This document shows, one piece after another, positions 1 to 64,000 of a stretch of 64,000 nt of DNA. Below the pieces are notes generated by a model. It was not told the DNA's origin. It was given only the letters and a program-made list of their open reading frames with translations, and made no database searches. The position numbers were made by a program, and so were the translations under genes. How positions within the stretch are numbered: the stretch's first letter is position 1; every line of letters starts with the position of its first letter. The DNA is taken from positions 12,715-76,714 of the forward strand of contig CAYNRK010000004.1 of the NCBI GenBank assembly GCA_964399675.1, read 5' to 3'. The DNA comes from an uncultured Gammaproteobacteria bacterium (GTDB taxonomy: Bacteria > Patescibacteriota > Patescibacteriia > UBA9934 > GWF2-40-263).

Positions 1-51
1 TTGGTTGAAAAAAAGTCTATTTTTGGCTAAACTACTATAAACTTACCTTGC

Positions 52-447
52 ATGAAATCCTACAAGTTTGCGTTTCGACAATCAGTCAAGACATTCAAAG
101 AAATGAGTAAGAAATCAAAGATGTTTAGACGGACAACGTTACTGTCTGTTCTTCTTCTTGCGCTCGCATTTGCACTTCCTATTTGGCGAGTTATCCCTCT
201 TGTTTCTGAGCAGCCATTCCTGCCACTTCATTACAATATTTATTTTGGTATTGATCGGTTTGGACCTTGGTATTACATTTTCATTCCCGCGATTCTGGGA
301 CTTGTTATTCTTCTCATTAATATTTTGTTTGAAATTCATTTTTATAAACGGGAAAAAATTCTCACGCAAATGTTTTTTGTTTTAACTGTCATTACTGAGC
401 TAACATTACTTGCAGCAACATTTTTCTCTGTTCTAGCCATTATCTAA
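52..447 (+). CDS. hypothetical small integral membrane protein
   Basis: ORF with several hydrophobic helices. No diagnostic motif. Confidence 0.35.
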   Translation: MKSYKFAFRQSVKTFKEMSKKSKMFRRTTLLSVLLLALAFALPIWRVIPLVSEQPFLPLHYNIYFGIDRFGPWYYIFIPAILGLVILLINILFEIHFYKREKILTQMFFVLTVITELTLLAATFFSVLAII

Positions 448-448
448 T

Positions 449-1504
449 ATGACTTTGGAATCATTTGAAATTGTTCGTGTCCTGCTTCTTAGTACAGTGG
501 CGTTTGTGGTTGCTTTTTTTTGGGCGCCTTTGCTTCTTAGAACACTTAGGTATTACAAAGTTGGAAAGTCAATTCGATCAGAAGCAACAGCTCCAATTTT
601 TGCCAAACTTCATGCAAAAAAGCGCGGCACTCCAACCATGGGAGGTATATTGATTTGGGGAACGGTTTTTGTGCTTGCAATTGTGCTTTCGCAAATAGCG
701 CCATTTTTTCAAGACGGGTCATTGTTGTCACGTCTTGATTTTTTATCCCGAGGAGAAACTTTGTTGCCACTTGGGGCATTGGTTGCGTCAGCTGTTGTTG
801 GGTTTGTAGATGATTATTTTGATGTAAAAGGTTTTGGAGCAAAAGGTGGAGGTTTACGAATGCGCCACAGACTTCTTATTTACACATTGATTGCAATAGT
901 TGGAGCCTGGTGGTTTCGAGTAAAACTTGACTGGGATCTTTTGCATGTTCCATTTTTTGGTGATTTTAATATTGGACTTTGGTATGTTCCGTTTTTTATT
1001 TTTGTAATTGTGGCAACAGCGTTTTCTGTAAATGAATCAGATGGACTTGATGGTTTAGCCGGCGGCACGCTTATGACAGCGTTTGGTGCATTTGCGCTTA
1101 TTGCTTTTGCACAAGGGAAATATGATTTGGCTGTGTTTTGTAGTGTAATTCTTGGTGCGCTTTTGGCCTTCTTGTGGTTTAACATTAATCCAGCTTCATT
1201 TTTTATGGGTGATACCGGATCAATGTCGCTTGGTGTAACGCTTGGAATTGTAGCCATGCTAACGAACTCTGCTTTATTATTGCCAATTATTGGATTTGTT
1301 TTTGTGCTTGAGTCTCTTTCTGTGATTGCTCAAATCTTTTCCAGAAAAGTTTTTAAGAAAAAGTTTTTAAAATCCGCACCATTTCATCACCATTTGGAAG
1401 CTATTGGTTGGCCAGAGCCTCAGATTGTGATGAGGCTTTGGGTTGTTTCTATTATTTTTGCATCCATTGGTGTTGCCCTTGCTTTACTTGATGCACTCTT
1501 ATAA
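449..1504 (+). CDS. mraY: phospho-N-acetylmuramoyl-pentapeptide transferase
   Basis: Multi-TM protein with MraY signature segments (..GLDGLAGG.., ..MGDTGS..). Confidence 0.9.
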   Translation: MTLESFEIVRVLLLSTVAFVVAFFWAPLLLRTLRYYKVGKSIRSEATAPIFAKLHAKKRGTPTMGGILIWGTVFVLAIVLSQIAPFFQDGSLLSRLDFLSRGETLLPLGALVASAVVGFVDDYFDVKGFGAKGGGLRMRHRLLIYTLIAIVGAWWFRVKLDWDLLHVPFFGDFNIGLWYVPFFIFVIVATAFSVNESDGLDGLAGGTLMTAFGAFALIAFAQGKYDLAVFCSVILGALLAFLWFNINPASFFMGDTGSMSLGVTLGIVAMLTNSALLLPIIGFVFVLESLSVIAQIFSRKVFKKKFLKSAPFHHHLEAIGWPEPQIVMRLWVVSIIFASIGVALALLDALL

Positions 1505-1506
1505 TC

Positions 1507-2613
1507 ATGCGTGGTTCAATCGGTTCAATCGATTATGTTTATTTGGGAATTATCATGGCGATAATTCTGTTTGGGTTTATCATGCTTTTGTCAGCTTCTT
1601 CACCAATTGGATACGATTCATTTGGCGACAGCTATTATTTCATCAAGCACCAAGTTATTTTCGGATTTATTCCAGGCCTTGCGGCATTGCTTGTGTTTAG
1701 TCGGGTTCCATATACTTTTTGGAAAAAGCATGCCTGGAACTTGTTGATTATTTCAATTGTTTTACTTGTTCTTGTTTTTATTCCAGGATTATCCGCGGGA
1801 ATTGGAACAGCACATAGTTGGATTTCAATTGGGGGAGTTTTTTCACTTCAGCCATCTGAGATTGTGAAATTAACTTTTTTGTTTTATTTGGCTGCGTGGT
1901 TGGGGCAACGCGGACGACATTCCGTAAGTAATGTGCAGGCAGGGTTTGTGCCATTTGTGTCTGTGCTTGGAACAATCATGATCCTCATGGTTTTGCAACC
2001 GGACATTGGAACAATGTTTATTATTGCTGCAATGTCGCTTGTTGTTTATTTTGTTGCCGGAGCGCCAATCACTTATATCATTGGTTTGGTTCTTGCCGGA
2101 GCAGCAGGCCTTGCAGCGCTTATTGGTTTTGCACCTTATCGCGCAGCACGGTTTACAACTTTTTTGCATCCTGAACTTGATCCGCAGGGAATTGGCTATC
2201 ACATTAACCAAGCGCTTTTAGCAATTGGATCAGGTGGAATATTTGGTTTGGGTTATGGTCACTCGCGACAAAAGTTTCAATATCTTCCAGAGGTTGCCGG
2301 AGATTCGATTTTTGCTATTATCGCTGAAGAAATGGGGTTGATTTTTTCTTTTTTGACAATTGGTCTGTTTTTGCTATTTTTGTGGAGAACTGTTGAGATT
2401 GCAAAGCAAGCGCCTGATAAGTTTGCAAAGTATGTGGTTGTCGGAGTTGGTGCATGGATTGCGATTCAAGCTTTTGTTAACATTGGATCAATGGTTGCAT
2501 TAATGCCAATTACCGGCGTGCCTCTTCCGTTTATAAGTTATGGCGGAACCTCACTCGCGGTTTCAATGGCAGCGGTTGGAGTGGTGTTAAATATATCGAA
2601 GTCATCAAAATAA
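1507..2613 (+). CDS. ftsW: SEDS-family peptidoglycan glycosyltransferase FtsW/RodA
   Basis: Polytopic membrane protein with C-terminal ..PFISYGGTSL.. motif. Lies between mraY and murG. Confidence 0.85.
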   Translation: MRGSIGSIDYVYLGIIMAIILFGFIMLLSASSPIGYDSFGDSYYFIKHQVIFGFIPGLAALLVFSRVPYTFWKKHAWNLLIISIVLLVLVFIPGLSAGIGTAHSWISIGGVFSLQPSEIVKLTFLFYLAAWLGQRGRHSVSNVQAGFVPFVSVLGTIMILMVLQPDIGTMFIIAAMSLVVYFVAGAPITYIIGLVLAGAAGLAALIGFAPYRAARFTTFLHPELDPQGIGYHINQALLAIGSGGIFGLGYGHSRQKFQYLPEVAGDSIFAIIAEEMGLIFSFLTIGLFLLFLWRTVEIAKQAPDKFAKYVVVGVGAWIAIQAFVNIGSMVALMPITGVPLPFISYGGTSLAVSMAAVGVVLNISKSSK

Positions 2614-2853
2614 ATTTCGTATGCGTCTTTGCGAGGAAGGAGGCGTTAGCCGACTGACGAAGTCGAGCTGAGCTCGACGAAGCAATCTCCATGTTATTAT
2701 GTCATCCCGACCGAGCGAAGCGAGCGGAGGGATCTCGAATATGCGAGATCTCTCCGTGCGCTCGCTTTGCTCGCTTAGTCGAGATGACAAAGCATGACCA
2801 CACGGAGATTGCTTCGTCGGCCTAGCGGCCTCCTCGCAACGACGCAGTGCTAT
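2614..2853. repeat. family-A nested palindromic element (modules gcgtctttgcgagg, gaagcaatctccgt, gtcatcccgaccgagcgaagcgagcggag, gatctcgaatatgcgagatc)
   Basis: Long imperfect hairpin read directly from the sequence. Same modules recur at 15 or more other places. Confidence 0.85.
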
Positions 2854-2854
2854 T

Positions 2855-3916
2855 ATGAAAATACTATTCACAGGCGGAGGAACGCTTGGGCCTGTCACAC
2901 CTCTTTTGGCAGTGATGGAAGCTTTTAAGAAACAAGACAAGTCTGTTGATTTTGTTTGGGTTGGAACAAAACATGGTCCTGAACAACGGTTGATTAAAAA
3001 GTTAAACGTTCGATTTTATTCATTACCAAAAGCGCGACTGCCTCGCCACTTTTCTCTTGAATGGCTTTTATTGCCAATAACTTTTTTGTCTGCATTTTTG
3101 GCAGCTATTCATATCTTGCATCAAGAAAAACCAAACGTAGTTGGATCTGCCGGTGGTTATACTGCAGTGCCGATTATTTATGCAGCAAAGTTTTTAAAGA
3201 TTCCGGTTTGGATTCATCAGCAAGATGTTCGTTTGCTTCTTACAAATAAGATTACGGCTTCCAAAGCAAAATTTATTACAGTTGCCTGGGAAGCATCAAA
3301 GAAAGATTTTTCTAGTCTGACAACCCAAGTGATTGGAAACCCTGTTAGGCAAAGTGTTATTGATGGTTTAAAAAAGAACGCGCAAGATCAATTTGAATTA
3401 AACAAAAACAAACCAACTGTTCTTGTGATGGGAGGAGGGTCCGGTGCGAAATGGTTGAATCAACAAATGGCAGAAATTGGCAAAAAGCTTGCCGGGAGCG
3501 CAAACGTTATTCATCTGACCGGTCGTGGGAAAATGATTGCAAGGCTCGAGGAGCTGCACGATGATTATCATGCTGTTGAATTTTTATCAGAAGGAATGGC
3601 TGATGTGCTGAATGCTGCAGATGTGATCGTTTCTCGTGCTGGCATGGGTGCGATTACTGAGTGCAGTGCTCTTTCAAAGGCTTGTGTTTTTGTGCCGCTT
3701 GTTGAATCGCATCAGGAGGATAATGCAAAAGCTTTGGGTGAGTCAGTGGTTGTTCTTGAACAAAAGAGCACAACAACATCTGTGTTGTTGAAGAGTGTTT
3801 TGGAATTGGTTGGTGATGAGAAAAAAAGAAAAGCACTTGGGAGTGCTCTTCATAATCGTTTGAGAACTGATTGTGTATCTGAGATTGTGCAAGTTTTGAA
3901 AACGATTGCAAAATAA
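2855..3916 (+). CDS. murG: UDP-GlcNAc:undecaprenyl-PP-MurNAc-pentapeptide GlcNAc transferase
   Basis: N-terminus MKILFTGGGTLGPVTPLLAV typical of MurG (GT28). Length about 350 aa. Confidence 0.9.
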   Translation: MKILFTGGGTLGPVTPLLAVMEAFKKQDKSVDFVWVGTKHGPEQRLIKKLNVRFYSLPKARLPRHFSLEWLLLPITFLSAFLAAIHILHQEKPNVVGSAGGYTAVPIIYAAKFLKIPVWIHQQDVRLLLTNKITASKAKFITVAWEASKKDFSSLTTQVIGNPVRQSVIDGLKKNAQDQFELNKNKPTVLVMGGGSGAKWLNQQMAEIGKKLAGSANVIHLTGRGKMIARLEELHDDYHAVEFLSEGMADVLNAADVIVSRAGMGAITECSALSKACVFVPLVESHQEDNAKALGESVVVLEQKSTTTSVLLKSVLELVGDEKKRKALGSALHNRLRTDCVSEIVQVLKTIAK

Positions 3917-3918
3917 TA

Positions 3919-3946
3919 CGCACCCAATGGGTGCGAATCATTTTTA
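3919..3946 (+). terminator. rho-independent terminator after murG
   Basis: Hairpin cgcaccc-aat-gggtgcg followed by a T-tract. Confidence 0.7.
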
Positions 3947-3955
3947 CTTTTCTGC

Positions 3956-4150
3956 TTATTCTGCTGGAACTGCTGGAGTTTCCTCAGCTGGTGCTTCGGC
4001 CGGTGCCTCAGCAGGAGCTTCGGCTGGTGCTTCGACTGGAGTTTCGACCGCTGCTTCAGGAGCAGCAGCTTCACCACCAGCACAACCAGGGCACTTGCTT
4101 TCCTCGTTGAGGTCTGCAGATGCACTGCAAGAAGTACATGTACCTTCCAT
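3956..4150 (-). CDS. small Cys4 zinc-ribbon-like protein with acidic (PAEA)n tail
   Basis: CxxC-x11-CPGC followed by AEAPAEAP repeats. Upstream on minus strand TTGCAA-17-TATACT promoter-like hexamers. The opposite-strand ORF 3906..4172 starts inside the murG terminator. Confidence 0.35.
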   Translation of the reverse strand: MEGTCTSCSASADLNEESKCPGCAGGEAAAPEAAVETPVEAPAEAPAEAPAEAPAEETPAVPAE

Positions 4151-4274
4151 AATAATGTTGTTAACTAATTAACGGAAATAGTATACACATACGGTTTGAT
4201 TCTTGCAATAGTTTCAAGAATTTGGTATATTCATCGCCGCGATCTTGTCAAATCAATTTATATTCCCAGTTTAT

Positions 4275-4349
4275 GCGCCGGTAGCTCAGTGGTAGAGCAG
4301 AGGCCTTTTAAGCCTAAGGTCGTGGGTTCGATCCCCACCCGGCGTACCA
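4275..4349 (+). tRNA. tRNA-Lys (anticodon TTT)
   Basis: Manual cloverleaf with GCTCAGTGGTAGAGC D-arm, loop CTTTTAA, GGTTCGATCC T-arm and encoded CCA. Confidence 0.85.
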
Positions 4350-4350
4350 C

Positions 4351-4385
4351 AAAAACACTCCAGCTTGCCTGGAGTGTTTTTGTTT
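4351..4385 (+). terminator. rho-independent terminator after tRNA-Lys
   Basis: acactccag / ctggagtgt stem followed by TTTTT. Confidence 0.7.
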
Positions 4386-4410
4386 TAAGTTATGATAAAC
4401 TCTACCTTGT

Positions 4411-5331
4411 ATGAAAATCATAACAACAACTTATAACGGCCCAGATCTGGATGGATATGGGTGTGCTGTTGCGTACGCGGAATTATTGCGCTCGCAGGGC
4501 AAGGATGCTCAGGCGCATGTGTGGGATGATCCACATATTGAGGTTCAGTGGCTTTTTGAAACTTTTAATTTACCACGTGCTTTGGGTCCGGTTGATGACA
4601 AAGATGCACAAACAGTTCTTCTTGATTGCAGTAGCCCTGAGGACATGCCAGGATCGTTTAATCTTGATCAAGTTGTTGAGATAATTGATCACAGAAAAGT
4701 TTTTAAAGTAGACGAATTTAAAAATGCAAAAGTTCAGATTGAGCCAGTTGGTGCTGCAGCAACACTTGTGGCCGAGCGGTTTAAAAAGTTAGGAATCAAT
4801 CCATCAAAAGAAAGCGCCTTATATTTGCTTGGAGGAATTATTTCCAATACACAAAATTTTACTGCTGTAGCAACTGATCGAGATCGTGAAATGGCTAAGT
4901 GGCTTAAAGAAATTTCAAACGCACCAGACGATCTTGCAAAACAAATGTTTATTGCAAAGTCAGATTTGTCTGGTGACAGACTTCAGCAAACTCTCAAAAA
5001 TGATTTTAAAGTCGTTCAAATTCAAAATATAACAGCGGCAATTACACAATTGGAAATTGTCGGAGTGTTGGATCTTGTTGCTCGCCGTCGAGATGAGCTT
5101 GAAGATTTTTTATTGGATCTTAAAAAACAACATGATTCTGATTTGACTTTTGTAAACATGAAGGAGTTGGAAACCGGTGAAAGTTATATTTTATGCGCTG
5201 ATGAAAAGACAAGAGACTTTTTAGCAAACATGCCAGATGTTGACTGGACAGATGGTCTGGGTCATTCAAAAACTTTGACACTTAGAAAACATATTGCCAA
5301 TTGGATTAAGAAAGAGTTGGACAAGAGTTGA
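4411..5331 (+). CDS. DHH-family phosphoesterase (family II inorganic pyrophosphatase-like)
   Basis: N-terminus NGPDLDGYGCAVAYAELL resembles the family II PPase N-term. IIDHRKV sits at the DHH position and a GGIISNTQNF motif is present. Confidence 0.55.
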   Translation: MKIITTTYNGPDLDGYGCAVAYAELLRSQGKDAQAHVWDDPHIEVQWLFETFNLPRALGPVDDKDAQTVLLDCSSPEDMPGSFNLDQVVEIIDHRKVFKVDEFKNAKVQIEPVGAAATLVAERFKKLGINPSKESALYLLGGIISNTQNFTAVATDRDREMAKWLKEISNAPDDLAKQMFIAKSDLSGDRLQQTLKNDFKVVQIQNITAAITQLEIVGVLDLVARRRDELEDFLLDLKKQHDSDLTFVNMKELETGESYILCADEKTRDFLANMPDVDWTDGLGHSKTLTLRKHIANWIKKELDKS

Positions 5332-5368
5332 AAGAGCTAATGAATCAGGATTAAACCAATATGATATA

Positions 5369-5413
5369 AAATTACTTATACCAACCGTGACGATCGTCAG
5401 TTATGGTATAAGT
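5369..5413. repeat. 44-bp perfect hairpin (cttatacca..tgacgatcgtca..tggtataag), copy 1
   Basis: Nested palindrome. Near-identical copies at 5948..5992 and 54185..54236. Confidence 0.8.
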
Positions 5414-5441
5414 AATTATTATCAATTCCGTAGTTTGAAAT

Positions 5442-5948
5442 ATGTCAGCTGATAAAAAACAACAAAAGCAAATCTCAAATCTTCTTGGTAAAATCAATAA
5501 CGAAGTGAACGCGTTGTTTTCAGCAAATTGGTCATATTGCGACAGGCGTCAGTGGATTGATATATCTGACGAAGACAAGGAAAGAATTTATCAATACAGA
5601 CGACTTCAGTATTTAAAAAGAAAAAAATGGATAAAAATTAAAAAAACTGAAGAGGGATTGCTTTGTTCATTAACTCAAGTAGGAAAGAAAGAATTACAAA
5701 GACGAGAAATTATTAAGAAAAAAGAAAAATTACCTGCAGGCCAAAAATGTCTTGTGATGTTTGACATTCCTGAAGATGCACGGTCGGGCAGACACGCACT
5801 TCGCCAGTTTCTTAAAAACGCTGACTTTAAAAGAATTCAACTCAGTGTTTGGGAAAGCGATCGTGATATTGGTGAGGAGGTGAAGAAATTTATAAAAAGA
5901 GCCGGTGTCAGCAAGTGGGTAATTGTGTTCGTTGGAAAGAAGTTATAA
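5442..5948 (+). CDS. hypothetical protein with C-terminal Cas2/VapD-like segment
   Basis: C-terminal CLVMFDIPEDARSGRHALRQFLKNADFKRIQLSVWES follows the Cas2 pattern hhhhYDI..R..L...G.R.Q.SVFE. No cas1 or CRISPR array in the window. Confidence 0.4.
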   Translation: MSADKKQQKQISNLLGKINNEVNALFSANWSYCDRRQWIDISDEDKERIYQYRRLQYLKRKKWIKIKKTEEGLLCSLTQVGKKELQRREIIKKKEKLPAGQKCLVMFDIPEDARSGRHALRQFLKNADFKRIQLSVWESDRDIGEEVKKFIKRAGVSKWVIVFVGKKL

Positions 5949-5992
5949 AACTTATACCAACCGTGACGATCGTCAATTATGGTATAAGTATT
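5948..5992. repeat. 44-bp perfect hairpin, copy 2 (direct repeat of 5369..5413)
   Basis: Sequence identity to copy 1 except one base in the loop. Confidence 0.8.
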
Positions 5993-6064
5993 TTTTTGAA
6001 ATTTTTTGGAGTGTTTTAGTTCTGTAACAAATTTATTCAGAGATTACAGTATTGATTGTCTTAG

Positions 6065-8743
6065 ATGTTAAAAAATCGTACAATACAATTGATGAACAGA
6101 AAATTTTTATGGCATTCGTTGTCTGTTGATGAGACTTTAAAAAAATTAAAGTCATCAATGGACGGACTGACAAAACGCGAAGTGGAGGAACGCCGCGAGC
6201 GTTTTGGTTTAAATGAATTACCAAAAGAAAAACCAGTGAAATGGTGGACAGTTCTTTTCGGTCAATTGTCCGGTCCAATGATTGTTATTCTGGCGATTGC
6301 TGCTTTTATAAGCGCTGGACTTCACGAGTGGGTTGATACTGGTGTTATTGTTGCTGCAATTGTTGTAAACACTGCCATTGGTTTTTTTCAGGAACTAAAA
6401 GCCAGTCGCGCACTTGAACATTTACAAGCTTTGGTTCAACCTCATGCTTTTGTTGTTCGTGATGGTAAAGAAGTATTTTTAACAGCCAAAGAAATTATTC
6501 CAGGAGACGTTTTGGTTTTGAAAACCGGAGACAGTATTACCGCAGACGCTCGTCTTATTGAATCAATTGATCTACAAGTAAACGAAGCGTCCCTTACCGG
6601 TGAATCAGTACCAATTTCAAAATCACTTGAGCCAAATAACCGCGGAACTGTTCTTGCTGAGCGAACCTGCATGGTTTTTGCCGGAACTGCAATAGTTGGT
6701 GGAAGAGGCCGTGCTGTTGTAGCTGCAACCGCAACCGACACAGAGCTTGGGTCAATTGCACAACTTGTTTCAGACACTAAAGAAACAAAAACACCACTGC
6801 AACACGAACTTGGTCGTCTGGCGCGATGGATTGCCGGCGCTGTTGTTTTTATAGTTGTAGCTCTTTTTTTTGCAGGGCTGTTTACCGGTCGAGATATAAC
6901 GGAAATGTTTGAGATTAGCGTTGCGCTTGCAGTGGCCGCTGTTCCTGAAGGATTAATTGTTTCTGTTACGATTATTTTGGCTATTGGAATGCAGAGGATT
7001 TTGCGTCGTAAATCTTTAGTACGTCGTCTTGTTGGTGCTGAAACTCTTGGGAGCGTGTCTGTTATTTGCACTGATAAAACAGGAACACTTACAGAGGGAG
7101 AAATGCAAGCCACGAAATTTTCGTTTCTTGATAAAGATGTTCAGTTGTCTGAAATGGTTGGTAAAACACTTACAGCTGGACCAAAAAAGATGGTAGAAAT
7201 TTCTGTTTTGTGTAATGACGCAAGTGTTGCTGAAACAGATGCAGAAGAAATCGAGCTTAGAGGAAGCCCAACTGAACGGGCGCTAATTGACGCAGCGCTT
7301 CGAGTAAACACTGATACAAAAAAGTTAATTGCATCACACAAGCGGCTTGCTGAGATTCCGTTTGATTCTGAGTACAAGTTTATGGTTACGCTGAATGAAT
7401 GGAAAGGAAAAGAGAATCGATTTTTATTAAAGGGCGCGCCGGATATAATTGTTGATTTTTGTGATCAAGTCGAAGTTGCTGGAAAAAAGAAAAAATTGAA
7501 TTCAACACAAAGGGCTTTGATTGATCAAAAGATAAAGGAGTTAACATCAGGTGGCATTAGATTGATAGCTTGCGCTTACAAGCCTTCAAAACAATCCCAG
7601 CCAGGTATTGATAAATCAAAGCTTGGTGGATTTATTTTTGTTGGATTTATTTGTTTACAAGATCCTTTGAGGCCGGATGTTAAGAAAAATATAATGGCAA
7701 CAAAAAAGGCTGGAGTGCAAACAGTTGTTATTACCGGCGATCATCCGCGCACAGCGCGGGCCATTGCAGAAGAGGCCGGGTTGTATTCGTCTGAAGAAAA
7801 TGTTGTAACAGGTGCTGAGATAGATTTGTGGTCTGATCAGGAGCTTGAAAAACGTGTTGGTAGGATTTCTGTTTATGCGCGTGTTGAGCCAGCACATAAG
7901 ATTCGTATTGTTCGCGCTTGGCAGGCTCGGGGCCATGTTGTTGCAATGACAGGCGATGGTGTTAACGATGCGCCAGCACTTAAAGCCGCGGATATTGGTT
8001 TGGCTTTGGGTTCAGGAACAGAGGTTGCCAAGCAAGCATCAGATGTTGTGATCATGAACAATAATCTTGGCACAATCTCAGCAGCGATTGAACAAGGGCG
8101 TGTGATTTTTGACAACATTAGAAAAGTCACTGTGTATTTAATGTCTGACAGTTTTACAGAAATTATTTTGATTGGTGGATCAATGATGCTTGGACTTCCA
8201 CTTCCACTTTTGCCAGCGCAAATTTTGTGGATCAATCTTGTTGCGGACAGTTTCCCGGGCGTAGGGCTCACGCTCGAACCCGGTGAAAGAGATACCATGA
8301 GTTTTCCTCCTCGGCCAAAGAATGAGCCGGTGTTGAACAAAGAAATGATTTCATTGATTTTTGTCATTGGAATTGTAACGGATGTTTTGTTGTTTGCTTT
8401 GTACTTCTGGCTTCTTGGTTCGTTTGATGATTTAAAGCTGGTTCAAACAATGATGTTTGCTGCGGTTGGAATTGATTCTTTGATGTACGTTTTTGCTGTT
8501 AAGAGTTTTAGAAAGCCGATTTTCAAGATCAATCCGTTTTCCAATAAATGGCTTATTTTAGGTATTTTGGTTGGTTTTGGGCTGATGTTGCTTGCAATTT
8601 TACATCCGTTTTTCCAGGAGATTTTTGAAGTCACATCCCTTGGCTTGTCGCACTGGGGTTTACTGCTTATGATAGGCTTGATAAAACTTATTGGTATTGA
8701 AGTTGCAAAGTGGTGGTTTATTCTTAAAAAGAAAAGAGCATAA
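6065..8743 (+). CDS. P-type cation-transporting ATPase (IIA-like, Ca2+/Mg2+ type)
   Basis: Phosphorylation motif CTDKTGTLT, hinge TGDGVNDAPALKAADIG, and 8-10 TM helices. Confidence 0.9.
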   Translation: MLKNRTIQLMNRKFLWHSLSVDETLKKLKSSMDGLTKREVEERRERFGLNELPKEKPVKWWTVLFGQLSGPMIVILAIAAFISAGLHEWVDTGVIVAAIVVNTAIGFFQELKASRALEHLQALVQPHAFVVRDGKEVFLTAKEIIPGDVLVLKTGDSITADARLIESIDLQVNEASLTGESVPISKSLEPNNRGTVLAERTCMVFAGTAIVGGRGRAVVAATATDTELGSIAQLVSDTKETKTPLQHELGRLARWIAGAVVFIVVALFFAGLFTGRDITEMFEISVALAVAAVPEGLIVSVTIILAIGMQRILRRKSLVRRLVGAETLGSVSVICTDKTGTLTEGEMQATKFSFLDKDVQLSEMVGKTLTAGPKKMVEISVLCNDASVAETDAEEIELRGSPTERALIDAALRVNTDTKKLIASHKRLAEIPFDSEYKFMVTLNEWKGKENRFLLKGAPDIIVDFCDQVEVAGKKKKLNSTQRALIDQKIKELTSGGIRLIACAYKPSKQSQPGIDKSKLGGFIFVGFICLQDPLRPDVKKNIMATKKAGVQTVVITGDHPRTARAIAEEAGLYSSEENVVTGAEIDLWSDQELEKRVGRISVYARVEPAHKIRIVRAWQARGHVVAMTGDGVNDAPALKAADIGLALGSGTEVAKQASDVVIMNNNLGTISAAIEQGRVIFDNIRKVTVYLMSDSFTEIILIGGSMMLGLPLPLLPAQILWINLVADSFPGVGLTLEPGERDTMSFPPRPKNEPVLNKEMISLIFVIGIVTDVLLFALYFWLLGSFDDLKLVQTMMFAAVGIDSLMYVFAVKSFRKPIFKINPFSNKWLILGILVGFGLMLLAILHPFFQEIFEVTSLGLSHWGLLLMIGLIKLIGIEVAKWWFILKKKRA

Positions 8744-8945
8744 CTCATCTTGCGTCGTTGCGAGGAGCGAAGCGACGAAGCAATCTCCGTGTTATTATGT
8801 CATCCCGACCGAGCGAAGCGAGCGGAGGGATCTCGCATATTCGAGATCTCTCCGTGCGCTCGCTTTGCTCGTTTAGTCGAGATGACAAAGCATGACTACA
8901 CGGAGATTGCTTCGTCAGTCGGCTTCGCCTCCTTCCTCGCAAAGA
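8744..8945. repeat. family-A nested palindromic element
   Basis: Same four modules as 2614..2853, almost base-for-base. Confidence 0.85.
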
Positions 8946-8961
8946 CGCGGGAAATACAAAT

Positions 8962-9567
8962 ATGAAAATTAAAAGACCGGCACTGTTTTCACAAATAAAA
9001 AAACAATATCAAACGCGTTCGCAAGCGCGGCGAGAAAACATTGGTAAGGCAAATGACGCGCTCAGTAAATCAAAGCGAGCAATTTTTGCTTTGCATCGAA
9101 ATGATCCTGCTGGTGCAGCAAAGTTGATTAAAGAGGCTGTGCAGTTGTTTGTTGTCTGTGAGAAAAAATTTATAAAGTTTCCAAATTTGATACACGAGGG
9201 AGCTTACAGAGCAGCGCTTGAGGAATATGCAGAGGCTCTTTTGTTTGATCAATATTTGAAAAAAGGATCAATTGGAAAAATTGATAAGCGTGCAATGGCT
9301 CCGGATATTTATTTGGCCGGACTTTCAGATACAACAGGTGAGATTGTTAGATATGCTATTCGCGAAGTTACGTCCGGGAATTTTGACCAGGTTAAAAAGG
9401 CAAAAGCTGCGGTTGAAATGATTATTGAGTTTTTGTTGGATTTGGATCTTACTGGTTATCAACGAACAAAATTTGATCAAGCAAAAAAGAATTTGCGTAG
9501 ACTTGAGGAAATAATTTATGACATATCAATCCGATCCACAGCATCCATGGATTTTTCATCGCGATGA
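8962..9567 (+). CDS. hypothetical protein
   Basis: ORF only. Helical and charged. No motif recognised. Confidence 0.4.
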   Translation: MKIKRPALFSQIKKQYQTRSQARRENIGKANDALSKSKRAIFALHRNDPAGAAKLIKEAVQLFVVCEKKFIKFPNLIHEGAYRAALEEYAEALLFDQYLKKGSIGKIDKRAMAPDIYLAGLSDTTGEIVRYAIREVTSGNFDQVKKAKAAVEMIIEFLLDLDLTGYQRTKFDQAKKNLRRLEEIIYDISIRSTASMDFSSR

Positions 9568-10192
9568 AGTTGATCTTTTAGAGGAGGACATTGAAGATAT
9601 CTATAGGGGTTATCAAGAGCAACCAAAAACTCAAACAGTGGTCGAGGATCAGGTCTTGAAAGAACAATTAGAAACAGAAGAATTATCAGACGCAGAGCTT
9701 GTGCTCAAAATGGGTTCGAAAATGTTTGATTTGGAAGATCGATCTTGTGGTGTTGATCACAATGATAATGAGTCATTTGCAGTTCCACTTAGACCGCATG
9801 TGAATCGCAATCCGCTTTATATCCATACGCGCACATGGGCACAGGAAGTGTATCGATTTGCAAAGGATACTTATCACAATAAACAAGTTCACTCCAGAGA
9901 TATTTTTCGTGTGTACATTAATGTCAACATGATTCCTATTAAATTATCGATTGCGCAAACAGAGGAGATGCAAGAAGATCCGCTTGCGTTTGAAATTGCA
10001 GAAAAGGAATACGTGCTTGTGCTTACATATTTAGATCGCGTGCTTGAGTCTCTTGAGAAAATTCAAATGCAATCGCTAACAGCACTTGATGAATTGATTA
10101 ATAAGGGGAAAATTATTAGAGCAGAAATATTTCGTGTGTATCAGCAACTCATTGATCGCAAAGATAAAAAGCGACCCGATAACTTTTTATGA
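9518..10192 (+). CDS. hypothetical protein (start uncertain, overlaps upstream ORF by 50 nt)
   Basis: ORF only. Confidence 0.35.
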   Translation: MTYQSDPQHPWIFHRDEVDLLEEDIEDIYRGYQEQPKTQTVVEDQVLKEQLETEELSDAELVLKMGSKMFDLEDRSCGVDHNDNESFAVPLRPHVNRNPLYIHTRTWAQEVYRFAKDTYHNKQVHSRDIFRVYINVNMIPIKLSIAQTEEMQEDPLAFEIAEKEYVLVLTYLDRVLESLEKIQMQSLTALDELINKGKIIRAEIFRVYQQLIDRKDKKRPDNFL

Positions 10193-10851
10193 AAAAACCC
10201 AAAGTCGCTGCTATTGTACCTGCTTTTAATGAAGAGAAAACCATTGCTGATGTGGTAAAAGTATTATGTTCATCAGAACTTATTGATAAGGTAATTGTGA
10301 TTTCTGATGGTTCAACTGACAAAACAAAAGAACGTGCTACAAAGGCGGGGGCAACAGTGTACGAGCTTCCAAAGACAACTGGAAAAGGTCAAGCAATGCT
10401 TCATGCCCTTAAACATACAAAAGCGTTGGTAATTGCTTTTTTTGATGCAGATCTTATTGGACTTACACAAGATCATGTTGAGCGATTACTTTTTCCGGTG
10501 ATAAATGGTGCGCGCATTATGAATGTTGGAGTGCGTGATAGAGGTCAGGTCATTAGTTTATTAACGCACAGAATGCCTCTTATTGGCGGCGAACGTGCTA
10601 TGATGAGACAAGTGATTGAAGGTGTGCCATCTGAATATTTGCAGGGATATATGATAGAATCAGCATTGAACTACTATTGTAGATCTAACAAATATCCATA
10701 TGGATCCGTGGATTTGCCCGGCCTTTCTATTCGCATGAAGTTTGATAAAGTAGGGGTTCCAACCGGAATGGTTCAATATATAAAAATGTATTTGCAGGTT
10801 TTTAAGGCGATGCTGATTGTGAGATTGGCACGATTATTTAGAAAGTTTTAA
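10189..10851 (+). CDS. family 2 glycosyltransferase
   Basis: KVAAIVPAFNEEKTI..ISDGSTDKT is the GT2 N-terminal signature. Following DAD motif present. Confidence 0.75.
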   Translation: MKKPKVAAIVPAFNEEKTIADVVKVLCSSELIDKVIVISDGSTDKTKERATKAGATVYELPKTTGKGQAMLHALKHTKALVIAFFDADLIGLTQDHVERLLFPVINGARIMNVGVRDRGQVISLLTHRMPLIGGERAMMRQVIEGVPSEYLQGYMIESALNYYCRSNKYPYGSVDLPGLSIRMKFDKVGVPTGMVQYIKMYLQVFKAMLIVRLARLFRKF

Positions 10852-10854
10852 GTA

Positions 10855-10930
10855 GTAGGAACTGGGAACTAGGAACCAGGACCTGGGATTAGTAGTCCCA
10901 GTCCCCAGTACCCAGTTCTCAGGCCCCAAA
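10855..10930. repeat. imperfect palindrome ggaactgggaactaggaaccagg..cccagtccccagtacccagttc
   Basis: Long hairpin in the GT2-murD spacer. Confidence 0.6.
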
Positions 10931-10933
10931 ACT

Positions 10934-12415
10934 ATGCCACTAAATTTATCTAAAATTGAAAATTTTCAGGATGCAATGGTGACTGTGATGGGGCTTGGTC
11001 GGTTTAAACAAGGAAGTGGTGTTGGTGCTGCAAAGTGGTTAATGCGTCACGGCGCTCAAATTGTGATTACAGATCTTAAAGATGAACTTGAACTAAAAGA
11101 ATCAGTTGATGAGATAACAAACTGGTATACAAAATACAAAGCTGAATATAAAGATCGAGAAATTTATCAGCCAATTTTCACTCTTGGTAAGCACGAAGAG
11201 GATGATTTTACAAATGTTGATCTTGTTGTACAAAATCCAGGTGTTGCTCGTGAAAGTGAGTTTGTTGTACTTGCAAAGGAGCAGGGAGTTCATGTTGAAA
11301 GTGATGTGTCGTTGTTTTTTAGATACTGTCCGTTTCCGATTTACAGCATTACAGGCACACGAGGAAAATCAACAACCACAGCATTGCTCGGAGAAATGCT
11401 TAAACACAAACATCCAAAAACAGTTGTGGCAGGAAATATTACTCGCTCACCGCTTGAGGATTTGGATTGGTTGTTAGAAGAAAAAGAACCCGTGCCAATT
11501 GTGCTTGAGCTTTCTTCTTGGTTGCTTGAGAGTTTAGAGGATTTAGGCATTGGTCCGGATATTGCGCTATTAACAAATGCATACAAAGATCATTTGGATC
11601 GATATGATTCATTTGAGCATTATGTTTGGGCAAAGGAGTTAATTTTTAAGATACAAAACGAAAATCAAATTGCAATTTTAAATGCTGATCAGGAAATCAT
11701 GGACGAGATTGCTTCTAGAACAAATGCAGGAAAGGTTTATTGGTTTTCTCAAAAAGGCTTGTCTGGTGACAAAGAGGGTGTGTATCAAGACAGCGATGAT
11801 TTGAAACGTCGCATAAGTGAAAGTGATGTGGTGTTTGGGCATGTGCATGATATTAAAATCGAAGGTGAACATAATATAATGAACGCATTGAGTGCATCGC
11901 TTATTGCACACTTGGCCGGTGTTTCAGATGATGACATTCATTCAACGCTTAAAACATTTATTGGCTTGCCGGGTCGACAACAGATTGTAGCTGAGATTGA
12001 GGGGGTATTATATGTTAATGACACAACCGCCACATCACCGGAAGGAGTATTGGCAGCTATTAAACGATTTGGAAAAGGAGGGAACATTGTTTTGTTAGCT
12101 GGCGGATCATCAAAAGGGTTGTCCTATGATGAGATGGGTAAGGCTGTTGGTGAACAATGTAAATTTGTTGTTTTGTTTGAGGGAACAGCCACTGAAGATA
12201 TTGCAAAAGCCATTGGCGATGGAGCACCGTCGGTTCGAGTTGATTCCATGGAAAAAGCCATGGAGGCTGCAGCTGATGTTGCTCAGCTTGGTGATGTTGT
12301 ATTACTTTCTCCCGGAACATCAAGTTTTGGAATGTTTAAAAATGAATTCGATCGGGGCGATCAGTTTGTGGAGATTGTAAAGAAAATAAAAAGAGAAGCA
12401 AAACCGCTGGAATAA
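10934..12415 (+). CDS. murD: UDP-N-acetylmuramoylalanine--D-glutamate ligase
   Basis: Rossmann-like N-domain (VMGLGRFKQGSGVGAAKWL) and Mur ligase P-loop ITGTRGKSTT. Confidence 0.85.
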   Translation: MPLNLSKIENFQDAMVTVMGLGRFKQGSGVGAAKWLMRHGAQIVITDLKDELELKESVDEITNWYTKYKAEYKDREIYQPIFTLGKHEEDDFTNVDLVVQNPGVARESEFVVLAKEQGVHVESDVSLFFRYCPFPIYSITGTRGKSTTTALLGEMLKHKHPKTVVAGNITRSPLEDLDWLLEEKEPVPIVLELSSWLLESLEDLGIGPDIALLTNAYKDHLDRYDSFEHYVWAKELIFKIQNENQIAILNADQEIMDEIASRTNAGKVYWFSQKGLSGDKEGVYQDSDDLKRRISESDVVFGHVHDIKIEGEHNIMNALSASLIAHLAGVSDDDIHSTLKTFIGLPGRQQIVAEIEGVLYVNDTTATSPEGVLAAIKRFGKGGNIVLLAGGSSKGLSYDEMGKAVGEQCKFVVLFEGTATEDIAKAIGDGAPSVRVDSMEKAMEAAADVAQLGDVVLLSPGTSSFGMFKNEFDRGDQFVEIVKKIKREAKPLE

Positions 12416-12430
12416 TCAGCGGTTTTTTAT
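12396..12430 (+). terminator. rho-independent terminator after murD
   Basis: ccgctg-gaataat-cagcgg followed by TTTTTT. Confidence 0.65.
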
Positions 12431-12442
12431 AAATATATCAAA

Positions 12443-13270
12443 ATGGAATTTGATTATTTTTTATACAATAAAAAAATTTTACCAATTTCAAAAGCGGTCG
12501 TTTCATTGTTTGATATTGAATATGCTTATGGATTCGGTGTTTACGAATCAGTTCGCGTTTCTAAAGGAGCAGTAAATTTTATTGATGACCATATTGAACG
12601 ATTGATTGAATCAGCAAAGGTAATCGGTTTAAAACACAACTTTTCGCAACCAGTGATTGAAAAAGGAATTTTGGGTTTAGTTGCGAAAACCCAATCACCA
12701 TCTTTCAACATAAAAATATTATTGATTGGTGCATCTGAAAAAGAGGATGCATCATTATTTGCTTTGTGTTTAAATCCATTTTTCCTTGATAAGAAATTAT
12801 ACAAAAATGGAGCTGACTTTATTACTTATAATCACGAAAGGGTTTTTCCTCATGCAAAAAGTTTGAACATGCTCCCAAGTTATGTCGCATATAAAAAAGC
12901 TAAGAGGGCTGGTGCTTATGATGCATTATTGATTAATCGGAATGGATTTATTACAGAAGGAACAAGAACAAATTTTTTCTGCATAAAAGACAAAATCATT
13001 TACACACCTCCGGATAAAGAAGTCTTGCTTGGTGTGACAAGAAAAGCATTGTTTAAAGTTGCTCAATTAAATGATTATGAAATCATTCAAAAGAATATCA
13101 GGTTTAGCGATGTTAAAAATTATGAAAATGCATTTGTATCTAGTACTTCAGCAAAAATCCTACCAATAAAAAAAATCAACACAACAATTTTTCAATCACC
13201 ATCAGAAGATCTTAAAAAGTTAATGAATTTGTTTGATGATTTTTTAACGAAGTGCAATGGAAAAATTTGA
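12443..13270 (+). CDS. class IV aminotransferase (D-amino acid / branched-chain type)
   Basis: Fold-type IV pattern (..YGFGVYESVRV.., ..EGTRTNFF..). Adjacent to murD, so a plausible D-Glu/D-Ala supplier. Confidence 0.6.
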   Translation: MEFDYFLYNKKILPISKAVVSLFDIEYAYGFGVYESVRVSKGAVNFIDDHIERLIESAKVIGLKHNFSQPVIEKGILGLVAKTQSPSFNIKILLIGASEKEDASLFALCLNPFFLDKKLYKNGADFITYNHERVFPHAKSLNMLPSYVAYKKAKRAGAYDALLINRNGFITEGTRTNFFCIKDKIIYTPPDKEVLLGVTRKALFKVAQLNDYEIIQKNIRFSDVKNYENAFVSSTSAKILPIKKINTTIFQSPSEDLKKLMNLFDDFLTKCNGKI

Positions 13271-13296
13271 GTTTTTGATAAAAAACGATTCGGAAA

Positions 13297-13330
13297 ATTT
13301 GACAAACAGGGAAAAATTTGGTTTAATATA
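13297..13330 (+). promoter_or_regulatory. sigma70-like promoter (TTGACA-18-TAATAT) of tRNA-like unit 1
   Basis: Hexamers read directly. The same layout is repeated at 15588..15622. Confidence 0.5.
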
Positions 13331-13427
13331 AATGCAGATGAGGGTTTAAAAACCTCCACCAACTGATGTCAATAAAATCTCCCTTCCAAATTTGTGATGG
13401 GAGATTTTATTTATTTCCCGAGTTCAT

Positions 13428-13504
13428 GGGCTTGTGGAGGTAATTGGTAACCTCATCTGCTTTGACATCAGAAGTTGCGGGTTCGAATCCCGTCGAGTCC
13501 ACCA
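13428..13504 (+). tRNA. tRNA-like gene with Val(GAC)-type loop TTGACAT inside a 9-nt loop closed by a 4-bp stem
   Basis: Good acceptor, D and T arms plus CCA. Anticodon arm is tctg/caga with loop cTTTGACAt. A 12-bp leader-trailer helix (cccgagttcatgg / ccatgactcggg) encloses the body, and a terminator follows. Confidence 0.5.
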
Positions 13505-13602
13505 TGACTCGGGTTCGAGCAAATCCACTTTTAATTAAGTGGATTTGTTTTTGTAAGAAATCAGCTGGAACAATAAGTGGTTTTTTGATAGTCTGGTTTG
13601 GT

Positions 13603-15582
13603 ATGGAGTTCATAAAAGATTTCAAAAATATTAATAAAGACAATGTAGAAATTGCCGGTGGCAAAGGTGCGTCTTTGGGAGAGATGACGCAAGCTGGGCT
13701 TCCAGTTCCGCCTGGTTTTGTTGTGTTAGCAGGCACCTTTGATTTTTTTCTTAAAGAAACAGACATAAATGTTGAGATTGATGCAGTGCTCGATACTGTT
13801 GATCACAAAGTGGTTCATACAGTCCAAGATGCATCTGAGAAAATTCAAGCAATGATTTTAAATGCAGTAATGCCAAAAGAGATCCAAGACACAATTCAAT
13901 CAAGTTTTGAAAAGCTGGATGCAGATTTGGTTGCTGTACGATCAAGTGCAACTTCTGAAGACAGCGCGACTGCTGCTTGGGCGGGGCAGCTGGATACTTT
14001 TTTGAACACGACTTCTGATGAATTGATCGAGAACATTAAGAAATGTTGGGCCTCGCTTTTTACACCAAGAGCGATTTTTTATCGATTTGAAAAAGAACTT
14101 CATCAGGAAAATATTTCTGTGGCAGTTGTTGTTCAGAAAATGATTGACAGTGACGTTTCTGGAATTGCTTTTTCAGTTCATCCTGTTACAGAAGATCCAA
14201 ATCAAATGATTATTGAAGCAGCATTTGGTCTTGGCGAGGCGATTGTTTCAGGACAAGTTACACCTGATGCTTATGTTGTTGATAAAGAAACATTTGAGAA
14301 TATTGATATTAATGTAAACCAAGAAAAACAAGTTTTGTCAGAAGACCAGATTCTGAACCTTGCCAAAGAGGTTGTGAAAATCGAATCACATTATGGCTTC
14401 CCGGTTGATGTTGAGTGGGCAATGAAAGATGGGGAGTTGTTTATTCTTCAAAGCAGACCGATTACGACTCTTTCACCAAAACTTAAGGATAAAGTACTTA
14501 ATATTGATGATTATTACCAGTGTTTGTTTCGTGTAATTGCAGGGGGTGTGGCCTTTCTTACATCTGATGTGTTTCGTAGGTATTACGAGACATTACAGGC
14601 AATTTTGACAGTTAAAGATGGGGTTTGGACAAGCTATATTCCAATTGCGGTACGTGATCAATTATTAGAAGAGGGGATTAAACTCTATTCGAATAGAAAA
14701 GCATTTGAAGAATATCAAACGGCTTTTAATACTTATATTAAATTTTCCGATACGTATTTTGACAAAATACTTAATAAAAAAAATCTAACAAAAAGTGATG
14801 TAAAAAAAGGTTACGAAACAGCAGATAAACATTTTTCATTTTATTCAAAAACTGAATTCTTTTATACAGACAAAGCGTATGAGTTATCTCTTGAGGCAAA
14901 CCAACAAGAGTTGAGGGAAAATCTGAGTCGTTTAGAAGAAGTTAAAAATAATGGTAGAGAACATCTGAACCGCATGTTTTTTGGAGGAGATGGGTATATT
15001 AGTAGAATGTCTGTGAAAGTTGCTCGGCAATTTGGTGTTTCAGAAGAAGATGTTTATTTGTACAAGGTTCAAGAAGTGATTGATTTGTTTGATCACAATA
15101 GAGTGTCTGCTAAGGAATTAAAGAGACGATTAGATTCATTTGTAACCATCAGCGATGGAGGTTCTACTAAGTATTTAGTCGGTGACGAGGCGATTGCATT
15201 CATCAATAAATTTGAAGAAAAACAAAATGTTAAAGGGGGTGTGTTGCGTGGCATGAGTGCTAATGTGGGTAAAGTAACGGGAAGAGTTAAGATTATACCA
15301 TCTGATTACTATTTTGATTTTTCAGTTCTTGATTCAATAATTGATTCAATGAATGAAGGAGATGTATTGGTTGCAGAAACAACATCTCCAGAATTAATGA
15401 GAGCTTGTAAAAAAGCATCTGCGATAATTACTGATCAGGGGGGGCTTCTATCACACGCTGCAATTGTAAGTCGGGAAATGGAAATACCGTGTATTGTTGC
15501 GGTTTCAAATGCAACTCAAGTTTTAAAAGACGGTGACGAGGTTGAGGTTGATGCAAACAATGGAGTGGTTCGCAAAATTTGA
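13603..15582 (+). CDS. PEP-utilising enzyme family protein (pyruvate,water dikinase / rifampicin-phosphotransferase-like)
   Basis: N-terminal PPDK-type ATP/PEP-binding domain (GGKGASLGEM, AVRSSATSEDSATAAWAG) and C-terminal mobile His domain (TDQGGLLSHAAIVSREMEIPCIV). Start moved from 13444 to the first Met downstream of the tRNA-like element. Confidence 0.75.
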   Translation: MEFIKDFKNINKDNVEIAGGKGASLGEMTQAGLPVPPGFVVLAGTFDFFLKETDINVEIDAVLDTVDHKVVHTVQDASEKIQAMILNAVMPKEIQDTIQSSFEKLDADLVAVRSSATSEDSATAAWAGQLDTFLNTTSDELIENIKKCWASLFTPRAIFYRFEKELHQENISVAVVVQKMIDSDVSGIAFSVHPVTEDPNQMIIEAAFGLGEAIVSGQVTPDAYVVDKETFENIDINVNQEKQVLSEDQILNLAKEVVKIESHYGFPVDVEWAMKDGELFILQSRPITTLSPKLKDKVLNIDDYYQCLFRVIAGGVAFLTSDVFRRYYETLQAILTVKDGVWTSYIPIAVRDQLLEEGIKLYSNRKAFEEYQTAFNTYIKFSDTYFDKILNKKNLTKSDVKKGYETADKHFSFYSKTEFFYTDKAYELSLEANQQELRENLSRLEEVKNNGREHLNRMFFGGDGYISRMSVKVARQFGVSEEDVYLYKVQEVIDLFDHNRVSAKELKRRLDSFVTISDGGSTKYLVGDEAIAFINKFEEKQNVKGGVLRGMSANVGKVTGRVKIIPSDYYFDFSVLDSIIDSMNEGDVLVAETTSPELMRACKKASAIITDQGGLLSHAAIVSREMEIPCIVAVSNATQVLKDGDEVEVDANNGVVRKI

Positions 15583-15587
15583 TAAAC

Positions 15588-15622
15588 AGACAAAAATTTG
15601 ATTTAATATAACTACGATCGAG
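15588..15622 (+). promoter_or_regulatory. sigma70-like promoter (TTGATA-18-TAATAT) of tRNA-like unit 2
   Basis: Paralogous to 13297..13330. Confidence 0.45.
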
Positions 15623-15705
15623 GTTATCCTCTGTAAATAAATCGGTATCAACCAAAAAGAACTCCCTAAAATTACGGGAGTTCTTTTTGTATAACCCGGG
15701 CTCAA

Positions 15706-15781
15706 GGGCCTGTGGGGGTAATGGTAACCCCGATCGAGTTGATACCGATAGCTGCCGGTTCGAATCCGGTCGGGTCCACCA
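15706..15781 (+). tRNA. tRNA-like gene with Ile(GAT)-type loop TTGATAC inside a 9-nt loop closed by a 4-bp stem
   Basis: Same architecture as 13428..13504 (stem atcg/cgat, loop agTTGATAc). Leader-trailer helix cccggg..cccggg and a downstream terminator hairpin. Confidence 0.5.
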
Positions 15782-15849
15782 TGACCCGGGACTAAACAAA
15801 CCCACCTTAGTTTAGGTGGGTTTGTTGTCTTAGAAATATTGTCCAGCAT

Positions 15850-16326
15850 TCATGTTCGTGACGACTTCTCCCATTCGCGGACAATTGTTAGCGATTCGTT
15901 TTCCAGTTCAGGTAAGTGGACTAATTCTATGGGTTGTGTCAGTTCAGAGTTAATGCTTGATAACTTGTAGTGTCCGCCGTAGTATTCATTTGACACTTTT
16001 TCTTTTTGACATGCAAAAACTATTTTTGGAATTGCACTCCAGCTAGAAGCGCCAAGGCACATAATGCAAGGTTGCATAGATGCATACAGCACCGCGTCAG
16101 ACAGATCACAAGATTGAAGATTTTTGCACGCTGCTCGAATCGCGGCCATCTCGCCATGATTGGTTGGGTCGTTCTGCTTGTTGCCGACGCTGATTCCTTC
16201 ACTAATAACTTTCTCGTTTTTTACGATAACCGCACCGGCAGGAAAGCCTCCTTGCGCTACTGATTCTTTTGCCTTTTCTATTGCTTGTTGTAAAAAATGT
16301 TTGTCTTTCATAGATAATAATTTCAT
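15850..16326 (-). CDS. CMP/dCMP-type zinc deaminase (TadA / guanine deaminase-like)
   Basis: HGEMAAI ... PCIMCLGA zinc-binding signature. Confidence 0.75.
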   Translation of the reverse strand: MKLLSMKDKHFLQQAIEKAKESVAQGGFPAGAVIVKNEKVISEGISVGNKQNDPTNHGEMAAIRAACKNLQSCDLSDAVLYASMQPCIMCLGASSWSAIPKIVFACQKEKVSNEYYGGHYKLSSINSELTQPIELVHLPELENESLTIVREWEKSSRT

Positions 16327-16478
16327 TACTTATGCGGAAGAATATCAACTTTTTATTTTTTTCACAATATTGACAAACATAATTTGACAAAACACAAAAA
16401 ATTTAATTTAATACAATTATCCAGTTGAGATATTATCTCCACGTCGGTGTCAACAAAAATCTCCCTTCCAAATTTATG

Positions 16479-16757
16479 TTAGGGGGTTTTTTGTTTGCCC
16501 CGGGCAAATTTTTTTTGCGCAGCAAGCGCTTTTTCAATACACTCATTTGGATCCAATCCAAGATCATCACACCAACGAATGGATGAGACAATCATATTGC
16601 CAAGTTCCTTTTTCAATTCATCATCCTCAACGCCATCGCGAGCCTGTCTACACAAATCACCATAAACAACACCCATTGCAACGACAATTTCATTAAGTGT
16701 CATTTTTTTATCTCCCCAAATATTTCTGCTTTGTAAAAGAAGTTCTTGAATGGTCAT
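16479..16757 (-). CDS. MazG-like nucleotide pyrophosphohydrolase (small single-domain)
   Basis: About 90-aa all-alpha protein with the MazG-type acidic motif E..E...D. Confidence 0.55.
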   Translation of the reverse strand: MTIQELLLQSRNIWGDKKMTLNEIVVAMGVVYGDLCRQARDGVEDDELKKELGNMIVSSIRWCDDLGLDPNECIEKALAAQKKFARGKQKTP

Positions 16758-16825
16758 ATGAGTTTATTATAGCTCGATTCCGTGCTAAAATGAATTTTGT
16801 CCAGGTAATCTGGATTTTTTAGCAT

Positions 16826-18142
16826 ATGATCAAAAGACTTCTTAAAAAATTGATTCCAGAAGTATTGATAAATTTTTATCATTTTTTATTAGCTCATCTT
16901 GCAGTAATAATCTATCGCCACCCATCTCGAAAAATGATTGTGATCGGTGTTACAGGAACTTCAGGGAAATCAACAACTTGTTATCTTCTTTCTCGCATGC
17001 TTGAGCAGATGGGTTATACAGTTGGGGTTGCTTCAACGATTCAATTTAAGATTGGTGAAAAGGAATGGATCAATGATCAAAAGATGACAATGGTCGGGCG
17101 GTTTCAGTTACAACGATTGCTTAGCGATATGGTAAATGCAAAATGTCGTTTTGCGATTGTTGAAACTACTTCAGAGGGAATTAAACAATCTCGGCACAAA
17201 GGAATCCATTACGATGTTGCAGTGTTAACGAATTTATATCCAGAGCATATTGAATCTCATGGAAGTTTTGAAAATTACAAAGCTGAAAAACTAAAGCTTT
17301 TTAAAAAACTCGAGCACGATAAGGTGAAAGTTATTAATGGAAAAGCTGTTGAAAAAACTATTATAGTAAACGCACAGGATGAACATGCAAACGACTTTTT
17401 GGATTTTAATGTTAAAATTAAATATACGTTCTCAATTGGCGATCAAATGAATGGCAACAATAAAGCAGTGATCGCAGATGAAATTACGAGCAATGCTCAA
17501 GGGCTCCGGTTTCGTGTAAACAGCGTGTTGTTCCAAGTGCCAATTCTTGGTCATCACAACATATCAAATTGTTTAGCGGCAATTTGTATTGGCCTTTCAC
17601 AAGGAATGAATCTTAATGAAATGGCCAAAGCGTTGAGGCGTGTTAAAGCAATTCCAGGAAGAATTGAGCGCATTGATGAAGGTCAGTCGTTTGTTGTAAT
17701 TGTTGATTATGCTTTTGAACCTCGGGCCATGTTAAAATTGTACGAGACAATCAAAGACTTAAAATGCAATCGTATTATCCACGTCTTTGGTGGAACCGGA
17801 GGTGGAAGAGATCGAAGTCATCATGAAAAGAACGGTTTGTTTGTTGGCCAACATGCAGACATTGCCGTTGTAACAGATGAAGATCCATACGATGATGATC
17901 CAATGGAAATTATCAATAGCGTGGCAAAGGGGGTGGAAGCTTCTGAAAAGTGTGAAGTAATTAAGATTCTTAATCGACAAGAAGCGATCAACAAGGCAGT
18001 GCAACTTGCACAGCCAAACGATATTGTTTTAATCACTGGAAAGGGAAGTGAACAAGCCATGGTTGTTGCACACGAAAAGCATGTTCCATGGGACGATCGG
18101 GTAGCAGCTCGGAAAGCACTCAAAAAGTATGGACATAAGTAG
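16826..18142 (+). CDS. Mur ligase family protein (MurE-like)
   Basis: P-loop VIGVTGTSGKSTT. C-terminal domain present. The DNPR-like region is degenerate, so MurE cannot be told from MurF. Confidence 0.65.
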   Translation: MIKRLLKKLIPEVLINFYHFLLAHLAVIIYRHPSRKMIVIGVTGTSGKSTTCYLLSRMLEQMGYTVGVASTIQFKIGEKEWINDQKMTMVGRFQLQRLLSDMVNAKCRFAIVETTSEGIKQSRHKGIHYDVAVLTNLYPEHIESHGSFENYKAEKLKLFKKLEHDKVKVINGKAVEKTIIVNAQDEHANDFLDFNVKIKYTFSIGDQMNGNNKAVIADEITSNAQGLRFRVNSVLFQVPILGHHNISNCLAAICIGLSQGMNLNEMAKALRRVKAIPGRIERIDEGQSFVVIVDYAFEPRAMLKLYETIKDLKCNRIIHVFGGTGGGRDRSHHEKNGLFVGQHADIAVVTDEDPYDDDPMEIINSVAKGVEASEKCEVIKILNRQEAINKAVQLAQPNDIVLITGKGSEQAMVVAHEKHVPWDDRVAARKALKKYGHK

Positions 18143-18617
18143 ACTTATTGAATTAAAACCCAACGAAGAAATTTTAGAGGTTGTGCACGAGTCTTTGGTT
18201 CCAAATTTGTTTAAGTTCTTAGGCTTAACCATTTGGCTTGTTGTTCCATTTTTCTTTTTGTTTCCATTGTTTGCTCTTGGAATTTTTGGAGTCATAATAT
18301 TTTTTGCGCTTGTGATCTCTGCGATTGTTGCAATTTTAAAAGCTTTTCTCCTGTGGTCCAGAACTGTGTTTGTGATTTCTGATAAAAGAGTGATTGATAT
18401 AAATCAAAAGAGTTTTTTTGATCGTGAAGTAACCGAGACTTCGTATAGACAAATTGATGAAGTGAGTTATCGGGTGAAAGGATTTGTGGCAACGATTTTT
18501 CGTTATGGATTTATTCGTTTGGATTTAAAGGGTTCATCTGCTGACATCGAGTTTGTTCATGTAAGTAGACCTGCGCGAATTCATAATCTTATTAATGACT
18601 TGCGAGACAATGCGTGA
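18129..18617 (+). CDS. membrane protein with bacterial PH (YdbS-like) domain
   Basis: Two TM helices followed by a short beta-rich domain. Confidence 0.4.
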   Translation: MDISRLIELKPNEEILEVVHESLVPNLFKFLGLTIWLVVPFFFLFPLFALGIFGVIIFFALVISAIVAILKAFLLWSRTVFVISDKRVIDINQKSFFDREVTETSYRQIDEVSYRVKGFVATIFRYGFIRLDLKGSSADIEFVHVSRPARIHNLINDLRDNA

Positions 18618-19077
18618 TTCTCAAAATTTATTTTTAAAAAGAATTTTAAAGTGGCGATTTTTGTTCGTTGTTAATTTGTTGTTGATTTTGTTTATATCTG
18701 TTTCATTGGGAAGAGAAATTTTTCGTAGTCAAGATATTCAAAAAGACATTGATGCTTTGCAGGTTGAGGCTGATGAACTTGCAACCAAGAATATGGCAAT
18801 TAAAGAATTTTATACTGCAATGCAAACTGAATCATATATTGAGCGAGAGGCGCGGTTGAAATTGGGTATGAAAAAGGAGGGGGAAGATGTGGTGATTGTT
18901 CAAAGGGCAGAAAAGGGAGAAGAGGTAGAAAAGGGAGAAGAGGGGGGGGATGAGAACGATCCACTTGGATTGATTATTAATGAAAATTCCACACAAAAGC
19001 TTGCTAATCCAACCAAGTGGTGGTATTACTTTTTCAATAAACCAGCGTTTGAAGATCAAAAGTCATATGAAAATTGA
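18595..19077 (+). CDS. septum formation initiator FtsB/DivIC-like
   Basis: Single TM helix, coiled coil, and conserved ..EREARLKLGMKKEGEDVV.. segment. Confidence 0.65.
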   Translation: MTCETMRDSQNLFLKRILKWRFLFVVNLLLILFISVSLGREIFRSQDIQKDIDALQVEADELATKNMAIKEFYTAMQTESYIEREARLKLGMKKEGEDVVIVQRAEKGEEVEKGEEGGDENDPLGLIINENSTQKLANPTKWWYYFFNKPAFEDQKSYEN

Positions 19078-20032
19078 ACATTTAGAACCTGAGCCTACAA
19101 ACGAGAACGAAACCAACTTACAAAAACCAAAATCTTCTTTATCAAATTTTTTTTCTACAAAGCGTGGAAAGCAAGTGATTGGAATTATTGTTGTTTTGGT
19201 GGTTGTTATAGGGCTTGTATTTTCGGTTTATAAACGAAGTCCTGATGACAAGCTTGTAAGGTTTGTGTCTGCAATTATTCCAATCCCTGCAATTAGCGTG
19301 GATTCACACTCGGTTCGGATGTCTGAATATTTGGTGGAATATGATGCTTTGATTAATTATTTTAATTCCATTGGAGAGGTTGATGAGATTCAAAAGGATC
19401 AAATTAAAGATACTATTGTTGAGACTTTGATTAATAAAGAGGTTGTTAATATTTTAACGGAGGAACACGGTATTTCCGTTGATGATGAAATAGTTGAAGC
19501 ATATTACAATGAAGTTGTTCTTGGTCAGGGAGGACAAGAGTCGTTTGAAACAGAGGCTCAAGAAATGTTTGGTTGGACAAATGAAGAGTTTAAAGAACGT
19601 ATTGTAGAGCCGATTGTGCTGGCACTTAAAATGAGTTCGTATGTGTTAAGCAATGTTGAGATCCAGTCGGGAAAGCGCAGCACTGTTGATAATGCACATG
19701 AGCGGATTATGAATGGGGAAGATTTTGTTTTAGTGGCAAAAGAGGTGCACACGCAAGAGCAGGTGATGTTTGAAACAGATCTTGGGTTTATCAAAATGTC
19801 TGAGTTACCAGAGGAGTTGGTTCATGTGATTGGTGTGCTTCAAGAAGATGAGGTTACAGATGTTATTGATATGTCAGATGCGTTTGTTATTTTCCAACTT
19901 AAAGAAAGAATTAAAACCGGCGATGATTCGCAATTGCATTTGTACTCGCTGACTGTGCCGAAAAAAACATTGGAGGATATGGCTAAAGAGTATTTGTTGA
20001 CGGCAAAGGTTAAAAGATACATCAAATCATAA
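19067..20032 (+). CDS. hypothetical membrane-anchored protein
   Basis: ORF with one N-terminal TM helix. Start set at the first Met after the upstream gene. Weak SurA/parvulin-like flavour only. Confidence 0.4.
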   Translation: MKIEHLEPEPTNENETNLQKPKSSLSNFFSTKRGKQVIGIIVVLVVVIGLVFSVYKRSPDDKLVRFVSAIIPIPAISVDSHSVRMSEYLVEYDALINYFNSIGEVDEIQKDQIKDTIVETLINKEVVNILTEEHGISVDDEIVEAYYNEVVLGQGGQESFETEAQEMFGWTNEEFKERIVEPIVLALKMSSYVLSNVEIQSGKRSTVDNAHERIMNGEDFVLVAKEVHTQEQVMFETDLGFIKMSELPEELVHVIGVLQEDEVTDVIDMSDAFVIFQLKERIKTGDDSQLHLYSLTVPKKTLEDMAKEYLLTAKVKRYIKS

Positions 20033-20066
20033 AAACAGACATGATAATTTTTTTTGGGGGACTCAT

Positions 20067-20142
20067 GCCACCGTAGCTCAGCTGGTAGAGCAATACTTTC
20101 GTAAAGTAGAGGTCAGCGGTTCGACTCCGCTCGGTGGCTCCA
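20067..20142 (+). tRNA. tRNA-Thr (anticodon CGT)
   Basis: Manual cloverleaf. Loop TTCGTAA, T-arm GGTTCGACTCC, encoded CCA. Confidence 0.85.
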
Positions 20143-20158
20143 GAAAGGATCATCTGTG

Positions 20159-20232
20159 GCGGATGTAGTTCAATGGTAGAATGTAAGCTTCCCAAGCTTG
20201 AGGCGGGGGTTCGATTCCCCTCATCCGCTCCA
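20159..20232 (+). tRNA. tRNA-Gly (anticodon CCC)
   Basis: Manual cloverleaf. Loop TTCCCAA, T-arm GGGGGTTCGATTCCCCT, encoded CCA. Confidence 0.85.
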
Positions 20233-20312
20233 AGGGGTCTTTTTTTGTTTGTAAACAGAAAACCCCCGCAGTCCAAGTCGGACTTTGGGGGCAGGGGGAG
20301 AAGTGGTTGTGG

Positions 20313-21620
20313 CTACTGACAGACGACGTTGAACTCGCCGCTGCCGAGACCACATTCGTTCCAGCGGGCCGAAGTGCAGGTGACCGTCTTGAATTCGTTG
20401 CCACCGGCCTGGGCTCGACCGACGAATGCTGCCACGTGCGTTTCGAACGGTCCTCCGCCTTCCACGCAGACTGCGTCACCGATTTCGTAGTTGGTGTGGA
20501 AGTAGACCTCGCGATTGGACGGGATCTCGAGCGGGATCTCGAGGTTCCAGATCATGAGGTACATGTGCGCTCGCTCCCGCGCCTCATCCAAATCCCGGAC
20601 GAGCGGAAGGTTCACGTACTCTACCCTGTCCTCGTACGGAACTGCCAGGTAGAGCTGGAAGGTTGTGTTGCGTCCCATTGCCCAGCTTGCACCTACCAGG
20701 ATTTCGATCGTGTCGATCGTCACCTGGTTGTACCTGGTCCTGACACGAACCGCCTGGGTGTCCAGACGGTTGTCCACTAGATCACTGCAATTGACCACCT
20801 CGGGCACGATGCGTTCGGGCTGGTCTGTGCAGAGAGCCTTGTTGCAGGGCTCGTTGGGTTCGTTGAGTTCCACACATTCGCCGTCCAGACAGAGACCGCT
20901 TTCACACGAGGAGAAGTCCTGCATTGCGCTGTGCACACATTCGCCGTCTGGCGTGCACCGATCCTGCGTGCACTCGTTGCTATCTCCGCAGTGATCGTTT
21001 CCGGTGCACTCCACGCAGCCGGTTGTTGATACTACTCCTTCGGTCTGTGAGATGCACCACCGTTCGGGCTCGTCACATACTCGAATGAGGTTCTCGCATC
21101 GGTTGTTGATGCAGAAGTACTCGCGACACGGCTCGCCTGTGATTGGGCAGTGACGGTCTTCGGTACAGTCCATGCCCGGATCCTCACCAAAGCAGACACC
21201 TTCCTCACACCGGCCATGCGTACCGCACGGCACGTTGTGGAGCGGGACACTCTCGCACCTACCGAAGTAGTTGCACTTGTCGAACGTGCACGGGTTGTTG
21301 TCCAGGCAATGCATCGGATCCGTGCATTCGATACAGCCCGGAACCTTGGTGTTGTAGGACGCGTGGGGCACGCACCACTCACCCTCGCCACAGAGGACCG
21401 ATGCCCACTCGCATCGGTTGTTGAGGCAGACCGGGATGAGACAGGCGTTGCCAGTCCCGCAGTCCAGATCCTCCCAACACTCGATGTTGGGATCGGTTGG
21501 TTGCGAACCCGCGTCCGTGTCGGAGTACGGAACTCCTGTGAACACGAGTTCACGTGTTCGTGCGTCATCGCATCCCCCGAGGAACACAACGAGCAGGGAA
21601 GCGATCATCAGCTTGTACAT
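20313..21620 (-). CDS. cysteine-rich secreted lipoprotein with Cys-repeat modules (GC-rich island)
   Basis: Signal peptide plus lipobox (..VVFLGGC). Many CxxDxxC / CTxDxC repeats. Strong SD aaggtgg. Composition about 60% GC against the AT-rich flanks. Confidence 0.7.
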   Translation of the reverse strand: MYKLMIASLLVVFLGGCDDARTRELVFTGVPYSDTDAGSQPTDPNIECWEDLDCGTGNACLIPVCLNNRCEWASVLCGEGEWCVPHASYNTKVPGCIECTDPMHCLDNNPCTFDKCNYFGRCESVPLHNVPCGTHGRCEEGVCFGEDPGMDCTEDRHCPITGEPCREYFCINNRCENLIRVCDEPERWCISQTEGVVSTTGCVECTGNDHCGDSNECTQDRCTPDGECVHSAMQDFSSCESGLCLDGECVELNEPNEPCNKALCTDQPERIVPEVVNCSDLVDNRLDTQAVRVRTRYNQVTIDTIEILVGASWAMGRNTTFQLYLAVPYEDRVEYVNLPLVRDLDEARERAHMYLMIWNLEIPLEIPSNREVYFHTNYEIGDAVCVEGGGPFETHVAAFVGRAQAGGNEFKTVTCTSARWNECGLGSGEFNVVCQ

Positions 21621-21824
21621 GTTTCCACCTTTGTGGATGACCGGCCATCGGCCTACCTTTTACGCTCGCGCGTCCGTTTGTCATTGCTGAAAATGACATT
21701 CGGAGGTCAAGATCTCTAAACAATTCAATCAGGTTGGCGCCTAATCAAACAGAGAAACAATATACCAGAAAATTAGGCTTTTGTCAACAGTTCTCGTATG
21801 GTAAAATGAATAAGCTTTTGGAAT

Positions 21825-22505
21825 ATGATCCGTCTTAAAAACGTTTCAAAATTTTATCTACCCAACATTGTTGGTGTGCAAGGTGTTAGTCTCCACATTC
21901 CGGCCGGGGAATTTGTTTCTATTGTGGGTCAAAGCGGAACCGGAAAAACCACACTTGCAAAGCTTTTGTTTGTTGAGGAGCGACCAAGTCGAGGGAAAAT
22001 TGAGATTGGTGGATGGGATATTAGTAAAATTGATGAGCGTGAGGTTCCACTTCTTCGCAGGCAAATGGGAGTTGTTTTTCAGGATTTTAAGTTGCTTCCC
22101 AAGAAAACCGTTTACGAAAATATTGCTTTTGCACTTCAGGTTGCGGGTGCCAGGCCAAAACGAATTCGAGAAGTTGTGCCACGCGTCTTAGATATTGTGG
22201 GGCTTTCAGATAAACACAATCGCTATCCAAAACAACTTTCAGGCGGGGAGGCACAGCGTGTTGCAATTGGAAGAGCGCTTGTTCATCAACCAAAATTGTT
22301 TGTAGCTGATGAGCCAACCGGAAATCTTGATACTTTAAACACGCTTGAAATAATTGATCTTCTTAAAAAAATAAATGAGTTTGGCACAACAGTTGTTTTG
22401 GTCACACACAACCGAGAGGTTGTTAATCGTTTGAAAAAAAGAGTCATCACATTAGATGACGGTCGGGTTGTTTCAGATGTGGAAGAGGGAAGATATAAAT
22501 TATAA
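21825..22505 (+). CDS. ftsE: cell-division ABC ATPase
   Basis: Walker A GQSGTGKTT, ABC signature LSGGEAQRVAIGRAL, Walker B LFVADEPTGNLD. Confidence 0.85.
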   Translation: MIRLKNVSKFYLPNIVGVQGVSLHIPAGEFVSIVGQSGTGKTTLAKLLFVEERPSRGKIEIGGWDISKIDEREVPLLRRQMGVVFQDFKLLPKKTVYENIAFALQVAGARPKRIREVVPRVLDIVGLSDKHNRYPKQLSGGEAQRVAIGRALVHQPKLFVADEPTGNLDTLNTLEIIDLLKKINEFGTTVVLVTHNREVVNRLKKRVITLDDGRVVSDVEEGRYKL

Positions 22506-22612
22506 TTGCTGTCATCCCGAGCGAAGGCCCGTCAGACGGGCCGAAGCCGAGGGATCTCGAATATTGCGAGATCTCTCCGCTCGCTTCGCTCGGTCGAGAT
22601 GACATCTAGTAT
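22505..22612. repeat. family-A palindromic element (modules 3 and 4 plus the ggcccgtcagacgggcc submodule)
   Basis: gtcatcccgagcgaag..gagggatctcgaatattgcgagatctctcc..tcgagatgac. Confidence 0.8.
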
Positions 22613-23525
22613 GTTTGTAAATTCATACAGAGTAACAAAATTCGCTTTCCAGAATTTCTGGAGAAATTTTTGGTTGTCCATAGTGACAATAAGCATGTTG
22701 ATTTTGACATTGCTTACAATTAATATTTTGCTTGTTCTGAATCATGTTACAAATCAGGCAATAGGGTTTGTTGAGGATCGGATTGAGGTGTCAGTGTATT
22801 TTCACGATTCAACTGAGGAAGAAACAGTAACATCAGCGGTTGATTATTTGCGATCATTAGCGCAGGTTAAAAATGTTGAAACGATTTCAGCTGGTGAAGC
22901 TTATGAACGATTTGTTGAACGACACCAAGACGAGCCGGCAATTATGGATTCGCTTGAAGAGTTGGGTGGTAATCCATTTGGTCCAACCCTAATAGTAAAA
23001 GCGTTTGCTGCCGAGGACTTTGATTTGATTATTGAGGCTTTGGATAATCCAAAGTTTAGAGATGATATTAGGGAAAAAGATTTTTCAGATTATGAGCAAA
23101 TAGTTGAAAAGATTCAATCAACAACCAGCAAGATTCGAACGTTTGGGGTTGTGTTATCTTTGATCTTTTTGTTTATTGCCACTTTGATTATTTTCAACAC
23201 AGTCCGAATGGGGGTTTTTGTACACAGAGAAGAAATTGGAATAATGAAATTGGTTGGAGCATCGAATTGGTTTGTAAGAGCACCGTTTATACTTGAGGCG
23301 ATTTTGCTTAGTTTGATCACAGTGGCACTTGTTGCAATTCTTGTTTATCCAACTATTTCAATTTTAGAACCAAAGTTTGATTTGTATTTTGGCGGACAGA
23401 GTTCAGAGGTGGTTGAGTATTTCAAACAAAACGGACTTAAGATTTTCGGCATTCAATTGCTTGTAATGATTGCCTTGACCATAATTTCAACAAGCATGGC
23501 TATAAGGAAGTATTTGAAGGTTTAG
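22601..23525 (+). CDS. ftsX: cell-division permease
   Basis: 4-TM FtsX-like permease following ftsE. The track ORF starts at 22506 because the repeat is open in frame. Start placed at the first Met after the repeat. Confidence 0.75.
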
Positions 23526-23568
23526 ACTTGAATTTTTTTCTATTGTCATTTACAATCCGCTCGTTCAC

Positions 23569-23642
23569 TCCCGGATCGTCTAATGGCAGGACACCTGGTT
23601 TTGGTCCAGGCAATCGGGGTTCGAATCCCTGTCCGGGAACCA
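23569..23642 (+). tRNA. tRNA-Gln (anticodon TTG)
   Basis: Manual cloverleaf. U1-A72 start, loop TTTTGGT, T-arm GGGGTTCGAATCCCTG, CCA. Confidence 0.8.
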
Positions 23643-23682
23643 AAGCAAAAACACCAGTCAAGCTGGTGTTTTTGCTTTGGAA
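23643..23682 (+). terminator. terminator hairpin after tRNA-Gln
   Basis: aaagcaaaaacaccag-tcaa-gctggtgtttttgcttt. Confidence 0.7.
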
Positions 23683-23803
23683 AAGTCCAGAATCCAGACC
23701 TGGCTCCTTTGTCCCTTTTCAAGCCGGTCAGAAATCAAGATTAAAATAAAAAAACAGCAAGTCATCCTTGCGTGCTTCTATCACAATTATCCATCCAGAT
23801 TGT

Positions 23804-24067
23804 TTATTTCAAGTGTTGGTCGAACTGATCTTTTGTACAAATTTCTGTTGCAACAACCCTCCTCATTAAATCTTTTATAATATATTTATTCACTGTATTG
23901 TGTTTGAAAGGTATCGGGAATGGTCTTGACCAAGAGTCGTGTTTAATTAGCCATTGATGTTTTCCTCCATTATCAACTGTAAATCCGGTTTGAGCCTCTA
24001 ACCATTTCAACAACTTTAATACCTTATTGCGCTTTACATCTGCATACTCTCCCATAGTTCTTTTCAT
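23804..24067 (-). CDS. hicA: HicA-family toxin (mRNA interferase)
   Basis: About 87 aa with ..GGKHQWLIKHD..PIPFKHNTVNKYIIKDL.., the HicA dsRBD-like signature. Confidence 0.7.
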   Translation of the reverse strand: MKRTMGEYADVKRNKVLKLLKWLEAQTGFTVDNGGKHQWLIKHDSWSRPFPIPFKHNTVNKYIIKDLMRRVVATEICTKDQFDQHLK

Positions 24068-24460
24068 TTAAGAAGCGGGTAACGCAACTTTGCCAAAATT
24101 AAAAGAAGATTTTTTAATTGCTGTATTGTTCAATTCATCAAATTCTTTTTGTGATGGTCTTACTCTGTAATGTCCACCTAATTCTTTTGCGTAATTAAGA
24201 GGGATTTTATAAACAGCATAAAGTACATCATTCACCATTTCAATAAACTCTTGAGCAGATTTGGCTTGAGTTATATAACGCTCACCATCAACATCAATAA
24301 AACCTATTATAAAGTCACCGTCTCTTTTCCAAGAAACACTGACTGGATTACTAAGTTTATGGGCGTTTGCTACCAAGACTTCAAATATAATTTCACTATC
24401 TCCAAAGATAGCTTCCTTTATTATTGACAGTTTGTATTTAAGTGGTGATAAAGCAGGCAT
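24068..24460 (-). CDS. hicB: HicB-family antitoxin
   Basis: Directly upstream of hicA in the same operon. UPF0150-like ..FEVLVANAHKL..SVSWKRDGDFIIGFIDVDGERY... Start set at the internal Met. Confidence 0.65.
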   Translation of the reverse strand: MPALSPLKYKLSIIKEAIFGDSEIIFEVLVANAHKLSNPVSVSWKRDGDFIIGFIDVDGERYITQAKSAQEFIEMVNDVLYAVYKIPLNYAKELGGHYRVRPSQKEFDELNNTAIKKSSFNFGKVALPAS

Positions 24461-24639
24461 AAAAAATTTGAAATTCAAAAGGAGAATTATCAATAAAACT
24501 CAATGTTGTCAATAATACTCATTCAATTTGATTATATCATTGAATTCTCAGCTTAGATACACTCTGGCAATTAAGGAGGTTCAAACGACTAAAACAAAAA
24601 CACCTTCAATTACAGCAAGGGTTTGTTGAGAACAAAAGA

Positions 24640-24690
24640 ATATACTTATAAAATACTTCGCGATCGCGAAGTATTTTATAACAACTTTTC
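24640..24690. terminator. perfect palindrome tacttataaaatacttcgcgatcgcgaagtattttataa (bidirectional terminator-like)
   Basis: Member of the TACTTATA..CGATCG..TATAAGTA hairpin family. Confidence 0.6.
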
Positions 24691-24776
24691 AAAAAGAAAA
24701 GCCGCCTGTACAAGAACGGAAACGTATCGGCATTTGAGTTATGCAAACAGTTTTTCTTGTATGGCGGTTGAGCAGC

Positions 24777-24983
24777 CTATGAGGAGGCCAGTCCGAGTTC
24801 CTCGAGGCTCTTGAACGGAACGACGGTGACCTGGTGATGCTTGTCATTGGAAGTGACACCAACATCGCTTCCGTCGTCTGGGTCACCTACTCGAAGTCGC
24901 TTCTGCCTGCACCATTCCATGGCGTTATCTATGGCGATCTGCTTGGTGAACGGCCCGTCTTCTGTGAAGCTCACTACGTGCAC
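24777..24983 (-). CDS. hypothetical small protein (GC-rich island)
   Basis: 68-aa ORF. Downstream motif gcggcttttcttttt is shared with the next gene. Confidence 0.35.
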   Translation of the reverse strand: MHVVSFTEDGPFTKQIAIDNAMEWCRQKRLRVGDPDDGSDVGVTSNDKHHQVTVVPFKSLEELGLASS

Positions 24984-25188
24984 GGCTCTTTGGTTTTCAT
25001 TACCCAGTCTCCTTTTCCTCGGTTCGAGAGTGTGGTCGATTTGGTTAAGGTTTTGTATCAGAAAACCAAAAGTCTGTCAATCCAAAACAACCTTATTATT
25101 AAAAGAGAATTTTTTACTCAAAAAGAAAAGCCGCGCCTTAGAGTAGACGGGCCGTGCGTGTGCTGCTCATGGCAGCTGGTTGCTGCGG

Positions 25189-25521
25189 TTAGGCAGCGAT
25201 CGGGACGATCTCGTAGCTTCCGAAGCGTCCGATACCACCGATGGCGGCCTTGTCAGCGCTTGTCAGGCCGAAGAGCTCGGTGTATCCCGCTGCCACGTTG
25301 GGGTGGAAGCCGGCGAGCAGTCTCGCGAGTGTTCCGGTTCTGGTGCCCATGCCGCCTTCGGGGCTGTCGAGGAAGGCCTCGAAGCTGCCATCGTCGCGAC
25401 GTTCGATGTGGTTATCCCACAGAGACCTGCCCCACATGATCCACCTCTCGACCCTGATCACTCTGCCATCTCTGACAGTGATCTTGTTCGGGGGAAGCTC
25501 GACGTTTGCTCGGCTGGCCAT
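25189..25521 (-). CDS. hypothetical protein (GC-rich island)
   Basis: 110-aa ORF in a roughly 60% GC block. Shares the downstream gcggcttttctttttga motif. Confidence 0.4.
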   Translation of the reverse strand: MASRANVELPPNKITVRDGRVIRVERWIMWGRSLWDNHIERRDDGSFEAFLDSPEGGMGTRTGTLARLLAGFHPNVAAGYTELFGLTSADKAAIGGIGRFGSYEIVPIAA

Positions 25522-25662
25522 GAAGCACCTTCCTTGTCGATGATCTGTTTCGGATGGAGTTAATTATTTTTACAGGTATGAAGTTGCATTGTCAACAAAA
25601 ACACCTTCATCAGAGAGAAGGGTTTGTTGATTTTTCTTTACACATGAGGAAGAATAAGATAT

Positions 25663-26352
25663 ATGCCTATTGACCAAAAAGAATGGGAACAGGAGGTTCG
25701 AGATGTATTTGAAAAAATGAAAACACATCAAGAACCGTACGATATTTCTGTTGATGGAGTTGATATTACAATTCTTCCAAATGTATTTTCACCCGCTTAC
25801 TTTACTGATAGCGCCTGGTTTACCAGACATGTTTCCAGAATTGCAAAAGATAAAACATTACTTGAGATTGGAACTGGCACTGGTATTGTTGCTTTGTTTG
25901 TAGCGCTTAATGGCGCGACAGTGACTGCAACAGATATAAGTCCGGATGCAGTTGAAAATGCAAAGCTTAATTTTGAAAAATACGGTATTGATGCAAGTGT
26001 GTATTTGGGAAACATGTACGAACCTATTCCAACAGATTCTCAATTTGATATAATTTTTTGGAACCATCCATTTAACAAAGGCGATAATCCAGACGAAGAA
26101 ATTTTGTTGCAATCCGGATTTGATTATAACTATAATTCGCTAAAACAATATCTTGGAAATGCAGAGCGCTTTTTAAAACCAAACGGTCAGTTGCTATTAG
26201 GAACAGGGAATTTTGCAAAGTTAGATGAAGTTGAAAAGATTGCCTCTGAGGCAGGTTATGAAATGGAGCTTCTTGTTAAAGAAGACATGCCTCTTGCTGC
26301 TTCAAGTGAAATTGACAACGATTATCGAATCTATTCATTTTTCAAAAATTAG
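25663..26352 (+). CDS. class I SAM-dependent methyltransferase (NPPY-type, HemK/RsmC-like)
   Basis: Motif I LEIGTGTGIVAL and motif IV IIFWNHPF. Confidence 0.7.
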   Translation: MPIDQKEWEQEVRDVFEKMKTHQEPYDISVDGVDITILPNVFSPAYFTDSAWFTRHVSRIAKDKTLLEIGTGTGIVALFVALNGATVTATDISPDAVENAKLNFEKYGIDASVYLGNMYEPIPTDSQFDIIFWNHPFNKGDNPDEEILLQSGFDYNYNSLKQYLGNAERFLKPNGQLLLGTGNFAKLDEVEKIASEAGYEMELLVKEDMPLAASSEIDNDYRIYSFFKN

Positions 26353-26378
26353 TAAGATCGTGTTATAGTTATCTCACT

Positions 26379-26852
26379 ATGCCAAACCCAACCGGACTAT
26401 TTATTGGGAAATTTCAACCATTTCATAATGGGCATTTTTTGGTGATTGGAGGAATGACAAAGGTGTGTGGAAAGATCCTTGTTGGTGTTGAAAAAGTTGA
26501 TAAACCGTTTACTTCACAAGAAAGGAAAGAAATGATGCAACGTGCGTTGCAGGCCAAGAATTTGATTCCAATGTTTGATATCAATTTTATTGATCTTCCA
26601 GAGCGATCTGCTGATTGGGCTGATAAGGTTTTGGAAGCCACTGGTCCGGTTGATAAACTTTGGTGTGGAGATGAGGAAACAAAAAAGTTGTTTGAAGGAA
26701 AAATTGAAGTGCAGAACATTGCAGAGGTTCCGGGGATTTCCTGTTCTGAAATTCAAGAGAAAATGAAAACAGGAGGGGATTGGCAATGGAATGTTCCAGA
26801 TGAGGTTGTGACGTATATAAGAGAGGTTGAAGGATTAAAAAGAATTACCTAA
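26379..26852 (+). CDS. nicotinamide-nucleotide adenylyltransferase (NadM-like cytidylyltransferase fold)
   Basis: GLFIGKFQPFHNGH is the (H/T)xGH nucleotidyltransferase motif in the NadM context. Confidence 0.7.
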   Translation: MPNPTGLFIGKFQPFHNGHFLVIGGMTKVCGKILVGVEKVDKPFTSQERKEMMQRALQAKNLIPMFDINFIDLPERSADWADKVLEATGPVDKLWCGDEETKKLFEGKIEVQNIAEVPGISCSEIQEKMKTGGDWQWNVPDEVVTYIREVEGLKRIT

Positions 26853-26885
26853 AAAACGCGAGCTGATAGCTCGCGTTTTTTTATT
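26852..26885. terminator. bidirectional rho-independent terminator
   Basis: aaaaaacgcgagc-tgata-gctcgcgtttttt between convergent genes. Confidence 0.75.
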
Positions 26886-26905
26886 CTCGTATTATTTTTT
26901 GTTCA

Positions 26906-27472
26906 TCATTTTACAATCAGAGCACCTTCCATTCCAAATGTTTGGTGACTTCCAACATCACAGTAAAAAGGATACTCGCCTGATTTTGTTGGCGCAGTAA
27001 ACGTCAGTGCTTCACCTTGCTTGATCGAGTAATCAAGATTAATCTCATCAATCACAAATGTATGGAAGCCGGCATTTTTTGTGAATGAGATTGTAATTTT
27101 TTCACCTGGGCTTGCATTAATAACATTTGGGGAAAAGAAGAAGTTTCCAGATTCCATATTCAAACTGTTACCGGTTGGATCGCCAAGAACAACATCTGTT
27201 ACTGGCACACCGTCTTCTTCATCAGGTAGATCTTCAGCCTCTGGTTCTTCTGTAATGGGTTTATAAGTAACATTCATGCCAGAATCAGTTTTAACAGTTA
27301 TTGTTTCAGAATCTTCTGCCTGGCTTTCTTGATCATCTGATCCGCCTTTAATAATATCCATTACATCTGAACGGCTGTCTGCTGATTTTGTTTCTGTTTG
27401 AGATTCTGTTGCAGATGCGCATCCTCCCCCAATAAGAACAAGAATTCCAAGACTTATAAGGGTTTTTTTCAT
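26906..27472 (-). CDS. cupredoxin-domain lipoprotein (plastocyanin/azurin-like)
   Basis: Lipobox ..IGGGC. C-terminal type 1 Cu ligands H..C....H....M (FYCDVGSHQTFGM). Confidence 0.7.
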   Translation of the reverse strand: MKKTLISLGILVLIGGGCASATESQTETKSADSRSDVMDIIKGGSDDQESQAEDSETITVKTDSGMNVTYKPITEEPEAEDLPDEEDGVPVTDVVLGDPTGNSLNMESGNFFFSPNVINASPGEKITISFTKNAGFHTFVIDEINLDYSIKQGEALTFTAPTKSGEYPFYCDVGSHQTFGMEGALIVK

Positions 27473-27477
27473 AATTT

Positions 27478-27605
27478 TTCCTTTGTCATCCCGAGCGAGC
27501 CCATTCGACTCACTTCGTTCGCTCAGGGCAGGCTCCGCGAGCCGAGGGATCTCGTATATTCGAGATCTCTCCGCTCGGCTGACGCCTCGGTCGAGATGAC
27601 ATTAG
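27478..27605. repeat. family-A palindromic element
   Basis: gtcatcccgagcgagcc..gagggatctcgtatattcgagatctctcc..tcgagatgac. Confidence 0.8.
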
Positions 27606-27726
27606 ATAGATAAAGGGGTTAATCTTTCTACGTTAAGATTAACGCGATTTCACTTAGATGACAAGATGATACCAAAGCTTAGCTTTGGTAAGAGGATTAT
27701 CCACAGTTTATTGTGGGTATTTTTGT

Positions 27727-27755
27727 TGACGAGTGTTTGTGTGTGGGATAGAATG
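27727..27755 (+). promoter_or_regulatory. sigma70-like promoter (TTGACG-17-TAGAAT) with about 145-nt structured leader upstream of mraZ
   Basis: Hexamers read directly. The leader contains several hairpins. Confidence 0.45.
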
Positions 27756-27906
27756 GTTGGGAGTGGAGAAAAGTGGGGATTAGCGAAGTTCTTCGCTGAT
27801 GCTCACTTTTGTTACTTGACCCAGGCTATCCACCTTCGCTAAAGCTTCGGTGGACAGGAAGCCTGGGGCTACCGGTTAATTCGTGAGCTTTCACTCAAGC
27901 GCCTCT

Positions 27907-28338
27907 ATGTTTATTGGAGAATATAAACATGCCATAGATGAGAAGGGACGTCTTGCGATTCCCAAAAAATTTCGAAAGAAATTAGAAAAAGGCGCTGTTG
28001 TTACAAGAGGATTGGACACAGCTCTTTTCCTGTTTCCCAAGGAGGAGTGGGACAAGCTCGCGGAAAAACTCGCAAGTTTGCCCCTGGGGCAATCCAATAG
28101 CCGTGCATTCGCCCGACTCATGCTTGCGGGCGCAATGGACGTGGCTTTGGACAAACAGGGGAGGGTTGTGATTCCGGAATATTTACGCTCATACGCAACA
28201 CTAAAAAAGAACGTTATTGTTGCCGGACTTTTTACGCGCCTTGAACTTTGGGATGAAAAGAAATGGGAGGCGTATAAGAAAAAGGTTGAAGGCGATGCAG
28301 AAAGTGTTGCTGAGAAATTAGGAGAGTTAGGGTTTTAG
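27907..28338 (+). CDS. mraZ: transcriptional regulator MraZ
   Basis: MFIGEYKHAIDEKGRLAIPKKFR and a second ..DKQGRVVIPEYLR repeat (two MraZ/SpoVT-AbrB-like halves). Start at the Met matching the canonical MraZ N-terminus. Confidence 0.85.
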   Translation: MFIGEYKHAIDEKGRLAIPKKFRKKLEKGAVVTRGLDTALFLFPKEEWDKLAEKLASLPLGQSNSRAFARLMLAGAMDVALDKQGRVVIPEYLRSYATLKKNVIVAGLFTRLELWDEKKWEAYKKKVEGDAESVAEKLGELGF

Positions 28339-28429
28339 AAAATTCAGGATTCCAGGTCGCGCGGAGGAGAAGCGGCCCGGCATCCTGAAGTAAGTCCGTG
28401 TGACCCATTGTATGGAAAATTTTAACCAT

Positions 28430-29299
28430 ATGATCACACATGTACCTGTCTTACTTCATGAAGTGATTGAGTACTTCAATCCAAAGCCGAACCAATTGTT
28501 TATTGACGGCACTGTGGGGCAGGGAGGACACGCTGAGGTTATCCTTGAGCGTATCCTTCCTCGGGGCCGTCTGCTCGGAATCGATCGTGATTCTGAAAGT
28601 CTGGGAGTCGCAAAGAAGCGACTTTTATCATCGCAGGATCGAGTTGTCTTTGTAGAGGACTCGTTTGCGAACACAAAATCCCACGCCTATGTTCATCAAT
28701 TCACTCATGTTAACGGAATCCTATTGGATCTTGGCTTTGCTTCTCATCACGTTGATGTGGCAAGCCGCGGTTTCACGTTCAAGAACAATGGCCCGTTTGA
28801 CATGCGTTATGACCGATCTCAGAAGCTCAGTGCACAGGAGATAGTTAATACTTGGTCTGAAGATGAATTGGCACGGATTTTTCGTATCTACGGTGAAGAG
28901 AAAAAGGCACGTGAGATTGCAAAAGCGATTGTGCGCGCCAGAAAAACCAAACCTCTTAAAAGTACAACCCAGCTGGCTGATTTAGTTGAGCAGGTTGTAA
29001 AACGAAGAGGGAAAATTCATCCAGCCACAAAAGTGTTTCAAGCAATCAGAATTGCTGTGAACACTGAGCTTGATGAGTTGGAGAAAGCACTTCCAGATCT
29101 CATTGAACTGCTGGAACCAAAAGGTCGAATAGCGATAATCACTTTTCATTCGCTTGAAGATCGAATGGTCAAACGCTTTTTTGCAAACAGTGATCAGTTA
29201 ACGCTGGTAAACAAAAAAGTGATTAAGCCGTCACAAAAAGAGATCAAAGCAAACCCAAGAGCACGAAGTGCAAAATTACGCATTGCAGAGAAAGTCTAA
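28430..29299 (+). CDS. rsmH: 16S rRNA m4C1402 methyltransferase
   Basis: HVPVLLHEVIEYF..FIDGTVGQGGHAE is the RsmH/MraW signature. Follows mraZ. Confidence 0.85.
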   Translation: MITHVPVLLHEVIEYFNPKPNQLFIDGTVGQGGHAEVILERILPRGRLLGIDRDSESLGVAKKRLLSSQDRVVFVEDSFANTKSHAYVHQFTHVNGILLDLGFASHHVDVASRGFTFKNNGPFDMRYDRSQKLSAQEIVNTWSEDELARIFRIYGEEKKAREIAKAIVRARKTKPLKSTTQLADLVEQVVKRRGKIHPATKVFQAIRIAVNTELDELEKALPDLIELLEPKGRIAIITFHSLEDRMVKRFFANSDQLTLVNKKVIKPSQKEIKANPRARSAKLRIAEKV

Positions 29300-29323
29300 A
29301 TCATATAGACCTCCCCACAGTCT

Positions 29324-29677
29324 ATGACTCCTCACGCACAGTCTTTTACAACACAACAAGTCAACACAAGATCTGTGCGCGATTTTTTTGCAGCAAAGGT
29401 TGGTTGGCTTAATGTTGTTACTTTGGGAGTTTTGTTTGTTCTTTGCTTGTCATATATCTTTTACGTGAACAGTGTCATTTCTCAAGGTTATAAAATGCGT
29501 GAACTTGAAACTAGAATTAACAATCTTACACTTTCAAATCAAGAGATTGAACTTGATTCAAGAAAAGCACAGTCTTTAAAAAATGTTGAGCGAAGTGTAA
29601 AAATGCTTGGTCTTGTAAAAGCTGATGGTCCGGTTTATGTAAAATCAACTGAACCAAGCTACGCACTTGCGGATTAG
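29324..29677 (+). CDS. FtsL-like cell division protein
   Basis: Small bitopic coiled-coil protein in the canonical position after rsmH. Confidence 0.5.
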   Translation: MTPHAQSFTTQQVNTRSVRDFFAAKVGWLNVVTLGVLFVLCLSYIFYVNSVISQGYKMRELETRINNLTLSNQEIELDSRKAQSLKNVERSVKMLGLVKADGPVYVKSTEPSYALAD

Positions 29678-29732
29678 TTAAAAGACGGACATAAGGGTCT
29701 GTTTTTTGTTTGTGATATAATTATTCCTGTCA

Positions 29733-29885
29733 TCTCGACCAAGGCGTTACTTACCCTTGTCATCTCGACCAAGGTGCTACTTACCCTTGTCATCTCGACC
29801 AAGGTGCTACTTACCCTTGTCATCTCGACCAAGGTGCTACTTACCCTTGTCATCTCGACCGAGCGAAGCGAGCGGAGAGATCTTG
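29733..29885. repeat. tandem array of four and a half 30-bp units (ccttgtcatctcgaccaaggtgctacttac) running into a family-A module
   Basis: Direct tandem copies with no spacers. The unit equals the gtcatctcgacc end of family A. Confidence 0.85.
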
Positions 29886-29889
29886 CATT

Positions 29890-30180
29890 ATGGAAGAAAA
29901 ATTTTACTACATTTATATACTTACCAACTCCTCCGAGGCGGTTCTATATGTTGGAGTCACGAATAATTTGATTAGAAGAATGCATGAGCATCAAAATAAA
30001 CTGATAGAAGGTTTTACGAAAAAGTATAACTGTACGAAACTTATTTACTATGAGGTCACCAACGATGTGTACGCTGCGCTAGAAAGAGAAAAACAAATAA
30101 AAAAATGGAATAGAAAAAAGAAGGAACATCTTGTTAATTTAGATAATCCCGAGTGGAAAGACTTGTCAGTCGATTTTTGA
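29890..30180 (+). CDS. GIY-YIG nuclease domain protein (small stand-alone)
   Basis: FYYIYILTN..VLYVGVTNNLIRRMHEH is GIY-YIG with the conserved R and E. The start codon abuts the repeat. Confidence 0.75.
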   Translation: MEEKFYYIYILTNSSEAVLYVGVTNNLIRRMHEHQNKLIEGFTKKYNCTKLIYYEVTNDVYAALEREKQIKKWNRKKKEHLVNLDNPEWKDLSVDF

Positions 30181-30184
30181 TAAT

Positions 30185-30535
30185 TCGAGATTTCTCGCGT
30201 AAAGCGACGTGCCACGTAAAAGCTCAAGCACTCTACGTGGTGTGGTCGCCACGCGACTTTGCGTCGGCTTCGCTCGGGATGACAAAAAAGAAATAATTGT
30301 CATCTCGACCGGAGGCCCGTCAGACGGGCCGGAGCGGAGAGATCTCGAATATGCGAGATTTCTCCGCTCGCTGTGCTCGGTCGAAATGACATAATAATAA
30401 TTGGTCGAAATGACATGTATCGGTTGTCATCCCGAGCGAAGCCGAGGGATCTCGAATATTGGAACAACACGATTCGAGATTTCTCCGCTCGCTTCGCTCG
30501 GTCGAAATGACAGAAACGGCACTGACACATAGAAT
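30185..30535. repeat. cluster of family-A modules, including the cgcgtaaagcgacgtg..cacgcgactttgcg palindrome and three gtcat..gatctcgaatat..atgac units
   Basis: Read directly from the sequence. Confidence 0.85.
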
Positions 30536-30541
30536 GTAACT

Positions 30542-31915
30542 ATGCTTAAACTCTACAACACATTAACACGCAAAAAGGAGGAGTTTCAGCCGCTTAAAAA
30601 AGGCAAGGTTGGTTTGTATGTTTGCGGGCCAACAGTTTATTGGTTTGCACATGTTGGGAACTTTCGAACCTATTTGTTTGCTGATGTTTTATGCCGCGCG
30701 CTTGAGATGAACGATTACTCGTTAACAACGGTTGTGAACATTACAGACGTTGGACATCTAACCGATGATGAAGATCAAGGTGAAGATAAAATGTTGGTTG
30801 CAATGCGTCGTGAAGGCAAAACGGCTTTTGAGATTGCTGAGTTTTATACGCAAGCATTCATGAAAGATGTTGAACAACTTAATATCAAGCCGGCTCAGGA
30901 ATTTCCAAAAGCAACTGATCATATTCAAGAACAGATCAACATGATTAAGCTTATTGAGAAAAATGGTTTTGCTTATACAACATCAGACGGTGTGTATTTT
31001 GATACAAGCAAGCTGCCAGAATACGGAGTTCTTTCAGGACAAAAAGCTGAGGACAAAAAAGCTGGCGCGCGCGTTGAGATGAAAGAGAAAAAAAATCCAA
31101 CGGATTTTGCATTGTGGAAGTTCTCACCTAAAGACCAGCAGCGAGACATGGAATGGGAATCGTCTTGGGGAAAGGGTTTCCCAGGTTGGCACATTGAATG
31201 TTCGGCAATGGCTGAAAAATATTTAGGGCCAACATTTGATATTCACACAGGCGGGGTTGATCACATTGCGGTGCATCATGAAAATGAGATTGCACAGGCT
31301 GTTGGCGCGAACCATGCTCAGCAGGCTAGGTTTTGGATGCATGGTGAGTATTTAACAGTTGATAACGGTAAGATGAGCAAGTCGCTTGGCAACTTGTATA
31401 CCATCGATGATTTGGTTGAAAAAGGAATTGATCCATTGTCATTTAGATATTTTGTTTTAGGAGCGCATTATCGAACCAAATTGAATTTTACTTGGGAGGC
31501 GCTTGAAGCTGCACAGAATGCTTTGTTTAGATTGCGAGATATTGTTCGAGATTGGGAAGCTCCAAAAGATGAATGTGATAAATGTGGAAAACGTTTTAAG
31601 GATGCAATCAATGATGATTTGAATACACCACAAGCGCTTGCGATTGTGTGGGAACTTGTTGACTCTGATAAACCATCACACACAAAAGCCCAGACACTTT
31701 TGAAGTTTGATGAGGTTCTTGGGCTTGGACTAAAGGAATACATTGCAAAACCGTTGTTGATTCCAGACGAAATAAGTGCTTTGCTTGTTGAACGAGAAAA
31801 GGTTCGTAAAGAAAAAGATTGGAAAGCATCAGATGAAATAAGAGAACAAATTAAAACAAAAGGATTTCTGGTTGAGGACACTGATCAGGGACAAAAACTT
31901 CGGGAGAAAAGATAG
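30542..31915 (+). CDS. cysS: cysteinyl-tRNA synthetase
   Basis: HIGH-type CGPTVYWFAHVGN and KMSKSLGN motifs. Confidence 0.9.
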   Translation: MLKLYNTLTRKKEEFQPLKKGKVGLYVCGPTVYWFAHVGNFRTYLFADVLCRALEMNDYSLTTVVNITDVGHLTDDEDQGEDKMLVAMRREGKTAFEIAEFYTQAFMKDVEQLNIKPAQEFPKATDHIQEQINMIKLIEKNGFAYTTSDGVYFDTSKLPEYGVLSGQKAEDKKAGARVEMKEKKNPTDFALWKFSPKDQQRDMEWESSWGKGFPGWHIECSAMAEKYLGPTFDIHTGGVDHIAVHHENEIAQAVGANHAQQARFWMHGEYLTVDNGKMSKSLGNLYTIDDLVEKGIDPLSFRYFVLGAHYRTKLNFTWEALEAAQNALFRLRDIVRDWEAPKDECDKCGKRFKDAINDDLNTPQALAIVWELVDSDKPSHTKAQTLLKFDEVLGLGLKEYIAKPLLIPDEISALLVEREKVRKEKDWKASDEIREQIKTKGFLVEDTDQGQKLREKR

Positions 31916-31982
31916 AGGACAGTAAAAACCGTGACTGTGGGAAACGTGCCCCAATAGTCGCGGTTTTATGATAAAATAAGAC

Positions 31983-32564
31983 TTGCATATGCCAACAGAT
32001 AAAAATAAACCAACACGAGAACCTGTGGAACCAACAGGTTTTTCAGAGGTTCAGGAAGAACCGGTTGAAAAAGAGTTGCCTGTAGAACAAGAACAGGCTG
32101 GTGTTGGGGTTGAGGGAGAAGAAGTGGGAGAGGTAAAAGAGGTCCGAGAGGTGGAAGAGGTAGAGGAAGTAAAAGAGGTGGAAGATGGCGAAGTGGTGGC
32201 TGATGAGTCTGTTCAAGGCACAGCGCAAGTGGTTGTTGATCCGCTTGTTGCAGAAGACGATCGATTAACCAAAGAGGTTGAGTCTATTATGGAAGAGGAT
32301 TTTACAGATATATTTCTTTCCATGCCCCCTGACAAGCAGCAGGAGTTTAAAGAGACAGGAGAAGAAACACTTTCGAAAATTAGGCAGTTACTTGAATCAA
32401 CAAAGATAAACGCAAAAAAGATTTTTCAACTGTTGCGTGATTGGATGAAAATTATTCCTGGAGTGGACAGATTTTTTCTTGAGCAGGAGGCAAAGATAAA
32501 AACAGACAAAATTTTGTTTATCAGTGAAGAGGAAAAGAAACGTTCGCTTGATGAGATTGAATAA
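31983..32564 (+). CDS. hypothetical acidic protein with (EVEEVKEV)n repeats
   Basis: Low-complexity N-terminal half and helical C-terminal half. Confidence 0.4.
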   Translation: MHMPTDKNKPTREPVEPTGFSEVQEEPVEKELPVEQEQAGVGVEGEEVGEVKEVREVEEVEEVKEVEDGEVVADESVQGTAQVVVDPLVAEDDRLTKEVESIMEEDFTDIFLSMPPDKQQEFKETGEETLSKIRQLLESTKINAKKIFQLLRDWMKIIPGVDRFFLEQEAKIKTDKILFISEEEKKRSLDEIE

Positions 32565-32595
32565 AGGAACAGTCCCATAAAATCTAATTGAATTT

Positions 32596-35139
32596 GTGTT
32601 CTATTTACTTCAATTAGGATTGCAGCCTGAACAAGAACCGATGCAAGCATTTGCAGCCGGGGATTTGGGATACATGAAATGGATCCTTATCGTAGTGATT
32701 ATTTTGGCTGTTATTGCAGGCCTTGTTTTTTTAGCCAGGTTTTTTGTGATTAGGATTGCAAGTGCACGACACGCAACGTTTGGGCGTGTTGTTTTATTGA
32801 TTACATTGCCAAAGTTTCGTCGTGAAGAAGAAAGTGAGCGTGGCCCACAAAAAGAACAGGTGCACGAAGCAATTGCCGCTGCTGAGACGGTTTTTAGTTC
32901 AATTGGAGGACTAAAGGCTGAGCGTGGATTTAATGCATGGTTTTTTGGTCGAAATGATGAGGTTTCTTTTGAAATAATTGTTCAGAAAAAGTTGATTGAG
33001 TTTAAAATTAGTGTTCCAAAACACATGCGTGTGTTTTTGGAGCAGCAACTTTCAGCGGCTTATCCGGATGCATATCTGGAAGAAGTAGAAGACTATAATT
33101 TGTTTCAACCGGATGGGACCATTCTTGGCGCCCATCTTGTGTTTAAAAGACAAAGTTCTTTTCCAATAAAAACTTATCGTAAACTTGATAAAGATCCGCT
33201 TAATGCAATAACAAACGTTTTAACACAAGTTGATGAAGAGGATGGTGCGGCTTTCCAGTTTTTGGTTCGTTCGTCTTATGCAAAATGGCGTAAGAAAGGT
33301 ATTGCAATTGCATCTCGCATGCAGCAAGGAATGAAATTGGAAGAGGCAATTAAAGGTCACAAAAAATCAAAAATGTCACTTGGTGAACTGGCCGGTACTT
33401 CAGAAGCAAAGCCGGAAAAGGATTATCGTCTTTCACCGCTTGAGGAAGAGATTATAAAAGGTCTTGAGGAAAAGGCCAGCAAAGGAGGAATGGATGTTTG
33501 TGTTCGTGTTATTGCTTCATCAAAAAATCCTGCGCGCGCACAAAGTATTTTAGCTAACATGCTTAATGCATTTGCACAATATAACATTTATCAATACGGC
33601 AATTCTTTTACAAAAGTTGTTCCAGGTTCTAAAAAGAAAATCATTCGCAAGTTTATTTATCGAATATTTTCTCCTCGTAACACTGTTGTGATGAACTCTG
33701 AAGAAGTGGCAAGCTTGTGGCATCTTCCATTGCCGTGGACTGAAACTCCAAATATCAAATGGTTGGGTGCGAGAAAGGCTGCTGCGCCAGCCTCGATTCC
33801 GGATGAAAACGAAGGATCAATTGAACTTGGATACAACACATATCGCGGTATTCATACGCCTGTTTGGATGAAAGAAAAGGATCGAACACGGCACATGTAC
33901 ATTGTGGGTAAATCCGGAACCGGTAAATCTCAATTGATCGCAAATTTGGCAATACAAGATATTATTAATGGTCATGGTGTTGCTGTTGTAGAACCTCACG
34001 GAGATTTGATAGAACAGATTCTTGGAAACATTCCGCGAGAACGTGTGGACGATGTGGTTCATTTCAACCCTTCGGATCTAGAGCGTCCAGTGGGTCTTAA
34101 TATGCTTGAGACCAAAGATGAAGCAATGAAAGATTTTGCTGTTCAGGAAATGATTTCCATTTTTTACAAACTCTTTCCGCCGGAAATGATTGGTCCAATG
34201 TTTGAGCACCACATGCGAAACGTGATGCTTACGCTAATGTCAGATCCGGAAAATCCAGGGTCTATTATTGAAATTCCACGCATGTTCTCTGACGAAGATT
34301 TCCAAAAGAAATGGCGTGCAAAGGTGAAGGATCCGGTTGTTCAATCGTATTGGGTTAATGAAGTTGACAAGACTTCAGATTTTCATAAGTCAGAAATGCT
34401 TGGTTATTTGATTTCCAAAGTTGGTCGTTTTGTAGAAAACGAGATGATGCGAAATATTATTGGTCAACAAAAGTCTGCTTTTGATTTTAGAGAAATAATG
34501 GACAATAAGAAGATTTTGCTTGTGAACTTGTCTAAGGGAAAAACAGGGGATGTTAACTCTGAGCTTTTGGGTCTTATCATTGTTTCAAAATTACAAATGG
34601 CCGCGCTTGCACGTGCTGACATGCCAGAGGAAAAACGTCACGACTTTTTCTTATACATTGACGAGTTCCAAAACTTTATCACTGATTCGATTGCAACTAT
34701 TTTATCTGAGGCACGAAAGTACCGCTTGAACCTAATTATTGCTCACCAGTACATTGGTCAGCTTGTTAAGAACGGTGACACGCAAATTAAAGAAGCTGTG
34801 TTTGGAAACGTTGGAACAAACTTTGTTGCGCGTGTTGGTCCAGAGGATGTGGAAACTCTTGGCAAAATTTACTCACCGGATTTTTCCGGATATGATCTGA
34901 TCAACTCAGATAAATTTACCTGGTATGTGAAAATGATTGTGGATAACACACAGGAGAAACCATTCACACTTAACTTTAATCAACCTCCAAACGGTGATCA
35001 TGAGTTGGCATCTGCAATTAAAGAGTTGTCCAGATTGAAATTCGGTCGTGATCAGGCTATTGTAGAGGCGGATATTTTGGAACGTACCACTCTTGTTGGA
35101 GGAACATCACAACCAACACCTCCTCCATCAACTAAATAA
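32596..35139 (+). CDS. TraD/TraG/VirD4-like (type IV coupling-protein family) P-loop ATPase
   Basis: N-terminal TM helix, Walker A GKSGTGKS, Walker B LYIDEFQNF, IIAHQ motif. Start could be 32674 (MKWIL). Confidence 0.55.
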   Translation: MFYLLQLGLQPEQEPMQAFAAGDLGYMKWILIVVIILAVIAGLVFLARFFVIRIASARHATFGRVVLLITLPKFRREEESERGPQKEQVHEAIAAAETVFSSIGGLKAERGFNAWFFGRNDEVSFEIIVQKKLIEFKISVPKHMRVFLEQQLSAAYPDAYLEEVEDYNLFQPDGTILGAHLVFKRQSSFPIKTYRKLDKDPLNAITNVLTQVDEEDGAAFQFLVRSSYAKWRKKGIAIASRMQQGMKLEEAIKGHKKSKMSLGELAGTSEAKPEKDYRLSPLEEEIIKGLEEKASKGGMDVCVRVIASSKNPARAQSILANMLNAFAQYNIYQYGNSFTKVVPGSKKKIIRKFIYRIFSPRNTVVMNSEEVASLWHLPLPWTETPNIKWLGARKAAAPASIPDENEGSIELGYNTYRGIHTPVWMKEKDRTRHMYIVGKSGTGKSQLIANLAIQDIINGHGVAVVEPHGDLIEQILGNIPRERVDDVVHFNPSDLERPVGLNMLETKDEAMKDFAVQEMISIFYKLFPPEMIGPMFEHHMRNVMLTLMSDPENPGSIIEIPRMFSDEDFQKKWRAKVKDPVVQSYWVNEVDKTSDFHKSEMLGYLISKVGRFVENEMMRNIIGQQKSAFDFREIMDNKKILLVNLSKGKTGDVNSELLGLIIVSKLQMAALARADMPEEKRHDFFLYIDEFQNFITDSIATILSEARKYRLNLIIAHQYIGQLVKNGDTQIKEAVFGNVGTNFVARVGPEDVETLGKIYSPDFSGYDLINSDKFTWYVKMIVDNTQEKPFTLNFNQPPNGDHELASAIKELSRLKFGRDQAIVEADILERTTLVGGTSQPTPPPSTK

Positions 35140-35400
35140 CCACCCAGTGCGTCATTGCGAGGAGGTCAAAGGCCGACGAAGTCGAGCTCAGCTCGACGAA
35201 GCAATCTCCGTGTAGAGTCATACTTTGTCATCTCGACTAAGCGAGCAAAGCGAGCGCACGGAGAGATCTCGCATATTCGAGATCTCTCGCGTAAAGCGAC
35301 GTGGTCGCCACGCGACTTTACGTCGGCAAGCTCGAGATGACATAATAACACGGAGATTGCTTCGGCCCGTCTGACGGGCCTCGCAAAGACGCAAGTGAAC
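35140..35400. repeat. family-A module cluster
   Basis: gcgtcattgcgagg, the acgtaaagtcgcgtggcgaccacg palindrome, and gatctcgcatattcgagatc. Confidence 0.85.
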
Positions 35401-35402
35401 AT

Positions 35403-36014
35403 ATGAATGAGTTAAACGAACAATTTGAAATTGAGGAAGAGGCAGAGGCTCATGCCAATAGAATTGAAAATGGTGATGCCAGACATCGCCTGGCTATTCA
35501 AATGCTCAAACAAACGCGAGATAGTTTGAATCATGTAATCAATTTGCTTGAAGATGGTGATACTTCGCGTGCCACAAGACACATGGTTGATCTTGTAACA
35601 AATCGTAAAGGCAGCATGGAGGAGTTTGAGTCTGAGTCTGGTGCAGCAATGATTGAAGGGGTTTTTGACGGACAGACAATGGTTGGTGCAGATGGCATTA
35701 GTTATCCAATTCCTGAGAACTATGCATCAAAATCTCAATTGGTTGAGGGTGACATGTTAAAACTATTTTTACGACCAGATGGCACACACGTTTTTAAACA
35801 AATCGGGCCGGTTGATAGACAACGTGTTGTTGGTAAGCTTGAGCATGATTCTCAAACAGCAGAGTATGTTGTCATTCACGATGACAGCATGTATAAAGTA
35901 CTTGATGCAAGCGTTAGTTATCACAAAGGAGTGCCTGGTGATGAAGTGGCAATCTTGATTCCAAAAGGAGGGAAAAGCCGTTGGGCGGCTGTTGAAAGAA
36001 TTATCAATCTATGA
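35403..36014 (+). CDS. hypothetical protein (co-oriented with and overlapping dnaX start)
   Basis: ORF only. Confidence 0.4.
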   Translation: MNELNEQFEIEEEAEAHANRIENGDARHRLAIQMLKQTRDSLNHVINLLEDGDTSRATRHMVDLVTNRKGSMEEFESESGAAMIEGVFDGQTMVGADGISYPIPENYASKSQLVEGDMLKLFLRPDGTHVFKQIGPVDRQRVVGKLEHDSQTAEYVVIHDDSMYKVLDASVSYHKGVPGDEVAILIPKGGKSRWAAVERIINL

Positions 36015-37666
36015 GCCAAACATTATATAGAAGATATCGACCGGAAAAGTTTAAGGATATTTCAGGTCAGGAACATGTTGTTAAAACCCTGCAGAATCAG
36101 CTAAAAGCTGGTTCTGTTGCTCATGCATATCTGTTTACAGGGCCACGTGGGATTGGGAAAACCACAATTGCGCGTTTGGTTGCAAAGGCTATTAATTGCG
36201 AGAAAGTAAAAGAAAGCGAGCCATGCGGAAAATGTTCGTCATGTACAGAGATTACTACTGGAAATGCGCTGGATGTTTTTGAGATTGACGCGGCATCTCA
36301 CACTGATGTTGAAAACGTTCGTGAGAACATTATTAAAAATGTTCGATTTGCACCAAACAAGTTGAATCGAAAAGTTTATATTATAGATGAGGTTCACATG
36401 CTTTCAACCTCTGCTTTTAACGCGCTGTTAAAAACACTTGAAGAACCCCCAGAGCACGCATTATTTATTCTTGCAACAACTGAGATTCATAAAGTTCCTG
36501 AGACGATTATTAGTCGTTGTCAGCGTTTTGATTTTGCAAGGATTGACAAAGCAGAGCTTGTTAAGCGAATGAAAAGGATTTTGAAAAAAGAAGGGGTGGT
36601 TGTGGCTGATGATGTGCTTGCAGAGATTGCACGACACAGCGGTGGATTTGCGCGCGATGCGGAAAGCATGCTTGGCCAAGTGCTGGCATTGGGAGAAAAG
36701 GAGATCAGTATGGATCAGGCAATGCTTGTGCTTCCGGCAACCACAGCAATTATTGTTGAACAATTTATTGATTCAATGTTTTCCAAAGGAGCAGGGGAGA
36801 CAATCAAGCTTTTGAATCAGAATCTTGAGCAGGGAGTTGACCTTAAACATTTTTTGGATGATGTTATTTCAAAGTTGCGCGACCAGCTTCTTGAAACTGT
36901 TTCAGAAGGAAAGGCTTTAGTTTCTGTTGATCAGCTTCGGTTTGCAATTGAGAAATTTTTAAAAGCCCGCAGACATATTAATGTTGATCACTTGCCACAG
37001 CTTCCGCTTGAATTGGCTATTGTGGAGATTGTAAGTGAAGGAGCCAGGGATCAGGAGCTGGCTGTCGGGAATAGCACATCTGCGTCATTGCGAGGAGCCG
37101 AGGGCGACGACGTAAAGTCGCGTGGCAACCACGTTGCTTTACGCAAAGCAGTCTCCGTGGAAAAAAAAATTGAAAAATCGGATTTTAAGAAACAGGAGGT
37201 TGATTTGGATATCCAAGAAACACAACCCCTGTCATCTCGACCGAGCGAAGCGAGCGGAGAGATCTCGCATATTCGAGATCTCCCGGCTTCGTCCAACAAC
37301 AGCGAGGCTTTGCTTGAGACAGTACAAGAGGAGACTGTGTTCGATTCCGTCCCAGTCATATCACTCGAGGAAGTCAAAGAAAAATGGCCAACCGTGTTTG
37401 AGCAAATTCAAGAGTGCAATGCATCCTTGCCGTTATTTATGGAGTCCTGTGAGATTTGTGGAGTAAAAGACGATCATGTTGAGCTTGCGTTTGAATACGA
37501 TTTGCACGTTCAGGCAGTGAACAAAGAAAAGAACCGTGTGTTAATTGAAAAGGTGTTGGAAAAGGTTTTGGGTAAGAAAGTTAAGGTGAGGGCTTTGAAA
37601 ACAGAAAAAAAGGAATCAGATTCGGTCAAAGATTTGCTTGAAGAGTTTGGTGGGAGTGTAGTGTAA
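36011..37666 (+). CDS. dnaX: DNA polymerase III subunit tau/gamma
   Basis: YRPEKF..GQEHVV..AYLFTGPRGIGKTT clamp-loader AAA+ module. Carries an in-frame family-A repeat insertion at 37075..37300. Confidence 0.9.
   Translation: MSQTLYRRYRPEKFKDISGQEHVVKTLQNQLKAGSVAHAYLFTGPRGIGKTTIARLVAKAINCEKVKESEPCGKCSSCTEITTGNALDVFEIDAASHTDVENVRENIIKNVRFAPNKLNRKVYIIDEVHMLSTSAFNALLKTLEEPPEHALFILATTEIHKVPETIISRCQRFDFARIDKAELVKRMKRILKKEGVVVADDVLAEIARHSGGFARDAESMLGQVLALGEKEISMDQAMLVLPATTAIIVEQFIDSMFSKGAGETIKLLNQNLEQGVDLKHFLDDVISKLRDQLLETVSEGKALVSVDQLRFAIEKFLKARRHINVDHLPQLPLELAIVEIVSEGARDQELAVGNSTSASLRGAEGDDVKSRGNHVALRKAVSVEKKIEKSDFKKQEVDLDIQETQPLSSRPSEASGEISHIRDLPASSNNSEALLETVQEETVFDSVPVISLEEVKEKWPTVFEQIQECNASLPLFMESCEICGVKDDHVELAFEYDLHVQAVNKEKNRVLIEKVLEKVLGKKVKVRALKTEKKESDSVKDLLEEFGGSVV
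37075..37300. repeat. family-A repeat inserted in frame inside dnaX (about 75 codons)
   Basis: gcgtcattgcgagg..acgtaaagtcgcgtggcaaccacg..gtcatctcgaccgagcgaagcgagcggagagatctcgcatattcgagatctc lies within the ORF and translates as ..SLRGAEGDDVKSRGNHVALR..SSRPSEASGEISHIRDL... Confidence 0.8.
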
Positions 37667-37748
37667 CAAATTTTTGCACGTCTTGATTAGACAGTTTAAG
37701 GTAGCTTTGTTAGTATAATCTTAACGTAATTTAGTAAATATAGAATCT

Positions 37749-38012
37749 ATGCGCGAAACAACACCAACTCCAGAACCAACCCCAGAACAAGTAGCCAACA
37801 ACGAGGTTGGTGTAGAGGAGGCATTGAAGACCTTTGTAATTCCTGAAACAATGAGTGAGCTTGCCAGCGTAAAAGTGATAGAACGAGCCGAACAAGGCGA
37901 AACATTTTGGGTGCCTTCCGAGCTACATGTTGGAGTATACGAAGCGCGTGCAAAAGGACTTGACAGAGGTGATTTAAAATTCCTTGTTGAAGAAGGTAAG
38001 GGTGGTGAGTAA
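37749..38012 (+). CDS. hypothetical small acidic protein
   Basis: ORF only. Confidence 0.35.
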   Translation: MRETTPTPEPTPEQVANNEVGVEEALKTFVIPETMSELASVKVIERAEQGETFWVPSELHVGVYEARAKGLDRGDLKFLVEEGKGGE

Positions 38013-38085
38013 ATTATCCTGAATTTTTAAGCGACAAAAAACTGAAACAGGGCAGCGGTAATGTTGTCTGGAAAAATTTCCTAGA

Positions 38086-38142
38086 AAAAAATACTTATAA
38101 AATACTTCTCGATCGAGAAGTATTTTATAAGTATTTTTTTGG
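38086..38142. terminator. 54-bp perfect palindrome (A-tract tacttataaaatacttctcgatcgagaagtattttataagta T-tract)
   Basis: Bidirectional terminator-like. Same family as 24640..24690, 5369..5413 and 54185..54236. Confidence 0.7.
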
Positions 38143-38225
38143 TTCCCAATAAAGTTAACAGAAAAACCGCCAGAACTTCCTTGGGATGGGAAGGTGGCGG
38201 CTTGAGAATCGTGTGGTTGGTTAGC

Positions 38226-38672
38226 TCACACGCGCGTGCAGGTTTTGGCCTCGCAGTCAATGTGACATGCATCGCCCTTTTCGATTTCTTGTCCCCTGAA
38301 GTTGGCACCAAGCACGTCTTCTCCGTAGTCCTCAGGGAACCACCTCGTATACTCGAAGTGGGTTACCAGGATCAGGAAATCGGCTTGATCCGCATGCTCC
38401 TGGATCAGGGCAATGGCAGCGTCTGAGTCCATTGGATGGCTGGCTTCCGACCAGAGCACCTCGTGTTCGGTGAAGCTGACACCGAACAGGTCGGCCAGGA
38501 TCTGGGCGCTCTCGCTTGCTCGATCCTTGGTCGATGAGAGTATGCACACGGAAGCGTTGCCGATGCGCTCCTTCAGCCTAGCGTGCAGTGCGCGAATCTG
38601 CTCGGTACCGCGTTTGGAGAGGTGGTCATCGGCTTTGTAGTGACCGTGCCGGACCACAATCAGACTCTTCAT
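38226..38672 (-). CDS. histidine phosphatase family protein (SixA / phosphoglycerate-mutase-like), GC-rich island
   Basis: N-terminal LIVVRHGHY (RHG catalytic motif). SD ggagga. Followed by ccgccag..ctggcgg hairpin and T-tract. Confidence 0.7.
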   Translation of the reverse strand: MKSLIVVRHGHYKADDHLSKRGTEQIRALHARLKERIGNASVCILSSTKDRASESAQILADLFGVSFTEHEVLWSEASHPMDSDAAIALIQEHADQADFLILVTHFEYTRWFPEDYGEDVLGANFRGQEIEKGDACHIDCEAKTCTRV

Positions 38673-38916
38673 ATTCTTCCTCCAACATGGAGATCAAGGC
38701 TCCGTTCTCACCATCTCATCGATATGAGAGCTGGGGAGAATTTAGGCTTGTTTCTAGCTGAATATTAGTAAGAAAAATTATCATAAAAAGACTTTTTTGT
38801 CAACACAAAATCGTCAGCTTTCGCTGAGCGCATGTGGCTTGCCACGTGAACACCGACGTTGTACTACACTACAGCCCCGTAAAATTGACATACCGACATG
38901 GTCAATCACGTGGCAC

Positions 38917-38949
38917 GTAAAAACACCAACTAGAGTTGGTGTTTTTACG
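38917..38949. terminator. perfect palindrome acgtaaaaacaccaactagagttggtgtttttacgt
   Basis: Terminator at the 3' end of the minus-strand tRNA-Gln. Confidence 0.7.
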
Positions 38950-39023
38950 TGGTTCCCGGGCAGGGACTCGAACCCCGATTTAGTGGACCAGAACCACTCG
39001 TCCTGCCGTTAGACGACCCGGGA
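38950..39023 (-). tRNA. tRNA-Gln (anticodon CTG)
   Basis: Reverse complement folds as a canonical cloverleaf with loop TTCTGGT, T-arm GGGGTTCGAGTCCCTG and CCA. Confidence 0.8.
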
Positions 39024-39039
39024 ATAAATTGCCTGGCAA

Positions 39040-39105
39040 AATATACCTTTAATATTCCCAAAAGTCAATCGAATCTTGACAAAATCACTAAAAAATGCTA
39101 TCATG
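39040..39105. promoter_or_regulatory. divergent promoter pair: minus-strand TTGACT-17-TATATT for tRNA-Gln(CTG), plus-strand TTGACA-18-TATCAT for the small GC-rich ORF
   Basis: Hexamers read directly on both strands. Confidence 0.5.
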
Positions 39106-39153
39106 GTTTCTTGTTGTTTCGCAATGGTGCGGACAACACTCCGGGGAGAGGAT

Positions 39154-39255
39154 CATGCCCGCGAAGCACCGATGCGGTCACAACCGCTGCCAGTTCTCCA
39201 CGTCGCAGGCGCACCGCAGCGCCAAGGACATGGGCGGCGGCTCCAAGAAGAAGTA
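39154..39255 (+). CDS. 33-aa basic peptide MPAKHRCGHNRCQFSTSQAHRSAKDMGGGSKKK (GC-rich micro-island)
   Basis: Preceded by RBS ggagagg. Has its own promoter and a downstream terminator. Not in the ORF track because it is shorter than 60 aa. Confidence 0.4.
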
Positions 39256-39270
39256 GCCCAACAACTCGAA

Positions 39271-39315
39271 CTCACCCTGCGGGGCGCCTACTCTAGGGCG
39301 CCCCGTGTTCGTTTT
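39271..39315. terminator. GC-rich hairpin cggggcgcc-tactcta-gggcgcccc followed by T-tract
   Basis: Bidirectional. Also the 3' end of the minus-strand RimK-like gene. Confidence 0.7.
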
Positions 39316-40207
39316 AAAAATTTATTGAAAATTCGATTATTTTTTTGGCAATGTCTTTGCCGGTAACTTCCTCCAAGGCTTTAAATCCAGGATTGGCATT
39401 TACTTCCAAAACAAGCGGTCCACTTTCAGATCTAATAAGATCAACTCCTGCAATTTCAAGGTTAACTGATTTTGCAACTTTTACTGCAAGTTGTTTTTCC
39501 TGATCTGATAATTCAATTTCTTTTCCTGTTCCACCTGTTGAAGTGTTTGCTCTAATGTCTCCAGAAGACGCTGATCGTTCCATTGCGGCAATTACTTTAT
39601 TTCCAATCACAAACGCACGCACATCTTTTCTTTCTGCCTCTTTGACAAATCGTTGAACAATAATTGGATTGTGATCTCGGATTGCTAAGTATTCAGCAAT
39701 TGGCTGAAAAGTCTCTTTGTCTGGCGCATAAAATACACCCTTACCATGAGTTCCAAATGCAATTTTGATAATCACAGGAAAACCAAGTTGATTTGCAAAC
39801 ACTAAAGCTTGTTCAGGATTTTTTGTGATTGCTGATTCAGGATGAGGAATGTCATTATTTTGAAAATGTAGTAATTGTCTAATTTTGTTTTTTGATAAAC
39901 CAAGATGATGCTTGCTGTTTATCAATTTAAATCCAGATTGATTTAAATAATGAATCGGATGCATGTGCAAGCTTGGCTCTTCAATAAAGTTTGGTCTTGG
40001 AAGAATTACATCAAGTTTTGGAAGTGGTTTTCCATCATAAAGATAACCCCCCCTAACCCCCCCTTGAAAGGGGGGGGAACAAAACAAAAAGTTTGGTTCG
40101 TACAATCGAACTGTTTCATGTCCAAGCTCTTTTGCAGCTTCTTCAAGTCGATCAACACTTGAATATTGCTCCCAGGATTGTTTTGAAATAAGAATTCCAA
40201 TTTTCAT
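39314..40207 (-). CDS. RimK-family ATP-grasp ligase (alpha-L-glutamate ligase-like)
   Basis: ATP-grasp C-terminal half (..AGVDLIRSESGPLVLEVNANPGF..). Contains an in-frame family-C element (..[12 protein letters not shown]..). The track N-terminus 40208..40321 is read-through of a family-A repeat. Confidence 0.7.
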   Translation of the reverse strand: MKIGILISKQSWEQYSSVDRLEEAAKELGHETVRLYEPNFLFCSPPFQGGVRGGYLYDGKPLPKLDVILPRPNFIEEPSLHMHPIHYLNQSGFKLINSKHHLGLSKNKIRQLLHFQNNDIPHPESAITKNPEQALVFANQLGFPVIIKIAFGTHGKGVFYAPDKETFQPIAEYLAIRDHNPIIVQRFVKEAERKDVRAFVIGNKVIAAMERSASSGDIRANTSTGGTGKEIELSDQEKQLAVKVAKSVNLEIAGVDLIRSESGPLVLEVNANPGFKALEEVTGKDIAKKIIEFSINF

Positions 40208-40325
40208 ATTATTTCTATATGTCATCTCGACCGGAGACCCGTCTGACGGGCCGGAGCGGAGAGATCTCGAACACGAATATGCGAGATCCCTCGACTCACT
40301 GTCGTTCGCTCGGGATGACACAGTG
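40208..40325. repeat. family-A palindromic element
   Basis: gtcatctcgaccggagacccgtctgacgggccggagcggagagatctcgaacacgaatatgcgagatccctcg..gggatgac. Confidence 0.8.
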
Positions 40326-40330
40326 TTTCA

Positions 40331-41362
40331 TTATTTTGTCATTTGAATTCGGCCGGATGCTTTTGGATGAAGCGCATCCCGAGTTGATAATGCACCATCT
40401 TTGAGTCCATCAGCTAGCATTTCATCTAAGATAGCATGTACTTCTTCTTTTGTAGATGTTGTGTGCAATCGTTGTCTAAATCGTTTAGCTCCATCGATTC
40501 CCTTAAAGTACCAACTTAAATGTTTCCTAAATGTTACAACCCGATTATCGCCATACTGCGCGATGTGAAGATCTAAATGTTGCTTTATTGTTTTAACCCT
40601 TTGTTCAAGTGAAATTTGGGTTGGCTCTTTACCACTAATTATTTCTTCAATCTGAGAAAAGATCCAAGGGTTGCCAAGAGCACCGCGGGCAATTAAGACG
40701 CCATCACATCTGGTCTCTTTAAGCGCTTGAAAAGTCAACAAGGCTGTGTGGATATCTCCGTTGGCAAGAACGGGGATAGAAACTTTTTCTTTTGCTTGCT
40801 TGATTATCTCCCAGTCGGCTTTTCCAGCATAGCCTTGTTTTTTTGTTCGACCATGAATTGTAATAAGATCTGCGCCAGCTTGTTCAAGAATTTTTACAAA
40901 TTCAAAGCATTCTGTTGGATTTTCCCAGCCTGTTCGAATTTTTACAGACAAGGGAACTGTGATAACTTTTTTTACTGCTTGAACAATTTTTGTGGCCAGG
41001 TCTGGATCTTTCATCAAGGCTGCTCCGTTGAAATGATTTACAACTTTGTAAACAGGACAGCCCATGTTGATATCAAACCCTTCTGGGTTATGTGATTCCT
41101 CAATCAAATTCGCGGCCTCGGCCATCACCTCAGGGTCGCTTCCGAAAATTTGTTGAACAATTGGTCGCTCACTTTTATGAATTTCTGTCATGCCAAGCGT
41201 TTTATGATTACCACGAACAACTGCTTCTGAAGAAACCATCTCTCGAAAAACAACAGGAGACGCCATGGTCTTAACCAACTGACAAAAAGCCGAGTCAGTC
41301 ATGTCTGCCATTGGCGACAATGCAACAATGGGTCGTTTGATTGAATTCCAGTTTAGTTTCAT
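40331..41362 (-). CDS. tRNA-dihydrouridine synthase
   Basis: ..ALSPMADMTD.. plus an FMN-binding TIM barrel (Dus family). Start placed at MKLNWNS. Confidence 0.8.
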   Translation of the reverse strand: MKLNWNSIKRPIVALSPMADMTDSAFCQLVKTMASPVVFREMVSSEAVVRGNHKTLGMTEIHKSERPIVQQIFGSDPEVMAEAANLIEESHNPEGFDINMGCPVYKVVNHFNGAALMKDPDLATKIVQAVKKVITVPLSVKIRTGWENPTECFEFVKILEQAGADLITIHGRTKKQGYAGKADWEIIKQAKEKVSIPVLANGDIHTALLTFQALKETRCDGVLIARGALGNPWIFSQIEEIISGKEPTQISLEQRVKTIKQHLDLHIAQYGDNRVVTFRKHLSWYFKGIDGAKRFRQRLHTTSTKEEVHAILDEMLADGLKDGALSTRDALHPKASGRIQMTK

Positions 41363-41429
41363 AAGTAAAAGGAGGATATAGGAAAAAGTTAATTGAAGCA
41401 AGAATGGGATCAGTGTATAATCTTCTCAT

Positions 41430-41813
41430 GTGAAAAAAGAATCTTCATCAATCTACTTGTATGGCGCAGCAGTTTTAGTTGTTGTGATTATTGGTTTTGT
41501 TGTTCTAAAAAACAGCACACCATCAGTGCACACATCGTTTGCAGAATGTTTAGCTGAAAATGATGTAAAAATGTATGGTGCATGGTGGTGTTCACATTGC
41601 GAGAATCAGAAAACAATATTTGGTAATGCGTTTGATCAAATTGAATATATTGAATGCTCAGACTCCGGATCTCGTGCAATTAATGAAACTTGCAAAGACA
41701 TTGGACTTAAAGGATATCCAACTTGGGAATTTTCAGATGGAAGTCGGCTTGCAGGCGAAGTTACGCTTGAGGTTTTAGCGGAAAAGACTGGATGTGAATT
41801 ACCAACACAATAA
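41430..41813 (+). CDS. membrane-anchored thioredoxin-like protein (CxxC: WCSHC)
   Basis: N-terminal TM helix followed by a Trx-fold CxxC. Immediately upstream of VKOR. Confidence 0.6.
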   Translation: MKKESSSIYLYGAAVLVVVIIGFVVLKNSTPSVHTSFAECLAENDVKMYGAWWCSHCENQKTIFGNAFDQIEYIECSDSGSRAINETCKDIGLKGYPTWEFSDGSRLAGEVTLEVLAEKTGCELPTQ

Positions 41814-41824
41814 ATATCCCCCGA

Positions 41825-41866
41825 GCCTGTCGAGGGGCGCAGGCCTTCGACAGGCTCGGGCAATAT
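41825..41866. repeat. perfect GC-rich hairpin cccgagcctgtcgaagg...ccttcgacaggctcggg
   Basis: 17-bp stem between the Trx-like gene and VKOR. Confidence 0.7.
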
Positions 41867-41871
41867 CATTT

Positions 41872-42309
41872 ATGAAAAAAATCATCACAACACTTATTAT
41901 ATTATCACTGATCGGTGTGGCCATTTCCACTTATTCCTTTTTGCACAACAAAGGTTTTGTGTCTGGTGAAATTTGTGTAATCGGTGAATCATTGGATTGT
42001 GATGTTGTAAACCAAGGACCTTACTCAAAACTGTTTGGTATTCCTGTTTCATTGATAGGGATTATTGGATACGCTTTTCTTTTTGTTGGATCTGTAATGA
42101 AGCGTAACGACCAAAAAGACGAGGGGCTTACCAGATTTTTGTTATTAGCATCTTTGGGAGGTCTGTTGTTCAGCTTTTATTTATCCGGAATTGAGGCGTT
42201 TATTTTGCAGACTTGGTGTTTGGTTTGTTTGATATCTCAGTTGGTAATTTTGCTCATTACTATTCTGGCTGGTAAGGTTTATTTATTGGAGAAAAAGTCA
42301 GAGAAATAA
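41872..42309 (+). CDS. vitamin K epoxide reductase family protein (VKOR, DsbB analogue)
   Basis: Loop cysteine pair (C..C) and TM4 CLVC redox motif. Four TM helices. Confidence 0.75.
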   Translation: MKKIITTLIILSLIGVAISTYSFLHNKGFVSGEICVIGESLDCDVVNQGPYSKLFGIPVSLIGIIGYAFLFVGSVMKRNDQKDEGLTRFLLLASLGGLLFSFYLSGIEAFILQTWCLVCLISQLVILLITILAGKVYLLEKKSEK

Positions 42310-42322
42310 AAGTTTAAAATAT

Positions 42323-42631
42323 ATGGATAAACAAAAAGCAATTATAATAGGTTTTTTACAGGCAGTTGCAATGACTGTATATGTTTTTTTGGTTTCAGCT
42401 TTAATGATGAGTCTTGATAATATTTTGCCAAACATGCCAGCATTTGGTATTGCCAGCTTTTTACTCCTCTTTGTTTTATCTGCTGCATTTATGGCTCTGA
42501 TTTTTGCAGGTTATCCGGTTTCATTGTTTTTCAAAAAAGATACAAAAAGAGGATTGCACATAATGGGATTCACAGTTCTTTTTTTAGCATTATTTTTTCT
42601 AGCATTCATTATTATCCAGGCTTCAGTTTAA
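42323..42631 (+). CDS. hypothetical small membrane protein
   Basis: Three hydrophobic helices. Confidence 0.35.
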   Translation: MDKQKAIIIGFLQAVAMTVYVFLVSALMMSLDNILPNMPAFGIASFLLLFVLSAAFMALIFAGYPVSLFFKKDTKRGLHIMGFTVLFLALFFLAFIIIQASV

Positions 42632-42637
42632 ATCGAT

Positions 42638-44005
42638 ATGTTGCTTTCTTTTCATGGGGCGGCGCGGGGGGTAACCGGATCTTGTCATTTATTAAAATTA
42701 AAAGACGCTGATGGCAAAGATCATCAGCTTCTTTTTGATTGTGGAATGTTTCAAGGCGAAAATTTGTGTGGATCAAAAAACTTGGAAGACTTTGGTTTTG
42801 ATCCAAAACAAGTTGATGCGTTATTTATCACACACCCTCATGTGGATCACACCGGACGAATACCAAAGTTGGTCAAGGAAGGTTTTTCCGGTTCGATTTA
42901 TATGACGCATCCGTGCCATGGATTATCAAAGCTTGTTTTGGAAGATGCGTATCATATTATGACAGAAGATGCTGAAAAGTGTGGAAGTTCTGTTTTGTAT
43001 GAATTGAAAGATTTAATGAAATCATTTGAACAAATAAAAACAGTTTCATATCACGAGCAGGTGGATGTTGCTCCAGGTGTTAGTATCATGTTCCATGATG
43101 CAGGGCATGTGTTAGGCTCCTCGTTTATTTCTGTTGAAGCAGAAGGTAAGCGTGTTGTTTTTTCAGGTGATATTGGAAACGACAATGTGCCAATATTGCC
43201 GGACACAGAGGCCCTTTCAAAAGCTGATGTTGTTATTTGTGAAGCAACATATGGACATAGAGTTCATGAGGAAAGGTCTGAGAGGTCAAAAAAGCTGAAA
43301 GAGGCTTTGGAGGAAACAATAAAAAATAAATCGGTTTTGATGATTCCGGCTTTTTCAATTGAGCGAACCCAAGAATTGTTATACGAGATTGACAGGATTC
43401 TTTTGAATGAACTTAAAACAAAGATTCCGATTTTTCTTGATAGTCCAATGGCAATAAAGGCTACTCAGCTTTATCGAGATTTTAAACAGTTTTTACAATT
43501 TGATGTTTCAATTTTAAGCGAACCGGATCGGGACTTTTTTACTTTTAAGAATCTGCGTGAGACTCTTTCAAGAGATGAATCAAAAGAGATTAACTATACA
43601 AAACCACCAAAGGTTATTATTGCCGGCTCTGGCATGATGTCTGGGGGACGAATTATGCATCATTTGATTCGTTATCTTCCTGATTCAAAAAATCAAGTTT
43701 TGATTATTGGTTTTCAGGCCAAAGGAACACTTGGGCGAAAGATTTTTGAGGGAGAAAAAAAGGTGCACATATTTCGAGAGGAGGTTGAAGTAAAAGCAAA
43801 GGTGTCAGCCATTGGCGCGTTTTCAGCGCATGGTGACATGAACAAACTTACAAAATGGCTTAAGCCGGAAGATGGGAAAGTGCCTGAACAGATTTTCCTT
43901 GTGCATGGGGATCCTGAAGCAAAAGAATTATTTGCAACTCATCTAAGACACAAATTACGAACTGACGTGATTGTGCCCGGGTATCATAGCGAACACGAAA
44001 TTTAA
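42638..44005 (+). CDS. beta-CASP metallo-beta-lactamase family ribonuclease (RNase J / CPSF-like)
   Basis: HxHxDH (ITHPHVDHTG) plus beta-CASP motifs. Length about 455 aa. Confidence 0.7.
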   Translation: MLLSFHGAARGVTGSCHLLKLKDADGKDHQLLFDCGMFQGENLCGSKNLEDFGFDPKQVDALFITHPHVDHTGRIPKLVKEGFSGSIYMTHPCHGLSKLVLEDAYHIMTEDAEKCGSSVLYELKDLMKSFEQIKTVSYHEQVDVAPGVSIMFHDAGHVLGSSFISVEAEGKRVVFSGDIGNDNVPILPDTEALSKADVVICEATYGHRVHEERSERSKKLKEALEETIKNKSVLMIPAFSIERTQELLYEIDRILLNELKTKIPIFLDSPMAIKATQLYRDFKQFLQFDVSILSEPDRDFFTFKNLRETLSRDESKEINYTKPPKVIIAGSGMMSGGRIMHHLIRYLPDSKNQVLIIGFQAKGTLGRKIFEGEKKVHIFREEVEVKAKVSAIGAFSAHGDMNKLTKWLKPEDGKVPEQIFLVHGDPEAKELFATHLRHKLRTDVIVPGYHSEHEI

Positions 44006-44032
44006 AACACCCGCCTTGAGCGGGTGTTTTTG
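44006..44032 (+). terminator. rho-independent terminator
   Basis: cacccgc-cttga-gcgggtg followed by TTTTT. Confidence 0.75.
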
Positions 44033-44130
44033 TCACCCCCCTCTTTTTGCGTCTTTGCGAGCCCCCTTTCGCGGAAAGGGGCGAAGCCCGTCCGAACGGC
44101 CGCAAGGCCGGGCGGGCAATCTCCGTTGAG
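44033..44130. repeat. GC-rich family-A variant (gcgtctttgcgagccccctttcgcggaaaggggcgaagcccgtccgaacgg..)
   Basis: Module 1 plus a cccctttcgcggaaagggg hairpin. Confidence 0.6.
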
Positions 44131-44245
44131 AACTATGTAGGACAGTCACGTTGTATAATTTCGGCAGACTCGCTTCGCTCGTGCTGGCGAAATTATACAA
44201 TATACCTGTTGATGGCGTCCTGGAGGTTCGTTGGAGGATTGTGGG
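44131..44245 (+). repeat. family-B repeat (about 110 bp), copy 1
   Basis: gacagtcacgttgtataatttcggcag..ctggcgaaattatacaa..cctgttgatgg..ttcgttggaggattgtg. Near-identical to 45412..45530 and 56521..56635. Confidence 0.85.
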
Positions 44246-44462
44246 GGACAGTCATGTTGTTTCACATGCACACAGGAAAAATTTTCTTGCTGCGGAACTC
44301 GTGCTCTTTGTTGTTTATTTTAAAGGTAAGCACTCAGACAGTCCTCGCTGCAAAAATTTTCCCTGTGTGCATGTGAAACAAATCCGAGGGCATTATTAAA
44401 TAGAAAAACCGCCAGAGCTTTCAGTGAAAGATGGCGATCTGATTGCTTGCTGAGTTCGTGGC

Positions 44463-45296
44463 CTAGGCCGCGAGCGGGAAGCGGTCGTGAAGGAGCTTCA
44501 TGGCGTTGAGCCCGATGAGTGCGGCTTCTTCGTCGCCGGTGACCTCGAACGTGTTGGTCTGGCGATTGCCGTAGATGGCGTTGACCGAGCCGGCCCAGTA
44601 GCCGCCATGGGTCATGCACCAGACGTAGATCGTTGCCGACTCCATGGAGTAGAGCAATACACCGCGTTGGGTCAGCTCGTCGTGGAGCATTTGCAAGCGC
44701 GGAGGGATGTAGCCCATGTCGTCCGGTCGTGCCTGGCCTTCGTTGAAGCACGTGGTTGTTGCCTCAATGCCGACGTGGTGCGGCAGGCTGAGAGTCTCGG
44801 CAGCCTCGATGAGCGCAGCGATCACTCGGTGGTCAGCGAATGCAGGATACTCGATCGGCGCCCAGTTGGTGCTGGCGCCATCCAGTCGAACAGCCCCGCT
44901 TGCGATGGCTGATTCACCGACGTTCGGCTCTCTCTGGAGCGTGGAGCATGAGCCCACACGGATAAAGCGCTCTGCTCCCGAACGCACTGCCTCGGGCAGC
45001 ACAATGCCCGTGGATGCGCTGCCCATGCCGGTTGTGACCACAGACATGGGAACGCCCTGGAATTCGCCGGTGAAGCTCCTGAGCCCCCGGTGATCACCGA
45101 CCTTGATCGCCCCGGGACCGAAGAAGCGGCTCACCAACTCCTCAGCATCCTTGATCGGATCTGTTCCGGCGATCAGCTCTGCCCGTTCGGGTGAGCCCAC
45201 CAACAGGCAGTGGGGCGCCAGATCGTGTGCGTCTGTGTGGAGATGGTATTGCTTGCCACCTGCAGAGGTTGGGGCGTCAGCCTTTCTATCGCTCAT
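44463..45296 (-). CDS. nucleoside phosphorylase, PNP/UDP family 1 (purine/uridine phosphorylase-like), GC-rich island
   Basis: ..HCLLVGSPERAELIAG.. N-terminal fold and ..TGMGSASTGIVLPE.. segment typical of PNP_UDP_1. Confidence 0.7.
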   Translation of the reverse strand: MSDRKADAPTSAGGKQYHLHTDAHDLAPHCLLVGSPERAELIAGTDPIKDAEELVSRFFGPGAIKVGDHRGLRSFTGEFQGVPMSVVTTGMGSASTGIVLPEAVRSGAERFIRVGSCSTLQREPNVGESAIASGAVRLDGASTNWAPIEYPAFADHRVIAALIEAAETLSLPHHVGIEATTTCFNEGQARPDDMGYIPPRLQMLHDELTQRGVLLYSMESATIYVWCMTHGGYWAGSVNAIYGNRQTNTFEVTGDEEAALIGLNAMKLLHDRFPLAA

Positions 45297-45411
45297 GAAA
45301 CCCTCCTGGTTTCGCAGAGGTTCAAAAACAAAAACCGTTCGTATATTTACAACGGTTTAAGTGTTCTGTCAACCATGTCGCTTTATACGAAGCAATCTCC
45401 GGGAGACTTTT

Positions 45412-45530
45412 GGGGGACAGTCACGTTGTATAATTTCGGCAGACTCGCTTCGCTCGTGCTGGCGAAATTATACAACGTACCTGTTGATGGTGGCTTGGGG
45501 GTTCGTTGGAGGATTGTGTGAGTGCGGGTG
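45412..45530 (+). repeat. family-B repeat, copy 2 (direct repeat of copy 1)
   Basis: Over 90% identity by eye. Confidence 0.85.
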
Positions 45531-45576
45531 TTTAATAATGGACAGTCTGTTAATTTTATTTTAGTATGATCTCGTT

Positions 45577-47433
45577 ATGACCGATCAAAAGCAAATTCGG
45601 AATTTTTGCATTATTGCACACATTGATCATGGTAAGTCGACCCTTTCGGATCGGCTTCTTGAATTTACCGGCACAGTTGAAAAGAGAAAAATGCAAAATC
45701 AGATTTTGGATACAATGGAGCTGGAAAGGGAGAAAGGAATTACAATAAAGCTTGCGCCGGCAAGGATGGAGTATGACTACACACCAATAACCCCCCCTAA
45801 CCCCCCCTTGAAAAGGGGGGGAACTTACGTTCTCAATCTAATTGATACTCCGGGTCATGTTGATTTTAATTATGAAGTTTCTCGATCATTGGCAGCTGTT
45901 GAGGGCGCAATACTTTTAGTTGATGCAACTCAAGGTGTGCAAGCGCAAACCATTGCAAATCTTTTTTTGGCCATTGAAGAGGATTTAGAAATTATCCCTG
46001 TTCTTAATAAGATCGATCTTCCGGCAGCAGATGTTCCAGCACGAACAAAAGAAATTGTGAAACTTATTGGATGTGATCCAAAAGAGGTTTTGGCTGTAAG
46101 TGGAAAAACAGGCGAAGGTGTTGAAGCGCTTCTTGATGCAATTGTTAAGCGCATTCCAGCACCAAAAGGAAATACAGATGCGAATCCTCGAGCTTTGATT
46201 TTTGATTCTTTTTATGATGACTACCGTGGAGTCATGGCTTATATTCGCATGGTAGATGGTTTGCTTGAGAAAGGTTCAAAAATTGAAATGATTGGAACAA
46301 GTGCGCGCGCTGAAGTGTTGGAAATAGGGGCTGTTACTCCAAATGGACTAAAACCAAGTCCTGAATTTTCAACCGGGCAAATCGGTTATGTTGTCACAGG
46401 GCTTAAAGATATTTCCGCATGTCGAGTTGGTGATACTATAACTTCGGGAACCCCCCCTAACCCCCCCTTGAAAAGGGGGGGAACGTCACCGCTTCCGGGC
46501 TATAAAGATGTAAAGCCAATGGTTTTTGCTGGAATGTTTCCGCAAGAAGGTAATGACTTTCAAAAGTTAAGAGAAGCAATTGAAAGGCTAAAATTAAATG
46601 ATTCAGCGTTGATTTATGAACCAGAACACTCACCGGCGCTTGGTTATGGATTTCGGTGTGGGCTTTTGGGAATGTTGCATTTGGAGATTTTAAAAGAACG
46701 ACTTGAGCGTGAGTTTAATTTGGAACTTGTTGTTACTGTTCCATCAGTTGCGTATCAGGTTCATCAGCGTTCCAAAGAAATGATTATAATCAAGAGTCCG
46801 CTTGATCTTCCGGATCCGTCACATATTGATTTTATTGAAGAGCCATGGGTAAAATTAGATATTGTTACACCAACGGATTATGTTGGTGCTGTAATGCAGT
46901 TGGTGCAGGATAGGCGCGGTACTTACAAGAACACAGAATACCTTTCTGAGAATCGGGCGATTTTGCATTACGAGATTCCGCTTTCAATGATCATTGTTGA
47001 TTTTTACGATAAACTTAAAGGAGTAACAGCCGGATACGCATCAATGAATTATGAGGTCATTGATTATCGTGAAGCAAATGTTGTGCGTATGAATATTTTA
47101 GTGGCTGAGGATACTGTTGATGCGTTTGCTACACTTGTCTATCGAGATGAGGCGGATAAGGCTGGACGGAGAATTGTGAAGTCACTTAAAGAATCAATTC
47201 CGCGAGCAAACTTTGTAATCAAACTGCAAGCCGCTGTTGGTGGTAAGATTGTTGCAAGTGAAAGAATTTCCGCAGTTCGAAAAGACGTGACTGCAAATTT
47301 GTATGGAGGTGACGTAACACGGAAGCGCAAACTGCTTGAAAAGCAAAAGAAAGGAAAAGCTAAAATGCTAGCTCATGGAAAAGGAAAGGTAAATATTCCA
47401 ACGAATGCATATTTGAATGTTTTAAAAAGATAG
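45577..47433 (+). CDS. lepA: elongation factor 4
   Basis: FCIIAHIDHGKSTLSDRLL G1 motif and LepA-specific C-terminal domain. Two in-frame family-C insertions (PPNPPLKRGGT) at 45789..45825 and 46449..46485. Confidence 0.9.
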   Translation: MTDQKQIRNFCIIAHIDHGKSTLSDRLLEFTGTVEKRKMQNQILDTMELEREKGITIKLAPARMEYDYTPITPPNPPLKRGGTYVLNLIDTPGHVDFNYEVSRSLAAVEGAILLVDATQGVQAQTIANLFLAIEEDLEIIPVLNKIDLPAADVPARTKEIVKLIGCDPKEVLAVSGKTGEGVEALLDAIVKRIPAPKGNTDANPRALIFDSFYDDYRGVMAYIRMVDGLLEKGSKIEMIGTSARAEVLEIGAVTPNGLKPSPEFSTGQIGYVVTGLKDISACRVGDTITSGTPPNPPLKRGGTSPLPGYKDVKPMVFAGMFPQEGNDFQKLREAIERLKLNDSALIYEPEHSPALGYGFRCGLLGMLHLEILKERLEREFNLELVVTVPSVAYQVHQRSKEMIIIKSPLDLPDPSHIDFIEEPWVKLDIVTPTDYVGAVMQLVQDRRGTYKNTEYLSENRAILHYEIPLSMIIVDFYDKLKGVTAGYASMNYEVIDYREANVVRMNILVAEDTVDAFATLVYRDEADKAGRRIVKSLKESIPRANFVIKLQAAVGGKIVASERISAVRKDVTANLYGGDVTRKRKLLEKQKKGKAKMLAHGKGKVNIPTNAYLNVLKR

Positions 47434-47534
47434 TATGAAAAAGAAAACAAAGTTCCGAATCTTTTGGGGTGTTGTTGGGGGAATGGTGATCATCAGCATG
47501 GTCATGTTTACGGTTGCTATTGGTTTTGGGCTCT

Positions 47535-47615
47535 AGTTGTCATCCCGAGCGAGGCGCAGCCAAGCCGAGGGATCTCGCATATTCGAGATTTCTCCGCTCG
47601 CTGTGCTCGGTCGAA
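47535..47615. repeat. family-A palindromic element
   Basis: gtcatcccgagcgaggcgcagccaagccgagggatctcgcatattcgagatttctcc..tcgaaatgac. Confidence 0.8.
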
Positions 47616-49355
47616 ATGACAAAAAGAATGCAGTGGCGTGTTGCTGAGAAAATTTTAGAGGAAATCAAAAAACAGTTTCCGGAGATTGATCCGGCTGTTT
47701 TGCAATTATTGTTTAATCGCAACATTAAAACACAAGAAGAGATTGATGTTTATTTAAGTCCGGATTGGAGCCGAGACACTTTTTCACCTCATCTGTTTAA
47801 CAACATGAGTGAGGCGATCAAAAGAGTGTTTGATTCACTTGAGGCCGGTGATGTTATTACTGTTCATGGAGATTATGATGCAGACGGCGTATGCGCTTCG
47901 GCAATTCTAATATCAACACTTAAAGAAATTTGTCGAGAATTTGATTTTGATAAATTAAAAATCACTTCATATATTCCGCATCGCGAAAAAGAGGGTTATG
48001 GCATGTCTGTGGAAACGATTGAGCATCTTCATGAACACGACAAGACAAAACTTGTAATTGCTGTTGATTGCGGAATTAGCAACAAGCCGGCGGTTGATCG
48101 CGGAAAAGAACAGGGAATGGATACGATTATTTGTGATCACCACACAATGCCGGAAGAATTACCTGATCAAGCAATTCTGATTCATCCGTTGGTTCCAGGT
48201 GAAAAGTTTCCAAACAAGCATCTTTGTGGCACAAGTGTGGCGTTTAAGCTTGCAAGCGCTTTGTTGGATGAGGCGCGAACACGCGGGGCATCGTTTCCGG
48301 CGGGTTATGAAAAGTGGCTTTTAGATTTGGTTGCAATCGCAACTGTGACAGATGTTATGCCGCTAACAGGAGAGAATCGTGTGCTTGAAAAGTATGGTCT
48401 TTTGGTTTTGAATAAAACACGAAGAAAAGGCATTCAGAAACTTATTGATATTGCAGGTTCAAAAAAGGGCAAGCTTGATACTGTTTCGATTGGTTTCCAA
48501 CTTGGTCCTCGGATTAACGCAGCCGGAAGAATGACGCATGCCAATGAGGCGCTTGCGCTTATGGTTGAGGAAGATGATTTGCAAGCAACAAAGTTTGCAA
48601 TGCAATTGAATGATCGAAATAAAGAACGACAAGCAGCTTCTCAACAAATGTATTTGCAAGCAAAAAAACTTGTAAAAGACCCTGGCGATCAAAAGTTGTT
48701 GATTGTGTGTCAACAAGGTTGGCCAGCAGGGCTTGTGGGTTTGGTTGCCGGAAAGCTTGTGAATGAGTTTCATGTACCAACGTTTGTTGTTGGACAAGAT
48801 GGTGAAAAATTTGTTGGCTCAGGTAGGAGTATTAAAGGATTTGATATTACAAAGGCCATGCATGCAGCATCGGAACATCTTGATCGATTTGGTGGACATC
48901 CGGAAGCGTGCGGCTTTTCAACCACTGGTCAGGATCGATTTGAAAAAGCAAAAAGTGTAATGCTTGAATATGCTCAAACACAGATTAAAGATGAAATGCT
49001 TTTGCCAATCCTAAATATTGACGCAGAAATTGATTTTAAAGATGTTACATGGGATTTGCAAAAAGAGCTTGAAAAGTTTGAGCCATTTGGTAAGGGGAAT
49101 CCGCAGCCGATTTTTGCCAGCAAACAAGTTGAGGTTGTAGACAAAAGATATGTTGGGGCTGATGGAAAACATTTACGACTGACGGTTCGTTCACCGCGTG
49201 GTACCATAATGAAAATGATTGGGTTTCGATTTGGTGAAATGTTTGATCAACTCGAAATCGGAAAACCAATAGACGTTGCTTATGAGATTGGTGTTAATGA
49301 GTGGAATGGTAATAGGGAATTGCAATTAAAGATTGTGGATATTAAATTGAGGTAG
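47616..49355 (+). CDS. recJ: single-stranded-DNA-specific exonuclease
   Basis: DHH motifs (VHGDYDADGVCA; CDHH), DHHA1 and an OB-fold C-terminus. Track start 47514 is repeat read-through. Confidence 0.85.
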   Translation: MTKRMQWRVAEKILEEIKKQFPEIDPAVLQLLFNRNIKTQEEIDVYLSPDWSRDTFSPHLFNNMSEAIKRVFDSLEAGDVITVHGDYDADGVCASAILISTLKEICREFDFDKLKITSYIPHREKEGYGMSVETIEHLHEHDKTKLVIAVDCGISNKPAVDRGKEQGMDTIICDHHTMPEELPDQAILIHPLVPGEKFPNKHLCGTSVAFKLASALLDEARTRGASFPAGYEKWLLDLVAIATVTDVMPLTGENRVLEKYGLLVLNKTRRKGIQKLIDIAGSKKGKLDTVSIGFQLGPRINAAGRMTHANEALALMVEEDDLQATKFAMQLNDRNKERQAASQQMYLQAKKLVKDPGDQKLLIVCQQGWPAGLVGLVAGKLVNEFHVPTFVVGQDGEKFVGSGRSIKGFDITKAMHAASEHLDRFGGHPEACGFSTTGQDRFEKAKSVMLEYAQTQIKDEMLLPILNIDAEIDFKDVTWDLQKELEKFEPFGKGNPQPIFASKQVEVVDKRYVGADGKHLRLTVRSPRGTIMKMIGFRFGEMFDQLEIGKPIDVAYEIGVNEWNGNRELQLKIVDIKLR

Positions 49356-49378
49356 ATACCGAACGTCCCCCTTTTCAA

Positions 49379-49475
49379 GAAATACTAACCACCCCTAACC
49401 CCTCCTTGAAAAGGAGGGGAATAATGCATGTCGGTTGAAAGTTCTCCCCCTTTTTAAGGGGGAGTTAGAGGGGGT
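49379..49475. repeat. family-C palindromic element (aaccacccctaacccctccttgaaaaggaggggaa) plus second hairpin tctccccctttttaagggggag
   Basis: Direct repeat of 49852..49892. The same core sits in frame inside lepA, ligA, pilD and the RimK-like gene. Confidence 0.85.
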
Positions 49476-49488
49476 TATGATTTTGGAT

Positions 49489-49848
49489 ATGTATAACGAA
49501 CTTTTCAATAAAAAAGAAAAGAAAACTTTCAGACAAAAATTACGAACTGATCCAACAGCAGCAGAAAAACAGTTGTGGCCACATCTGCAAGGTAGACAAA
49601 TAGAAGGATTGAAGTTTCGGCGTCAGCATGGAATCGGAAAGTATGTCGTCGATTTCTATTGTCCTGAAATCAAACTTATTATAGAGGTTGATGGTGATTC
49701 ACATTTTGAACCTGGAGCTCAAGAAAAAGATGTTGAACGAGAGAGAAGTCTTATTAATAGTGGTTTTCGAGTTTTGCGCTTTACCGATCGTGACATTTTT
49801 GATTCGATGGAAGATGTGATTGAAATTATAAAATCAAATTTATACTAG
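49489..49848 (+). CDS. DUF559 / Vsr-like (PD-(D/E)xK fold) endonuclease-domain protein, copy 1
   Basis: ..KFRRQHGIGKYVVDFYCPEIKLIIEVDGDSH..RVLRF.. pattern of the very-short-patch-repair-like DUF559 family. Start set after the repeat-derived 18 codons. Confidence 0.7.
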   Translation: MYNELFNKKEKKTFRQKLRTDPTAAEKQLWPHLQGRQIEGLKFRRQHGIGKYVVDFYCPEIKLIIEVDGDSHFEPGAQEKDVERERSLINSGFRVLRFTDRDIFDSMEDVIEIIKSNLY

Positions 49849-49851
49849 AAA

Positions 49852-49892
49852 TACTAACCACCCCTAACCCCTCCTTGAAAAGGAGGGGAACT
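49852..49892. repeat. family-C palindromic element
   Basis: gaaatactaaccacccctaacccctccttgaaaaggaggggaa. Confidence 0.85.
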
Positions 49893-49903
49893 TTCCAAAA
49901 ACT

Positions 49904-50302
49904 ATGAAACTAACTATTTTTACTGACGGTGGTTCAAGAGGGAATCCCGGACACGCGGCTTCTGCTGCTGTGTTAAAAAATTCTGCTGGAGAAACAGTTG
50001 CAACCGTATCAAAGTACCTTGGTAAAACAACAAACAACCAGGCTGAATACACTGCAATTGTTTTGGGTCTTCAAAAAGCAAAGAAAATGAAAGCCACAGA
50101 AGTGCAGGTTTATATGGACTCAGAACTTGCTACAAAACAGCTCAATGGTCAGTACAAGGTGAAGAATCCCGGTATTGCTGAGCGGTTTTTGGAAGTTAAA
50201 AATCTTATGCACGCTTTTAAACGTGTGAAGTTTTCACATGTAAGACGTGAAAAAAATAAGGAATCCGATGCTTTAGTAAACAAAGTTTTGGACGAATTGT
50301 GA
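49904..50302 (+). CDS. rnhA: ribonuclease HI (small RNase H-like)
   Basis: IFTDGGSRGNPG..TNNQAEY..D(S)..D catalytic DEDD arrangement. Confidence 0.75.
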   Translation: MKLTIFTDGGSRGNPGHAASAAVLKNSAGETVATVSKYLGKTTNNQAEYTAIVLGLQKAKKMKATEVQVYMDSELATKQLNGQYKVKNPGIAERFLEVKNLMHAFKRVKFSHVRREKNKESDALVNKVLDEL

Positions 50303-50317
50303 TATAATAATTCCATT

Positions 50318-51433
50318 ATGGGATTGTTTGGAGGTAAAAAATCAAATACGTTTTTAGGCGTTGATGTTGGGGCAAGCAGCATCAAAATTATTGAATTTGC
50401 AAATGTAAAGGGTCGTGCCAAACTAATGACTTATGGTTATGTTGAAGTTCCTGTTGCTGAGTCTGGCGAGTCTTTGTTGGATACTCCAAAACGAACAGGG
50501 GAGTTGCTTCAAAAGGTTTGCAAAGATTCCGGATGTAAATCAACCAGTGCAATGGCAGCACTTGCTTCATCAGCTGTGTTTTCAACAATCCTTTCTATTC
50601 CAAAAGCAAAGGATAAAAAAATGATGAAACCGCTTATTGATGCAGAGCTTGAAAAGCTCACCCCGCTTCCTTTGACTGAAATGATTACGTATTCGACATT
50701 TTTAGATGAAGAGAAAGAAAAAAAACCAGAAGGAAAAAAGAAGGAAGTTGAGAAAGTTGAAAAGAAAGATGAGACAAAACACTCGCGCGTACTTGTCACA
50801 GCTGCGGCAAAAACATTGGTTCAAAAATATATTGAAATTTTCCGTGTTGCAAAACTTGAGCTTCAGGCTTTGGATACAGAATCGTTTGCGCTTATTAGAT
50901 CGCTTATTGGAAAAGACAAAGGATCAATCATGATTATTGATCTTGGGTCCAAACGAACAAATCTAACAGTTGTTGAAAAAGGAATTCCTTTTATTTCACG
51001 TAGCATCAACATTGGGGGCGACTCAGTCACAAGAAAGATAATGGAAACAATGCAACTTTCAGAGACTGATGCAGAGCGAATGAAACGTGATCTTGGTCAA
51101 ATGAGCGGAGAAGGTTCTGATCTTCCAGGAGGCTTGCCAAAAATTTTAGAGTTTTTTATCCAGCCATTAGTAAATGAGATTCGATACACGTTTGAGCTTT
51201 ATGCAAACACAGAGCTTACAGACAGAAAGTCGATTGATAAAATTGTTCTAACCGGTGGTGCATCAAACTTGCCGCGCGTCCCAGAGTATTTGGCTGAGGC
51301 TCTGAATTTAAATGTATATCGCGGTGATCCATGGGCACGTGTTGTTTTTCCAAATGATCTGGCATCTGTTTTGGAAGAGATTGGTCCAAGGATGAGTATT
51401 TCAATAGGACTCGCAATGCGAGACATAGAATGA
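50318..51433 (+). CDS. pilM: type IV pilus assembly ATPase-like protein PilM
   Basis: Actin-like fold. N-terminus LGVDVGASSIKII. Followed by pilin and prepilin peptidase genes. Confidence 0.75.
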   Translation: MGLFGGKKSNTFLGVDVGASSIKIIEFANVKGRAKLMTYGYVEVPVAESGESLLDTPKRTGELLQKVCKDSGCKSTSAMAALASSAVFSTILSIPKAKDKKMMKPLIDAELEKLTPLPLTEMITYSTFLDEEKEKKPEGKKKEVEKVEKKDETKHSRVLVTAAAKTLVQKYIEIFRVAKLELQALDTESFALIRSLIGKDKGSIMIIDLGSKRTNLTVVEKGIPFISRSINIGGDSVTRKIMETMQLSETDAERMKRDLGQMSGEGSDLPGGLPKILEFFIQPLVNEIRYTFELYANTELTDRKSIDKIVLTGGASNLPRVPEYLAEALNLNVYRGDPWARVVFPNDLASVLEEIGPRMSISIGLAMRDIE

Positions 51434-51447
51434 TAGAATCTAATAGT

Positions 51448-51960
51448 ATGAAAAACAAAAAAGGCTTTACTTTAGTAGAAATTTTAGTGGTTGTTGCCAT
51501 TATTGCGCTTGTTGGAACAATGGCAGCTGTTGCTGTTAATTCAGCGCGGTCAAAACAAAGAGACGCAACTAGGCTTTCAAATGTAAGACAGCTTCAGTCA
51601 GCAATGGAAGATTTCTTTAATGAAAGCAATCATTATCCAAACGGCGATCTAACTCCACTTGGGGACGCCTCAATCAGTTCTTGTTTGAGTACAACTGGAT
51701 TCCATGGAGACTGTTCACTTGATTCCGCCGTGTTTCTTAGAGTGGTTTCCGGTACATATGAAAAAGGTCTTGATGGTGTTGTTACCTGCGGTGATCCGGC
51801 ACGAAATGCACTTTGTTACACACAACTCAAAGAAGGTGATGCATATGTAATTCATTTTGAACTGGAGAATGGTTTGGCTGCAGTTGGATTGCAGCAAGGT
51901 GTGAACTGTGCAACACCAAACGGAATGTTTGCCGGTGTGTGTGCTGAAGAAGTTGAATAA
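51448..51960 (+). CDS. type IV pilin / pseudopilin with prepilin N-terminal methylation domain
   Basis: MKNKKG|FTLVEILVVVAIIALV is a class III signal peptide. Confidence 0.8.
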   Translation: MKNKKGFTLVEILVVVAIIALVGTMAAVAVNSARSKQRDATRLSNVRQLQSAMEDFFNESNHYPNGDLTPLGDASISSCLSTTGFHGDCSLDSAVFLRVVSGTYEKGLDGVVTCGDPARNALCYTQLKEGDAYVIHFELENGLAAVGLQQGVNCATPNGMFAGVCAEEVE

Positions 51961-51963
51961 AAT

Positions 51964-52734
51964 ATGACACTCTTCATACTTTTTCTTTTAGGAATTTGTG
52001 TGGGGAGTTTTTTAAATGTTGCGATTTTTAGAGCGCATGAAGACGAGAAGTTGCGTGGGCGTTCAAAGTGCATGAAATGTGAGATTCCAATCGGTGCTAA
52101 AGATTTGGTGCCGGTTTTAAGCTACTTGTTGCTAAAAGGTAGGTGTAGAAATTGCAAACAAGTTTTCTCATGGCAATACCCAGCAGTTGAGCTTGCAACC
52201 GGATTGCTTTTTATAATTCCCCCCCTTATCAAGGGGGGGTTAGGGGGGGTTAGCTTTGATTTATTGCCGATCCTAATCCGCGACTGGGTTTTCATTTCTT
52301 TTCTAATAATCATTTTTGTTTACGATCTAAAGCACATGTTGATTTTGGATCGTTTTACAATTCCAGCAATGATATTTGCTTTGATCGCAAACCTTTGGAT
52401 TGGAATCATTCCAGCATGGTTATTGTTGCTTGGGGCAGTTGTGTTAGCAGGATTTTTTTACATTCAGTTTTTGATTTCAAAAGGCAAATGGATTGGAGGG
52501 GGAGATATTCGACTTGGAGCACTCATGGGATTTATGCTTGGACTCCAGTATGGATTGGTTGCTTTGTTTTTAGGATATGTATTTGGTGCTGTGTTTGGTT
52601 TGATTTTGATGGCGCTTAATAAAGCCAATAAAAAAACAATGATTCCTTTGGGAACATTTTTAACCATTTCAACGCTCATAACTCTTTTTTACGGGCACAA
52701 CATTCTTGATTGGTATTTAGGGTTTTTCGTCTGA
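51964..52734 (+). CDS. pilD: prepilin peptidase (A24 family)
   Basis: N-terminal CxxC..CxxC zinc module (CMKC..CRNC) and a polytopic A24 domain. In-frame family-C insertion at 52218..52253 (..PPLIKGGLGGV..). Confidence 0.8.
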   Translation: MTLFILFLLGICVGSFLNVAIFRAHEDEKLRGRSKCMKCEIPIGAKDLVPVLSYLLLKGRCRNCKQVFSWQYPAVELATGLLFIIPPLIKGGLGGVSFDLLPILIRDWVFISFLIIIFVYDLKHMLILDRFTIPAMIFALIANLWIGIIPAWLLLLGAVVLAGFFYIQFLISKGKWIGGGDIRLGALMGFMLGLQYGLVALFLGYVFGAVFGLILMALNKANKKTMIPLGTFLTISTLITLFYGHNILDWYLGFFV

Positions 52735-52740
52735 TACTGA

Positions 52741-52890
52741 ATGTCCCCCTTTTCAAGGGGGACTACAGGGGGTTAGCATTTCATAAGCATAACCACCCCT
52801 AACCCCTCCTTGAAAAGGAGGGGAATAATGCATGTCGGTTGAAAGTTCTCCCCCTTTTTAAGGGGGAGTTAGAGGGGGTTAGCATTTTGA
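52741..52890. repeat. family-C element cluster (gtcccccttttcaagggggac; aaccacccctaacccctccttgaaaaggaggggaa; tctccccctttttaagggggag)
   Basis: Paralogous to 49379..49475. Confidence 0.85.
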
Positions 52891-52892
52891 AT

Positions 52893-53252
52893 ATGTATAA
52901 CGAACTATTTAATAAAAAAGACAAGAAAACTTTTAGACAAAAATTACGTACTGATCCAACAGCAGCAGAAAAGTTGTTATGGTTGCATTTGCAGGGTAAG
53001 CAAATGGAAGGATTAAAGTTTCGGCGGCAGCACGGAATCGGAAAGTATGTCGTTGATTTCCATTGTCCTAAAATTAAACTTGTTATTGAGGTTGATGGTG
53101 ATTCGCATTTTGAATCAGGAGCTCAGCAAAAAGATTCCGAACGAGAGCAATATCTAATCAACAAAGGTCTTCGAGTTTTACGGTTTACTGATCGTGACAT
53201 TTTTGATTCGATGGAGGACGTTGTTGAAATTATTCAATCAAACTTATACTAA
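52893..53252 (+). CDS. DUF559 / Vsr-like endonuclease-domain protein, copy 2
   Basis: About 90% identical to copy 1 at protein level (alignment by eye). Confidence 0.7.
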   Translation: MYNELFNKKDKKTFRQKLRTDPTAAEKLLWLHLQGKQMEGLKFRRQHGIGKYVVDFHCPKIKLVIEVDGDSHFESGAQQKDSEREQYLINKGLRVLRFTDRDIFDSMEDVVEIIQSNLY

Positions 53253-53285
53253 CCACCCCTAACCCCTCCTTGAAAAGGAGGGGAA
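53245..53285. repeat. family-C palindromic element
   Basis: tactaaccacccctaacccctccttgaaaaggaggggaa. Confidence 0.85.
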
Positions 53286-53456
53286 GAATGCGAGATCTTC
53301 AATCAACTATTGACATTTTAGTCTTTTTTTGTTAATTTATTTTTCTCTTTGCCACAGTGTTTAGTGCACCAACTTGATGCCTTAAACGTTGTGGCAAAGG
53401 GCGCTGCTTGCGCATATCGCGTAGGAGTTTGTTGGTTGCCATGGCAAAGGAACACA

Positions 53457-54044
53457 ATGGCTGCAAGTATTGGTCAGGCATTGGAGCTCATGACAAAGCT
53501 CGCAACAGCAGTCCCGTGGGGCGAGCTGGACAAACAGTTCGTTCAAGGTCTCATCGCTGACCCAGAGATCGGTTCTGAGTTCGTCTACTTCCTTCGAAAC
53601 TGGGGCGGGTCGGTCGTCGGTGAGCAGATCATCGACCTCGAAGTCAATCCGTTCATTCCGGATGGTTCTGAGATCTGCCCCAAGGACCAGATCGACAGCA
53701 GCGTTTGCGGCAAGTTCATCTTCGACCCCGATCAGATCGAGCTACATCTCGATTCGGGTCAGGAAGACGAGGAGTCGATCCAAGGCTATGACCTGCGCAG
53801 AGCCCTTGAGGGTCAGCCGGTTTTGCCCGCACATGTTCTCGACTTCCTGCTCGAGAACCCGCACTTCATCCCGGAGAGCTGGGAGGACAAGGGGGTGTTC
53901 TTCTGGGGCACCATCTACCGCTGCTCGGGCGGCAGCCTGTATGTCCGTTGCCTCCGCTGGCGCGGTGCTAGGTGGTGCTGGCGCTACGGCTGGCTTGGCG
54001 ATCACTGGGGCTCCGACGATCCTGCTGCGGTTTCCGCAAGCTAG
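53457..54044 (+). CDS. hypothetical protein (GC-rich island)
   Basis: ORF in a roughly 60% GC block. Preceded by TTGACA-like promoter elements and a 5' hairpin ctttgccacag..ctgtggcaaag. Confidence 0.45.
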   Translation: MAASIGQALELMTKLATAVPWGELDKQFVQGLIADPEIGSEFVYFLRNWGGSVVGEQIIDLEVNPFIPDGSEICPKDQIDSSVCGKFIFDPDQIELHLDSGQEDEESIQGYDLRRALEGQPVLPAHVLDFLLENPHFIPESWEDKGVFFWGTIYRCSGGSLYVRCLRWRGARWCWRYGWLGDHWGSDDPAAVSAS

Positions 54045-54184
54045 GATCTGGGAATCTGGAGCTCTGGTTACTAAGCTCTTTGAACTCTTGACTCCTAGCT
54101 CTCAACGGCCAATCACACTCGTGAACGGTCGTTTTTCAATTTAATTATTGATTTTTAAATTATCGAAAAACTTTTTAGAAAAAA

Positions 54185-54236
54185 TACTTATACCATTCGT
54201 GACGATCGTCAGTTTTGGTATAAGTATTTTTTAGTA
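54185..54236. terminator. perfect hairpin acttatacca..tgacgatcgtca..tggtataagt flanked by A-tract and T-tract
   Basis: Third copy of the 5369/5948 element. Confidence 0.7.
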
Positions 54237-54323
54237 TCCAATAAACAGCTTGCTGTTATAGTTACAAATTGTTGGCAATAATTTTTTGTTTTTTTCGTTT
54301 TCTCAACAAGTTTTTTGTGTTAA

Positions 54324-56348
<2,025 letters not shown>

Positions 56349-56379
56349 TTTCAATCTCACTCGCGTCTTTGCTCCGTTC

Positions 56380-56520
56380 CTTCATCCTGTGTCATTGCTC
56401 TCCCCTGCGTCGTTGCGAGCCCCCTTTCGTGAAACGGGGCGAAGCAATCTCCGTAAAGAATTCCCTCGTGTCCTGCACCTTGTGTCATTGCGAGCGAAGC
56501 GAAGCAATCTTCGTAAAGAA
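56380..56520. repeat. family-A module cluster
   Basis: gtcattgc..gcgtcgttgcgagccccctttcgtgaaacggggcgaagcaatctccgt.. repeated twice. Confidence 0.8.
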
Positions 56521-56635
56521 TTATGGGGGACAGTCACGTTGTATATAATTTCGGCAGTACTCGCTTTGTTCCGTGCTGGCGAAATTATATACAACGTACC
56601 TGTTGATGGCAGACTGAGTGTTCGTCGGAGGATTG
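56521..56635 (+). repeat. family-B repeat, copy 3
   Basis: gacagtcacgttgtatataatttcggcag..ctggcgaaattatatacaa..cctgttgatgg..ttcgtcggaggattgtg. Confidence 0.8.
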
Positions 56636-56656
56636 TGGATTTTTTTAAATAGATTT

Positions 56657-56962
56657 ATGTCTTTATCAAAAAACGAAGTTAAACACATTGCAAAATTGGC
56701 TCGGCTTTATATTTCTGAGGAAGAGCTTGAAACTTATCGTGAACAGCTTGGATCGATTTTGGAGTATGTGGAAAAGTTGCAAGAGGTGGATACAGAAGGT
56801 GTGCCGGAATTGCGGCATGCAGCTGATGTTGAGAATGTGTTTCGAGAAGATGTTGAGCAGGGATGTGATGATGGTGTGAGAAAGCGAGCGCTGGATAATT
56901 TTTCAAATCGTGAAGGTGACCTCTTGGAAGTTCAATCGGTTTTTGAAGAAAGAACAGAATAA
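56657..56962 (+). CDS. gatC: Asp/Glu-tRNA amidotransferase subunit C
   Basis: MSLSKNEVKHIAKLARLYISEEE.. is the GatC N-terminus. Precedes gatA. Confidence 0.8.
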   Translation: MSLSKNEVKHIAKLARLYISEEELETYREQLGSILEYVEKLQEVDTEGVPELRHAADVENVFREDVEQGCDDGVRKRALDNFSNREGDLLEVQSVFEERTE

Positions 56963-56964
56963 GT

Positions 56965-58410
56965 ATGGATGTATCATCAATAACAATCAAAGAAGCAAAG
57001 CAGAAAATGGAAGCAAAAGAAATCTCAAGTGAAGAGCTTGTATCTAGTTATGTTTCTGCAATTGAATCATCAAACGATTCAATGAATGCAATGTTGGATG
57101 TTTCTAAAACAGTAATTAAGGAAGCAAAAGAGATTGATAAAAAACGCGCAGCAGGTGAAAGTCTTGGACTACTTGCCGGAGTACCGATTGCGATTAAGGA
57201 TAATATTTTGGTTCAAGATTGGGGATCAACAGCAGGTTCACAGATTTTAGAAGGCCATAAAGGCGCTTACAATGCAACTGTTATTGAAAGATTAAAAATT
57301 GCTGGAGCAATTTTATTAGGGCGCGCGAACATGGATGAGTTTGCAATGGGATCGTCAAATGAAACATCTCATTATGGTCCAACAAAAAATCCTTGGGATC
57401 AGACAAAAATCCCTGGAGGTTCAAGTGGTGGACCGGCAGCAGCGGTTGCGGCTGGATATGTGCCTTGTGCACTTGGATCAGATACTGGTGGGTCTGTTCG
57501 TCAGCCAGCATCGTTGTGTGGTGTTGTTGGACTAAAGCCGACTTATGGACGAGTTTCCAGATATGGACTAATGGCAATGGCATCAAGTTTTGATCAGATT
57601 GGGCCTCTTACGAGAACTGTTGAAGATGCAGCGCTTGTAATGGAAACAATCGAAGGTATTGATCCAAAAGACGGAACATCGTTTGATCTTTCAAGCACAA
57701 CAATTCCCGAGCTTTTAGAAAAAGATGTTCAGGGCTTAAAAATTGGATTACCAAAAGAGTATTTTGTAGAACAAATGGATCCAGCGATTAAAAAGTCTGT
57801 AATGGATGCTGTGAAAGTTTTTGAGTCAGCCGGAGCAGCTGTACAGGAAGTGTCTTTACCGCATGCTGAATACGCGCTTGCAGCGTACTACATCATCATG
57901 CCATCAGAAGCAAGTTCAAATTTGGGGCGTTATGACGGATTAAGATATGGATATCACTCAAGCGGTTCAAACTTAATCGATACATACGCACGTACACGCG
58001 GGGAAGGTTTTGGAAGGGAAGTACAGCGCAGAATTATGCTTGGTTCATATACATTGTCAGCCGGTTATTACGATGCATATTATCGAAAAGCACTTCAAAT
58101 ACGTTCGCTTATTAAACAAGATTTTGATAAGGCTCTAAAAGAAGTTGATGTGATTTTAACTGCAACATCCCCGTCTGTTGCTTGGGGGCTTGGAGAAAAG
58201 TTTGATGATCCAATTACAATGTATCTTTCTGACATTTATACAGTTACTGCCAATTTAGCGACGATTCCGGCGATGTCTGTTCCGTGTGGATTTGTTGAAA
58301 ATTTGCCGGTTGGACTTCAGTTAATGGGGCGACCGTTTGATGAGCATACGCTTTATCGCATGGGCGCGTATTATCAATCTGTTACAGATTGGCACAATAA
58401 GACTCCTTAA
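56965..58410 (+). CDS. gatA: Asp/Glu-tRNA amidotransferase subunit A
   Basis: Amidase signature GGSSGGPAAAVAAG with Ser-cisSer-Lys triad context. Confidence 0.9.
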   Translation: MDVSSITIKEAKQKMEAKEISSEELVSSYVSAIESSNDSMNAMLDVSKTVIKEAKEIDKKRAAGESLGLLAGVPIAIKDNILVQDWGSTAGSQILEGHKGAYNATVIERLKIAGAILLGRANMDEFAMGSSNETSHYGPTKNPWDQTKIPGGSSGGPAAAVAAGYVPCALGSDTGGSVRQPASLCGVVGLKPTYGRVSRYGLMAMASSFDQIGPLTRTVEDAALVMETIEGIDPKDGTSFDLSSTTIPELLEKDVQGLKIGLPKEYFVEQMDPAIKKSVMDAVKVFESAGAAVQEVSLPHAEYALAAYYIIMPSEASSNLGRYDGLRYGYHSSGSNLIDTYARTRGEGFGREVQRRIMLGSYTLSAGYYDAYYRKALQIRSLIKQDFDKALKEVDVILTATSPSVAWGLGEKFDDPITMYLSDIYTVTANLATIPAMSVPCGFVENLPVGLQLMGRPFDEHTLYRMGAYYQSVTDWHNKTP

Positions 58411-58495
58411 TTTGTGTCATTGCGAGCGAAGCGAAGCAATCCTCGTATACGAAGATTGCCGCGTCGGCCTTCGGCCTCCTCGCAATGACACGGGA
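58411..58495. repeat. family-A palindromic element
   Basis: gtcattgcgagcgaagcgaagcaatcctcgtatacgaagattgccgcgtcggccttcggcctcctcgcaatgac. Confidence 0.8.
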
Positions 58496-58499
58496 AAAG

Positions 58500-59258
58500 A
58501 TGATTCCTTATTTTCAATTAACAACCATTCAATTAGGCCCCATTCCGATTCAGGTATGGGGTCTTATGGTTGCTTTGGGAATTGTTGCAGCAACTTTGGT
58601 TGCAGCCAAGATGGCAAAGAAGAGGGGACAGGATTCACAAATGTTTTGGGATCTTGCAGCTTGGGTAATTTTGGGTGCTGTTGTTATGTCTCGGTTGTTT
58701 TATGTTTTGTATGAACCAGGATTCTATTTTGAAAGTCCGCTTGAGATTTTTAAGATTTGGCATGGTGGGTTATCTATCATGGGTGGATTTGTTGGAGCGA
58801 TTATTGTTGGGATTTGGTTTTTACGAAAAAAGAAAGTTGATGTCTTTGCATATTCTGACACTGCGGTTTTTGGTTTACCACTTGGATTATTTATTGGTCG
58901 GCTTGGTTGTTTTTTAATTCACGACCACCCAGGAACTCTTACTGACTTTTCATTGGGTGTTAAATACATGGATGGCATTAGACATGATCATGGTTTGTAT
59001 CTGGCAATCAACGGATTGATTCTGTTTTTGGTTTTTCTTTGGCTTGCAAAAAGGAAAGTCAAGACTGGAACTTATATTGTTGTATTTTTGATTTGGTATG
59101 GAGTAATACGTTTCTTTTTAGATTTTTTACGAGCAACAGACGGCGCAATCGTAGATACTAGATATTTCAACTTAACCCCTGCTCAGTATTTTTCAATTGT
59201 TATGGTTGCAGCAGGAGTATATTTTTTCTCAAAAAGAAAAATATTGTTTAAGCCCTAA
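58500..59258 (+). CDS. lgt: prolipoprotein diacylglyceryl transferase
   Basis: Multi-TM. Lgt signature ..FIGRLGCFL.. with G..GG motifs. Confidence 0.8.
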   Translation: MIPYFQLTTIQLGPIPIQVWGLMVALGIVAATLVAAKMAKKRGQDSQMFWDLAAWVILGAVVMSRLFYVLYEPGFYFESPLEIFKIWHGGLSIMGGFVGAIIVGIWFLRKKKVDVFAYSDTAVFGLPLGLFIGRLGCFLIHDHPGTLTDFSLGVKYMDGIRHDHGLYLAINGLILFLVFLWLAKRKVKTGTYIVVFLIWYGVIRFFLDFLRATDGAIVDTRYFNLTPAQYFSIVMVAAGVYFFSKRKILFKP

Positions 59259-59264
59259 AATCTG

Positions 59265-59335
59265 TGGATCTGTGGGGAATCGAACCCCAGTCGCATAGGT
59301 TGATAATCCTTGCGACGCACCTGCCAGACCCACAG
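59265..59335 (-). ncRNA. tRNA-like element (acceptor, T-arm and CCA intact; D and anticodon arms non-canonical) inside an 18-bp inverted repeat
   Basis: The reverse complement has an 8-bp acceptor atctgtgg/ccacagat, T-arm tggggttcgattcccca and CCA. No 5-bp/7-nt anticodon hairpin could be found. Flanked by aagccctaaaatctgtgg / ccacagattttagggctt. Confidence 0.3.
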
Positions 59336-59602
59336 ATTTTAGGGCTTAAATTAAAACACTCCCAACCGAAATTTTGGAAGGGAGCATTTTTATTATCACA
59401 AGGATTATCAACCTGAGTTTATTAAATCAAATTTTTTCGATTATGTCAAATTAAAAACTTTTTTAAAAGTTATTTTTTTAGAAGTTAGTAGCCGAATTTA
59501 GATTGTTGACGAAAAAAAATTGACAAAAGTGTGTTAAGATATGACTTGAAAAATAGGTCATTTTTTATTTATCCACAATTCTGTTTACTAATTTTGTGAC
59601 AT

Positions 59603-60358
59603 ATGGAAAAAGCACATAAAATATCTGAGAAGACACTCGATGCAATTGGGCTTAAGAAAAAAGACATCGATGTCTATACAGCGCTTGTAAAGCTTGGAAC
59701 AGCTCCGCTTCGCAAAATTGCTGATGAAAGCGGTCTGAATCGTGGAACAACTTACGACACAATTAAACATCTAATGCACCTGGGTCTTGTAAGTTATGTT
59801 GATGCAAAAACGCATCGTTACTTTTCAGCAGAGGATCCGCGTAAACTTACAGGTGTTGCAACGCGTAAGGAAGTCGCACTCGAACAAGCTCGCGAGGATC
59901 TTAAAAAAGCGATTCCGCATTTTCAGGAACTTCTAGGCTGGAGTAAACATCGACCAACTGTTCGATACTACGAAGGCGAGACAGGTGTGCATGATATCCT
60001 GCAAGACGTTTTGGATGTATGTGATAAATCCAAGTCTCGGACTTTCAATGTGTATTCCTCTGCTGGCATCCGTGATCTGATTGCAAACGCTTGGCCTGGA
60101 TTTGTAAAAAGACGTATTAGAATGAAAGTGCACTGTAACGCGATTGCTATTGGTGAAGGAGGTAGAACAGCAGGACTTGACGAGCGCAAGTGGTTAAGTC
60201 AAGATCATCGCGCTCCAACTTACATCTTTGTTTATCCAGGAAAGACAGCATACGTTTCTATTGACGAAAAAAGACAACTGTTTGGAGTGATAATTGACGA
60301 CAAAGCAATTGCTTCAACGCAAAAAATGATATTTGAATCCCTTTGGGAGCATCTTTAA
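59603..60358 (+). CDS. TrmB-like winged-helix transcriptional regulator
   Basis: N-terminal ..LGLKKKDIDVYTALVKLGTAPLRKIADESGLNRGTTYDTIKHL.. wHTH. C-terminal TrmB-like effector-domain length. Confidence 0.55.
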   Translation: MEKAHKISEKTLDAIGLKKKDIDVYTALVKLGTAPLRKIADESGLNRGTTYDTIKHLMHLGLVSYVDAKTHRYFSAEDPRKLTGVATRKEVALEQAREDLKKAIPHFQELLGWSKHRPTVRYYEGETGVHDILQDVLDVCDKSKSRTFNVYSSAGIRDLIANAWPGFVKRRIRMKVHCNAIAIGEGGRTAGLDERKWLSQDHRAPTYIFVYPGKTAYVSIDEKRQLFGVIIDDKAIASTQKMIFESLWEHL

Positions 60359-60464
60359 ATCCCGCGCTCTAGGCGCGCGCCTTGGGTGCTGGAAATTTGT
60401 GAAGAGATGTGGCGAGTGGTATGACCAAGAGTCATCCGACTTGCCGCAACCTCTTCAGAAATTT

Positions 60465-60545
60465 CTCATGTCATCCCGAGCGAGCGCAGCGAGCCGAGGG
60501 ATCTCGCATATCCGAGATTTCTCCACTCGCTGCGCTCGGTCGAAA
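60465..60545. repeat. family-A palindromic element
   Basis: gtcatcccgagcgagcgcagcgagccgagggatctcgcatatccgagatttctcc..tcgaaatgac. Confidence 0.8.
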
Positions 60546-60563
60546 TGACAAGGAAGTAAGGAG

Positions 60564-61124
60564 GTGCGAATGCACAACTCGGTTGTTGCCATGTTCTGTG
60601 GCCCGCACGAGGACGGAAGGCCTACCTCCCGTCGCATCAACGCAGCGATCCAGACGGCCATGGGTCTGAAGGCACCGTTGATGATCGCCGGGGACGCGAA
60701 CGATGGCAAGGACCTGGAGTTGTTTGCCGGTCGCGCACACCGCCGTTCTCCCGCCCTGGATGTTGTCAAGCTCTACGACGAGCGCGCCAACACGCTCGCT
60801 GACGTCCAGATTCTCATCGAAGAGCTTCGCGAGCACAGGCATCGCGGAGTCACCACGATCTACCTGGTCACGGACTGGTGGCACATGCCCCGTTCGTTCG
60901 TGATGCTCGCCCTGGAGCTTCAGAACTTGATGCCAGAGCGTCGCTTTGACATCCAGATCGTGAACGTGCGGTGTCCTGAGCCGCCTCATGAAGAGCTTCT
61001 CGGAGAGCGGCAGGGAATCATGCACTACCTTGCTGGCACTTACGGCAGCCACGAGCTCACACGAAAGCCGTACGGAAAGCCAGCACAGGAACGTGCACTC
61101 GCGGCTCCTGTAGCCGCGAACTAA
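60564..61124 (+). CDS. DUF218 (YdcF/SanA-like) domain protein, GC-rich island
   Basis: ..IYLVTDWWHMPRSFVML.. matches the conserved DUF218 core. Strong SD aggaggt. Confidence 0.6.
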   Translation: MRMHNSVVAMFCGPHEDGRPTSRRINAAIQTAMGLKAPLMIAGDANDGKDLELFAGRAHRRSPALDVVKLYDERANTLADVQILIEELREHRHRGVTTIYLVTDWWHMPRSFVMLALELQNLMPERRFDIQIVNVRCPEPPHEELLGERQGIMHYLAGTYGSHELTRKPYGKPAQERALAAPVAAN

Positions 61125-61179
61125 AGAGCGCCAGACCATCTACTCGGTCCAGCGCTCATTTCTTTTTATTATTTTGCGT

Positions 61180-61262
61180 CTTTGCGAGAAAGCCCGTCAG
61201 ACGGGCTGACGAAGCAATCCCCGTAACAACGGAGATTGCTTCACCCCCACTTTTTTCAGAAG
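61180..61262. repeat. family-A palindromic element
   Basis: gcgtctttgcgagaaagcccgtcagacgggctgacgaagcaatccccgt..acggagattgcttc..cgcaacgacgca. Confidence 0.8.
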
Positions 61263-61286
61263 TGGGGGTTCGCAACGACGCAATGA

Positions 61287-61658
61287 TTACCTAAACAAAT
61301 TACCCCAAAATCCTTTTTTAGATTTACTGTCAGTTGTATCTTGGGAGTCGTTTGCAGGTTTTAGATTTTTAATAAATTGCGCAAGTCGTTCCATCTCTTT
61401 TTCAACAAGCACACCTTCATATTCGCCGCCATGTGCGCTTGTGCCTTCGTATGTTGCTGCCTTTTGATCTAAGTGTAGATTTATTTGCATTCCATTATCT
61501 CGATCTTCAACGTATGCGTGATAGCGAGGAAATCGTTCAGATGCCACACGTTTAACATAACTGATTTGTCCTTGCCGAGTGCGCTGTTCACCATAACCAA
61601 GACGTCTTAAGATGTTGCGCGAATGGTCAGCAAGCGGCCCTGAAAAAAATTGTTTCAT
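61287..61658 (-). CDS. hypothetical protein, paralogue A (..FPRYHAYV..INLHLDQ..YEG..EMERL..)
   Basis: Tandem paralogue of 61765..62166 (shared motif string). Family not recognised. Confidence 0.45.
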   Translation of the reverse strand: MKQFFSGPLADHSRNILRRLGYGEQRTRQGQISYVKRVASERFPRYHAYVEDRDNGMQINLHLDQKAATYEGTSAHGGEYEGVLVEKEMERLAQFIKNLKPANDSQDTTDSKSKKGFWGNLFR

Positions 61659-61664
61659 ATCTGT

Positions 61665-61750
61665 TATCCTGCGTCATTGCGAGGAGGCCGAAGGCCGACG
61701 AAGCAATCTCCGTACACGGGGATTGCTTCGGTCGCAAAGCTCCCTCGCAA
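61665..61750. repeat. family-A palindromic element
   Basis: gtcattgcgaggaggccgaaggccgacgaagcaatctccgtacacggggattgcttcggtcgcaaagctccctcgcaaagacgc. Confidence 0.8.
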
Positions 61751-61764
61751 AGACGCAGAGGCAA

Positions 61765-62166
61765 TTATGATTTGAAAATAAGGTCAAAGAGATTTTTTTT
61801 GCGCTTTGGTTTTTCTGTTGCCGGATTGTTAAGTGAGTGTTTTGGTTGATTAACTTTTTTGCCACCGCGAGCTCCACTAATAATTCCGATTAAGCGATTC
61901 ATTTCTGTTCGAACCCGTCCACCTTCATATGCCCATTCATGCTGATGATTACCTGAATGGTCAAGATTTAGTTGGTCAATATGAAGATCGATTTCCATGC
62001 CTTGATTATTGGTTGTGACGTATGCGTGAAATCGTGGAAAAGGCTCGTTACTTATTTGCCGATGATAGCACGGTTTACCATCCTCTGTGCAATGAAAAAC
62101 ATAGCCAGCGTTTTGCATAAGTTTATCCGGTCGATCTAAAAGCGGTCCTGGGATAAGAGTTTTCAT
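61765..62166 (-). CDS. hypothetical protein, paralogue B (..FPRFHAYV..IDLHIDQ..YEG..EMNRL..)
   Basis: See paralogue A. Confidence 0.45.
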   Translation of the reverse strand: MKTLIPGPLLDRPDKLMQNAGYVFHCTEDGKPCYHRQISNEPFPRFHAYVTTNNQGMEIDLHIDQLNLDHSGNHQHEWAYEGGRVRTEMNRLIGIISGARGGKKVNQPKHSLNNPATEKPKRKKNLFDLIFKS

Positions 62167-62244
62167 AAAACAACCTACTTCTATAGTAGGTCATTTTTTT
62201 GTTGCAAAGTCAAATGTTTTTATGTGAATAAAAGAAAGAGCATT

Positions 62245-62273
62245 GACAATTAGAACACTTTGTAGTATATTTT
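62245..62273 (+). promoter_or_regulatory. sigma70-like promoter TTGACA-17-TAGTAT upstream of the GC-rich lipoprotein gene
   Basis: Hexamers read directly. RBS aaggagg follows. Confidence 0.5.
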
Positions 62274-62308
62274 TTTCTTGTCAGAGTCTGGGGAACCAAG
62301 GAGGCACA

Positions 62309-62761
62309 ATGAGACTGCAAGGCATTCTGACACTGATCGCACTGCTTTTCCTGTCGGTGGTGGCTTGCAGACCGCCGCTCGAGTTCCTGCGTGGCGATGA
62401 TCACCTTTCCGATCAGAAAGAGTCCGAGCTCGATATGAGCCGTGCCGATCCGATCGTCAAGACAGTCGCCAAGATCTACAAGGGCAAGGAGGAGCTTCGA
62501 CAAGACGACATGGTCGATCTTTCCTGCGACGATCTCTACTTGCTCTGGCGAGCACTCTTCAGCAAGTACTTTCACTCAAACCTCGGCACCTGTCTGAAGG
62601 AGGGTGAGATCTGTTTGCGTCGGGAGGGTGTGGCCTGGATCGCAGAGGACGATCATGGTTTCAAGGACGACCCGCATACCATCAAGAGGTTCACCAAGGT
62701 CGACCGGAGCAATCGGCGTGCAATCGCCGCAATGAGATCTGAGAGTGGTTGTACTGACTAG
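62309..62761 (+). CDS. hypothetical lipoprotein (GC-rich island)
   Basis: Signal peptide with lipobox ..SVVAC. About 60% GC. Confidence 0.5.
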   Translation: MRLQGILTLIALLFLSVVACRPPLEFLRGDDHLSDQKESELDMSRADPIVKTVAKIYKGKEELRQDDMVDLSCDDLYLLWRALFSKYFHSNLGTCLKEGEICLRREGVAWIAEDDHGFKDDPHTIKRFTKVDRSNRRAIAAMRSESGCTD

Positions 62762-62898
62762 GGCATCACATGGCCCCAGGAACACGATCTGATCGCTTTC
62801 ACACTAGCTGCCCACTGGGCGGCTCTTTCGTTTGACAAAAATAGGCTTTTGGTGTAGGGTATTCACTCGGAAAAAGATGAACCGAGAGGAGGAAAACG

Positions 62899-63684
62899 AT
62901 GAGAAATCGTACGAGCACTGCGGCGAGCTGGATGGCAATCGCCATCGTGTTCGCCTTCTCCGTTCCCATGGTCGCAACAGCTGAGGAATCCGACACCGAA
63001 GCCGGAGCCGAAGGCGAAGGTGAGGGCGAAGGTGAGGGCGAGGACGGAGCCGAACCCGCCGAGGTGGTCTTGACAGGGGGAGGAACGGACGACGTCGTTC
63101 TGTCGAACACCGGCGGTGGTGGCAAGAAGGCCAAGAAGAAGGTCAAGAAGGGCAAGTGCGCTGACGGGAGCGACTGCGACTGTCGGAAGGCGGTCAGAGT
63201 CGCGCTCAAGGAAGCACGCGACGGATTCAAGAAGGCCAAGAAGAAGGCCAAGAAGGCCGCTGGAGAGCAGCAAGAGGCAGCCATCAGGGCTGCGGTCGAG
63301 AAGGCCGAGACAGCACTTCGCGCAGAGCTTCACAAGGGCGAAGAGGAGCGAGCCGAGGAAAAGGTCAAGAGGGCTCTCGCAGGCAGGCGTTCAGAGTTCC
63401 ACCTGGAGTGGATCCTCGAGGGCATGTTCGCGGGAACCGAGCTCACAGACCACGTGCTCGCCGAGCTGGATTGTGCACAACTGGGCATGCTCAAGATCAT
63501 GCCGCGTGCACGTCACGGATATGTCCCGGAAGACATGGAAGTGCGCAGGAAGCTCCTTGCTCAGGAGTGGTACAAGCCGAATCCTGCAGTCGACGACGCA
63601 GCTCTGCCCAGCCGCATGACCTCGGCGGATCAGCTCAACGAGCTCCGGATCAACAAGGCGCTCACTGCCAAGGAATGCGAGTAG
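62899..63684 (+). CDS. secreted protein with acidic (EGEG)n and Lys-rich regions and C-terminal YARHG-like domain (GC-rich island)
   Basis: Signal peptide. C-terminal ..[28 protein letters not shown].. matches the YARHG motif. SD gagaggagg. Confidence 0.55.
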
Positions 63685-63779
63685 TACAACAACTACCCGC
63701 AAGTCCACCACGACCGCTCAGCAATGGGCGGTTTTCAAATTGAAAAAAAAGTTTGAATGTTGTATATTCCGATGGTTGT

Positions 63780-63867
63780 GGTGAGGTGGCCGAGTGGTCG
63801 AAGGCGCACGCTTGGAAAGCGTGTAAACCGAAAGGTTTCCAGGGTTCGAATCCCTGTCTCACCGCCA
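63780..63867 (+). tRNA. tRNA-Ser (anticodon GGA)
   Basis: Type II tRNA with long variable arm. Loop CTTGGAAAG, T-arm GGGTTCGAATCCCTG, CCA. Confidence 0.85.
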
Positions 63868-63887
63868 TACTTATTAAATATTTTTTT

Positions 63888-64000
63888 ATGAAAAGCCTAG
63901 AAGGAACTCAAACCGAGAAAAATTTATTAAAATCTTTTGCCGGGGAATCACAAGCAAGAATGAGATATGATTATTTTTCCAAACAAGCGAAAAAAGACGG
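63888..64000 (+). CDS. rubrerythrin (5' partial, runs off window)
   Basis: [38 protein letters not shown] is the rubrerythrin N-terminal diiron-helix signature. Confidence 0.7.

What the first reader, a model, noticed from the sequence alone, without database searches (positions are those of the whole stretch)
13290..13560. tRNA-like transcription unit 1: canonical acceptor, D and T arms, but 4-bp anticodon stem and 9-nt loop carrying a Val(GAC)-type TTGACAT; 12-bp leader-trailer helix
The unit has its own promoter and about 95-nt leader. The body is 77 nt with CCA. The trailer pairs with the leader (cccgagttcatgg / ccatgactcggg), and a terminator follows. Position 31-39 is a C-T mismatch, so the loop is cTTTGACAt. 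That is two nucleotides longer than any standard tRNA loop, yet it contains the exact E. coli tRNA-Val(GAC) loop heptamer. Either it is an unusual functional tRNA with an expanded anticodon loop, or a tRNA-derived regulatory RNA.
Basis: seen in the sequence. Interest (0 to 1): 0.6.

Follow-up and report, generated by a model that had tools for sequence, protein, structure and literature searches.

The report
Alanine tRNA-like RNA with antisense partner
The odd tRNA is real. It is one copy of an apparently undescribed two-RNA gene unit of Patescibacteria, in which a short terminated RNA is complementary to the D and anticodon arms of the alanine-type tRNA look-alike encoded just downstream, as if the tRNA came with its own RNA off-switch.

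Summary
First, the "95-nt leader" is itself a small RNA of about 80 nt. It starts at 13334 and ends at an intrinsic terminator (T1, 13371-13416). Its 5' 40 nt are antisense, in permuted order, to nt 7-43 of the tRNA-like body, which covers the D arm and the whole anticodon arm. Second, the body carries the alanine identity set (G3·U70, A73, G1-C72, G2-C71), not a valine one.

A second unit lies at 15574-15826. I found 18 more in Patescibacteria MAGs and metagenomes. In all of them the anticodon arm differs and the upstream RNA changes to match it. The cognate leader is the best partner in 18 of 19 cases. There are 30 G·U against 3 A·C mismatches. In one locus the small RNA is a separate gene downstream of the tRNA-like.

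The 4-bp stem and 9-nt loop are the family consensus. The hairpin alone is weak (0 to -4.8 kcal/mol), so it looks like a docking site, not a decoding oddity.

The module has no Rfam family beyond weak tRNA hits, no conserved protein neighbour, and I found no paper on it. The most likely mechanism is antisense sequestration and unfolding of an alanine-accepting tRNA-like RNA. Its cellular role is unknown.

The parts
13299..13327 (+). Unit 1 promoter: -35 TTGACA (13299-13304), 17-nt spacer, extended -10 TGnTTTAAT (13319-13327). Predicted start is G13334.
   Evidence: The 38-nt block AAAATTTGAYAAACAGRSAAAAATTTGRTTTAATATAA occurs exactly twice in the window, with 0 expected by chance. A TTGAC-type -35 lies at the same distance from segA in 16 of the 19 leader-first units. 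The simple scanner did not list it.
13334..13416 (+).
   Evidence: L116 has the same kind of RNA as an independent gene with its own promoter and terminator.
13334..13343 (+). segA, GCAGAUGAGG: antisense to tRNA-like nt 22-31 (3' strand of the D stem, nt 26, 5' strand of the anticodon stem).
   Evidence: 10 of 10 pairs. -18.2 kcal/mol against -6.0 +/- 1.9 for shuffles, 0 of 2000 as good. Across the family 95% paired, 10 of 10 pairs with compensatory changes.
13340..13359 (+). Middle hairpin GAGG-GUUUAAAAA-CCUC. Its 3' side forms segC (CCUCCAC, 13353-13359), antisense to tRNA-like nt 7-13 (GUGGAGG). Small-RNA nt 1-26 are therefore a contiguous antisense copy of tRNA-like nt 7-31, apart from the loop.
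   Evidence: Cofold. -14.1 kcal/mol, z = -4.0. Family-wide covariation cannot be tested because nt 7-13 are nearly invariant.
13363..13372 (+). segB, CUGAUGUCAA: antisense to tRNA-like nt 33-42 (anticodon loop and 3' strand of the stem).
   Evidence: -14.7 kcal/mol, z = -5.5, 1 of 2000 shuffles as good. In the family, nt 35-43 are 9 of 9 paired in 18 of 19 units, with compensatory changes in 9 of 12 columns.
13371..13416 (+). T1: intrinsic-terminator-like hairpin (AAAAUCUCCC...GGGAGAUUUU) plus a U run, starting directly after segB.
   Evidence: -18.3 kcal/mol. A hairpin plus U run is present at this position in all 19 leader-first units, at -13.5 to -37.6 kcal/mol. No competing antiterminator beyond shuffle level.
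13417..13427 (+). 5' strand of the leader-trailer helix P0 (CCCGAGUUCAU).
13428..13504 (+). tRNA-like body, 77 nt:
- acceptor GGGCUUG/CGAGUCC with G3·U70, A73 and encoded CCA;
- D arm GAGG(U)/(A)CCUC;
- weak anticodon arm UCUG/CAGA with the 9-nt loop cUUUGACAu;
- 4-nt variable loop;
- canonical T arm.
   Evidence: ARAGORN. Rfam 32.3 bits. RNAalifold consensus cloverleaf, G3·U70 in 20 of 20.
13505..13513 (+). 3' strand of P0 (UGACUCGGG).
13520..13553 (+). T2: final terminator hairpin (CAAAUCCACUU...AAGUGGAUUUG) plus a U run.
   Evidence: -18.0 kcal/mol. An equivalent hairpin is present in 17 of 19 units.
15574..15826 (+). Unit 2, a paralogous module:
- promoter, -35 TTGATA 15579-15584 and -10 15602-15607;
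- small RNA 15614-15692, with segA 15614-15623, segC 15628-15633, segB 15641-15652 and T1 15653-15692;
- P0 5' strand 15695-15705;
- tRNA-like 15706-15781, with G3·U70 and loop aGUUGAUAc;
- P0 3' strand 15782-15790;
- T2 15794-15826.
   Evidence: segB is 12 of 12 paired (z = -5.6). segA is weaker, 8 of 10 (z = -1.4).

Best explanation
The finding is one copy of a self-contained two-RNA module.

How the two RNAs are made:
- A sigma-70-type promoter starts transcription at the first base of a small RNA of about 80 nt. Most transcripts should end at terminator T1 (inferred).
- Read-through continues into a tRNA-like RNA. This RNA is bracketed by a leader-trailer helix (P0, probably a processing stalk) and a second terminator.
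- The tRNA-like keeps a normal acceptor/T-arm half with the alanine identity set and an encoded CCA, so it should be charged by AlaRS (inferred from identity rules).

How they pair:
- The D/anticodon half of the tRNA-like is the exact counterpart of the small RNA. Small-RNA nt 1-26 are antisense to nt 7-31, and the next block is antisense to nt 33-43.
- The anticodon hairpin is deliberately weak: four pairs, or five with an internal mismatch. It presents a conserved U-turn-like loop (UUGNYA).
- The single-stranded anti-loop of the small RNA can nucleate on that loop. Both stems then swap partners, as in CopA/CopT-type antisense pairs that pass through a four-way junction.
- The product is an intermolecular duplex of about 35 bp. 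It destroys the L-shape and leaves only the acceptor/T minihelix.

Proposed consequence: the small RNA acts in trans when terminated and in cis on the read-through precursor. It is a dedicated, sequence-addressed off-switch or neutraliser for its own tRNA-like, and the amount of free cloverleaf is set by T1 read-through and small-RNA turnover.

Status of each step:
- Shown: the anatomy, the complementarity, its covariation and its specificity.
- Inferred: expression, charging, and the direction and purpose of the regulation.
For: - Specificity: with RNAduplex, the cognate leader binds nt 22-31 at a mean of -16.0 and nt 32-43 at -16.8 kcal/mol. Non-cognate leaders give -8.8 and -8.7. The cognate leader ranks first of 19 in 18 of 19 units.
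- Covariation: 92.7% of 601 cells are paired against 65.7% in shuffles and at most 43% when the register is slid. 27 of 31 pairs show double changes.
- RNA-level pairing on this strand: 30 G·U against 3 A·C mismatches.
- The anticodon hairpin alone gives only 0 to -4.8 kcal/mol. Its stem is less well paired (80%) than either intermolecular helix (95% and 90%).
- After paying to open both RNAs, the heteroduplex is favourable in all 19 units, mean -11.4 kcal/mol. The anti-loop toehold is unpaired with mean probability 0.77.
- The two window pairs are orthogonal: cognate ddG -12.8 and -8.5, crossed -3.2 and -3.2.
- In L116 the small RNA has its own promoter and terminator and lies downstream of the tRNA-like, with nothing after it. 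This points to action in trans.
- All 19 leader-first units have a terminator hairpin 0-3 nt after segB.
- Ordinary tRNAs of the window show no such complementarity, only -4 to -10 kcal/mol.
- The seed sequences have no other exact match in the 64 kb.
- G3·U70 is present in 20 of 20, and G3 was not fixed by the search pattern.
Against: - There are no expression, end-mapping, charging or binding data. Everything is computational.
- The relatives were found with a pattern that fixed GGTAAC, the T loop and TCCACCA. U70, A73 and CCA in relatives are therefore ascertained, and members with another identity would have been missed.
- The alignment used for pair counts was assembled by searching for the best complementary windows, so it leans towards pairing. 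The cognate versus non-cognate test, the shuffle tests and the slide test are the controls.
- The intermolecular structure is topologically a pseudoknot with a nick. Its feasibility was not modelled in 3D.
- Loop nt U33, U34, G35 and A38 are nearly invariant although pairing to nt 32-34 is often absent. The loop is therefore under some further constraint that this model does not explain.
- If T1 is efficient, little tRNA-like would be made. Why a cell keeps such a gene is unanswered.
- Unit 2 segA is weak (z = -1.4), and L007 has no segA at all.
Confidence: 0.5

Rival explanations
1. Autoregulatory attenuator, with T-box-like logic. The mature tRNA-like binds the nascent leader of its own gene through its anticodon arm and changes the outcome at T1, so that its abundance or charging state feeds back on its own synthesis.
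For: A leader that pairs with an anticodon loop and is immediately followed by an intrinsic terminator is the T-box layout. In L002_1 and L003, segB (CGGGUGGCA) could also pair with the 5' arm of T1 (UGCCACCGG), which would act as an antiterminator.
Against: Across 19 units the best pairing between the 5' domain and the T1 5' arm is no better than shuffled controls. No T-box family hit appears even at E up to 10. There is no UGGN bulge to read the NCCA end. In L116 the small RNA is not upstream of anything, so there is nothing for it to attenuate.
Confidence: 0.12
2. The duplex is the working form. A two-piece RNA holds an alanine-charged acceptor/T minihelix on an RNA scaffold. It could be a non-ribosomal alanine donor (for example for a Fem/MurM-type cell-wall transferase or lipid aminoacylation) kept out of the ribosome, or a tmRNA-like rescue RNA.
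For: The acceptor/T half with G3·U70 stays intact in the complex. tmRNA also has G3·U70 and lacks a working anticodon arm (established knowledge). The window units sit in a murein-ligase and D-amino-acid-aminotransferase neighbourhood.
Against: The cell-wall context is not conserved. Other units lie next to RecJ/LepA, ThrRS, GreA, SecDF, NUDIX or ComEC genes. PPDK-like orthologues elsewhere have no unit beside them. There is no tag reading frame or pseudoknots, ARAGORN calls no tmRNA, and Rfam tmRNA scores are 11.6-20.8 against a gathering score of 47. The model does not explain why the addressed region diverges so fast.
Confidence: 0.12
3. An ordinary decoding tRNA with an enlarged loop. The upstream complementarity only chaperones or times the folding and processing of the precursor in cis.
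For: The elbow is canonical (GG in the D loop, UUCGAAU T loop) and CCA is encoded. Read with U34 as the U-turn, the loop fits Y-U-NNN-R and equals real anticodon loops, for example E. coli tRNA-Val(GAC). Loop triplets are conserved within subfamilies while the stems drift.
Against: The acceptor identity is alanine in all members, but no loop triplet in the 35-37 frame is an alanine anticodon. Close relatives differ in that triplet: GCC in L002_1 against GUC in L003, over nearly identical leaders. Rfam scores are marginal, and 10 of 18 relatives are not reported at the gathering score. The stand-alone small RNA in L116 cannot act in cis. A terminator between a 'chaperone' and its client is hard to explain.
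Confidence: 0.12
4. No RNA function. The locus is a decaying tRNA-Ala pseudogene, or DNA-level repeats left by an integrase or a mobile element that targets the anticodon loop.
For: The units are not syntenic between genomes. A short AAAATTTGA repeat lies near the unit borders.
Against: Twenty units from distinct lineages keep the promoter, two terminators, the cloverleaf and three helices through compensatory changes. G·U is tolerated but A·C is not, which is an RNA-level signature on this strand. The complementary blocks are permuted, not a simple inverted repeat. No integrase is nearby, and 31 viral-contig hits contained no member.
Confidence: 0.02

Closest known systems
T-box riboswitch (Rfam RF00230)
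   Same: A 5' leader RNA base-pairs with a tRNA anticodon loop presented by a U-turn, and it sits directly upstream of an intrinsic terminator.
   Different: - No Stem I, specifier loop or T-box sequence, and no reading of the NCCA end.
- Pairing covers about 35 nt and requires unfolding the D and anticodon arms, not 3-4 nt on a folded tRNA.
- No antiterminator.
- The downstream gene is the tRNA-like itself, not an aaRS or biosynthesis gene.
- The leader can be a separate gene.
Antisense RNA control of the CopA/CopT and RNAI/RNAII type, and type I toxin-antitoxin antisense RNAs
   Same: A small, terminated RNA with an accessible single-stranded seed meets a U-turn loop of a structured target. 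Pairing can then spread by stem exchange into an extended duplex or four-way junction. The pairs are sequence-addressed and orthogonal between paralogues.
   Different: - Encoded on the same strand, upstream of the target, not opposite it.
- The complementary blocks are permuted.
- The target is a tRNA-like RNA, not an mRNA or a replication primer.
- No toxin ORF.
tmRNA tRNA-like domain
   Same: G3·U70 alanine identity, a canonical T arm and ACCA end, and no conventional decoding anticodon arm.
   Different: - The unit has a complete cloverleaf of 76-78 nt.
- No pseudoknots and no tag ORF.
- Not called by ARAGORN, and below threshold in Rfam.
Natural mistranslating or identity-mismatched tRNAs and non-proteinogenic tRNAs (tRNA-Pro with an Ala anticodon in Streptomyces; cell-wall tRNA-Gly of Staphylococcus) - recalled from memory, not tested here
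   Same: tRNA genes whose acceptor identity and anticodon disagree, or that are kept away from ribosomal decoding.
   Different: None of these is known to come with a dedicated antisense RNA. They have normal 5-bp/7-nt anticodon arms.
+1 frameshift-suppressor tRNAs with expanded anticodon loops (sufJ type; PMC4238358 appeared)
   Same: An anticodon loop larger than 7 nt. The family loop can be read as the tRNA-Ala(UGC) loop UUGCA with one nucleotide inserted after G.
   Different: Here the enlargement comes mostly from an unpaired 31-39 (or 29-41 or 30-40) position in a weak stem. The arm covaries with an antisense partner. No evidence of quadruplet decoding.

Membership tests
Canonical elongator tRNA (Rfam RF00005) | Cloverleaf with a 7-bp acceptor stem, D arm, T arm with a UUCRANY loop, and a 3' CCA | tested here: met
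   ARAGORN. Infernal alignment. RNAalifold consensus on 20 members. The D stem is an unusual conserved GAGG(U)/(A)CCUC.
Canonical elongator tRNA (Rfam RF00005) | 5-bp anticodon stem closing a 7-nt loop (Y32-U33-NNN-R37) | tested here: not met
   The consensus is a 4-bp stem and a 9-nt loop. Positions 31-39 are unpaired in 11 of 20 and 29-41 in 5 of 20. The hairpin gives 0 to -4.8 kcal/mol. In the standard frame nt 37 is a pyrimidine.
Canonical elongator tRNA (Rfam RF00005) | Score clearly above the curated threshold | tested here: inconclusive
   32.3 and 39.8 bits against a gathering score of 29 for the window units; ordinary tRNAs score 54-72. Only 8 of 18 relatives were reported at the gathering score.
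Canonical elongator tRNA (Rfam RF00005) | Anticodon agrees with the acceptor identity and is stable among orthologues | tested here: not met
   ARAGORN calls Ser, Ala, Thr, Ile, Pro, Asp and Gly for members that all carry G3·U70.
AlaRS substrates (tRNA-Ala identity) | G3·U70 wobble pair in the acceptor stem | tested here: met
   20 of 20. U70 was fixed by the search pattern in relatives, but G3 was not. Both window units have it, independently of any pattern.
AlaRS substrates (tRNA-Ala identity) | A73 discriminator, G1-C72 and G2-C71 | tested here: met
   In relatives nt 71-73 are ascertained by the pattern.
AlaRS substrates (tRNA-Ala identity) | Actual alanylation | not testable with these tools
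   Needs an in vitro charging assay or tRNA-seq with periodate treatment.
tmRNA (one-piece or two-piece) | tRNA-like domain joined to pseudoknots and a tag reading frame with a resume codon | tested here: not met
   ARAGORN found no tmRNA. Rfam tmRNA and tmRNA_permuted score 11.6 and 20.8 bits against a gathering score of 47. The small RNA is 60-96 nt, about half of it terminator hairpin, and no tag-like frame was evident on inspection of several leaders (not scanned systematically).
T-box riboswitch | Stem I with a specifier loop, a conserved T-box sequence, and an antiterminator that pairs with NCCA | tested here: not met
   No RF00230 match at E up to 10 in 13200-15900. No antiterminator alternative above shuffle level.
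YrlA / bacterial Y RNA | tRNA-like module plus a Ro-binding stem; Rfam RF02553 | tested here: not met
   16.4 bits against a gathering score of 69.
Cis-encoded antisense RNA / type I toxin-antitoxin | Antisense RNA transcribed from the strand opposite its target; a toxin ORF | tested here: not met
   Both RNAs are on the + strand and the blocks are permuted. No ORF is conserved in the unit. The G·U over A·C excess fixes the functional strand.

The most novel reading that the evidence does not exclude
An RNA-only toxin-antitoxin or switchable-mistranslation device.

- The tRNA-like is charged with alanine but presents, behind a U-turn, triplets for Val (GAC), Ile (GAU), Gly (GCC), Asp (GUC) or Thr (GGU). 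Most are one change (GAU is two) from the alanine anticodon GGC, and none is an alanine anticodon.
- Free, it would insert alanine at those codons, or read four bases.
- Its own short-lived antisense RNA, made in excess from the same promoter, keeps it unfolded.
- When transcription or small-RNA stability drops, the stable tRNA-like is released.

The patchy, non-syntenic distribution and the orthogonal paralogous pairs would fit a selfish or stress-responsive element.
Probability: 0.18. Interest if true: 0.95.

Novelty: categorically new. Interest (0 to 1): 0.82.

Why it matters
tRNAs are normally regulated by amount, modification or cleavage. I know of no natural case, and found none in Rfam 15 or in six full-text searches, of a small RNA dedicated to unfolding one specific tRNA-like partner, encoded with it as a single transcription unit.

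If the pairing works as predicted, three things follow:
- It defines a new class of RNA-RNA regulation that acts on the translation apparatus itself. It occurs in Patescibacteria, organisms with minimal genomes and few known regulators.
- The pairs are sequence-addressed and mutually orthogonal. That makes them natural parts for engineering switchable tRNAs.
- Routine annotation currently mislabels these genes as tRNA-Ser, Thr, Ala, Ile or Pro. It also lets a protein-coding call (692 aa) start inside the CCA end.

If the free form decodes, this would be a regulated natural case of alanine mistranslation.

Tried and rejected
- **Link to the PPDK_N/PEP-utilizers gene that the two window units flank.** Rejected. 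No other unit has that neighbour, and three orthologous PPDK-like loci have no unit.
- **Phage origin.** A viral-contig scan gave 31 hits, all ordinary tRNA-Ala and similar.
- **Known RNA families.** Rfam at gathering and at E up to 10 gave only weak tRNA hits. T-box was absent, and tmRNA, YrlA and sRNA hits were far below threshold.
- **Hammerhead-like or C/D-box-like reading of CUGAUG/GAUGAGG in unit 1.** Rejected because these letters lie in the variable complementary segments and are not conserved.
- **A small ORF in the leader or a tag frame.** None seen conserved on inspection; this was not scanned systematically.
- **An antiterminator competing with T1.** Not above shuffle level, except possibly in L002_1 and L003.
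- **Other targets of the small-RNA seeds in the window.** None exact.
- **The simple promoter/terminator scanner.** It lists none of the unit's elements.
- **Search for a canonical tRNA-Val(GAC), Ile(GAU) or Ala in the same genome.** Only about 17 kb beyond the window could be fetched, with no new tRNA.
- **Literature.** Six full-text searches ran; a seventh query was rejected for syntax. None found a description of this module.
Full report
**Observation**

ARAGORN finds a 77-nt tRNA with an encoded CCA at 13428-13504. Rfam's tRNA model scores it 32.3 bits against a gathering score of 29. The six ordinary tRNAs of the window score 54-72 bits.

The body reads GGGCUUG-UG-GAGG-UAAUUGGUAA-CCUC-A-UCUGC-UUUGACA-UCAGA-AGUU-GCGGG-UUCGAAU-CCCGU-CGAGUCC-A-CCA. 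Positions 31 and 39 are C and U. The stem therefore has four pairs and the loop nine nucleotides. The tRNA finders get a 7-nt loop only by accepting the mismatch, and they then call Ser(UGA).

The leader-trailer helix gives -19.5 kcal/mol against -6.8 +/- 2.2 in 2000 shuffles, none as good. The loop heptamer UUGACAU is indeed that of E. coli tRNA-Val(GAC).

The consensus promoter/terminator scanner did not list the unit's elements. They rest on folding and on conservation, described below.

A second unit lies at 15574-15826. It has an identical 38-nt promoter block and the same layout.

Both bodies have G1-C72, G2-C71, G3·U70 and A73. By established knowledge this is the AlaRS identity set, shared with tmRNA.

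In both units the "leader" contains an intrinsic-terminator-like hairpin with a U run just before the leader half of the helix (T1: 13371-13416 and 15653-15692).

In both units the RNA upstream of T1 is complementary to the unit's own D and anticodon arms, although the two arms differ in sequence.
- In unit 1, GCAGAUGAGG (13334-13343) pairs with nt 22-31.
- CCUCCAC (13353-13359) pairs with nt 7-13.
- CUGAUGUCAA (13363-13372) pairs with nt 33-42.
- Against shuffles these give z = -6.5, -4.0 and -5.5.

The predicted transcription start (G13334, A15614) is the first base of the first complementary block. Small-RNA nt 1-26 form a contiguous antisense copy of tRNA-like nt 7-31, apart from the loop. 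The antisense of nt 33-43 follows. The antisense is therefore complete but permuted.

**Relatives**

A pattern scan of one genome per species gave eight loci. Seven are labelled Patescibacteria, Parcubacteria, Uhrbacteria or simply 'bacterium'. One is labelled Gammaproteobacteria and is probably mis-binned. One locus, L002, holds two units. A viral scan gave none.

All 19 leader-first units share the order: promoter, complementary RNA, T1, P0 5' strand, tRNA-like, P0 3' strand, T2.

Locus L116 is different and informative. There the tRNA-like comes first. The complementary RNA follows with its own TTGACT-17-TAATAT promoter and its own terminator, and nothing lies after it. The small RNA is thus a gene product in its own right and can act in trans.

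L007 lacks the first block and has a longer second block of 14 bp.

**Is the complementarity real?**

- *Cognate versus non-cognate.* Each half of the arm binds its own leader at about -16 to -17 kcal/mol and other leaders at about -9. The cognate leader ranks first of 19 in 18 of 19 cases.
- *Pair counts.* I used a gapless alignment of the extracted segments joined by artificial A8 linkers. This alignment is fitted, so it leans towards pairing. In it, 92.7% of cells pair, against 65.7% in shuffles and at most 43% when the register is slid. 27 of 31 pairs show changes on both sides.
- *Mismatch types.* There are 30 G·U against 3 A·C mismatches. This fits RNA pairing on this strand and does not fit DNA-level repeats or an opposite-strand transcript.
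- *Negative controls.* The ordinary tRNAs of the window show no upstream or downstream complementarity. The seeds have no other exact match in the 64 kb.

**The anticodon arm**

RNAalifold on the 20 bodies returns a cloverleaf with G3·U70 invariant, a 4-bp anticodon stem and a 9-nt loop. The intramolecular stem is paired in 80% of cells. Each intermolecular helix does better, at 95% and 90%. As an isolated hairpin the arm is worth 0 to -4.8 kcal/mol. Every member has at least one mismatch in the stem, at 31-39, 29-41 or 30-40.

The loop is N-N-U-U-G-N-Y-A-N.
- U33, U34, G35 and A38 are nearly invariant, although pairing to nt 32-34 is often missing.
- Pairing always begins at G35 and runs 3'. 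That is what a U-turn would present.
- Read in that frame, nt 35-37 are GAC (8), GUC (4), GCC (4), GAU (2), GGU (1) and AUC (1), each followed by a purine.
- The loop is equally the tRNA-Ala(UGC) loop UUGCA with one base inserted.
- The extra constraint on the loop is unexplained.

**Energetics and kinetics (predicted)**

After paying to open nt 22-43 of the tRNA-like and the two blocks of the small RNA, the heteroduplex is favourable in all 19 units. The range is -2 to -22 kcal/mol, mean -11.4. The anti-loop "toehold" is unpaired with mean probability 0.77. The two window pairs are orthogonal: -12.8 and -8.5 for cognate pairs against -3.2 for crossed pairs.

The small RNA is the mirror image of the D arm and the anticodon stem. 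Pairing can therefore spread by reciprocal stem exchange, as in CopA/CopT-type antisense systems. That comparison rests on established knowledge and is an analogy only.

**Context**

There is no conserved protein neighbour.
- The window units flank a PPDK_N/PEP-utilizers gene in a murein-ligase cluster.
- Other units lie next to RecJ/LepA, ThrRS, GreA, SecDF, NUDIX or ComEC genes.
- PPDK-like orthologues elsewhere have no unit beside them.
- L001 has its unit between RecJ and LepA. The window's corresponding spacer (47433-47514) is empty.

The module is therefore self-contained and patchily placed.

**Mechanism**

The best-supported reading is a two-RNA module. A promoter-proximal antisense RNA, made in excess because of T1, sequesters and unfolds the D/anticodon half of its own alanine-type tRNA-like. 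The acceptor/T minihelix stays intact. P0 is probably a processing stalk.

I put 0.5 on this regulatory-sequestration reading. About 0.8 is my figure for the narrower claim that the RNA-RNA pairing is real and selected.

A T-box-like feedback switch is weakened by the lack of any antiterminator and by L116. A tmRNA-like or non-ribosomal-donor role for the complex, and a plain decoding tRNA with a cis folding aid, remain possible. A pseudogene or att-site remnant is essentially excluded.

**Comparison and novelty**

The module works most like antisense RNA control and, more loosely, like a T-box. It fails the defining features of T-box, tmRNA, YrlA and cis-antisense or type I toxin-antitoxin systems, and it fails the anticodon-arm criterion of a canonical tRNA (see the membership table). 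Rfam 15 has no family for the upstream RNA. Six full-text literature searches found nothing. I rate it categorically new as a system, built from familiar parts.

**Limits**

- There are no expression or biochemical data.
- Relatives were ascertained with a pattern that fixed part of the D loop, the T loop and the TCCACCA end.
- The distribution beyond about 20 units is unknown, because the large-collection scans were capped.

Noticed in passing
window 15574-15826: Second, paralogous unit with a different anticodon arm (AUCGa-GUUGAUA-cCGAU) and a matching leader. The two units bracket one gene.
   Followed up: yes
window 13504-15582 (13444-15582 as an ORF): The PPDK_N/PEP-utilizers gene is on record as 692 aa (P0001), which implies an ATG start at 13504 formed by the A of the tRNA-like CCA plus TG. 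A 712-aa form uses TTG at 13444, inside the D loop. Both run through terminator T2. The likely true start is ATG 13603 (659 aa, full Pfam coverage).
   Followed up: partly
window 13259-13270 vs 13294-13304; 15574-15584: Both upstream ORFs end in AAAATTTGA, the same string that forms the -35 region of the units. In unit 2 the -35 TTGATA overlaps the stop codon of the PPDK-like gene. In unit 1 a near-copy (GGAAAAATTTGA) lies about 30 nt upstream of the real one. This could be a trace of insertion or duplication.
   Followed up: no
L116 138-340: Reversed architecture. A tRNA-like with a more ordinary D arm and its own short leader (GUUGGUGGAG pairs with CUCCACCAAC at the 3' end) is followed by a separately promoted and terminated antisense RNA.
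   Followed up: partly
L007 3950-4110: This unit lacks the first complementary block (segA) and the middle hairpin. It has a longer segB of 14 bp covering nt 33-46.
   Followed up: partly
L002 1-1400: Two units flank a short ORF with no Pfam match. The arrangement is the same 'unit - gene - unit' as in the window.
   Followed up: no
L003 (CAZPQJ010000004.1): This contig is labelled as a Gammaproteobacteria MAG. It carries a unit nearly identical in its leader to that of the Patescibacteria MAG L002, so it is probably mis-binned. Its T stem also has two mismatches.
   Followed up: no
window 13436-13454 and all relatives: The conserved D stem is GGAGG(U)...(A)CCUC, a Shine-Dalgarno/anti-Shine-Dalgarno-like pair. 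The small RNA carries the same GAGG and CCUC. The significance is unknown.
   Followed up: no
trailers of L002, L003, L007, L040, L049, L053, L096, L128: Directly after the 3' strand of P0 comes a conserved (G)ACCAACCAACCCCG that runs into terminator T2. The window units have a different sequence there.
   Followed up: no
window 47433-47514 vs L001 1730-2112: A syntenic RecJ-LepA spacer holds a unit in L001 but is only 80 nt and empty in the window genome. The module moves or is lost between related genomes.
   Followed up: partly

Follow-up and report, generated by a model that had tools for sequence, protein, structure and literature searches.

T-box riboswitches read tRNA with a Stem I specifier loop and a T-box sequence that pairs with the NCCA end, and they form mutually exclusive terminator and antiterminator structures. 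In antisense pairs such as CopA/CopT, RNAI/RNAII and hok/sok, pairing starts at a U-turn (UNR) loop, and mismatches or bulges weaken the stems so that strands exchange more readily. The stable complex of these kissing systems is completed by a free 5' tail; their specificities diverge fast, and their co-resident copies are orthogonal. The spacer of a tRNA precursor gives rise to the sRNA sponge 3'ETS-leuZ, and tRNA-ProA of Streptomyces is an extra tRNA of the non-proteinogenic or deliberately mistranslating kind. We know of no cognate antisense leader or internal terminator for tRNA-ProA or for tRNA-Gly of Staphylococcus aureus; to our knowledge, the non-coding RNA repertoire of the Patescibacteria is almost unexplored. 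The S. aureus tRNA-Gly is non-proteinogenic (PMC9976931), and in mascRNA a leader-trailer interaction serves as a tRNA-like processing signal (PMC8457004). The bacterial identity set for alanine consists of A73, G2-C71 and G3·U70 (PMC9976931), while that for serine, long established, comprises a long variable arm and G73 (reviewed in PMC9976931).

Anatomy and setting of the two units

The window, the whole stretch of 64,000 nt that was analysed, comes from an uncultured member of the Patescibacteriota. According to the original prediction, a tRNA-like transcription unit (unit 2) is the paralogue of another (unit 1), the two lying in direct orientation around a PEP-synthase-like gene. Both points hold: ARAGORN and Rfam recover bodies of 76 and 77 nt, each on the + strand (Table 1).

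Table 1. Positions in the window of the two units, their elements and their surroundings
Feature	Positions	Strand	Basis or remark
Lineage-specific 4.4-kb block	12416..16825	.	In division/cell-wall cluster; comparison with close relatives
Unit 1	about 13299-13553	+	Paralogue of unit 2
Unit 1 predicted promoter	13299-13327	+	
Unit 1 box A' GCAGATGAGG	13334-13343	+	
Unit 1 hairpin H1	13340-13356	+	
Unit 1 box B' CTGATGTCAA	13363-13372	+	
Unit 1 T1 (predicted)	13374-13416	+	
Unit 1 leader-trailer helix	13417-13422 with 13508-13513	+	
Unit 1 tRNA-like body, 77 nt	13428-13504	+	ARAGORN, Rfam
Unit 1 T2 (predicted)	13519-13553	+	
PEP-synthase/rifampin-phosphotransferase-like gene	13603..15582	+	Between the units; PPDK_N and swivel His domain, PEP-utilizers match
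Unit 2	about 15579-15829	+	Paralogue of unit 1
Unit 2 predicted promoter	15579..15609	+	-35 TTGATA at 15579-15584; sequence, repeat block, family conservation
Unit 2 box A' ACGATCGAGG	15614..15623	+	Complement of tRNA-like positions 22-31; 8 of 10 positions pair
Unit 2 leader hairpin H1 (GAGG-ttat-CCTC)	15620..15631	+	Folding
Unit 2 box B' ATCGGTATCAAC	15641..15652	+	Perfect complement of tRNA-like positions 32-43 (15737-15748)
Unit 2 T1 (predicted)	15653..15694 (hairpin 15653-15689 plus tail)	+	14-bp hairpin CAAAAAGAACTCCC / GGGAGTTCTTTTTG, U-rich 3' side; folding
Unit 2 leader-trailer helix, leader strand CCCGGG	15695..15700	+	Pairs with 15785-15790
Unit 2 tRNA-like RNA, 76 nt	15706..15781	+	ARAGORN; Rfam tRNA 39.8 bits; cloverleaf covariation
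Unit 2 leader-trailer helix, trailer strand CCCGGG	15785..15790	+	Pairs with 15695-15700
Unit 2 T2 (predicted)	15794..15829	+	Terminal hairpin CAAACCCACCT / AGGTGGGTTTG, U-rich tail; folding

A metagenome pattern scan returned 11 loci. With the second unit of locus L086 added, these amount to nine further distinct units beyond the window, whose elements follow one another as they do in units 1 and 2. No two units have the same anticodon arm, and each arm is matched by covariation in the leader. A family model (R1) scores members at 87.6-97.2 bits (unit 2, 93.8) and ordinary tRNAs in 780 kb at no more than 58.3 bits, ordinary tRNA-Ala being among the best non-member matches (51-56 bits). Because the pattern prescribed U70-C71-C72-A73-CCA along with some of the D and T arms, leaving G1-G3 free, the diversity of the family is underestimated. 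Rfam scans at gathering thresholds and at E<=10 gave weak tRNA matches alone and none for the leader, and full-text literature searches found no description of such a module. Judged from their sequences, units 1 and 2 thus appear to belong to an undescribed RNA gene family of the Patescibacteria.

The window has exactly two copies of the 37-nt block AAATTTGAYAAACAGNNAAAAATTTGNTTTAATATAA, against an expectation of none. It had been predicted as a conserved part of the leader; its duplication stands, but the block is the promoter region, running from the -35 element to about +1. The proposed promoter TTGATA-18-TAATAT does not survive, as the -35 hexamer of unit 2 is followed instead either by TTTAAT (15602-15607) after a 17-nt spacer, with TG just upstream, or by TAATAT (15604-15609) after 19 nt. 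In all 11 units a TTGACA-like -35 element lies about 17 nt from an A/T-rich hexamer located 4-8 nt 5' of box A'. A single terminator had likewise been proposed. The final hairpin with its U-rich tail (T2) was upheld, but a second hairpin, T1, lies within the leader between the boxes and the tRNA-like body, and is predicted to be an element of the intrinsic-terminator type. Folds of all 11 units place a hairpin at this position with 6-8 U in its last 10 nt. A simple strict consensus scan called neither promoter nor T1/T2, the -10 hexamer having no A at position 2, the T1 loop being 9 nt long and an A tract pairing with part of the U tract. Promoter and terminators are thus called on the strength of the folds and of their conservation across the 11 units. 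The anticipated leader-trailer helix was borne out, unit 1 showing a compensatory change (CCCGAG/CTCGGG) relative to unit 2, and a helix of 6-8 bp with a different sequence is found at the same position in the other units. An NCCA motif comes after the helix. T1 and the self-complementary boxes of the leader had been overlooked. A leader peptide (ATGCAGATGAGGGTTTAA in unit 1) was considered and rejected; no other unit has an equivalent.

The gene between the units lacks the PEP-binding TIM barrel, and its stop codon falls within the -35 hexamer of unit 2. Not one family unit was found at 80 related GTDB loci, and the RNA module has no conserved partnership with the gene. Ordinary tRNA genes do occur near some of its relatives, with tRNA-Ala upstream in L002, L038 and L052 and a tRNA-Arg/tRNA-Val pair flanking the gene in L011. 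Around the other units there is no conserved protein neighbour, so the module has the appearance of a stand-alone RNA. The units in the window and in L092 lie in a mur/division cluster, while others adjoin efp, ftsK, ileS, recJ or cysK-like genes.

The layout had originally been explained either as a simple tandem tRNA operon or as the footprint of a cassette inserted between duplicated tRNA-like attachment sequences. An operon of that kind does not describe units that each have their own promoter, internal terminator and self-complementary leader; the window's normal tRNA genes have none of these three and no leader-trailer helix. Some points favour the cassette, or a variant in which the inverted repeats A'/a and B'/b serve as DNA recombination sites. 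Two direct copies flank a single gene both here and in L086, where two tandem units surround an unrelated membrane-protein gene, and the homology between units 1 and 2 extends about 12 nt upstream of the -35 element into the end of the PEP-type gene. In another sense, the idea of an insertion is correct. In close relatives picked via MurD at 70-79% identity (L095, L097 and L098), the next mur ligase lies directly 3' of murD, with neither unit nor PEP-type gene at the syntenic site. Gene order is thus not shared, and the whole 4.4-kb block (aminotransferase, unit 1, PEP-type gene, unit 2, deaminase and a 92-aa ORF) is lineage-specific. The units are not its borders, however, but are internal to it, and a domain scan of the block found no integrase or recombinase. 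The repeats are complete units with promoters, whose anticodon arms have diverged and whose leaders match the changes; single units elsewhere show the same inverted complementarity, and G·U pairs are tolerated. No empty site flanked by one unit, with its junction in the tRNA-like 3' half, was found. We regard either form of the cassette as very unlikely. Relatives of the class IV aminotransferase adjoining unit 1 lie in unrelated contexts without units. Other samples carry an identical sequence, so that strain variation was uninformative.

Identity of the tRNA-like body

The acceptor of unit 2 contains G1-C72, G2-C71, G3·U70 and A73, followed by an encoded CCA. Its D arm is GGGGU/ACCCC with U14, its T arm GCCGG-UUCGAAU-CCGGU, and the variable loop is 4 nt long. 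The predicted anticodon stem ATCG/CGAT with its A31·C39 mismatch was seen again in the sequence and in the cmscan alignment. The TTGATA of the loop is also present, though in a 7-nt loop, GUUGAUA (U33 U34 G35 A36 U37 A38), and not in the 9-nt register that had been put forward. Consequently GAU is out of register, the in-register triplet is UGA, and the label Ile(GAT)-type falls, the acceptor identity being that of alanine and the triplet varying within the family.

All 11 units carry the alanine set A73, G2-C71 and G3·U70, a conservation that for U70 is partly built in because the scan pattern fixed that position. G3·U70 remains a wobble while pairs 4-69, 5-68, 6-67 and 7-66 covary. The G18G19 elbow is kept. 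The RNA thus seems to bear the marks for alanine charging, and alanylation may be inferred. Decoding features are another matter. U33 and U34 are invariant, and positions 34-36 read UGA, UGU, UGC or UAG, all of them triplets of four-codon boxes. The NGC anticodon of tRNA-Ala is missing from 10 of the 11 units, UGC occurring only in one unit of L086 (L086a). U14 replaces the canonical A14 in all 11 bodies. Wherever the 7-nt register of the loop is clear, position 37 is a pyrimidine, C or U (the loop of L087 is irregular), and position 32 is a purine, G or A, in seven of 11. The anticodon stem covaries yet is weak, with 81.8% of cells paired and a mismatch at 31-39 in six units. Between units 1 and 2, the bodies are about 85% identical, whereas only 7 of 17 positions agree in the anticodon arm (10 of 17 differ).

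Could these nevertheless be ordinary Ser, Ile or Val tRNA genes in a tandem operon, or tRNA pseudogenes in decay? ARAGORN labels both units tRNA-Ser(tga), and both pass the Rfam gathering threshold for tRNA (RF00005, 29 bits). Their scores are nonetheless low (39.8 bits for unit 2 and 32.3 for unit 1, against 53.9-72.2 for the six other tRNAs of the window), contrary to the expectation of an ordinary tRNA-Ile or tRNA-Val by covariance model. The serine label was rejected because there is neither a long variable arm nor G73, and isoleucine because of the register. The combination of G3·U70 and A73, together with U14 and the pyrimidine at 37, fits none of the three, and the leader architecture is missing from normal tRNA genes. 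Decay is countered by a fold with 13 covarying pairs that is kept in 11 units from nine contigs. From these sequence features, units 1 and 2 do not look like genes for ordinary tRNA-Ile, tRNA-Ser or tRNA-Val, and we consider either explanation extremely unlikely. A tmRNA was rejected as well: ARAGORN found none, and the Rfam tmRNA and permuted-tmRNA models gave 11.6 and 20.8 bits against a threshold of 47.

An acceptor that keeps its alanine identity above an anticodon loop unfit for decoding raises the question of a dedicated non-ribosomal alanine donor, for example in cell-wall or lipid aminoacylation, which the leader would keep off the ribosome. Dedicated non-proteinogenic tRNAs such as the staphylococcal tRNA-Gly provide a precedent (PMC9976931), and the location of the window and L092 units among mur and division genes is in keeping with it. 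The varied neighbours of the other units are not, close relatives have no units at this locus, and no FemAB or aminoacyl-tRNA transferase family was found among the about 30 window proteins scanned. We therefore rate this role as improbable.

Complementarity between leader and anticodon arm

Box A' is directed at the 3' strand of the D stem, nucleotide 26 and the 5' strand of the anticodon stem (target a), and box B' at the anticodon loop and the 3' strand of the anticodon stem (target b). Across the 11 units, 93.6% of cells are paired in helix 1 (A') and 90.2% in helix 2 (B'), or 91.7% for both, figures that are inflated because the segments were cut by register. Changes on both sides were seen in 7 of 10 pairs of helix 1 and 10 of 12 pairs of helix 2 (17 of 22 in all). 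The covariation score was 0.688 compared with 0.229 in shuffles, none of 500 of which reached the observed value. When the segments were slid, pairing amounted to 29-40%. The two-site duplex energy averaged -43.4 kcal/mol for cognate partners and -22.2 ± 5.3 for 110 non-cognate pairs, and the best partner of each leader was its own tRNA-like RNA in all 11 cases. The slid and non-cognate controls argue against a register artefact. Although cofolding can count just one of the helices, it put the heterodimer 2.5-13.7 kcal/mol ahead of the separate monomers. The longest stretch upstream that is complementary to the targeted region averaged 13.4 nt in the family and 8.0 nt at 41 ordinary tRNA genes. 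The non-Watson-Crick cells include 11 G·U and 6 A·C, a small excess that lends moderate support to pairing of + strand RNAs specifically. No other target of the two anticodon arms was found in the window.

The arrangement of the boxes is permuted: A' lies 5' of B', just as target a lies 5' of target b, and both partners are on the + strand with about 90-110 nt between boxes and targets. Helices 1 and 2 together would form a pseudoknot-type or strand-swapped complex. The extended, covarying complementarity, apparently nucleated at an exposed loop, is that of a cis-encoded antisense RNA, although the partners are not on opposite strands. In all 11 free leader folds, hairpins P1 and H1 are followed by a single-stranded anti-loop stretch and then by T1. 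H1, present in every leader fold, mirrors the D stem of the tRNA-like RNA. The boxes are masked in P1 and H1, leaving exposed 3-7 nt complementary to the anticodon loop, and the leader pairs with the same bases as the weakened anticodon stem. Guide RNAs of the box C/D, H/ACA or hammerhead-like type were rejected; the CUGAUG of unit 1 merely complements its own anticodon arm, and H/ACA or hammerhead guides have the opposite arm order.

The order of promoter, tRNA-binding leader, terminator and regulated gene would also suit a self-sensing, T-box-like attenuator, in which the mature tRNA-like RNA binds the nascent leader via A'/B', alters termination at T1 and so feeds back on its own synthesis; the leader would then be a sensor and not an inhibitor. 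In all units the unpaired anti-anticodon nucleotides border directly on the 5' foot of T1, and the MFE fold of unit 2 stacks the B':b helix directly on T1. Against such a sensor, no antiterminator or other pairing that competes with T1 was found in any of the 11 leaders, and B' never overlaps the T1 stem. Neither a T-box sequence nor a conserved complement to the NCCA end was found in the leaders, and Rfam gave no T-box match at E<=10. Attenuation of this type is possible but, in our estimation, unlikely.

A different use of the same pairing would be an RNA-only toxin and antidote, or regulated mistranslation: the alanine-charged mimic would read Ser UCN, Thr ACN, Leu CUN or Ala GCN codons through U34, and the leader would be the antidote that blocks the anticodon. 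The alanine identity combined with a non-alanine triplet in 10 of 11 units, the invariant U33 and U34 and the four-codon-box triplets fit this proposal, as do the patchy distribution, variable genomic location and local multiplication of copies. The matched specificities change quickly, those that coexist in a genome are orthogonal to each other, and the antidote would be transcribed first and in excess. Conversely, the pyrimidine at 37, the purine at 32 and the weak 31-39 pair are poor for decoding, there is no sign of a labile leader, and no link to phages or plasmids was seen, two pattern scans of viral contigs giving 0 matches. Overall, we deem it unlikely.

Proposed pathway and comparison with known systems

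On balance, we think it slightly more likely than not that each unit encodes two RNAs which together form a self-contained module: an alanine-accepting mimic of tRNA, and a co-transcribed RNA against its anticodon arm by which the mimic is sequestered or regulated. The sequences show the anatomy of the units, the family they form, covariation of the cloverleaf and of both leader boxes, an alanine identity set, and orthogonality where copies share a genome. We infer the following course of events. Transcription would start at one sigma-70-type promoter and give two products: a leader RNA of 75-145 nt (about 75-105 in 10 of 11 units) that would end at T1, with box A' at or near its 5' end followed by the D-stem-copying hairpin and box B'; and, by read-through of T1, a tRNA-shaped RNA of 76-77 nt on top of the leader-trailer stem. 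For unit 2 the leader would be an RNA of about 80 nt, with its 5' end near 15611-15614 and its 3' end in the U tract at about 15689-15694. Read-through would be required for any tRNA-like RNA to be made. Because T1 precedes the body, the leader should be at least equal to it in amount and probably in excess. The tRNA-like RNA, presumably released by RNase P and 3' processing, retains all that alanylation and tRNA processing require (the acceptor stem with G3·U70 and A73, CCA, the T arm and the G18G19 elbow). Its anticodon arm is non-canonical and evolves freely. Pairing in the cell might proceed in three steps. The anticodon loop, a U33-N-R35 U-turn, would dock on the exposed stretch of the leader; strand exchange would then open the anticodon stem, weak because of its mismatch, and perhaps the D stem too; and finally about 22 bp would join the two RNAs, with the acceptor/T minihelix left free. 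As a cognate 'anti-tRNA', the leader may serve to sequester, time or destabilise the mimic and to keep its anticodon arm off the ribosome. A leader that was stable and in constant excess would sequester the tRNA-like RNA for good, and the complex might then be the functional form.

More speculatively, and with a probability we would put low, the module may constitute an RNA-only control circuit around a rogue alanine-charged adaptor with a Ser-, Thr-, Leu- or Ala-box anticodon. Held inactive by the co-transcribed anti-anticodon RNA, the adaptor would be freed on a change in transcription or leader stability. The circuit would then work as an RNA toxin with its antidote, or would switch alanine mistranslation across the proteome of these ultra-small symbiotic bacteria.

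The units define a candidate new non-coding RNA family in the Patescibacteria. Should the two RNAs indeed pair in vivo, the family would be, as far as we know, the first natural case of a tRNA-shaped RNA with a dedicated antisense in its own transcription unit. It would also be a natural design for strand exchange, with the toehold exposed, the guide boxes masked and the target stem weakened by mismatches. It raises the question of what use a cell has for an alanine-accepting adaptor kept from decoding; candidates include a non-ribosomal alanine donor, ribosome rescue, controlled mistranslation and an RNA toxin. In practical terms, such genes are now mis-called tRNA-Ser(UGA), which distorts tRNA inventories and inferences on codon usage.

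Of the known RNAs, tRNA-Ala itself shares the acceptor (GGGCC.../...GGTCC, G3·U70, A73 and an encoded CCA) and a nearly identical T arm (GCCGGTTCGAATCCGG), as exemplified by a patescibacterial tRNA-Ala(UGC) (L002, 3271-3346). The family departs from it in a D arm with U14 and a possible 5-bp stem, in a variable anticodon arm with a pyrimidine at 37 and a non-NGC triplet in 10 of 11 units, and in its leader with T1 and antisense boxes and the leader-trailer helix. Like the tRNA-like domain of tmRNA, the body is putatively an alanine-accepting (G3·U70) mimic that would not decode by an ordinary anticodon; unlike tmRNA, it is a complete cloverleaf with an anticodon arm and has no tag reading frame or pseudoknots. 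Acceptor identity is uncoupled from anticodon or decoding, as in the S. aureus tRNA-Gly and the Streptomyces tRNA-ProA. A base-pairing role for a spacer co-transcribed with tRNA would be shared with 3'ETS-leuZ and mascRNA, and, as in mascRNA, the acceptor stem is lengthened by a leader-trailer helix, which can favour processing by RNase P. The spacer of the family differs in that it would target its own tRNA-like RNA and carries a putative terminator of its own.

With T-box riboswitches the family has in common a 5' leader predicted to base-pair with an anticodon, a putative intrinsic terminator after it and a leader 'codon' that covaries with the anticodon. There is, however, no Stem I or K-turn, T-box sequence, antiterminator alternative or reading of NCCA. 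The pairing, of about 22 nt, covers both strands of the anticodon stem as well as the D stem, so that the tRNA must unfold, and the downstream 'gene' is the ligand itself. The resemblance to CopA/CopT, RNAI/RNAII and hok/sok would extend to the U-turn start, the weakened stems, the 5' tail, the fast divergence of specificity and the orthogonality. In contrast to those kissing systems, the partners share one strand and one transcription unit, the antisense is circularly permuted, and its target is a tRNA-shaped RNA instead of an mRNA or a replication primer.

Architecture of the two units and their tRNA-like bodies

Unit 1 and unit 2, the paralogous RNA units on either side of an ORF that we term the PEP-type gene, align over ~290 nt with 81% column identity. 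A 37-nt block (AAATTTGAYAAACAGNNAAAAATTTGNTTTAATATAA) occurs in exactly two copies in the window against an expectation of 0. Each unit is ordered A', H1, B', T1, a 6-bp leader strand, the tRNA-like body, a trailer strand and T2. A' and B' are leader boxes; H1 (GAGG...CCTC) is a small hairpin between them that copies the D stem; T1, directly after B', is a strong hairpin whose 3' side is rich in U. The strand following T1 pairs with the trailer strand to form a leader-trailer helix, 3' of which lies T2, another hairpin, whose tail is U-rich. Every feature of the original prediction was present: the body, an anticodon stem of 4 bp carrying an A31·C39 mismatch, the leader-trailer helix and the terminal hairpin. 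The account of the terminator in that prediction was incomplete, however, as two terminator-type hairpins exist, one of them upstream of the body. The conserved block taken for transcribed leader is actually promoter region, and the promoter reads TTGATA-17-TTTAAT with TG before, or TTGATA-19-TAATAT, in place of the proposed spacing of 18. Since a strict consensus scanner called neither promoter nor terminators in the units, these assignments rest on folding and conservation across the family.

Features of the two units and their surroundings
Feature	Position	Strand	Remarks
Inserted block	12416-16825 (4.4 kb)		interrupts the murD/mur-ligase junction, contiguous in three close relatives
Unit 1 box A'	13334-13343	+	GCAGATGAGG; pairs with CCTCATCTGC, positions 22-31
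Unit 1 box B'	13363-13372	+	CTGATGTCAA; pairs with TTGACATCAG, positions 33-42
Unit 1 tRNA-shaped gene	13428-13504 (77 nt)	+	ARAGORN tRNA-Ser(tga); anticodon offset unusual
PEP-type gene	13603-15582		flanked by both units; PPDK_N ATP-grasp and PEP-utilizers swivel-His domain
Unit 2 box A'	15614-15623	+	ACGATCGAGG; 8/10 pair with positions 22-31
Unit 2 box B'	15641-15652	+	ATCGGTATCAAC; perfect pairing with positions 32-43
Unit 2 tRNA-shaped gene	15706-15781 (76 nt)	+	ARAGORN tRNA-Ser(tga); anticodon offset unusual
CMP/dCMP-type deaminase (TadA/MafB19-like; cytidine/tRNA-type)	15850-16326	-	converges on unit 2; ends 20 nt after T2

Both bodies possess G1-C72, G2-C71, G3·U70, A73 and an encoded CCA; A73, G2-C71 and G3·U70 constitute the identity set for alanine in bacteria (PMC9976931). 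In the acceptor and T arms they come very close to ordinary Patescibacteria tRNA-Ala(UGC) (loci L002 and L038). The tRNA-Ser label was ruled out because the variable loop has 4 nt and the discriminator is A73. Similarly, neither body is the Ile(GAT)-type tRNA first proposed for unit 2, because a 7-nt loop puts GAU outside the anticodon register. Also inconsistent with these labels are U in place of A at position 14, a pyrimidine at position 37 and, in many cases, a purine at position 32. The Rfam tRNA model scored the bodies of units 1 and 2 at 32.3 and 39.8 bits, and the six other tRNAs of the window at 53.9-72.2 bits. Elsewhere in the window, normal tRNA genes (Lys, Thr-Gly, Gln) are preceded by a leader that is short and plain, with neither an internal terminator nor a leader-trailer helix. 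The two bodies are not ordinary tRNA genes.

In the tRNA-like bodies (alignment A3, columns 10-27) U14 and A21 never vary, which allows a D arm with a stem of 5 bp (GAGGU/ACCUC) and a loop of 7-8 nt, AAU(U)GGUA. This arm differs from the 4-bp D stem and U8-A14 tertiary pair of a standard tRNA. The tRNA-like loop of unit 2, on which the deaminase gene converges, carries U34, not A34.

A single metagenome scan with the pattern GGTAACCNC-N20-27-GGTTCGAATCC-N7-TCCACCA matched 11 loci (8 distinct), all with the same order of elements; together with a second unit at L086 and the two of the window, there are 11 distinct units. Two pattern scans of viral contigs returned no match, and the leader has no family in Rfam 15. 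Under a covariance model of the body, members scored 87.6-97.2 bits, as against 58.3 bits or less for every ordinary tRNA in 780 kb of related DNA, with ordinary tRNA-Ala genes among the best non-members (51-56 bits). That the architecture defines a conserved family is well supported. In the member at L087 (= L094; 1070-1145), which looks partly degenerate, there is a 6-67 acceptor mismatch and an irregular anticodon arm; its A' match is weaker, and B' still pairs over 12 nt.

Complementarity of leader and body

Every leader contains two stretches, overlooked in the original prediction, that are complementary to its own tRNA-like RNA. The leader is the reverse complement of tRNA-like positions ~10-43 in circularly permuted form, broken between 31 and 32. 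Folding the 11 leaders alone yielded in each case a stem, P1, which mirrors the anticodon stem and encloses H1. On its 3' side follow a single-stranded stretch of 3-7 nt complementary to the anticodon loop and then T1, whose last 10 nt include 6-8 U. A structure competing with T1 was sought in the leaders and none was found. Beyond GAGG(UU)...(AA)CCUC the leaders have no primary-sequence motif in common, which disfavours a ligand- or protein-binding aptamer and argues for pure base-pair recognition.

Covariation was assessed for both the cloverleaf and the leader boxes. In the cloverleaf, 94.8% of cells were paired and 13 pairs were double-changed, and 0/500 shuffles reached the observed score. 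Pairs 4-69, 5-68, 6-67 and 7-66 covary, and G3·U70 is present in 11/11 units, although the search pattern fixed U70-CCA together with some D-arm and T-arm positions, and conservation there is partly preset. The anticodon stem covaries and yet is the weakest helix (81.8% paired), with pair 31-39 mismatched in 6/11 units and a bulge in two. For the leader, position-defined A' and B' segments were aligned, in registers chosen by the analyst; 91.7% of leader-body cells were paired, with double changes at 17/22 pairs, and the covariation score was 0.688 versus 0.229 in shuffles, 0/500 of which reached this value. Slid controls were 29-40% paired. A 'codon' in the leader changes in step with triplet 34-36 (UGA, UGU, UGC or UAG), and the non-Watson-Crick cells show a modest excess of G·U (11) over A·C (6).

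Pairing energies were specific to cognate partners. The two-site duplex sums averaged -43.4 kcal/mol for cognate pairs versus -22.2 ± 5.3 kcal/mol for 110 non-cognate combinations. The best partner of the leader was its own tRNA-like RNA in 11/11 units, and the co-resident pairs (units 1 and 2 of the window; the two units of L086) were mutually orthogonal. Cofolding restricted to nested pairs favoured the heterodimer by 2.5-13.7 kcal/mol in 11/11. Upstream of 41 ordinary tRNA genes, the longest complement to the corresponding region averaged 8.0 nt, as opposed to 13.4 nt in the family.

In 11/11 units a TTGACA-type -35 hexamer lies ~17 nt from an A/T-rich hexamer, placing the predicted transcription start 0-5 nt 5' of A'. 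Nothing between T1 and the body qualifies as a promoter-like sequence; thus, the body must come from read-through of T1. Directly 3' of the outer helix, after the trailer strand, NCCA (mostly ACCA-AC) was observed in 7/11 units (L085, both units of L086, L088, L090, L092 and L093) and is degenerate in the two units of the window. The outer helix with NCCA is a second signal of the helix-plus-NCCA kind, located outside the tRNA-like RNA, and may be an RNase P determinant.

Genomic context

MurD homologues at 70-79% identity are named Candidatus Uhrbacteria. Three relatives (L095, L097 and L098) share the order P-type ATPase, translin-like, GT2, murD, mur ligase, bPH, divIC, surA-like and tRNA-Thr/Gly, with nothing between murD and the mur ligase and no unit within ±6 kb. 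A fourth (L096) has only an 89-aa ORF inserted at this junction. The 4.4-kb block of the window comprises a class IV aminotransferase, unit 1, the PEP-type gene, unit 2, the deaminase and a 92-aa ORF (the last two on the minus strand), without an integrase or a GC shift. The earlier suggestion of a cassette between attachment sites therefore holds only for the insertion of the block; the units did not serve as attachment sites for it. At L092 (MurD 60% identical) a different ORF and a single unit follow murD; at L090 a unit adjoins recJ, where the window has none; and relatives of the aminotransferase and of the PEP-type gene occupy unrelated contexts without units. Because context differs in this way, the units are stand-alone, patchily placed RNA genes that duplicate locally. 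Tandem pairs around one gene recur: at L086 (8130-9330) two mutually orthogonal units, the second 0.9 kb downstream of the first, stand in tandem on either side of one unrelated gene for a membrane protein (~200 aa, 8440-9029).

Homology between the units extends ~12 nt upstream of the -35 hexamer (GGTTCGCAAAA versus GATTCGGAAAA; regions compared, 15560-15584 and 13280-13304). On the unit 2 side, this stretch holds the final codons (GVVRKI*) of the PEP-type gene, whose stop codon falls inside the -35 hexamer. As the homology runs into these codons, the sequence hints that unit 1 may be a copy of unit 2 together with the 3' end of the PEP-type gene.

The PEP-type protein has no PEP/pyruvate TIM barrel, and its domain set is that of rifampin phosphotransferase; among solved structures, the protein is closest to PEP synthases and to rifampin phosphotransferase entries (PDB 5fbs, 5hv1). 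Members of this family abound in Patescibacteria and DPANN and often reach 1000 aa or more, and gene callers lengthen the ORF to 692 aa, overlapping the tRNA-like gene. Elsewhere, an IS200/IS605 Y1 transposase gene adjoins tRNA-Lys inside the otherwise syntenic division/cell-wall cluster of L098 (2014-2862). In the window, GC reaches 0.49-0.54 against a background of ~0.39 at 20001-22000, 44001-46000 and 60001-64000, and the sole match of a 435-aa ORF (20313-21620, minus strand) is a Dictyostelium-type Cys-rich repeat.

Proposed mechanism and relation to known systems

The anticodon loop is always U33-U34-R35, a UNR U-turn, the type employed by antisense RNAs. We infer a plausible mechanism in which this loop would dock on the exposed stretch of the leader. 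Strand exchange would follow, with the two strands of the anticodon stem, s1 and s2, pairing with their leader complements s1' and s2', possibly extending into the 3' strand of the D stem. Extra loop pairs and the repair of mismatches weakening both intramolecular stems would drive the exchange. From the permuted order of A' and B', both helices together would form a putative pseudoknot-type or strand-swapped complex. The product would leave the acceptor/T minihelix free, with the remainder of the tRNA-like RNA tied up; this minihelix is the part needed by AlaRS. Because T1 precedes the body, the leader would be made at least stoichiometrically, and we accordingly read it as a plausible cognate inhibitor or sequestering 'anti-tRNA' of an alanine-accepting tRNA mimic. 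In variants of this scheme, the mature tRNA-like RNA may exert feedback attenuation on T1, the pair may constitute an RNA toxin/antidote or regulated-mistranslation device, or the tRNA-like RNA may be a non-ribosomal alanine donor kept off the ribosome.

Full-text literature searches revealed no earlier account of a self-complementary leader on a tRNA-like RNA. The closest known systems are tRNA-Ala, T-box leaders, antisense kissing pairs, the tRNA-like domain of tmRNA, base-pairing tRNA spacers and non-proteinogenic or mistranslating tRNAs (PMC9976931), with mascRNA as a comparison for the leader-trailer helix (PMC8457004). Each of these systems has at least one defining feature that the module does not share.

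Follow-up and report, generated by a model that had tools for sequence, protein, structure and literature searches.

Horizontal gene transfer on the scale reported here is already published for Patescibacteria: the available portion of a report on aquifer members of the phylum (mSystems 2025, PMC12455944) describes hundreds of islands and singly transferred genes that account for up to 13% of genome length, with 83% of transfers occurring within the phylum. The 64,000-nt stretch of DNA that we analyzed (the window) is a clear example of this known process and not a new kind of system. Its source is an ultra-small organism of groundwater type with an AT-rich genome, and its backbone is that of a Patescibacteria, Uhrbacteria-like, in which eight GC-rich segments (islands 1 to 8) total 6.9 kb, or 10.7% of the window. 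The phylum and habitat type are those of the published transfers, the fraction of DNA involved can be set beside the 13% maximum reported there, and the mostly Patescibacteria-to-Patescibacteria direction is also that of the phosphorylase gene described below. In contrast, the pattern of GC-rich genes in an AT-rich genome, the grain of single transcription units, the slots at tRNA genes and palindromes and the phosphorylase cassette bounded by terminal inverted repeats (TIRs) are not described in that portion of the report.

Three other described systems are close to what was found. Like the window's islands, classical tRNA-linked genomic islands are atypical in composition and adjoin tRNA genes (as do islands 1, 3/4 and 8), and their slots carry different cargo in relatives, but they are over 10 kb in size, whereas the islands of the window are 0.2–1.5 kb and have no integrase, no duplication of the tRNA 3' end and no att repeats. 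Mobile insertion cassettes (MICs) are TIR-bounded passenger genes with no transposase (e.g., PMC4337579, PMC5444012), and the phosphorylase cassette that we identified in L015, L017, L018 and L050 resembles them in having long TIRs, one passenger gene and no transposase. Unlike MICs, however, the window's own islands have no convincing TIRs at their ends, island 5 having direct copies of a hairpin repeat on both sides instead, and for the phosphorylase cassette no target-site duplication was seen. Integron cassettes are likewise single-gene modules that are inserted one by one, but the islands are dispersed rather than arrayed, their genes come with promoters of their own, no imperfect-palindrome (attC-like) site is shared across them, and no intI was present in the ORFs scanned.

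Composition of the islands and the backbone

Pooled GC was 0.578 for the islands versus 0.399 for the backbone, whose 300-nt windows had a mean of 0.399 ± 0.043 (n = 180), in comparison to 0.585 for windows wholly within islands. The boundaries were abrupt, with GC typically rising from 0.22–0.34 to 0.50–0.61 (100 nt on each side). The coding frames were the carriers of this signal: GC3 was 0.67–0.76 for nine island CDS versus 0.318 ± 0.056 for 55 backbone ORFs (z = 6.2–7.8), and its distribution was bimodal with few intermediates. An earlier reading of the DNA made from its letters (the sequence-only reading) had placed islands at 20285..21700, 24770..25560, 38160..38700, 39110..39310, 44400..45310, 53390..54130, 60550..61140 and 62290..63720. 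All eight are present, with coordinates right to within about 50 nt, and its description of them as accessory inserts of one or two genes held, in that island 2 has two small minus-strand genes, island 8 has two plus-strand genes and island 4 has a 33-codon ORF. The core genes, whose GC that reading allowed might prove equally heterogeneous, were uniform in composition. Several smaller GC bumps that were not on its list, at about 2.7, 8.8, 30.3, 35.2, 37.2 and 47.5 kb, fall on copies of a GC-rich palindromic repeat and not on genes.

Codon choice in the island genes gave log2 likelihoods per codon of approximately −1.5 to −1.7 with GC-rich Patescibacteria loci as the reference and approximately −2.2 to −2.5 with the host backbone, a fit that tells the host from GC-rich references and does not tell GC-rich lineages from each other. 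As such, donor assignment by codon usage was rejected, GC-rich Patescibacteria and other GC-rich donors being inseparable. The islands also lack the strand asymmetry of the backbone, with a GC skew of +0.03 versus +0.15. Island genes are randomly oriented: the minus strand carries 5 of 10, compared to 9 of 56 backbone ORFs (counted from ORF tables; Fisher p = 0.03).

Island genes and their flanks

Island 1 (20250..21700; GC 0.58) lies between tRNA-Gly and the divergent ftsE promoter region and abuts the genes for tRNA-Thr(cgt) and tRNA-Gly(ccc) (20067..20232, plus strand). Island 2 consists of a 110-aa ORF (2a; 25189..25521, minus strand; GC3 0.76), which has its own promoter and terminator, was called as a gene in L002 and had no family match in a profile search, and a 68-aa ORF (2b; 24777..24983, minus strand; GC3 0.67) whose terminator tail is that of 2a over 17 nt. 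A 148-aa histidine-phosphatase (His_Phos_1, SixA-like) is encoded by island 3 (38226..38672, minus strand; GC3 0.70). Island 4, which adjoins tRNA-Gln(ctg) (38950–39023), has the 33-codon ORF MPAKHRCGHNRCQFSTSQAHRSAKDMGGGSKKK (39157..39258, plus strand) with a TTGACA promoter, a GGAGAGG Shine-Dalgarno sequence and a GC hairpin terminator, and island 5 encodes a 277-aa uridine-phosphorylase-like nucleoside phosphorylase (PNP_UDP_1; 44463..45296, minus strand; GC3 0.74). The 196-aa ORF of island 6 (53454..54044, plus strand, open from 53349; GC3 0.72) had no family match in the profile search, and the 186-aa ORF of island 7 (60564..61124, plus strand; GC3 0.72), which lies directly downstream of a family-A palindromic repeat (60462–60554), had a weak match to DUF218 (E 0.001) below the cut-off. 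Island 8 encodes a 151-aa putative lipoprotein (8a, MRLQGILTLIALLFLSVVAC...; 62306..62761, plus strand; GC3 0.68) and a 261-aa protein of secreted or membrane type that contains low-complexity runs of Lys/Glu and matches YARHG at close to the threshold (8b; 62899..63684, plus strand; GC3 0.73), with tRNA-Ser(gga) downstream (63780–63867).

Some of the labels given to these genes by the sequence-only reading were confirmed and others were not. The PNP_UDP_1 assignment is solid (E 1.6e-22), His_Phos_1 scored above its cut-off and Dicty_CTDC was marginal (27.8 bits, cut-off 27), with YARHG (26.1, cut-off 27) and DUF218 (19.4, cut-off 27.6) both below their cut-offs. The claim that each island has its own Shine-Dalgarno sequence and sigma70-like promoter, and several their own terminator, applies to most of the island genes, for which a TTGACA-type promoter and a Shine-Dalgarno sequence were found, plus hairpin terminators read from the flanks; a promoter consensus scan covered 19900–26000 and the other flanks were judged by reading. 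The proposed shared 3' motif reduces to two exact pairs, TCTGGCGGTTTTTCT after islands 3 and 5 and GCGGCTTTTCTTTTTGA after both island 2 genes, with no family-wide signature. Two candidate identities for the cargo were rejected, namely defence systems, for which PADLOC had no match among the island cargo, and a phage origin, as searches of IMG/VR with four island proteins and with the phosphorylase alignment yielded no relatives; PHROG gave a single weak match only.

Islands 2, 3 and 6 each abut a copy of an AT-rich perfect palindrome with the centre CGATCG (family C; 24638..24691, 38087–38140 and 54180–54233, respectively). These palindromes are probably bidirectional terminators already resident in the chromosome, marking points where insertion is tolerated. 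No integrase or recombinase domain was detected in or beside the islands in a scan of all but about 15, mostly short, ORFs of the window, and there was no transposase or att duplication with any island. In a direct-repeat scan of the whole window no repeat pair flanked islands 1, 3/4 or 8, and no convincing TIRs surrounded the window's own islands, the only candidate being a 37-nt, 70% pair round island 4. The genes may have entered by natural transformation, followed by recombination at repeats, or by transposition of cassettes.

The cysteine-repeat lipoprotein of island 1

The gene of island 1 (20313..21620, minus strand; GC3 0.73) encodes a 435-aa orphan lipoprotein. Its sigma70-like promoter (21759..21787, minus strand; TTGACA, 17 nt, TATATT, extended TG) lies in AT-rich sequence immediately beyond the GC-rich block, and its hairpin terminator (CCCCCAAAGTCCGACTTGGACTGCGGGGGTTTTCTG) is at approximately 20245..20292 (minus strand). 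The designation as a bacterial lipoprotein is based on the lipobox Cys of the signal peptide, as read from the sequence (FLGG-C17, MYKLMIASLLVVFLGG-C17), and on the presence of Lgt in the genome (58485–59258); the protein would be matured by Lgt and VKOR, both of which are encoded within the window. Its residues 48–280 contain 35 Cys and comprise four modules, each about 52 aa long and with 8 Cys, that are backed by the Cys spacing pattern, followed by a beta-rich C-terminal domain of about 155 aa with no family assignment. The modules resemble the Dictyostelium CTDC/bacterial Cys-rich repeat proteins (PF00526) in their C-x5-C-x5-C-x4-C-x4/5-C spacing and CT-D-C motif. However, the PF00526 match is marginal (27.8 bits versus a gathering cut-off of 27.0, in two stretches), the homology is limited to the repeats, and neither the lipoprotein anchor nor the C-terminal domain has a counterpart in any match.

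Searches of 5.8 billion clusters and of 1.84 billion representatives gave no full-length relative of the 435-aa protein, and full HMMER scans identified no full-length homologue in any sampled lineage. Repeat-only matches were to a Magasanikbacteria protein as well as to a protein of Sandaracinaceae (Myxococcota), and the deltaproteobacterial or eukaryote-like origin suggested in the sequence-only reading is not upheld for this orphan. There was no PDB sequence match at E ≤ 1, and a single-sequence AlphaFold2 model was unusable (mean pLDDT 37). A 286-aa "variant" considered as a pseudogene of the protein in another strain was rejected, since it reflects a different gene call on identical DNA. 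The protein is plausibly a surface-anchored, disulfide-rich lipoprotein that may have the role of an adhesin.

Mobility of the phosphorylase gene

The island-5 protein scored above the cut-off of PNP_UDP_1 (80.5 versus 25.1 bits) and below that of the uridine phosphorylase equivalog TIGR01718 (179.6 versus 280.3 bits), and is thus designated as a superfamily member with a uridine-phosphorylase-like sequence and a putative substrate. Among the matches listed, its relatives were 57–75% identical and were from Patescibacteria or had uninformative titles, the closest (75%) being in a Magasanikbacteria contig of 54–56% GC, where its composition is native. It is the only traceable island gene, and its relatives point to other Patescibacteria rather than a host as its gene pool. 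At all 29 other loci the GC of the gene exceeded that of its flanks, by 0.17–0.28 in eight genomes with flanking GC of 0.37–0.41; where genomes are GC-rich, part of the excess (+0.06 to +0.10) is ordinary gene-versus-intergenic and amino-acid composition. Its GC3 in low-GC genomes spans 0.37–0.88, a range expected from amelioration after transfers of different age.

The phosphorylase demonstrably moves as a single gene among Patescibacteria. Copies that are 82–93% identical have no neighbouring genes in common and sit in unrelated contexts, and in L015, L017, L018 and L050 the gene is within a 1.07-kb cassette, with homology beginning and ending at TIRs of 65–75 nt (end sequence GTTATCGGA...) and no target-site duplication visible at the four cassette ends. 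A metagenome scan with the cassette repeat found one more phosphorylase cassette and eight single matches without a partner arm, and on that basis the idea that the repeat generally serves to bound cassettes carrying other genes was rejected. One of the single matches sits on a contig with telomere-like CCCCAAAA ends. In the window, island 5 is bracketed by two copies of a 116-nt hairpin repeat (family D; 44128..44243 and 45403..45518, both plus strand) that are 91% identical and in direct orientation. A third copy of this dispersed hairpin element is at 56504–56637, and island 5 is the only island with flanking direct repeats.

Sister genomes

In sister genomes (FtsX 67–84% identical), the low-GC genes were in synteny and unrelated GC-rich genes occupied the tRNA-Thr/ftsE slot and the tRNA-Gln/coaD-like slot. 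The presence/absence comparison that had been proposed for the islands covered islands 1 and 2, which were absent from the syntenic position, their slots being filled by other genes in L041, L042, L044 and JGI 3300072015, and no orthologues of the GC-rich genes from 8–32 kb of the window were found in sister loci. L042 and L044 have distantly homologous (30%) GC-rich genes in one shared slot (cores 67–83% identical). A metagenome scan for sister loci with the SurA-like neighbour found nothing, and about 600 kb of other Patescibacteria loci contained no relatives of the island proteins other than the phosphorylase. Within the species, all sampled strains were clonal.

Origin of the islands

We consider it probable that the islands were gained recently and repeatedly, as single genes, by horizontal transfer from donors of higher GC, which were at least partly GC-richer Patescibacteria. 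Each island would be a self-contained unit, with its own promoter, ribosome-binding site, coding sequence and hairpin terminator, that was inserted into an intergenic slot of the AT-rich chromosome, in many cases next to a tRNA gene, a resident palindromic terminator or a short repeat. The island genes would keep the codon usage of donors with an estimated GC of roughly 56–62%, still visible because the AT-biased mutation of the host has had too little time to remove it. Repeated acquisition from higher-GC donors was the main proposal of the sequence-only reading, and it is supported by the break in composition, the codon choice, the junctions of islands 1 and 2, the missing orthologues of these islands in sister loci and the mobility of the phosphorylase. 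For the orphan genes, we infer the direction and recency of transfer. Counting against acquisition are that donors were traced for only 1 of the 10 island genes, that the sharp GC3 bimodality requires a burst of gain or fast turnover, and that the 30% homologous GC-rich genes in the same slot of two sister genomes could mean a persistent GC-rich state.

An assembly or binning chimera, in which reads of a GC-rich organism were joined to those of an AT-rich one, might be suspected given that the window is from metagenome-type data and that an abrupt change of composition is a classic warning of this, but we reject it as close to refuted. Assemblies from seven samples (ENA, JGI and Logan; three pipelines) agreed at 99.86–100% identity in the context of islands 1 and 2, whose junctions thus recur in independent assemblies, and other island proteins were found on 8–9 contigs of up to 237 kb. 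A chimera would also need sixteen false junctions without any causal repeat, the promoters and terminators of the island genes fit their slots, and host-specific repeats are on both sides of island 5. It is unlikely, though a good deal less so, that most islands came from outside the phylum, for example from the bacterial host of what is presumed to be an episymbiont or from other GC-rich members of the community, with the phosphorylase as an exception. For nine of the island genes no relative in Patescibacteria could be traced, the Sandaracinaceae protein is also matched by the Cys-repeat modules, the codon-usage fit is blind to the difference between these donors and GC-rich Patescibacteria, and a minority of cross-phylum transfers into Patescibacteria is given in the available portion of the published account, which nevertheless puts 83% of transfers within the phylum (PMC12455944). 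The sole traceable gene, whose relatives among the matches listed are from Patescibacteria or have uninformative titles, points to Patescibacteria and away from the host that had been suggested as a donor, the repeat-only matches include Magasanikbacteria too, and the finding of no full-length homologue of the 435-aa protein in any sampled lineage leaves a host origin without positive support.

That the islands are long-term residents held GC-rich by a persistent force, such as GC-biased gene conversion where recombination is concentrated, or selection that acts on mRNA or expression, seems to us more doubtful still. It would account for the phosphorylase being GC-richer than its flanks in every genome examined, for the distant same-slot homologues of L042 and L044 and for the bimodal GC3. 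However, none of the window's GC-rich genes was common to the sister loci in the regions compared, and highly similar phosphorylase copies occur in unrelated contexts and in a discrete mobile cassette. The wide GC3 range of that gene in low-GC genomes fits different times since transfer, part of its excess in GC-rich genomes is ordinary composition, and the islands have neither the GC skew nor the orientation bias of the host. The missing sister orthologues and the GC3 range also speak against the dedicated high-GC gene class that had been offered as an alternative to acquisition. Going beyond acquisition as such, we tentatively raise the idea, for which we would claim little probability, that low-GC Patescibacteria share a GC-rich pool of ready-to-express single-gene cassettes (promoter, CDS and terminator) that have no recombinase of their own and are moved by TIR-bounded transposition or by recombination at hairpin repeats or terminator palindromes, all being footprints of one exchange system. 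If true, the eight islets, the repeat-bracketed phosphorylase and the recurrent cargo of the sister tRNA slots would be the work of one dedicated exchange system and not unrelated transfers.

Significance

Given the very small genomes of Patescibacteria and their reliance on other cells, each gained gene can alter salvage or attachment. About one tenth of the window would represent recent single-gene imports, including a nucleotide-salvage enzyme and several predicted surface proteins, among which the Cys-rich lipoprotein is a candidate for host-cell contact. The unusually clean GC signal makes such imports easy to spot in any low-GC relative, and the phosphorylase is a concrete example, open to testing, of a gene that travels among Patescibacteria as a defined 1.07-kb cassette.

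Composition and architecture of the GC-rich islands

In a 300-nt profile and a 120-nt scan of the window, blocks of 55–64% GC interrupt a backbone of ~40% GC, and GC-rich blocks were present, to within ~50 nt, at all of the positions marked by the sequence-only reading (islands 1 to 8: 20250..21700, 24770..25560, 38160..38700, 39110..39310, 44400..45310, 53390..54130, 60550..61140 and 62290..63720). The eight blocks sum to 6,868 nt (10.7% of the window), with a pooled GC of 0.578 versus 0.399 for the rest. Among the 300-nt windows, the backbone mean was 0.399 ± 0.043 (n = 180), versus 0.585 for those fully within islands, and at the boundaries GC usually jumped from 0.22–0.34 to 0.50–0.61 (100 nt per side). 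The signal is seated in third codon positions: GC3 was 0.67–0.76 in nine island coding sequences versus 0.318 ± 0.056 in 55 backbone ORFs (z = 6.2–7.8). GC skew was +0.15 in the backbone versus +0.03 in the islands, and minus-strand genes, counted from the ORF tables, made up 5/10 of island versus 9/56 of backbone genes (Fisher p = 0.03). Synonymous codon choice in every island gene was far closer to that of GC-rich Patescibacteria loci than to that of the host backbone, and this comparison did not discriminate among GC-rich lineages. Minor GC bumps at ~2.7, 8.8, 30.3, 35.2, 37.2 and 47.5 kb were accounted for by copies of a GC-rich palindromic repeat, not by genes.

When the flanks were read by eye, every island proved to be one or two complete transcription units. 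In most, the AT-rich DNA immediately bordering the GC-rich block carries a TTGACA-type -35 and a TATAAT-like -10; downstream come a 40–130-nt leader, a strong Shine-Dalgarno, the coding sequence and a T-tailed GC-rich hairpin (the consensus promoter and terminator scan covered 19900–26000; other flanks were read directly). The shared 3' motif described in the sequence-only reading is real but limited in extent, as TCTGGCGGTTTTTCT follows islands 3 and 5 and GCGGCTTTTCTTTTTGA follows both island-2 genes, each as an exact pair that is rare in shuffles. The insertion points are intergenic and often beside landmarks, namely tRNA-Thr and tRNA-Gly for island 1, tRNA-Gln for islands 3 and 4, tRNA-Ser for island 8, and a perfect AT-rich palindrome, centred on CGATCG, that adjoins islands 2, 3 and 6. 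Flanking island 5 are two direct copies of a hairpin repeat of 116 nt, family D (44128..44243 and 45403..45518, 91% identical), with a third copy at 56.5 kb. The ORFs scanned included no integrase or transposase, and a repeat scan showed no att-type duplication.

Reproducibility of the mosaic among assemblies

The 435-aa protein of island 1 (20313..21620, minus strand) is encoded on at least 10 public contigs. Loci carrying its gene were fetched from seven samples (ENA SUTE22, two SCRA20, JGI 3300009374 and 3300009107, Logan SRR8062330 and SRR9166041) and were 99.86–100% identical to the window over 10.3–31.6 kb, a stretch spanning all four junctions of islands 1 and 2, the sole difference being one 30-nt indel. 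The phosphorylase (island 5) and SixA-like (island 3) proteins were found on 8–9 contigs of up to 237 kb. The composition mosaic is not an assembly artefact. What looked like a 286-aa "variant" of the island-1 product was identical DNA on which the gene had been called differently. A 30-nt unit (TACTTACCCTTGTCATCTCGACCAAGGTGC) forms a tandem array at 29718–29867; the window differs in length from the otherwise identical loci L001, L002 and L055 by one 30-nt gap alone, which probably falls in this array.

Backbone, sister genomes and insertion slots

The backbone carries housekeeping genes (Mur ligases, FtsE/FtsX, LepA, LigA, DnaX, RecJ, RNase J, GatA and Lgt), a VKOR homologue, type IV pilus genes and a VirD4-like ATPase. 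The last, a low-GC VirD4/TraG-like type IV coupling protein of 847 aa (32596–35139), adjoins repeat-rich intergenic DNA (35175–35334). Since the names attached to FtsX relatives (57–69% identity) are Uhrbacteria, Parcubacteria or Patescibacteria, the sequence comparisons assign the genome to the Patescibacteria, and it is probably Uhrbacteria-like.

Sister loci with FtsX 67–84% identical keep the core order (GT2, MurD-like, Mur ligase, bPH, DivIC, SurA-like, tRNA-Thr, …, FtsE, FtsX, tRNA-Gln, …, CoaD-like), and the protein genes of this syntenic core all have low GC3. In the slot that follows tRNA-Thr, the window has the 435-aa gene, L042 a GC-rich ORF of 162 aa, L044 a GC-rich ORF of 132 aa and a JGI contig a gene of 186 aa. 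The slot that follows tRNA-Gln is occupied by island 2 in the window and by two unrelated GC-rich genes in L041. Neither the GC-rich ORFs of window 8–32 kb nor those of the sister loci had an orthologue in the window–sister comparison. The ORFs after tRNA-Thr(cgt) in L042 (7933–8421) and L044 (273–671), both on the minus strand, are homologous at 30% identity versus 67–83% for core proteins; either related cargo may have been captured independently at a single hot spot, or a GC-rich state may persist. Other low-GC Patescibacteria loci contain further GC3 outliers beyond the phosphorylase gene.

Accessory DNA in the window is not all GC-rich. A low-GC block at 12443–16757 encodes a class IV aminotransferase, a PPDK_N-type PEP-utilising enzyme, a cytidine deaminase and a small ORF, none with an orthologue in sister locus L042. 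The 13444–15582 gene lies between two tRNA-Ser(tga)-like sequences (13428–13504, weak, and 15706–15781), and an identical promoter box recurs at 13296, 15576 and 16381.

The island-1 lipoprotein

The 435-aa protein has an N-terminal lipoprotein signal peptide (…FLGG-C17), then four ~52-residue modules of eight Cys each (spacing C-x5-C-x5-C-x4-C-x4/5-C…), with 35 Cys in residues 48–280, and a predicted beta-rich C-terminal region of ~155 residues without a family assignment. The Pfam match to Dicty_CTDC was marginal (27.8 bits, cut-off 27), and there was no match in NCBIfam, PHROGs, PADLOC or PDB sequences. A word-indexed search of 5.8 billion clusters retrieved the protein itself alone, and in an exhaustive HMMER scan 1.84 billion representatives yielded nine weak matches (E 1.7e-9 to 6e-4), seven of them confined to the Cys-repeat region, the exceptions being P0138 (residues 256–314) and P0145 (residues 258–432); those followed up by name were a Magasanikbacteria protein, a Sandaracinaceae protein and JGI hypotheticals. 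By these searches the protein is an orphan. The AlphaFold2 single-sequence model was unusable (pLDDT 37). The protein is predicted to be a lipoprotein anchored at the surface and rich in disulfides, plausibly an adhesin; consistent with this reading, Lgt (58485–59258) and a VKOR-type disulfide oxidoreductase (41794–42309) are encoded in the same window.

Relatives and mobility of the phosphorylase gene

The island-5 protein (44463..45296, minus strand) belongs to the PNP_UDP_1 superfamily (E 1.6e-22), with uridine phosphorylase nearest at a score under the equivalog cut-off. Its best 120 relatives were 57–100% identical, and the named entries among them were almost all Patescibacteria (Magasanik-, Uhr- and Vogelbacteria, Parcubacteria). 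Of the 30 loci recovered in a genome scan, 29 were analysed; in the best, Candidatus Magasanikbacteria GW2011_GWA2_56_11 (75%), the GC3 of the gene (0.78) is inside its neighbours' range (median 0.64). The gene exceeded its flanks in GC in 29/29 loci. In most genomes with flanking GC ≥ 0.50 the excess was an ordinary +0.06 to +0.10, and eight genomes whose flanks had a GC of 0.37–0.41 showed +0.17 to +0.28; where flanking GC was 0.37–0.44, GC3 of the gene spanned 0.37–0.88.

Protein copies 82–93% identical occur in L015, L017, L018, L020 and L021, which have zero neighbouring genes in common. In L015, L017, L018 and L050, the last a fourth cassette contig recovered by scanning for the terminal repeat, DNA homology starts and stops at terminal inverted repeats of 65–75 nt (GTTATCGGA…TTTTGCCCCCAATTTTTTATCGCAACAATTTTCTA). 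These bound a 1.07-kb cassette of promoter, uridine-phosphorylase-like gene and terminator (L015 298–1372, L017 1290–2360, L018 9878–10913, L050 6188–7260), and L050 6188–7260 matches L015 1372–298 at 87.5% over 1,078 nt, with no alignable DNA outside. All four contigs are Patescibacteria-type with unrelated flanks, and neither a transposase nor a target-site duplication was seen with the cassette in them. The highly similar copies in unrelated contexts, together with homology that ends at the terminal repeats, indicate that the gene moves among Patescibacteria singly, sometimes inside a discrete cassette, which resembles a mobile insertion cassette. The window's copy is bounded differently, by the family-D direct repeats. 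Its direct donor is unsampled, as no homology to the closest relative extended beyond the CDS.

Hairpin and palindromic repeats within genes

Housekeeping genes of the window carry in-frame insertions of a 36-nt C7/G7 hairpin element (ACCCCCCCTAACCCCCCCTTGAAAAGGGGGGGAAC). The element adds 12 residues twice to LepA (45577–47433; element at 45788–45823 and 46449–46483), the same 12 residues once to LigA (54813–54850), and 12 residues in a reverse-strand reading to a RimK-like gene (40044–40079, minus strand); intergenic copies lie at 49382, 49851, 52216, 52790 and 53246. The aligned Aquifex LepA structure sequence (2ywe) has gaps at both LepA sites, and the element was absent from all other fetched loci, sister genomes included. 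In its in-frame position it resembles the Rickettsia palindromic elements, for which in-frame positions inside protein-coding genes have been reported. The DUF559 (Vsr-like endonuclease) genes at 49382–49896 and 52786–53291 are paralogues of ~90% DNA identity, and both are bracketed by direct copies of the C7/G7 element, an arrangement that recalls REP/RAYT units, where a nuclease gene is flanked by repeats it may mobilise.

The GC-rich palindromic repeat (~100 nt, TGTCATCCCGACCGAGCGAAGCGAGCGGAGGGATCTCGCATATTCGAGATC…GATGACA) occupies at least 10 sites (~2694, 8792, 22510, 27477, 30298–30516, 35175–35334, 37224, 40220, 47531 and 60462) and, relative to the other fetched loci, is specific to the window's lineage. 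One copy is in frame within DnaX (37224–37294), between the clamp-loader ATPase and DnaX_C matches. Another copy sits where the long FtsX ORF has its 5' end, upstream of the start positions that other assemblies assign to FtsX.

Origin of the islands

The mosaic, which is real and unusually clean, is best explained by repeated, recent, single-gene horizontal acquisition from higher-GC donors, which, where traceable, are other Patescibacteria. The sequence-only reading had also raised the host as donor, or a dedicated high-GC gene class; both are possible for the orphan genes, and no result spoke positively for either. The pattern agrees with the transfers published for aquifer Patescibacteria, in which hundreds of islands and singly transferred genes are described, amounting to up to 13% of genome length, and 83% of transfers stay within the phylum (PMC12455944). 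Entry could have been by DNA uptake, which the type IV pilus genes of the window would allow, and island 5 may have entered by Campbell-type recombination at a resident repeat, a route that its flanking direct repeats fit. The phosphorylase cassette of other genomes shows that transposition-like movement also occurs. The phenomenon itself is of a known kind; more original are the cassette bounded by terminal inverted repeats and the side observations, which lie outside either the window's islands or the observation at issue. Acquired DNA is usually AT-richer than the core, and GC-rich imports in an AT-rich genome are the reverse of that usual deviation.
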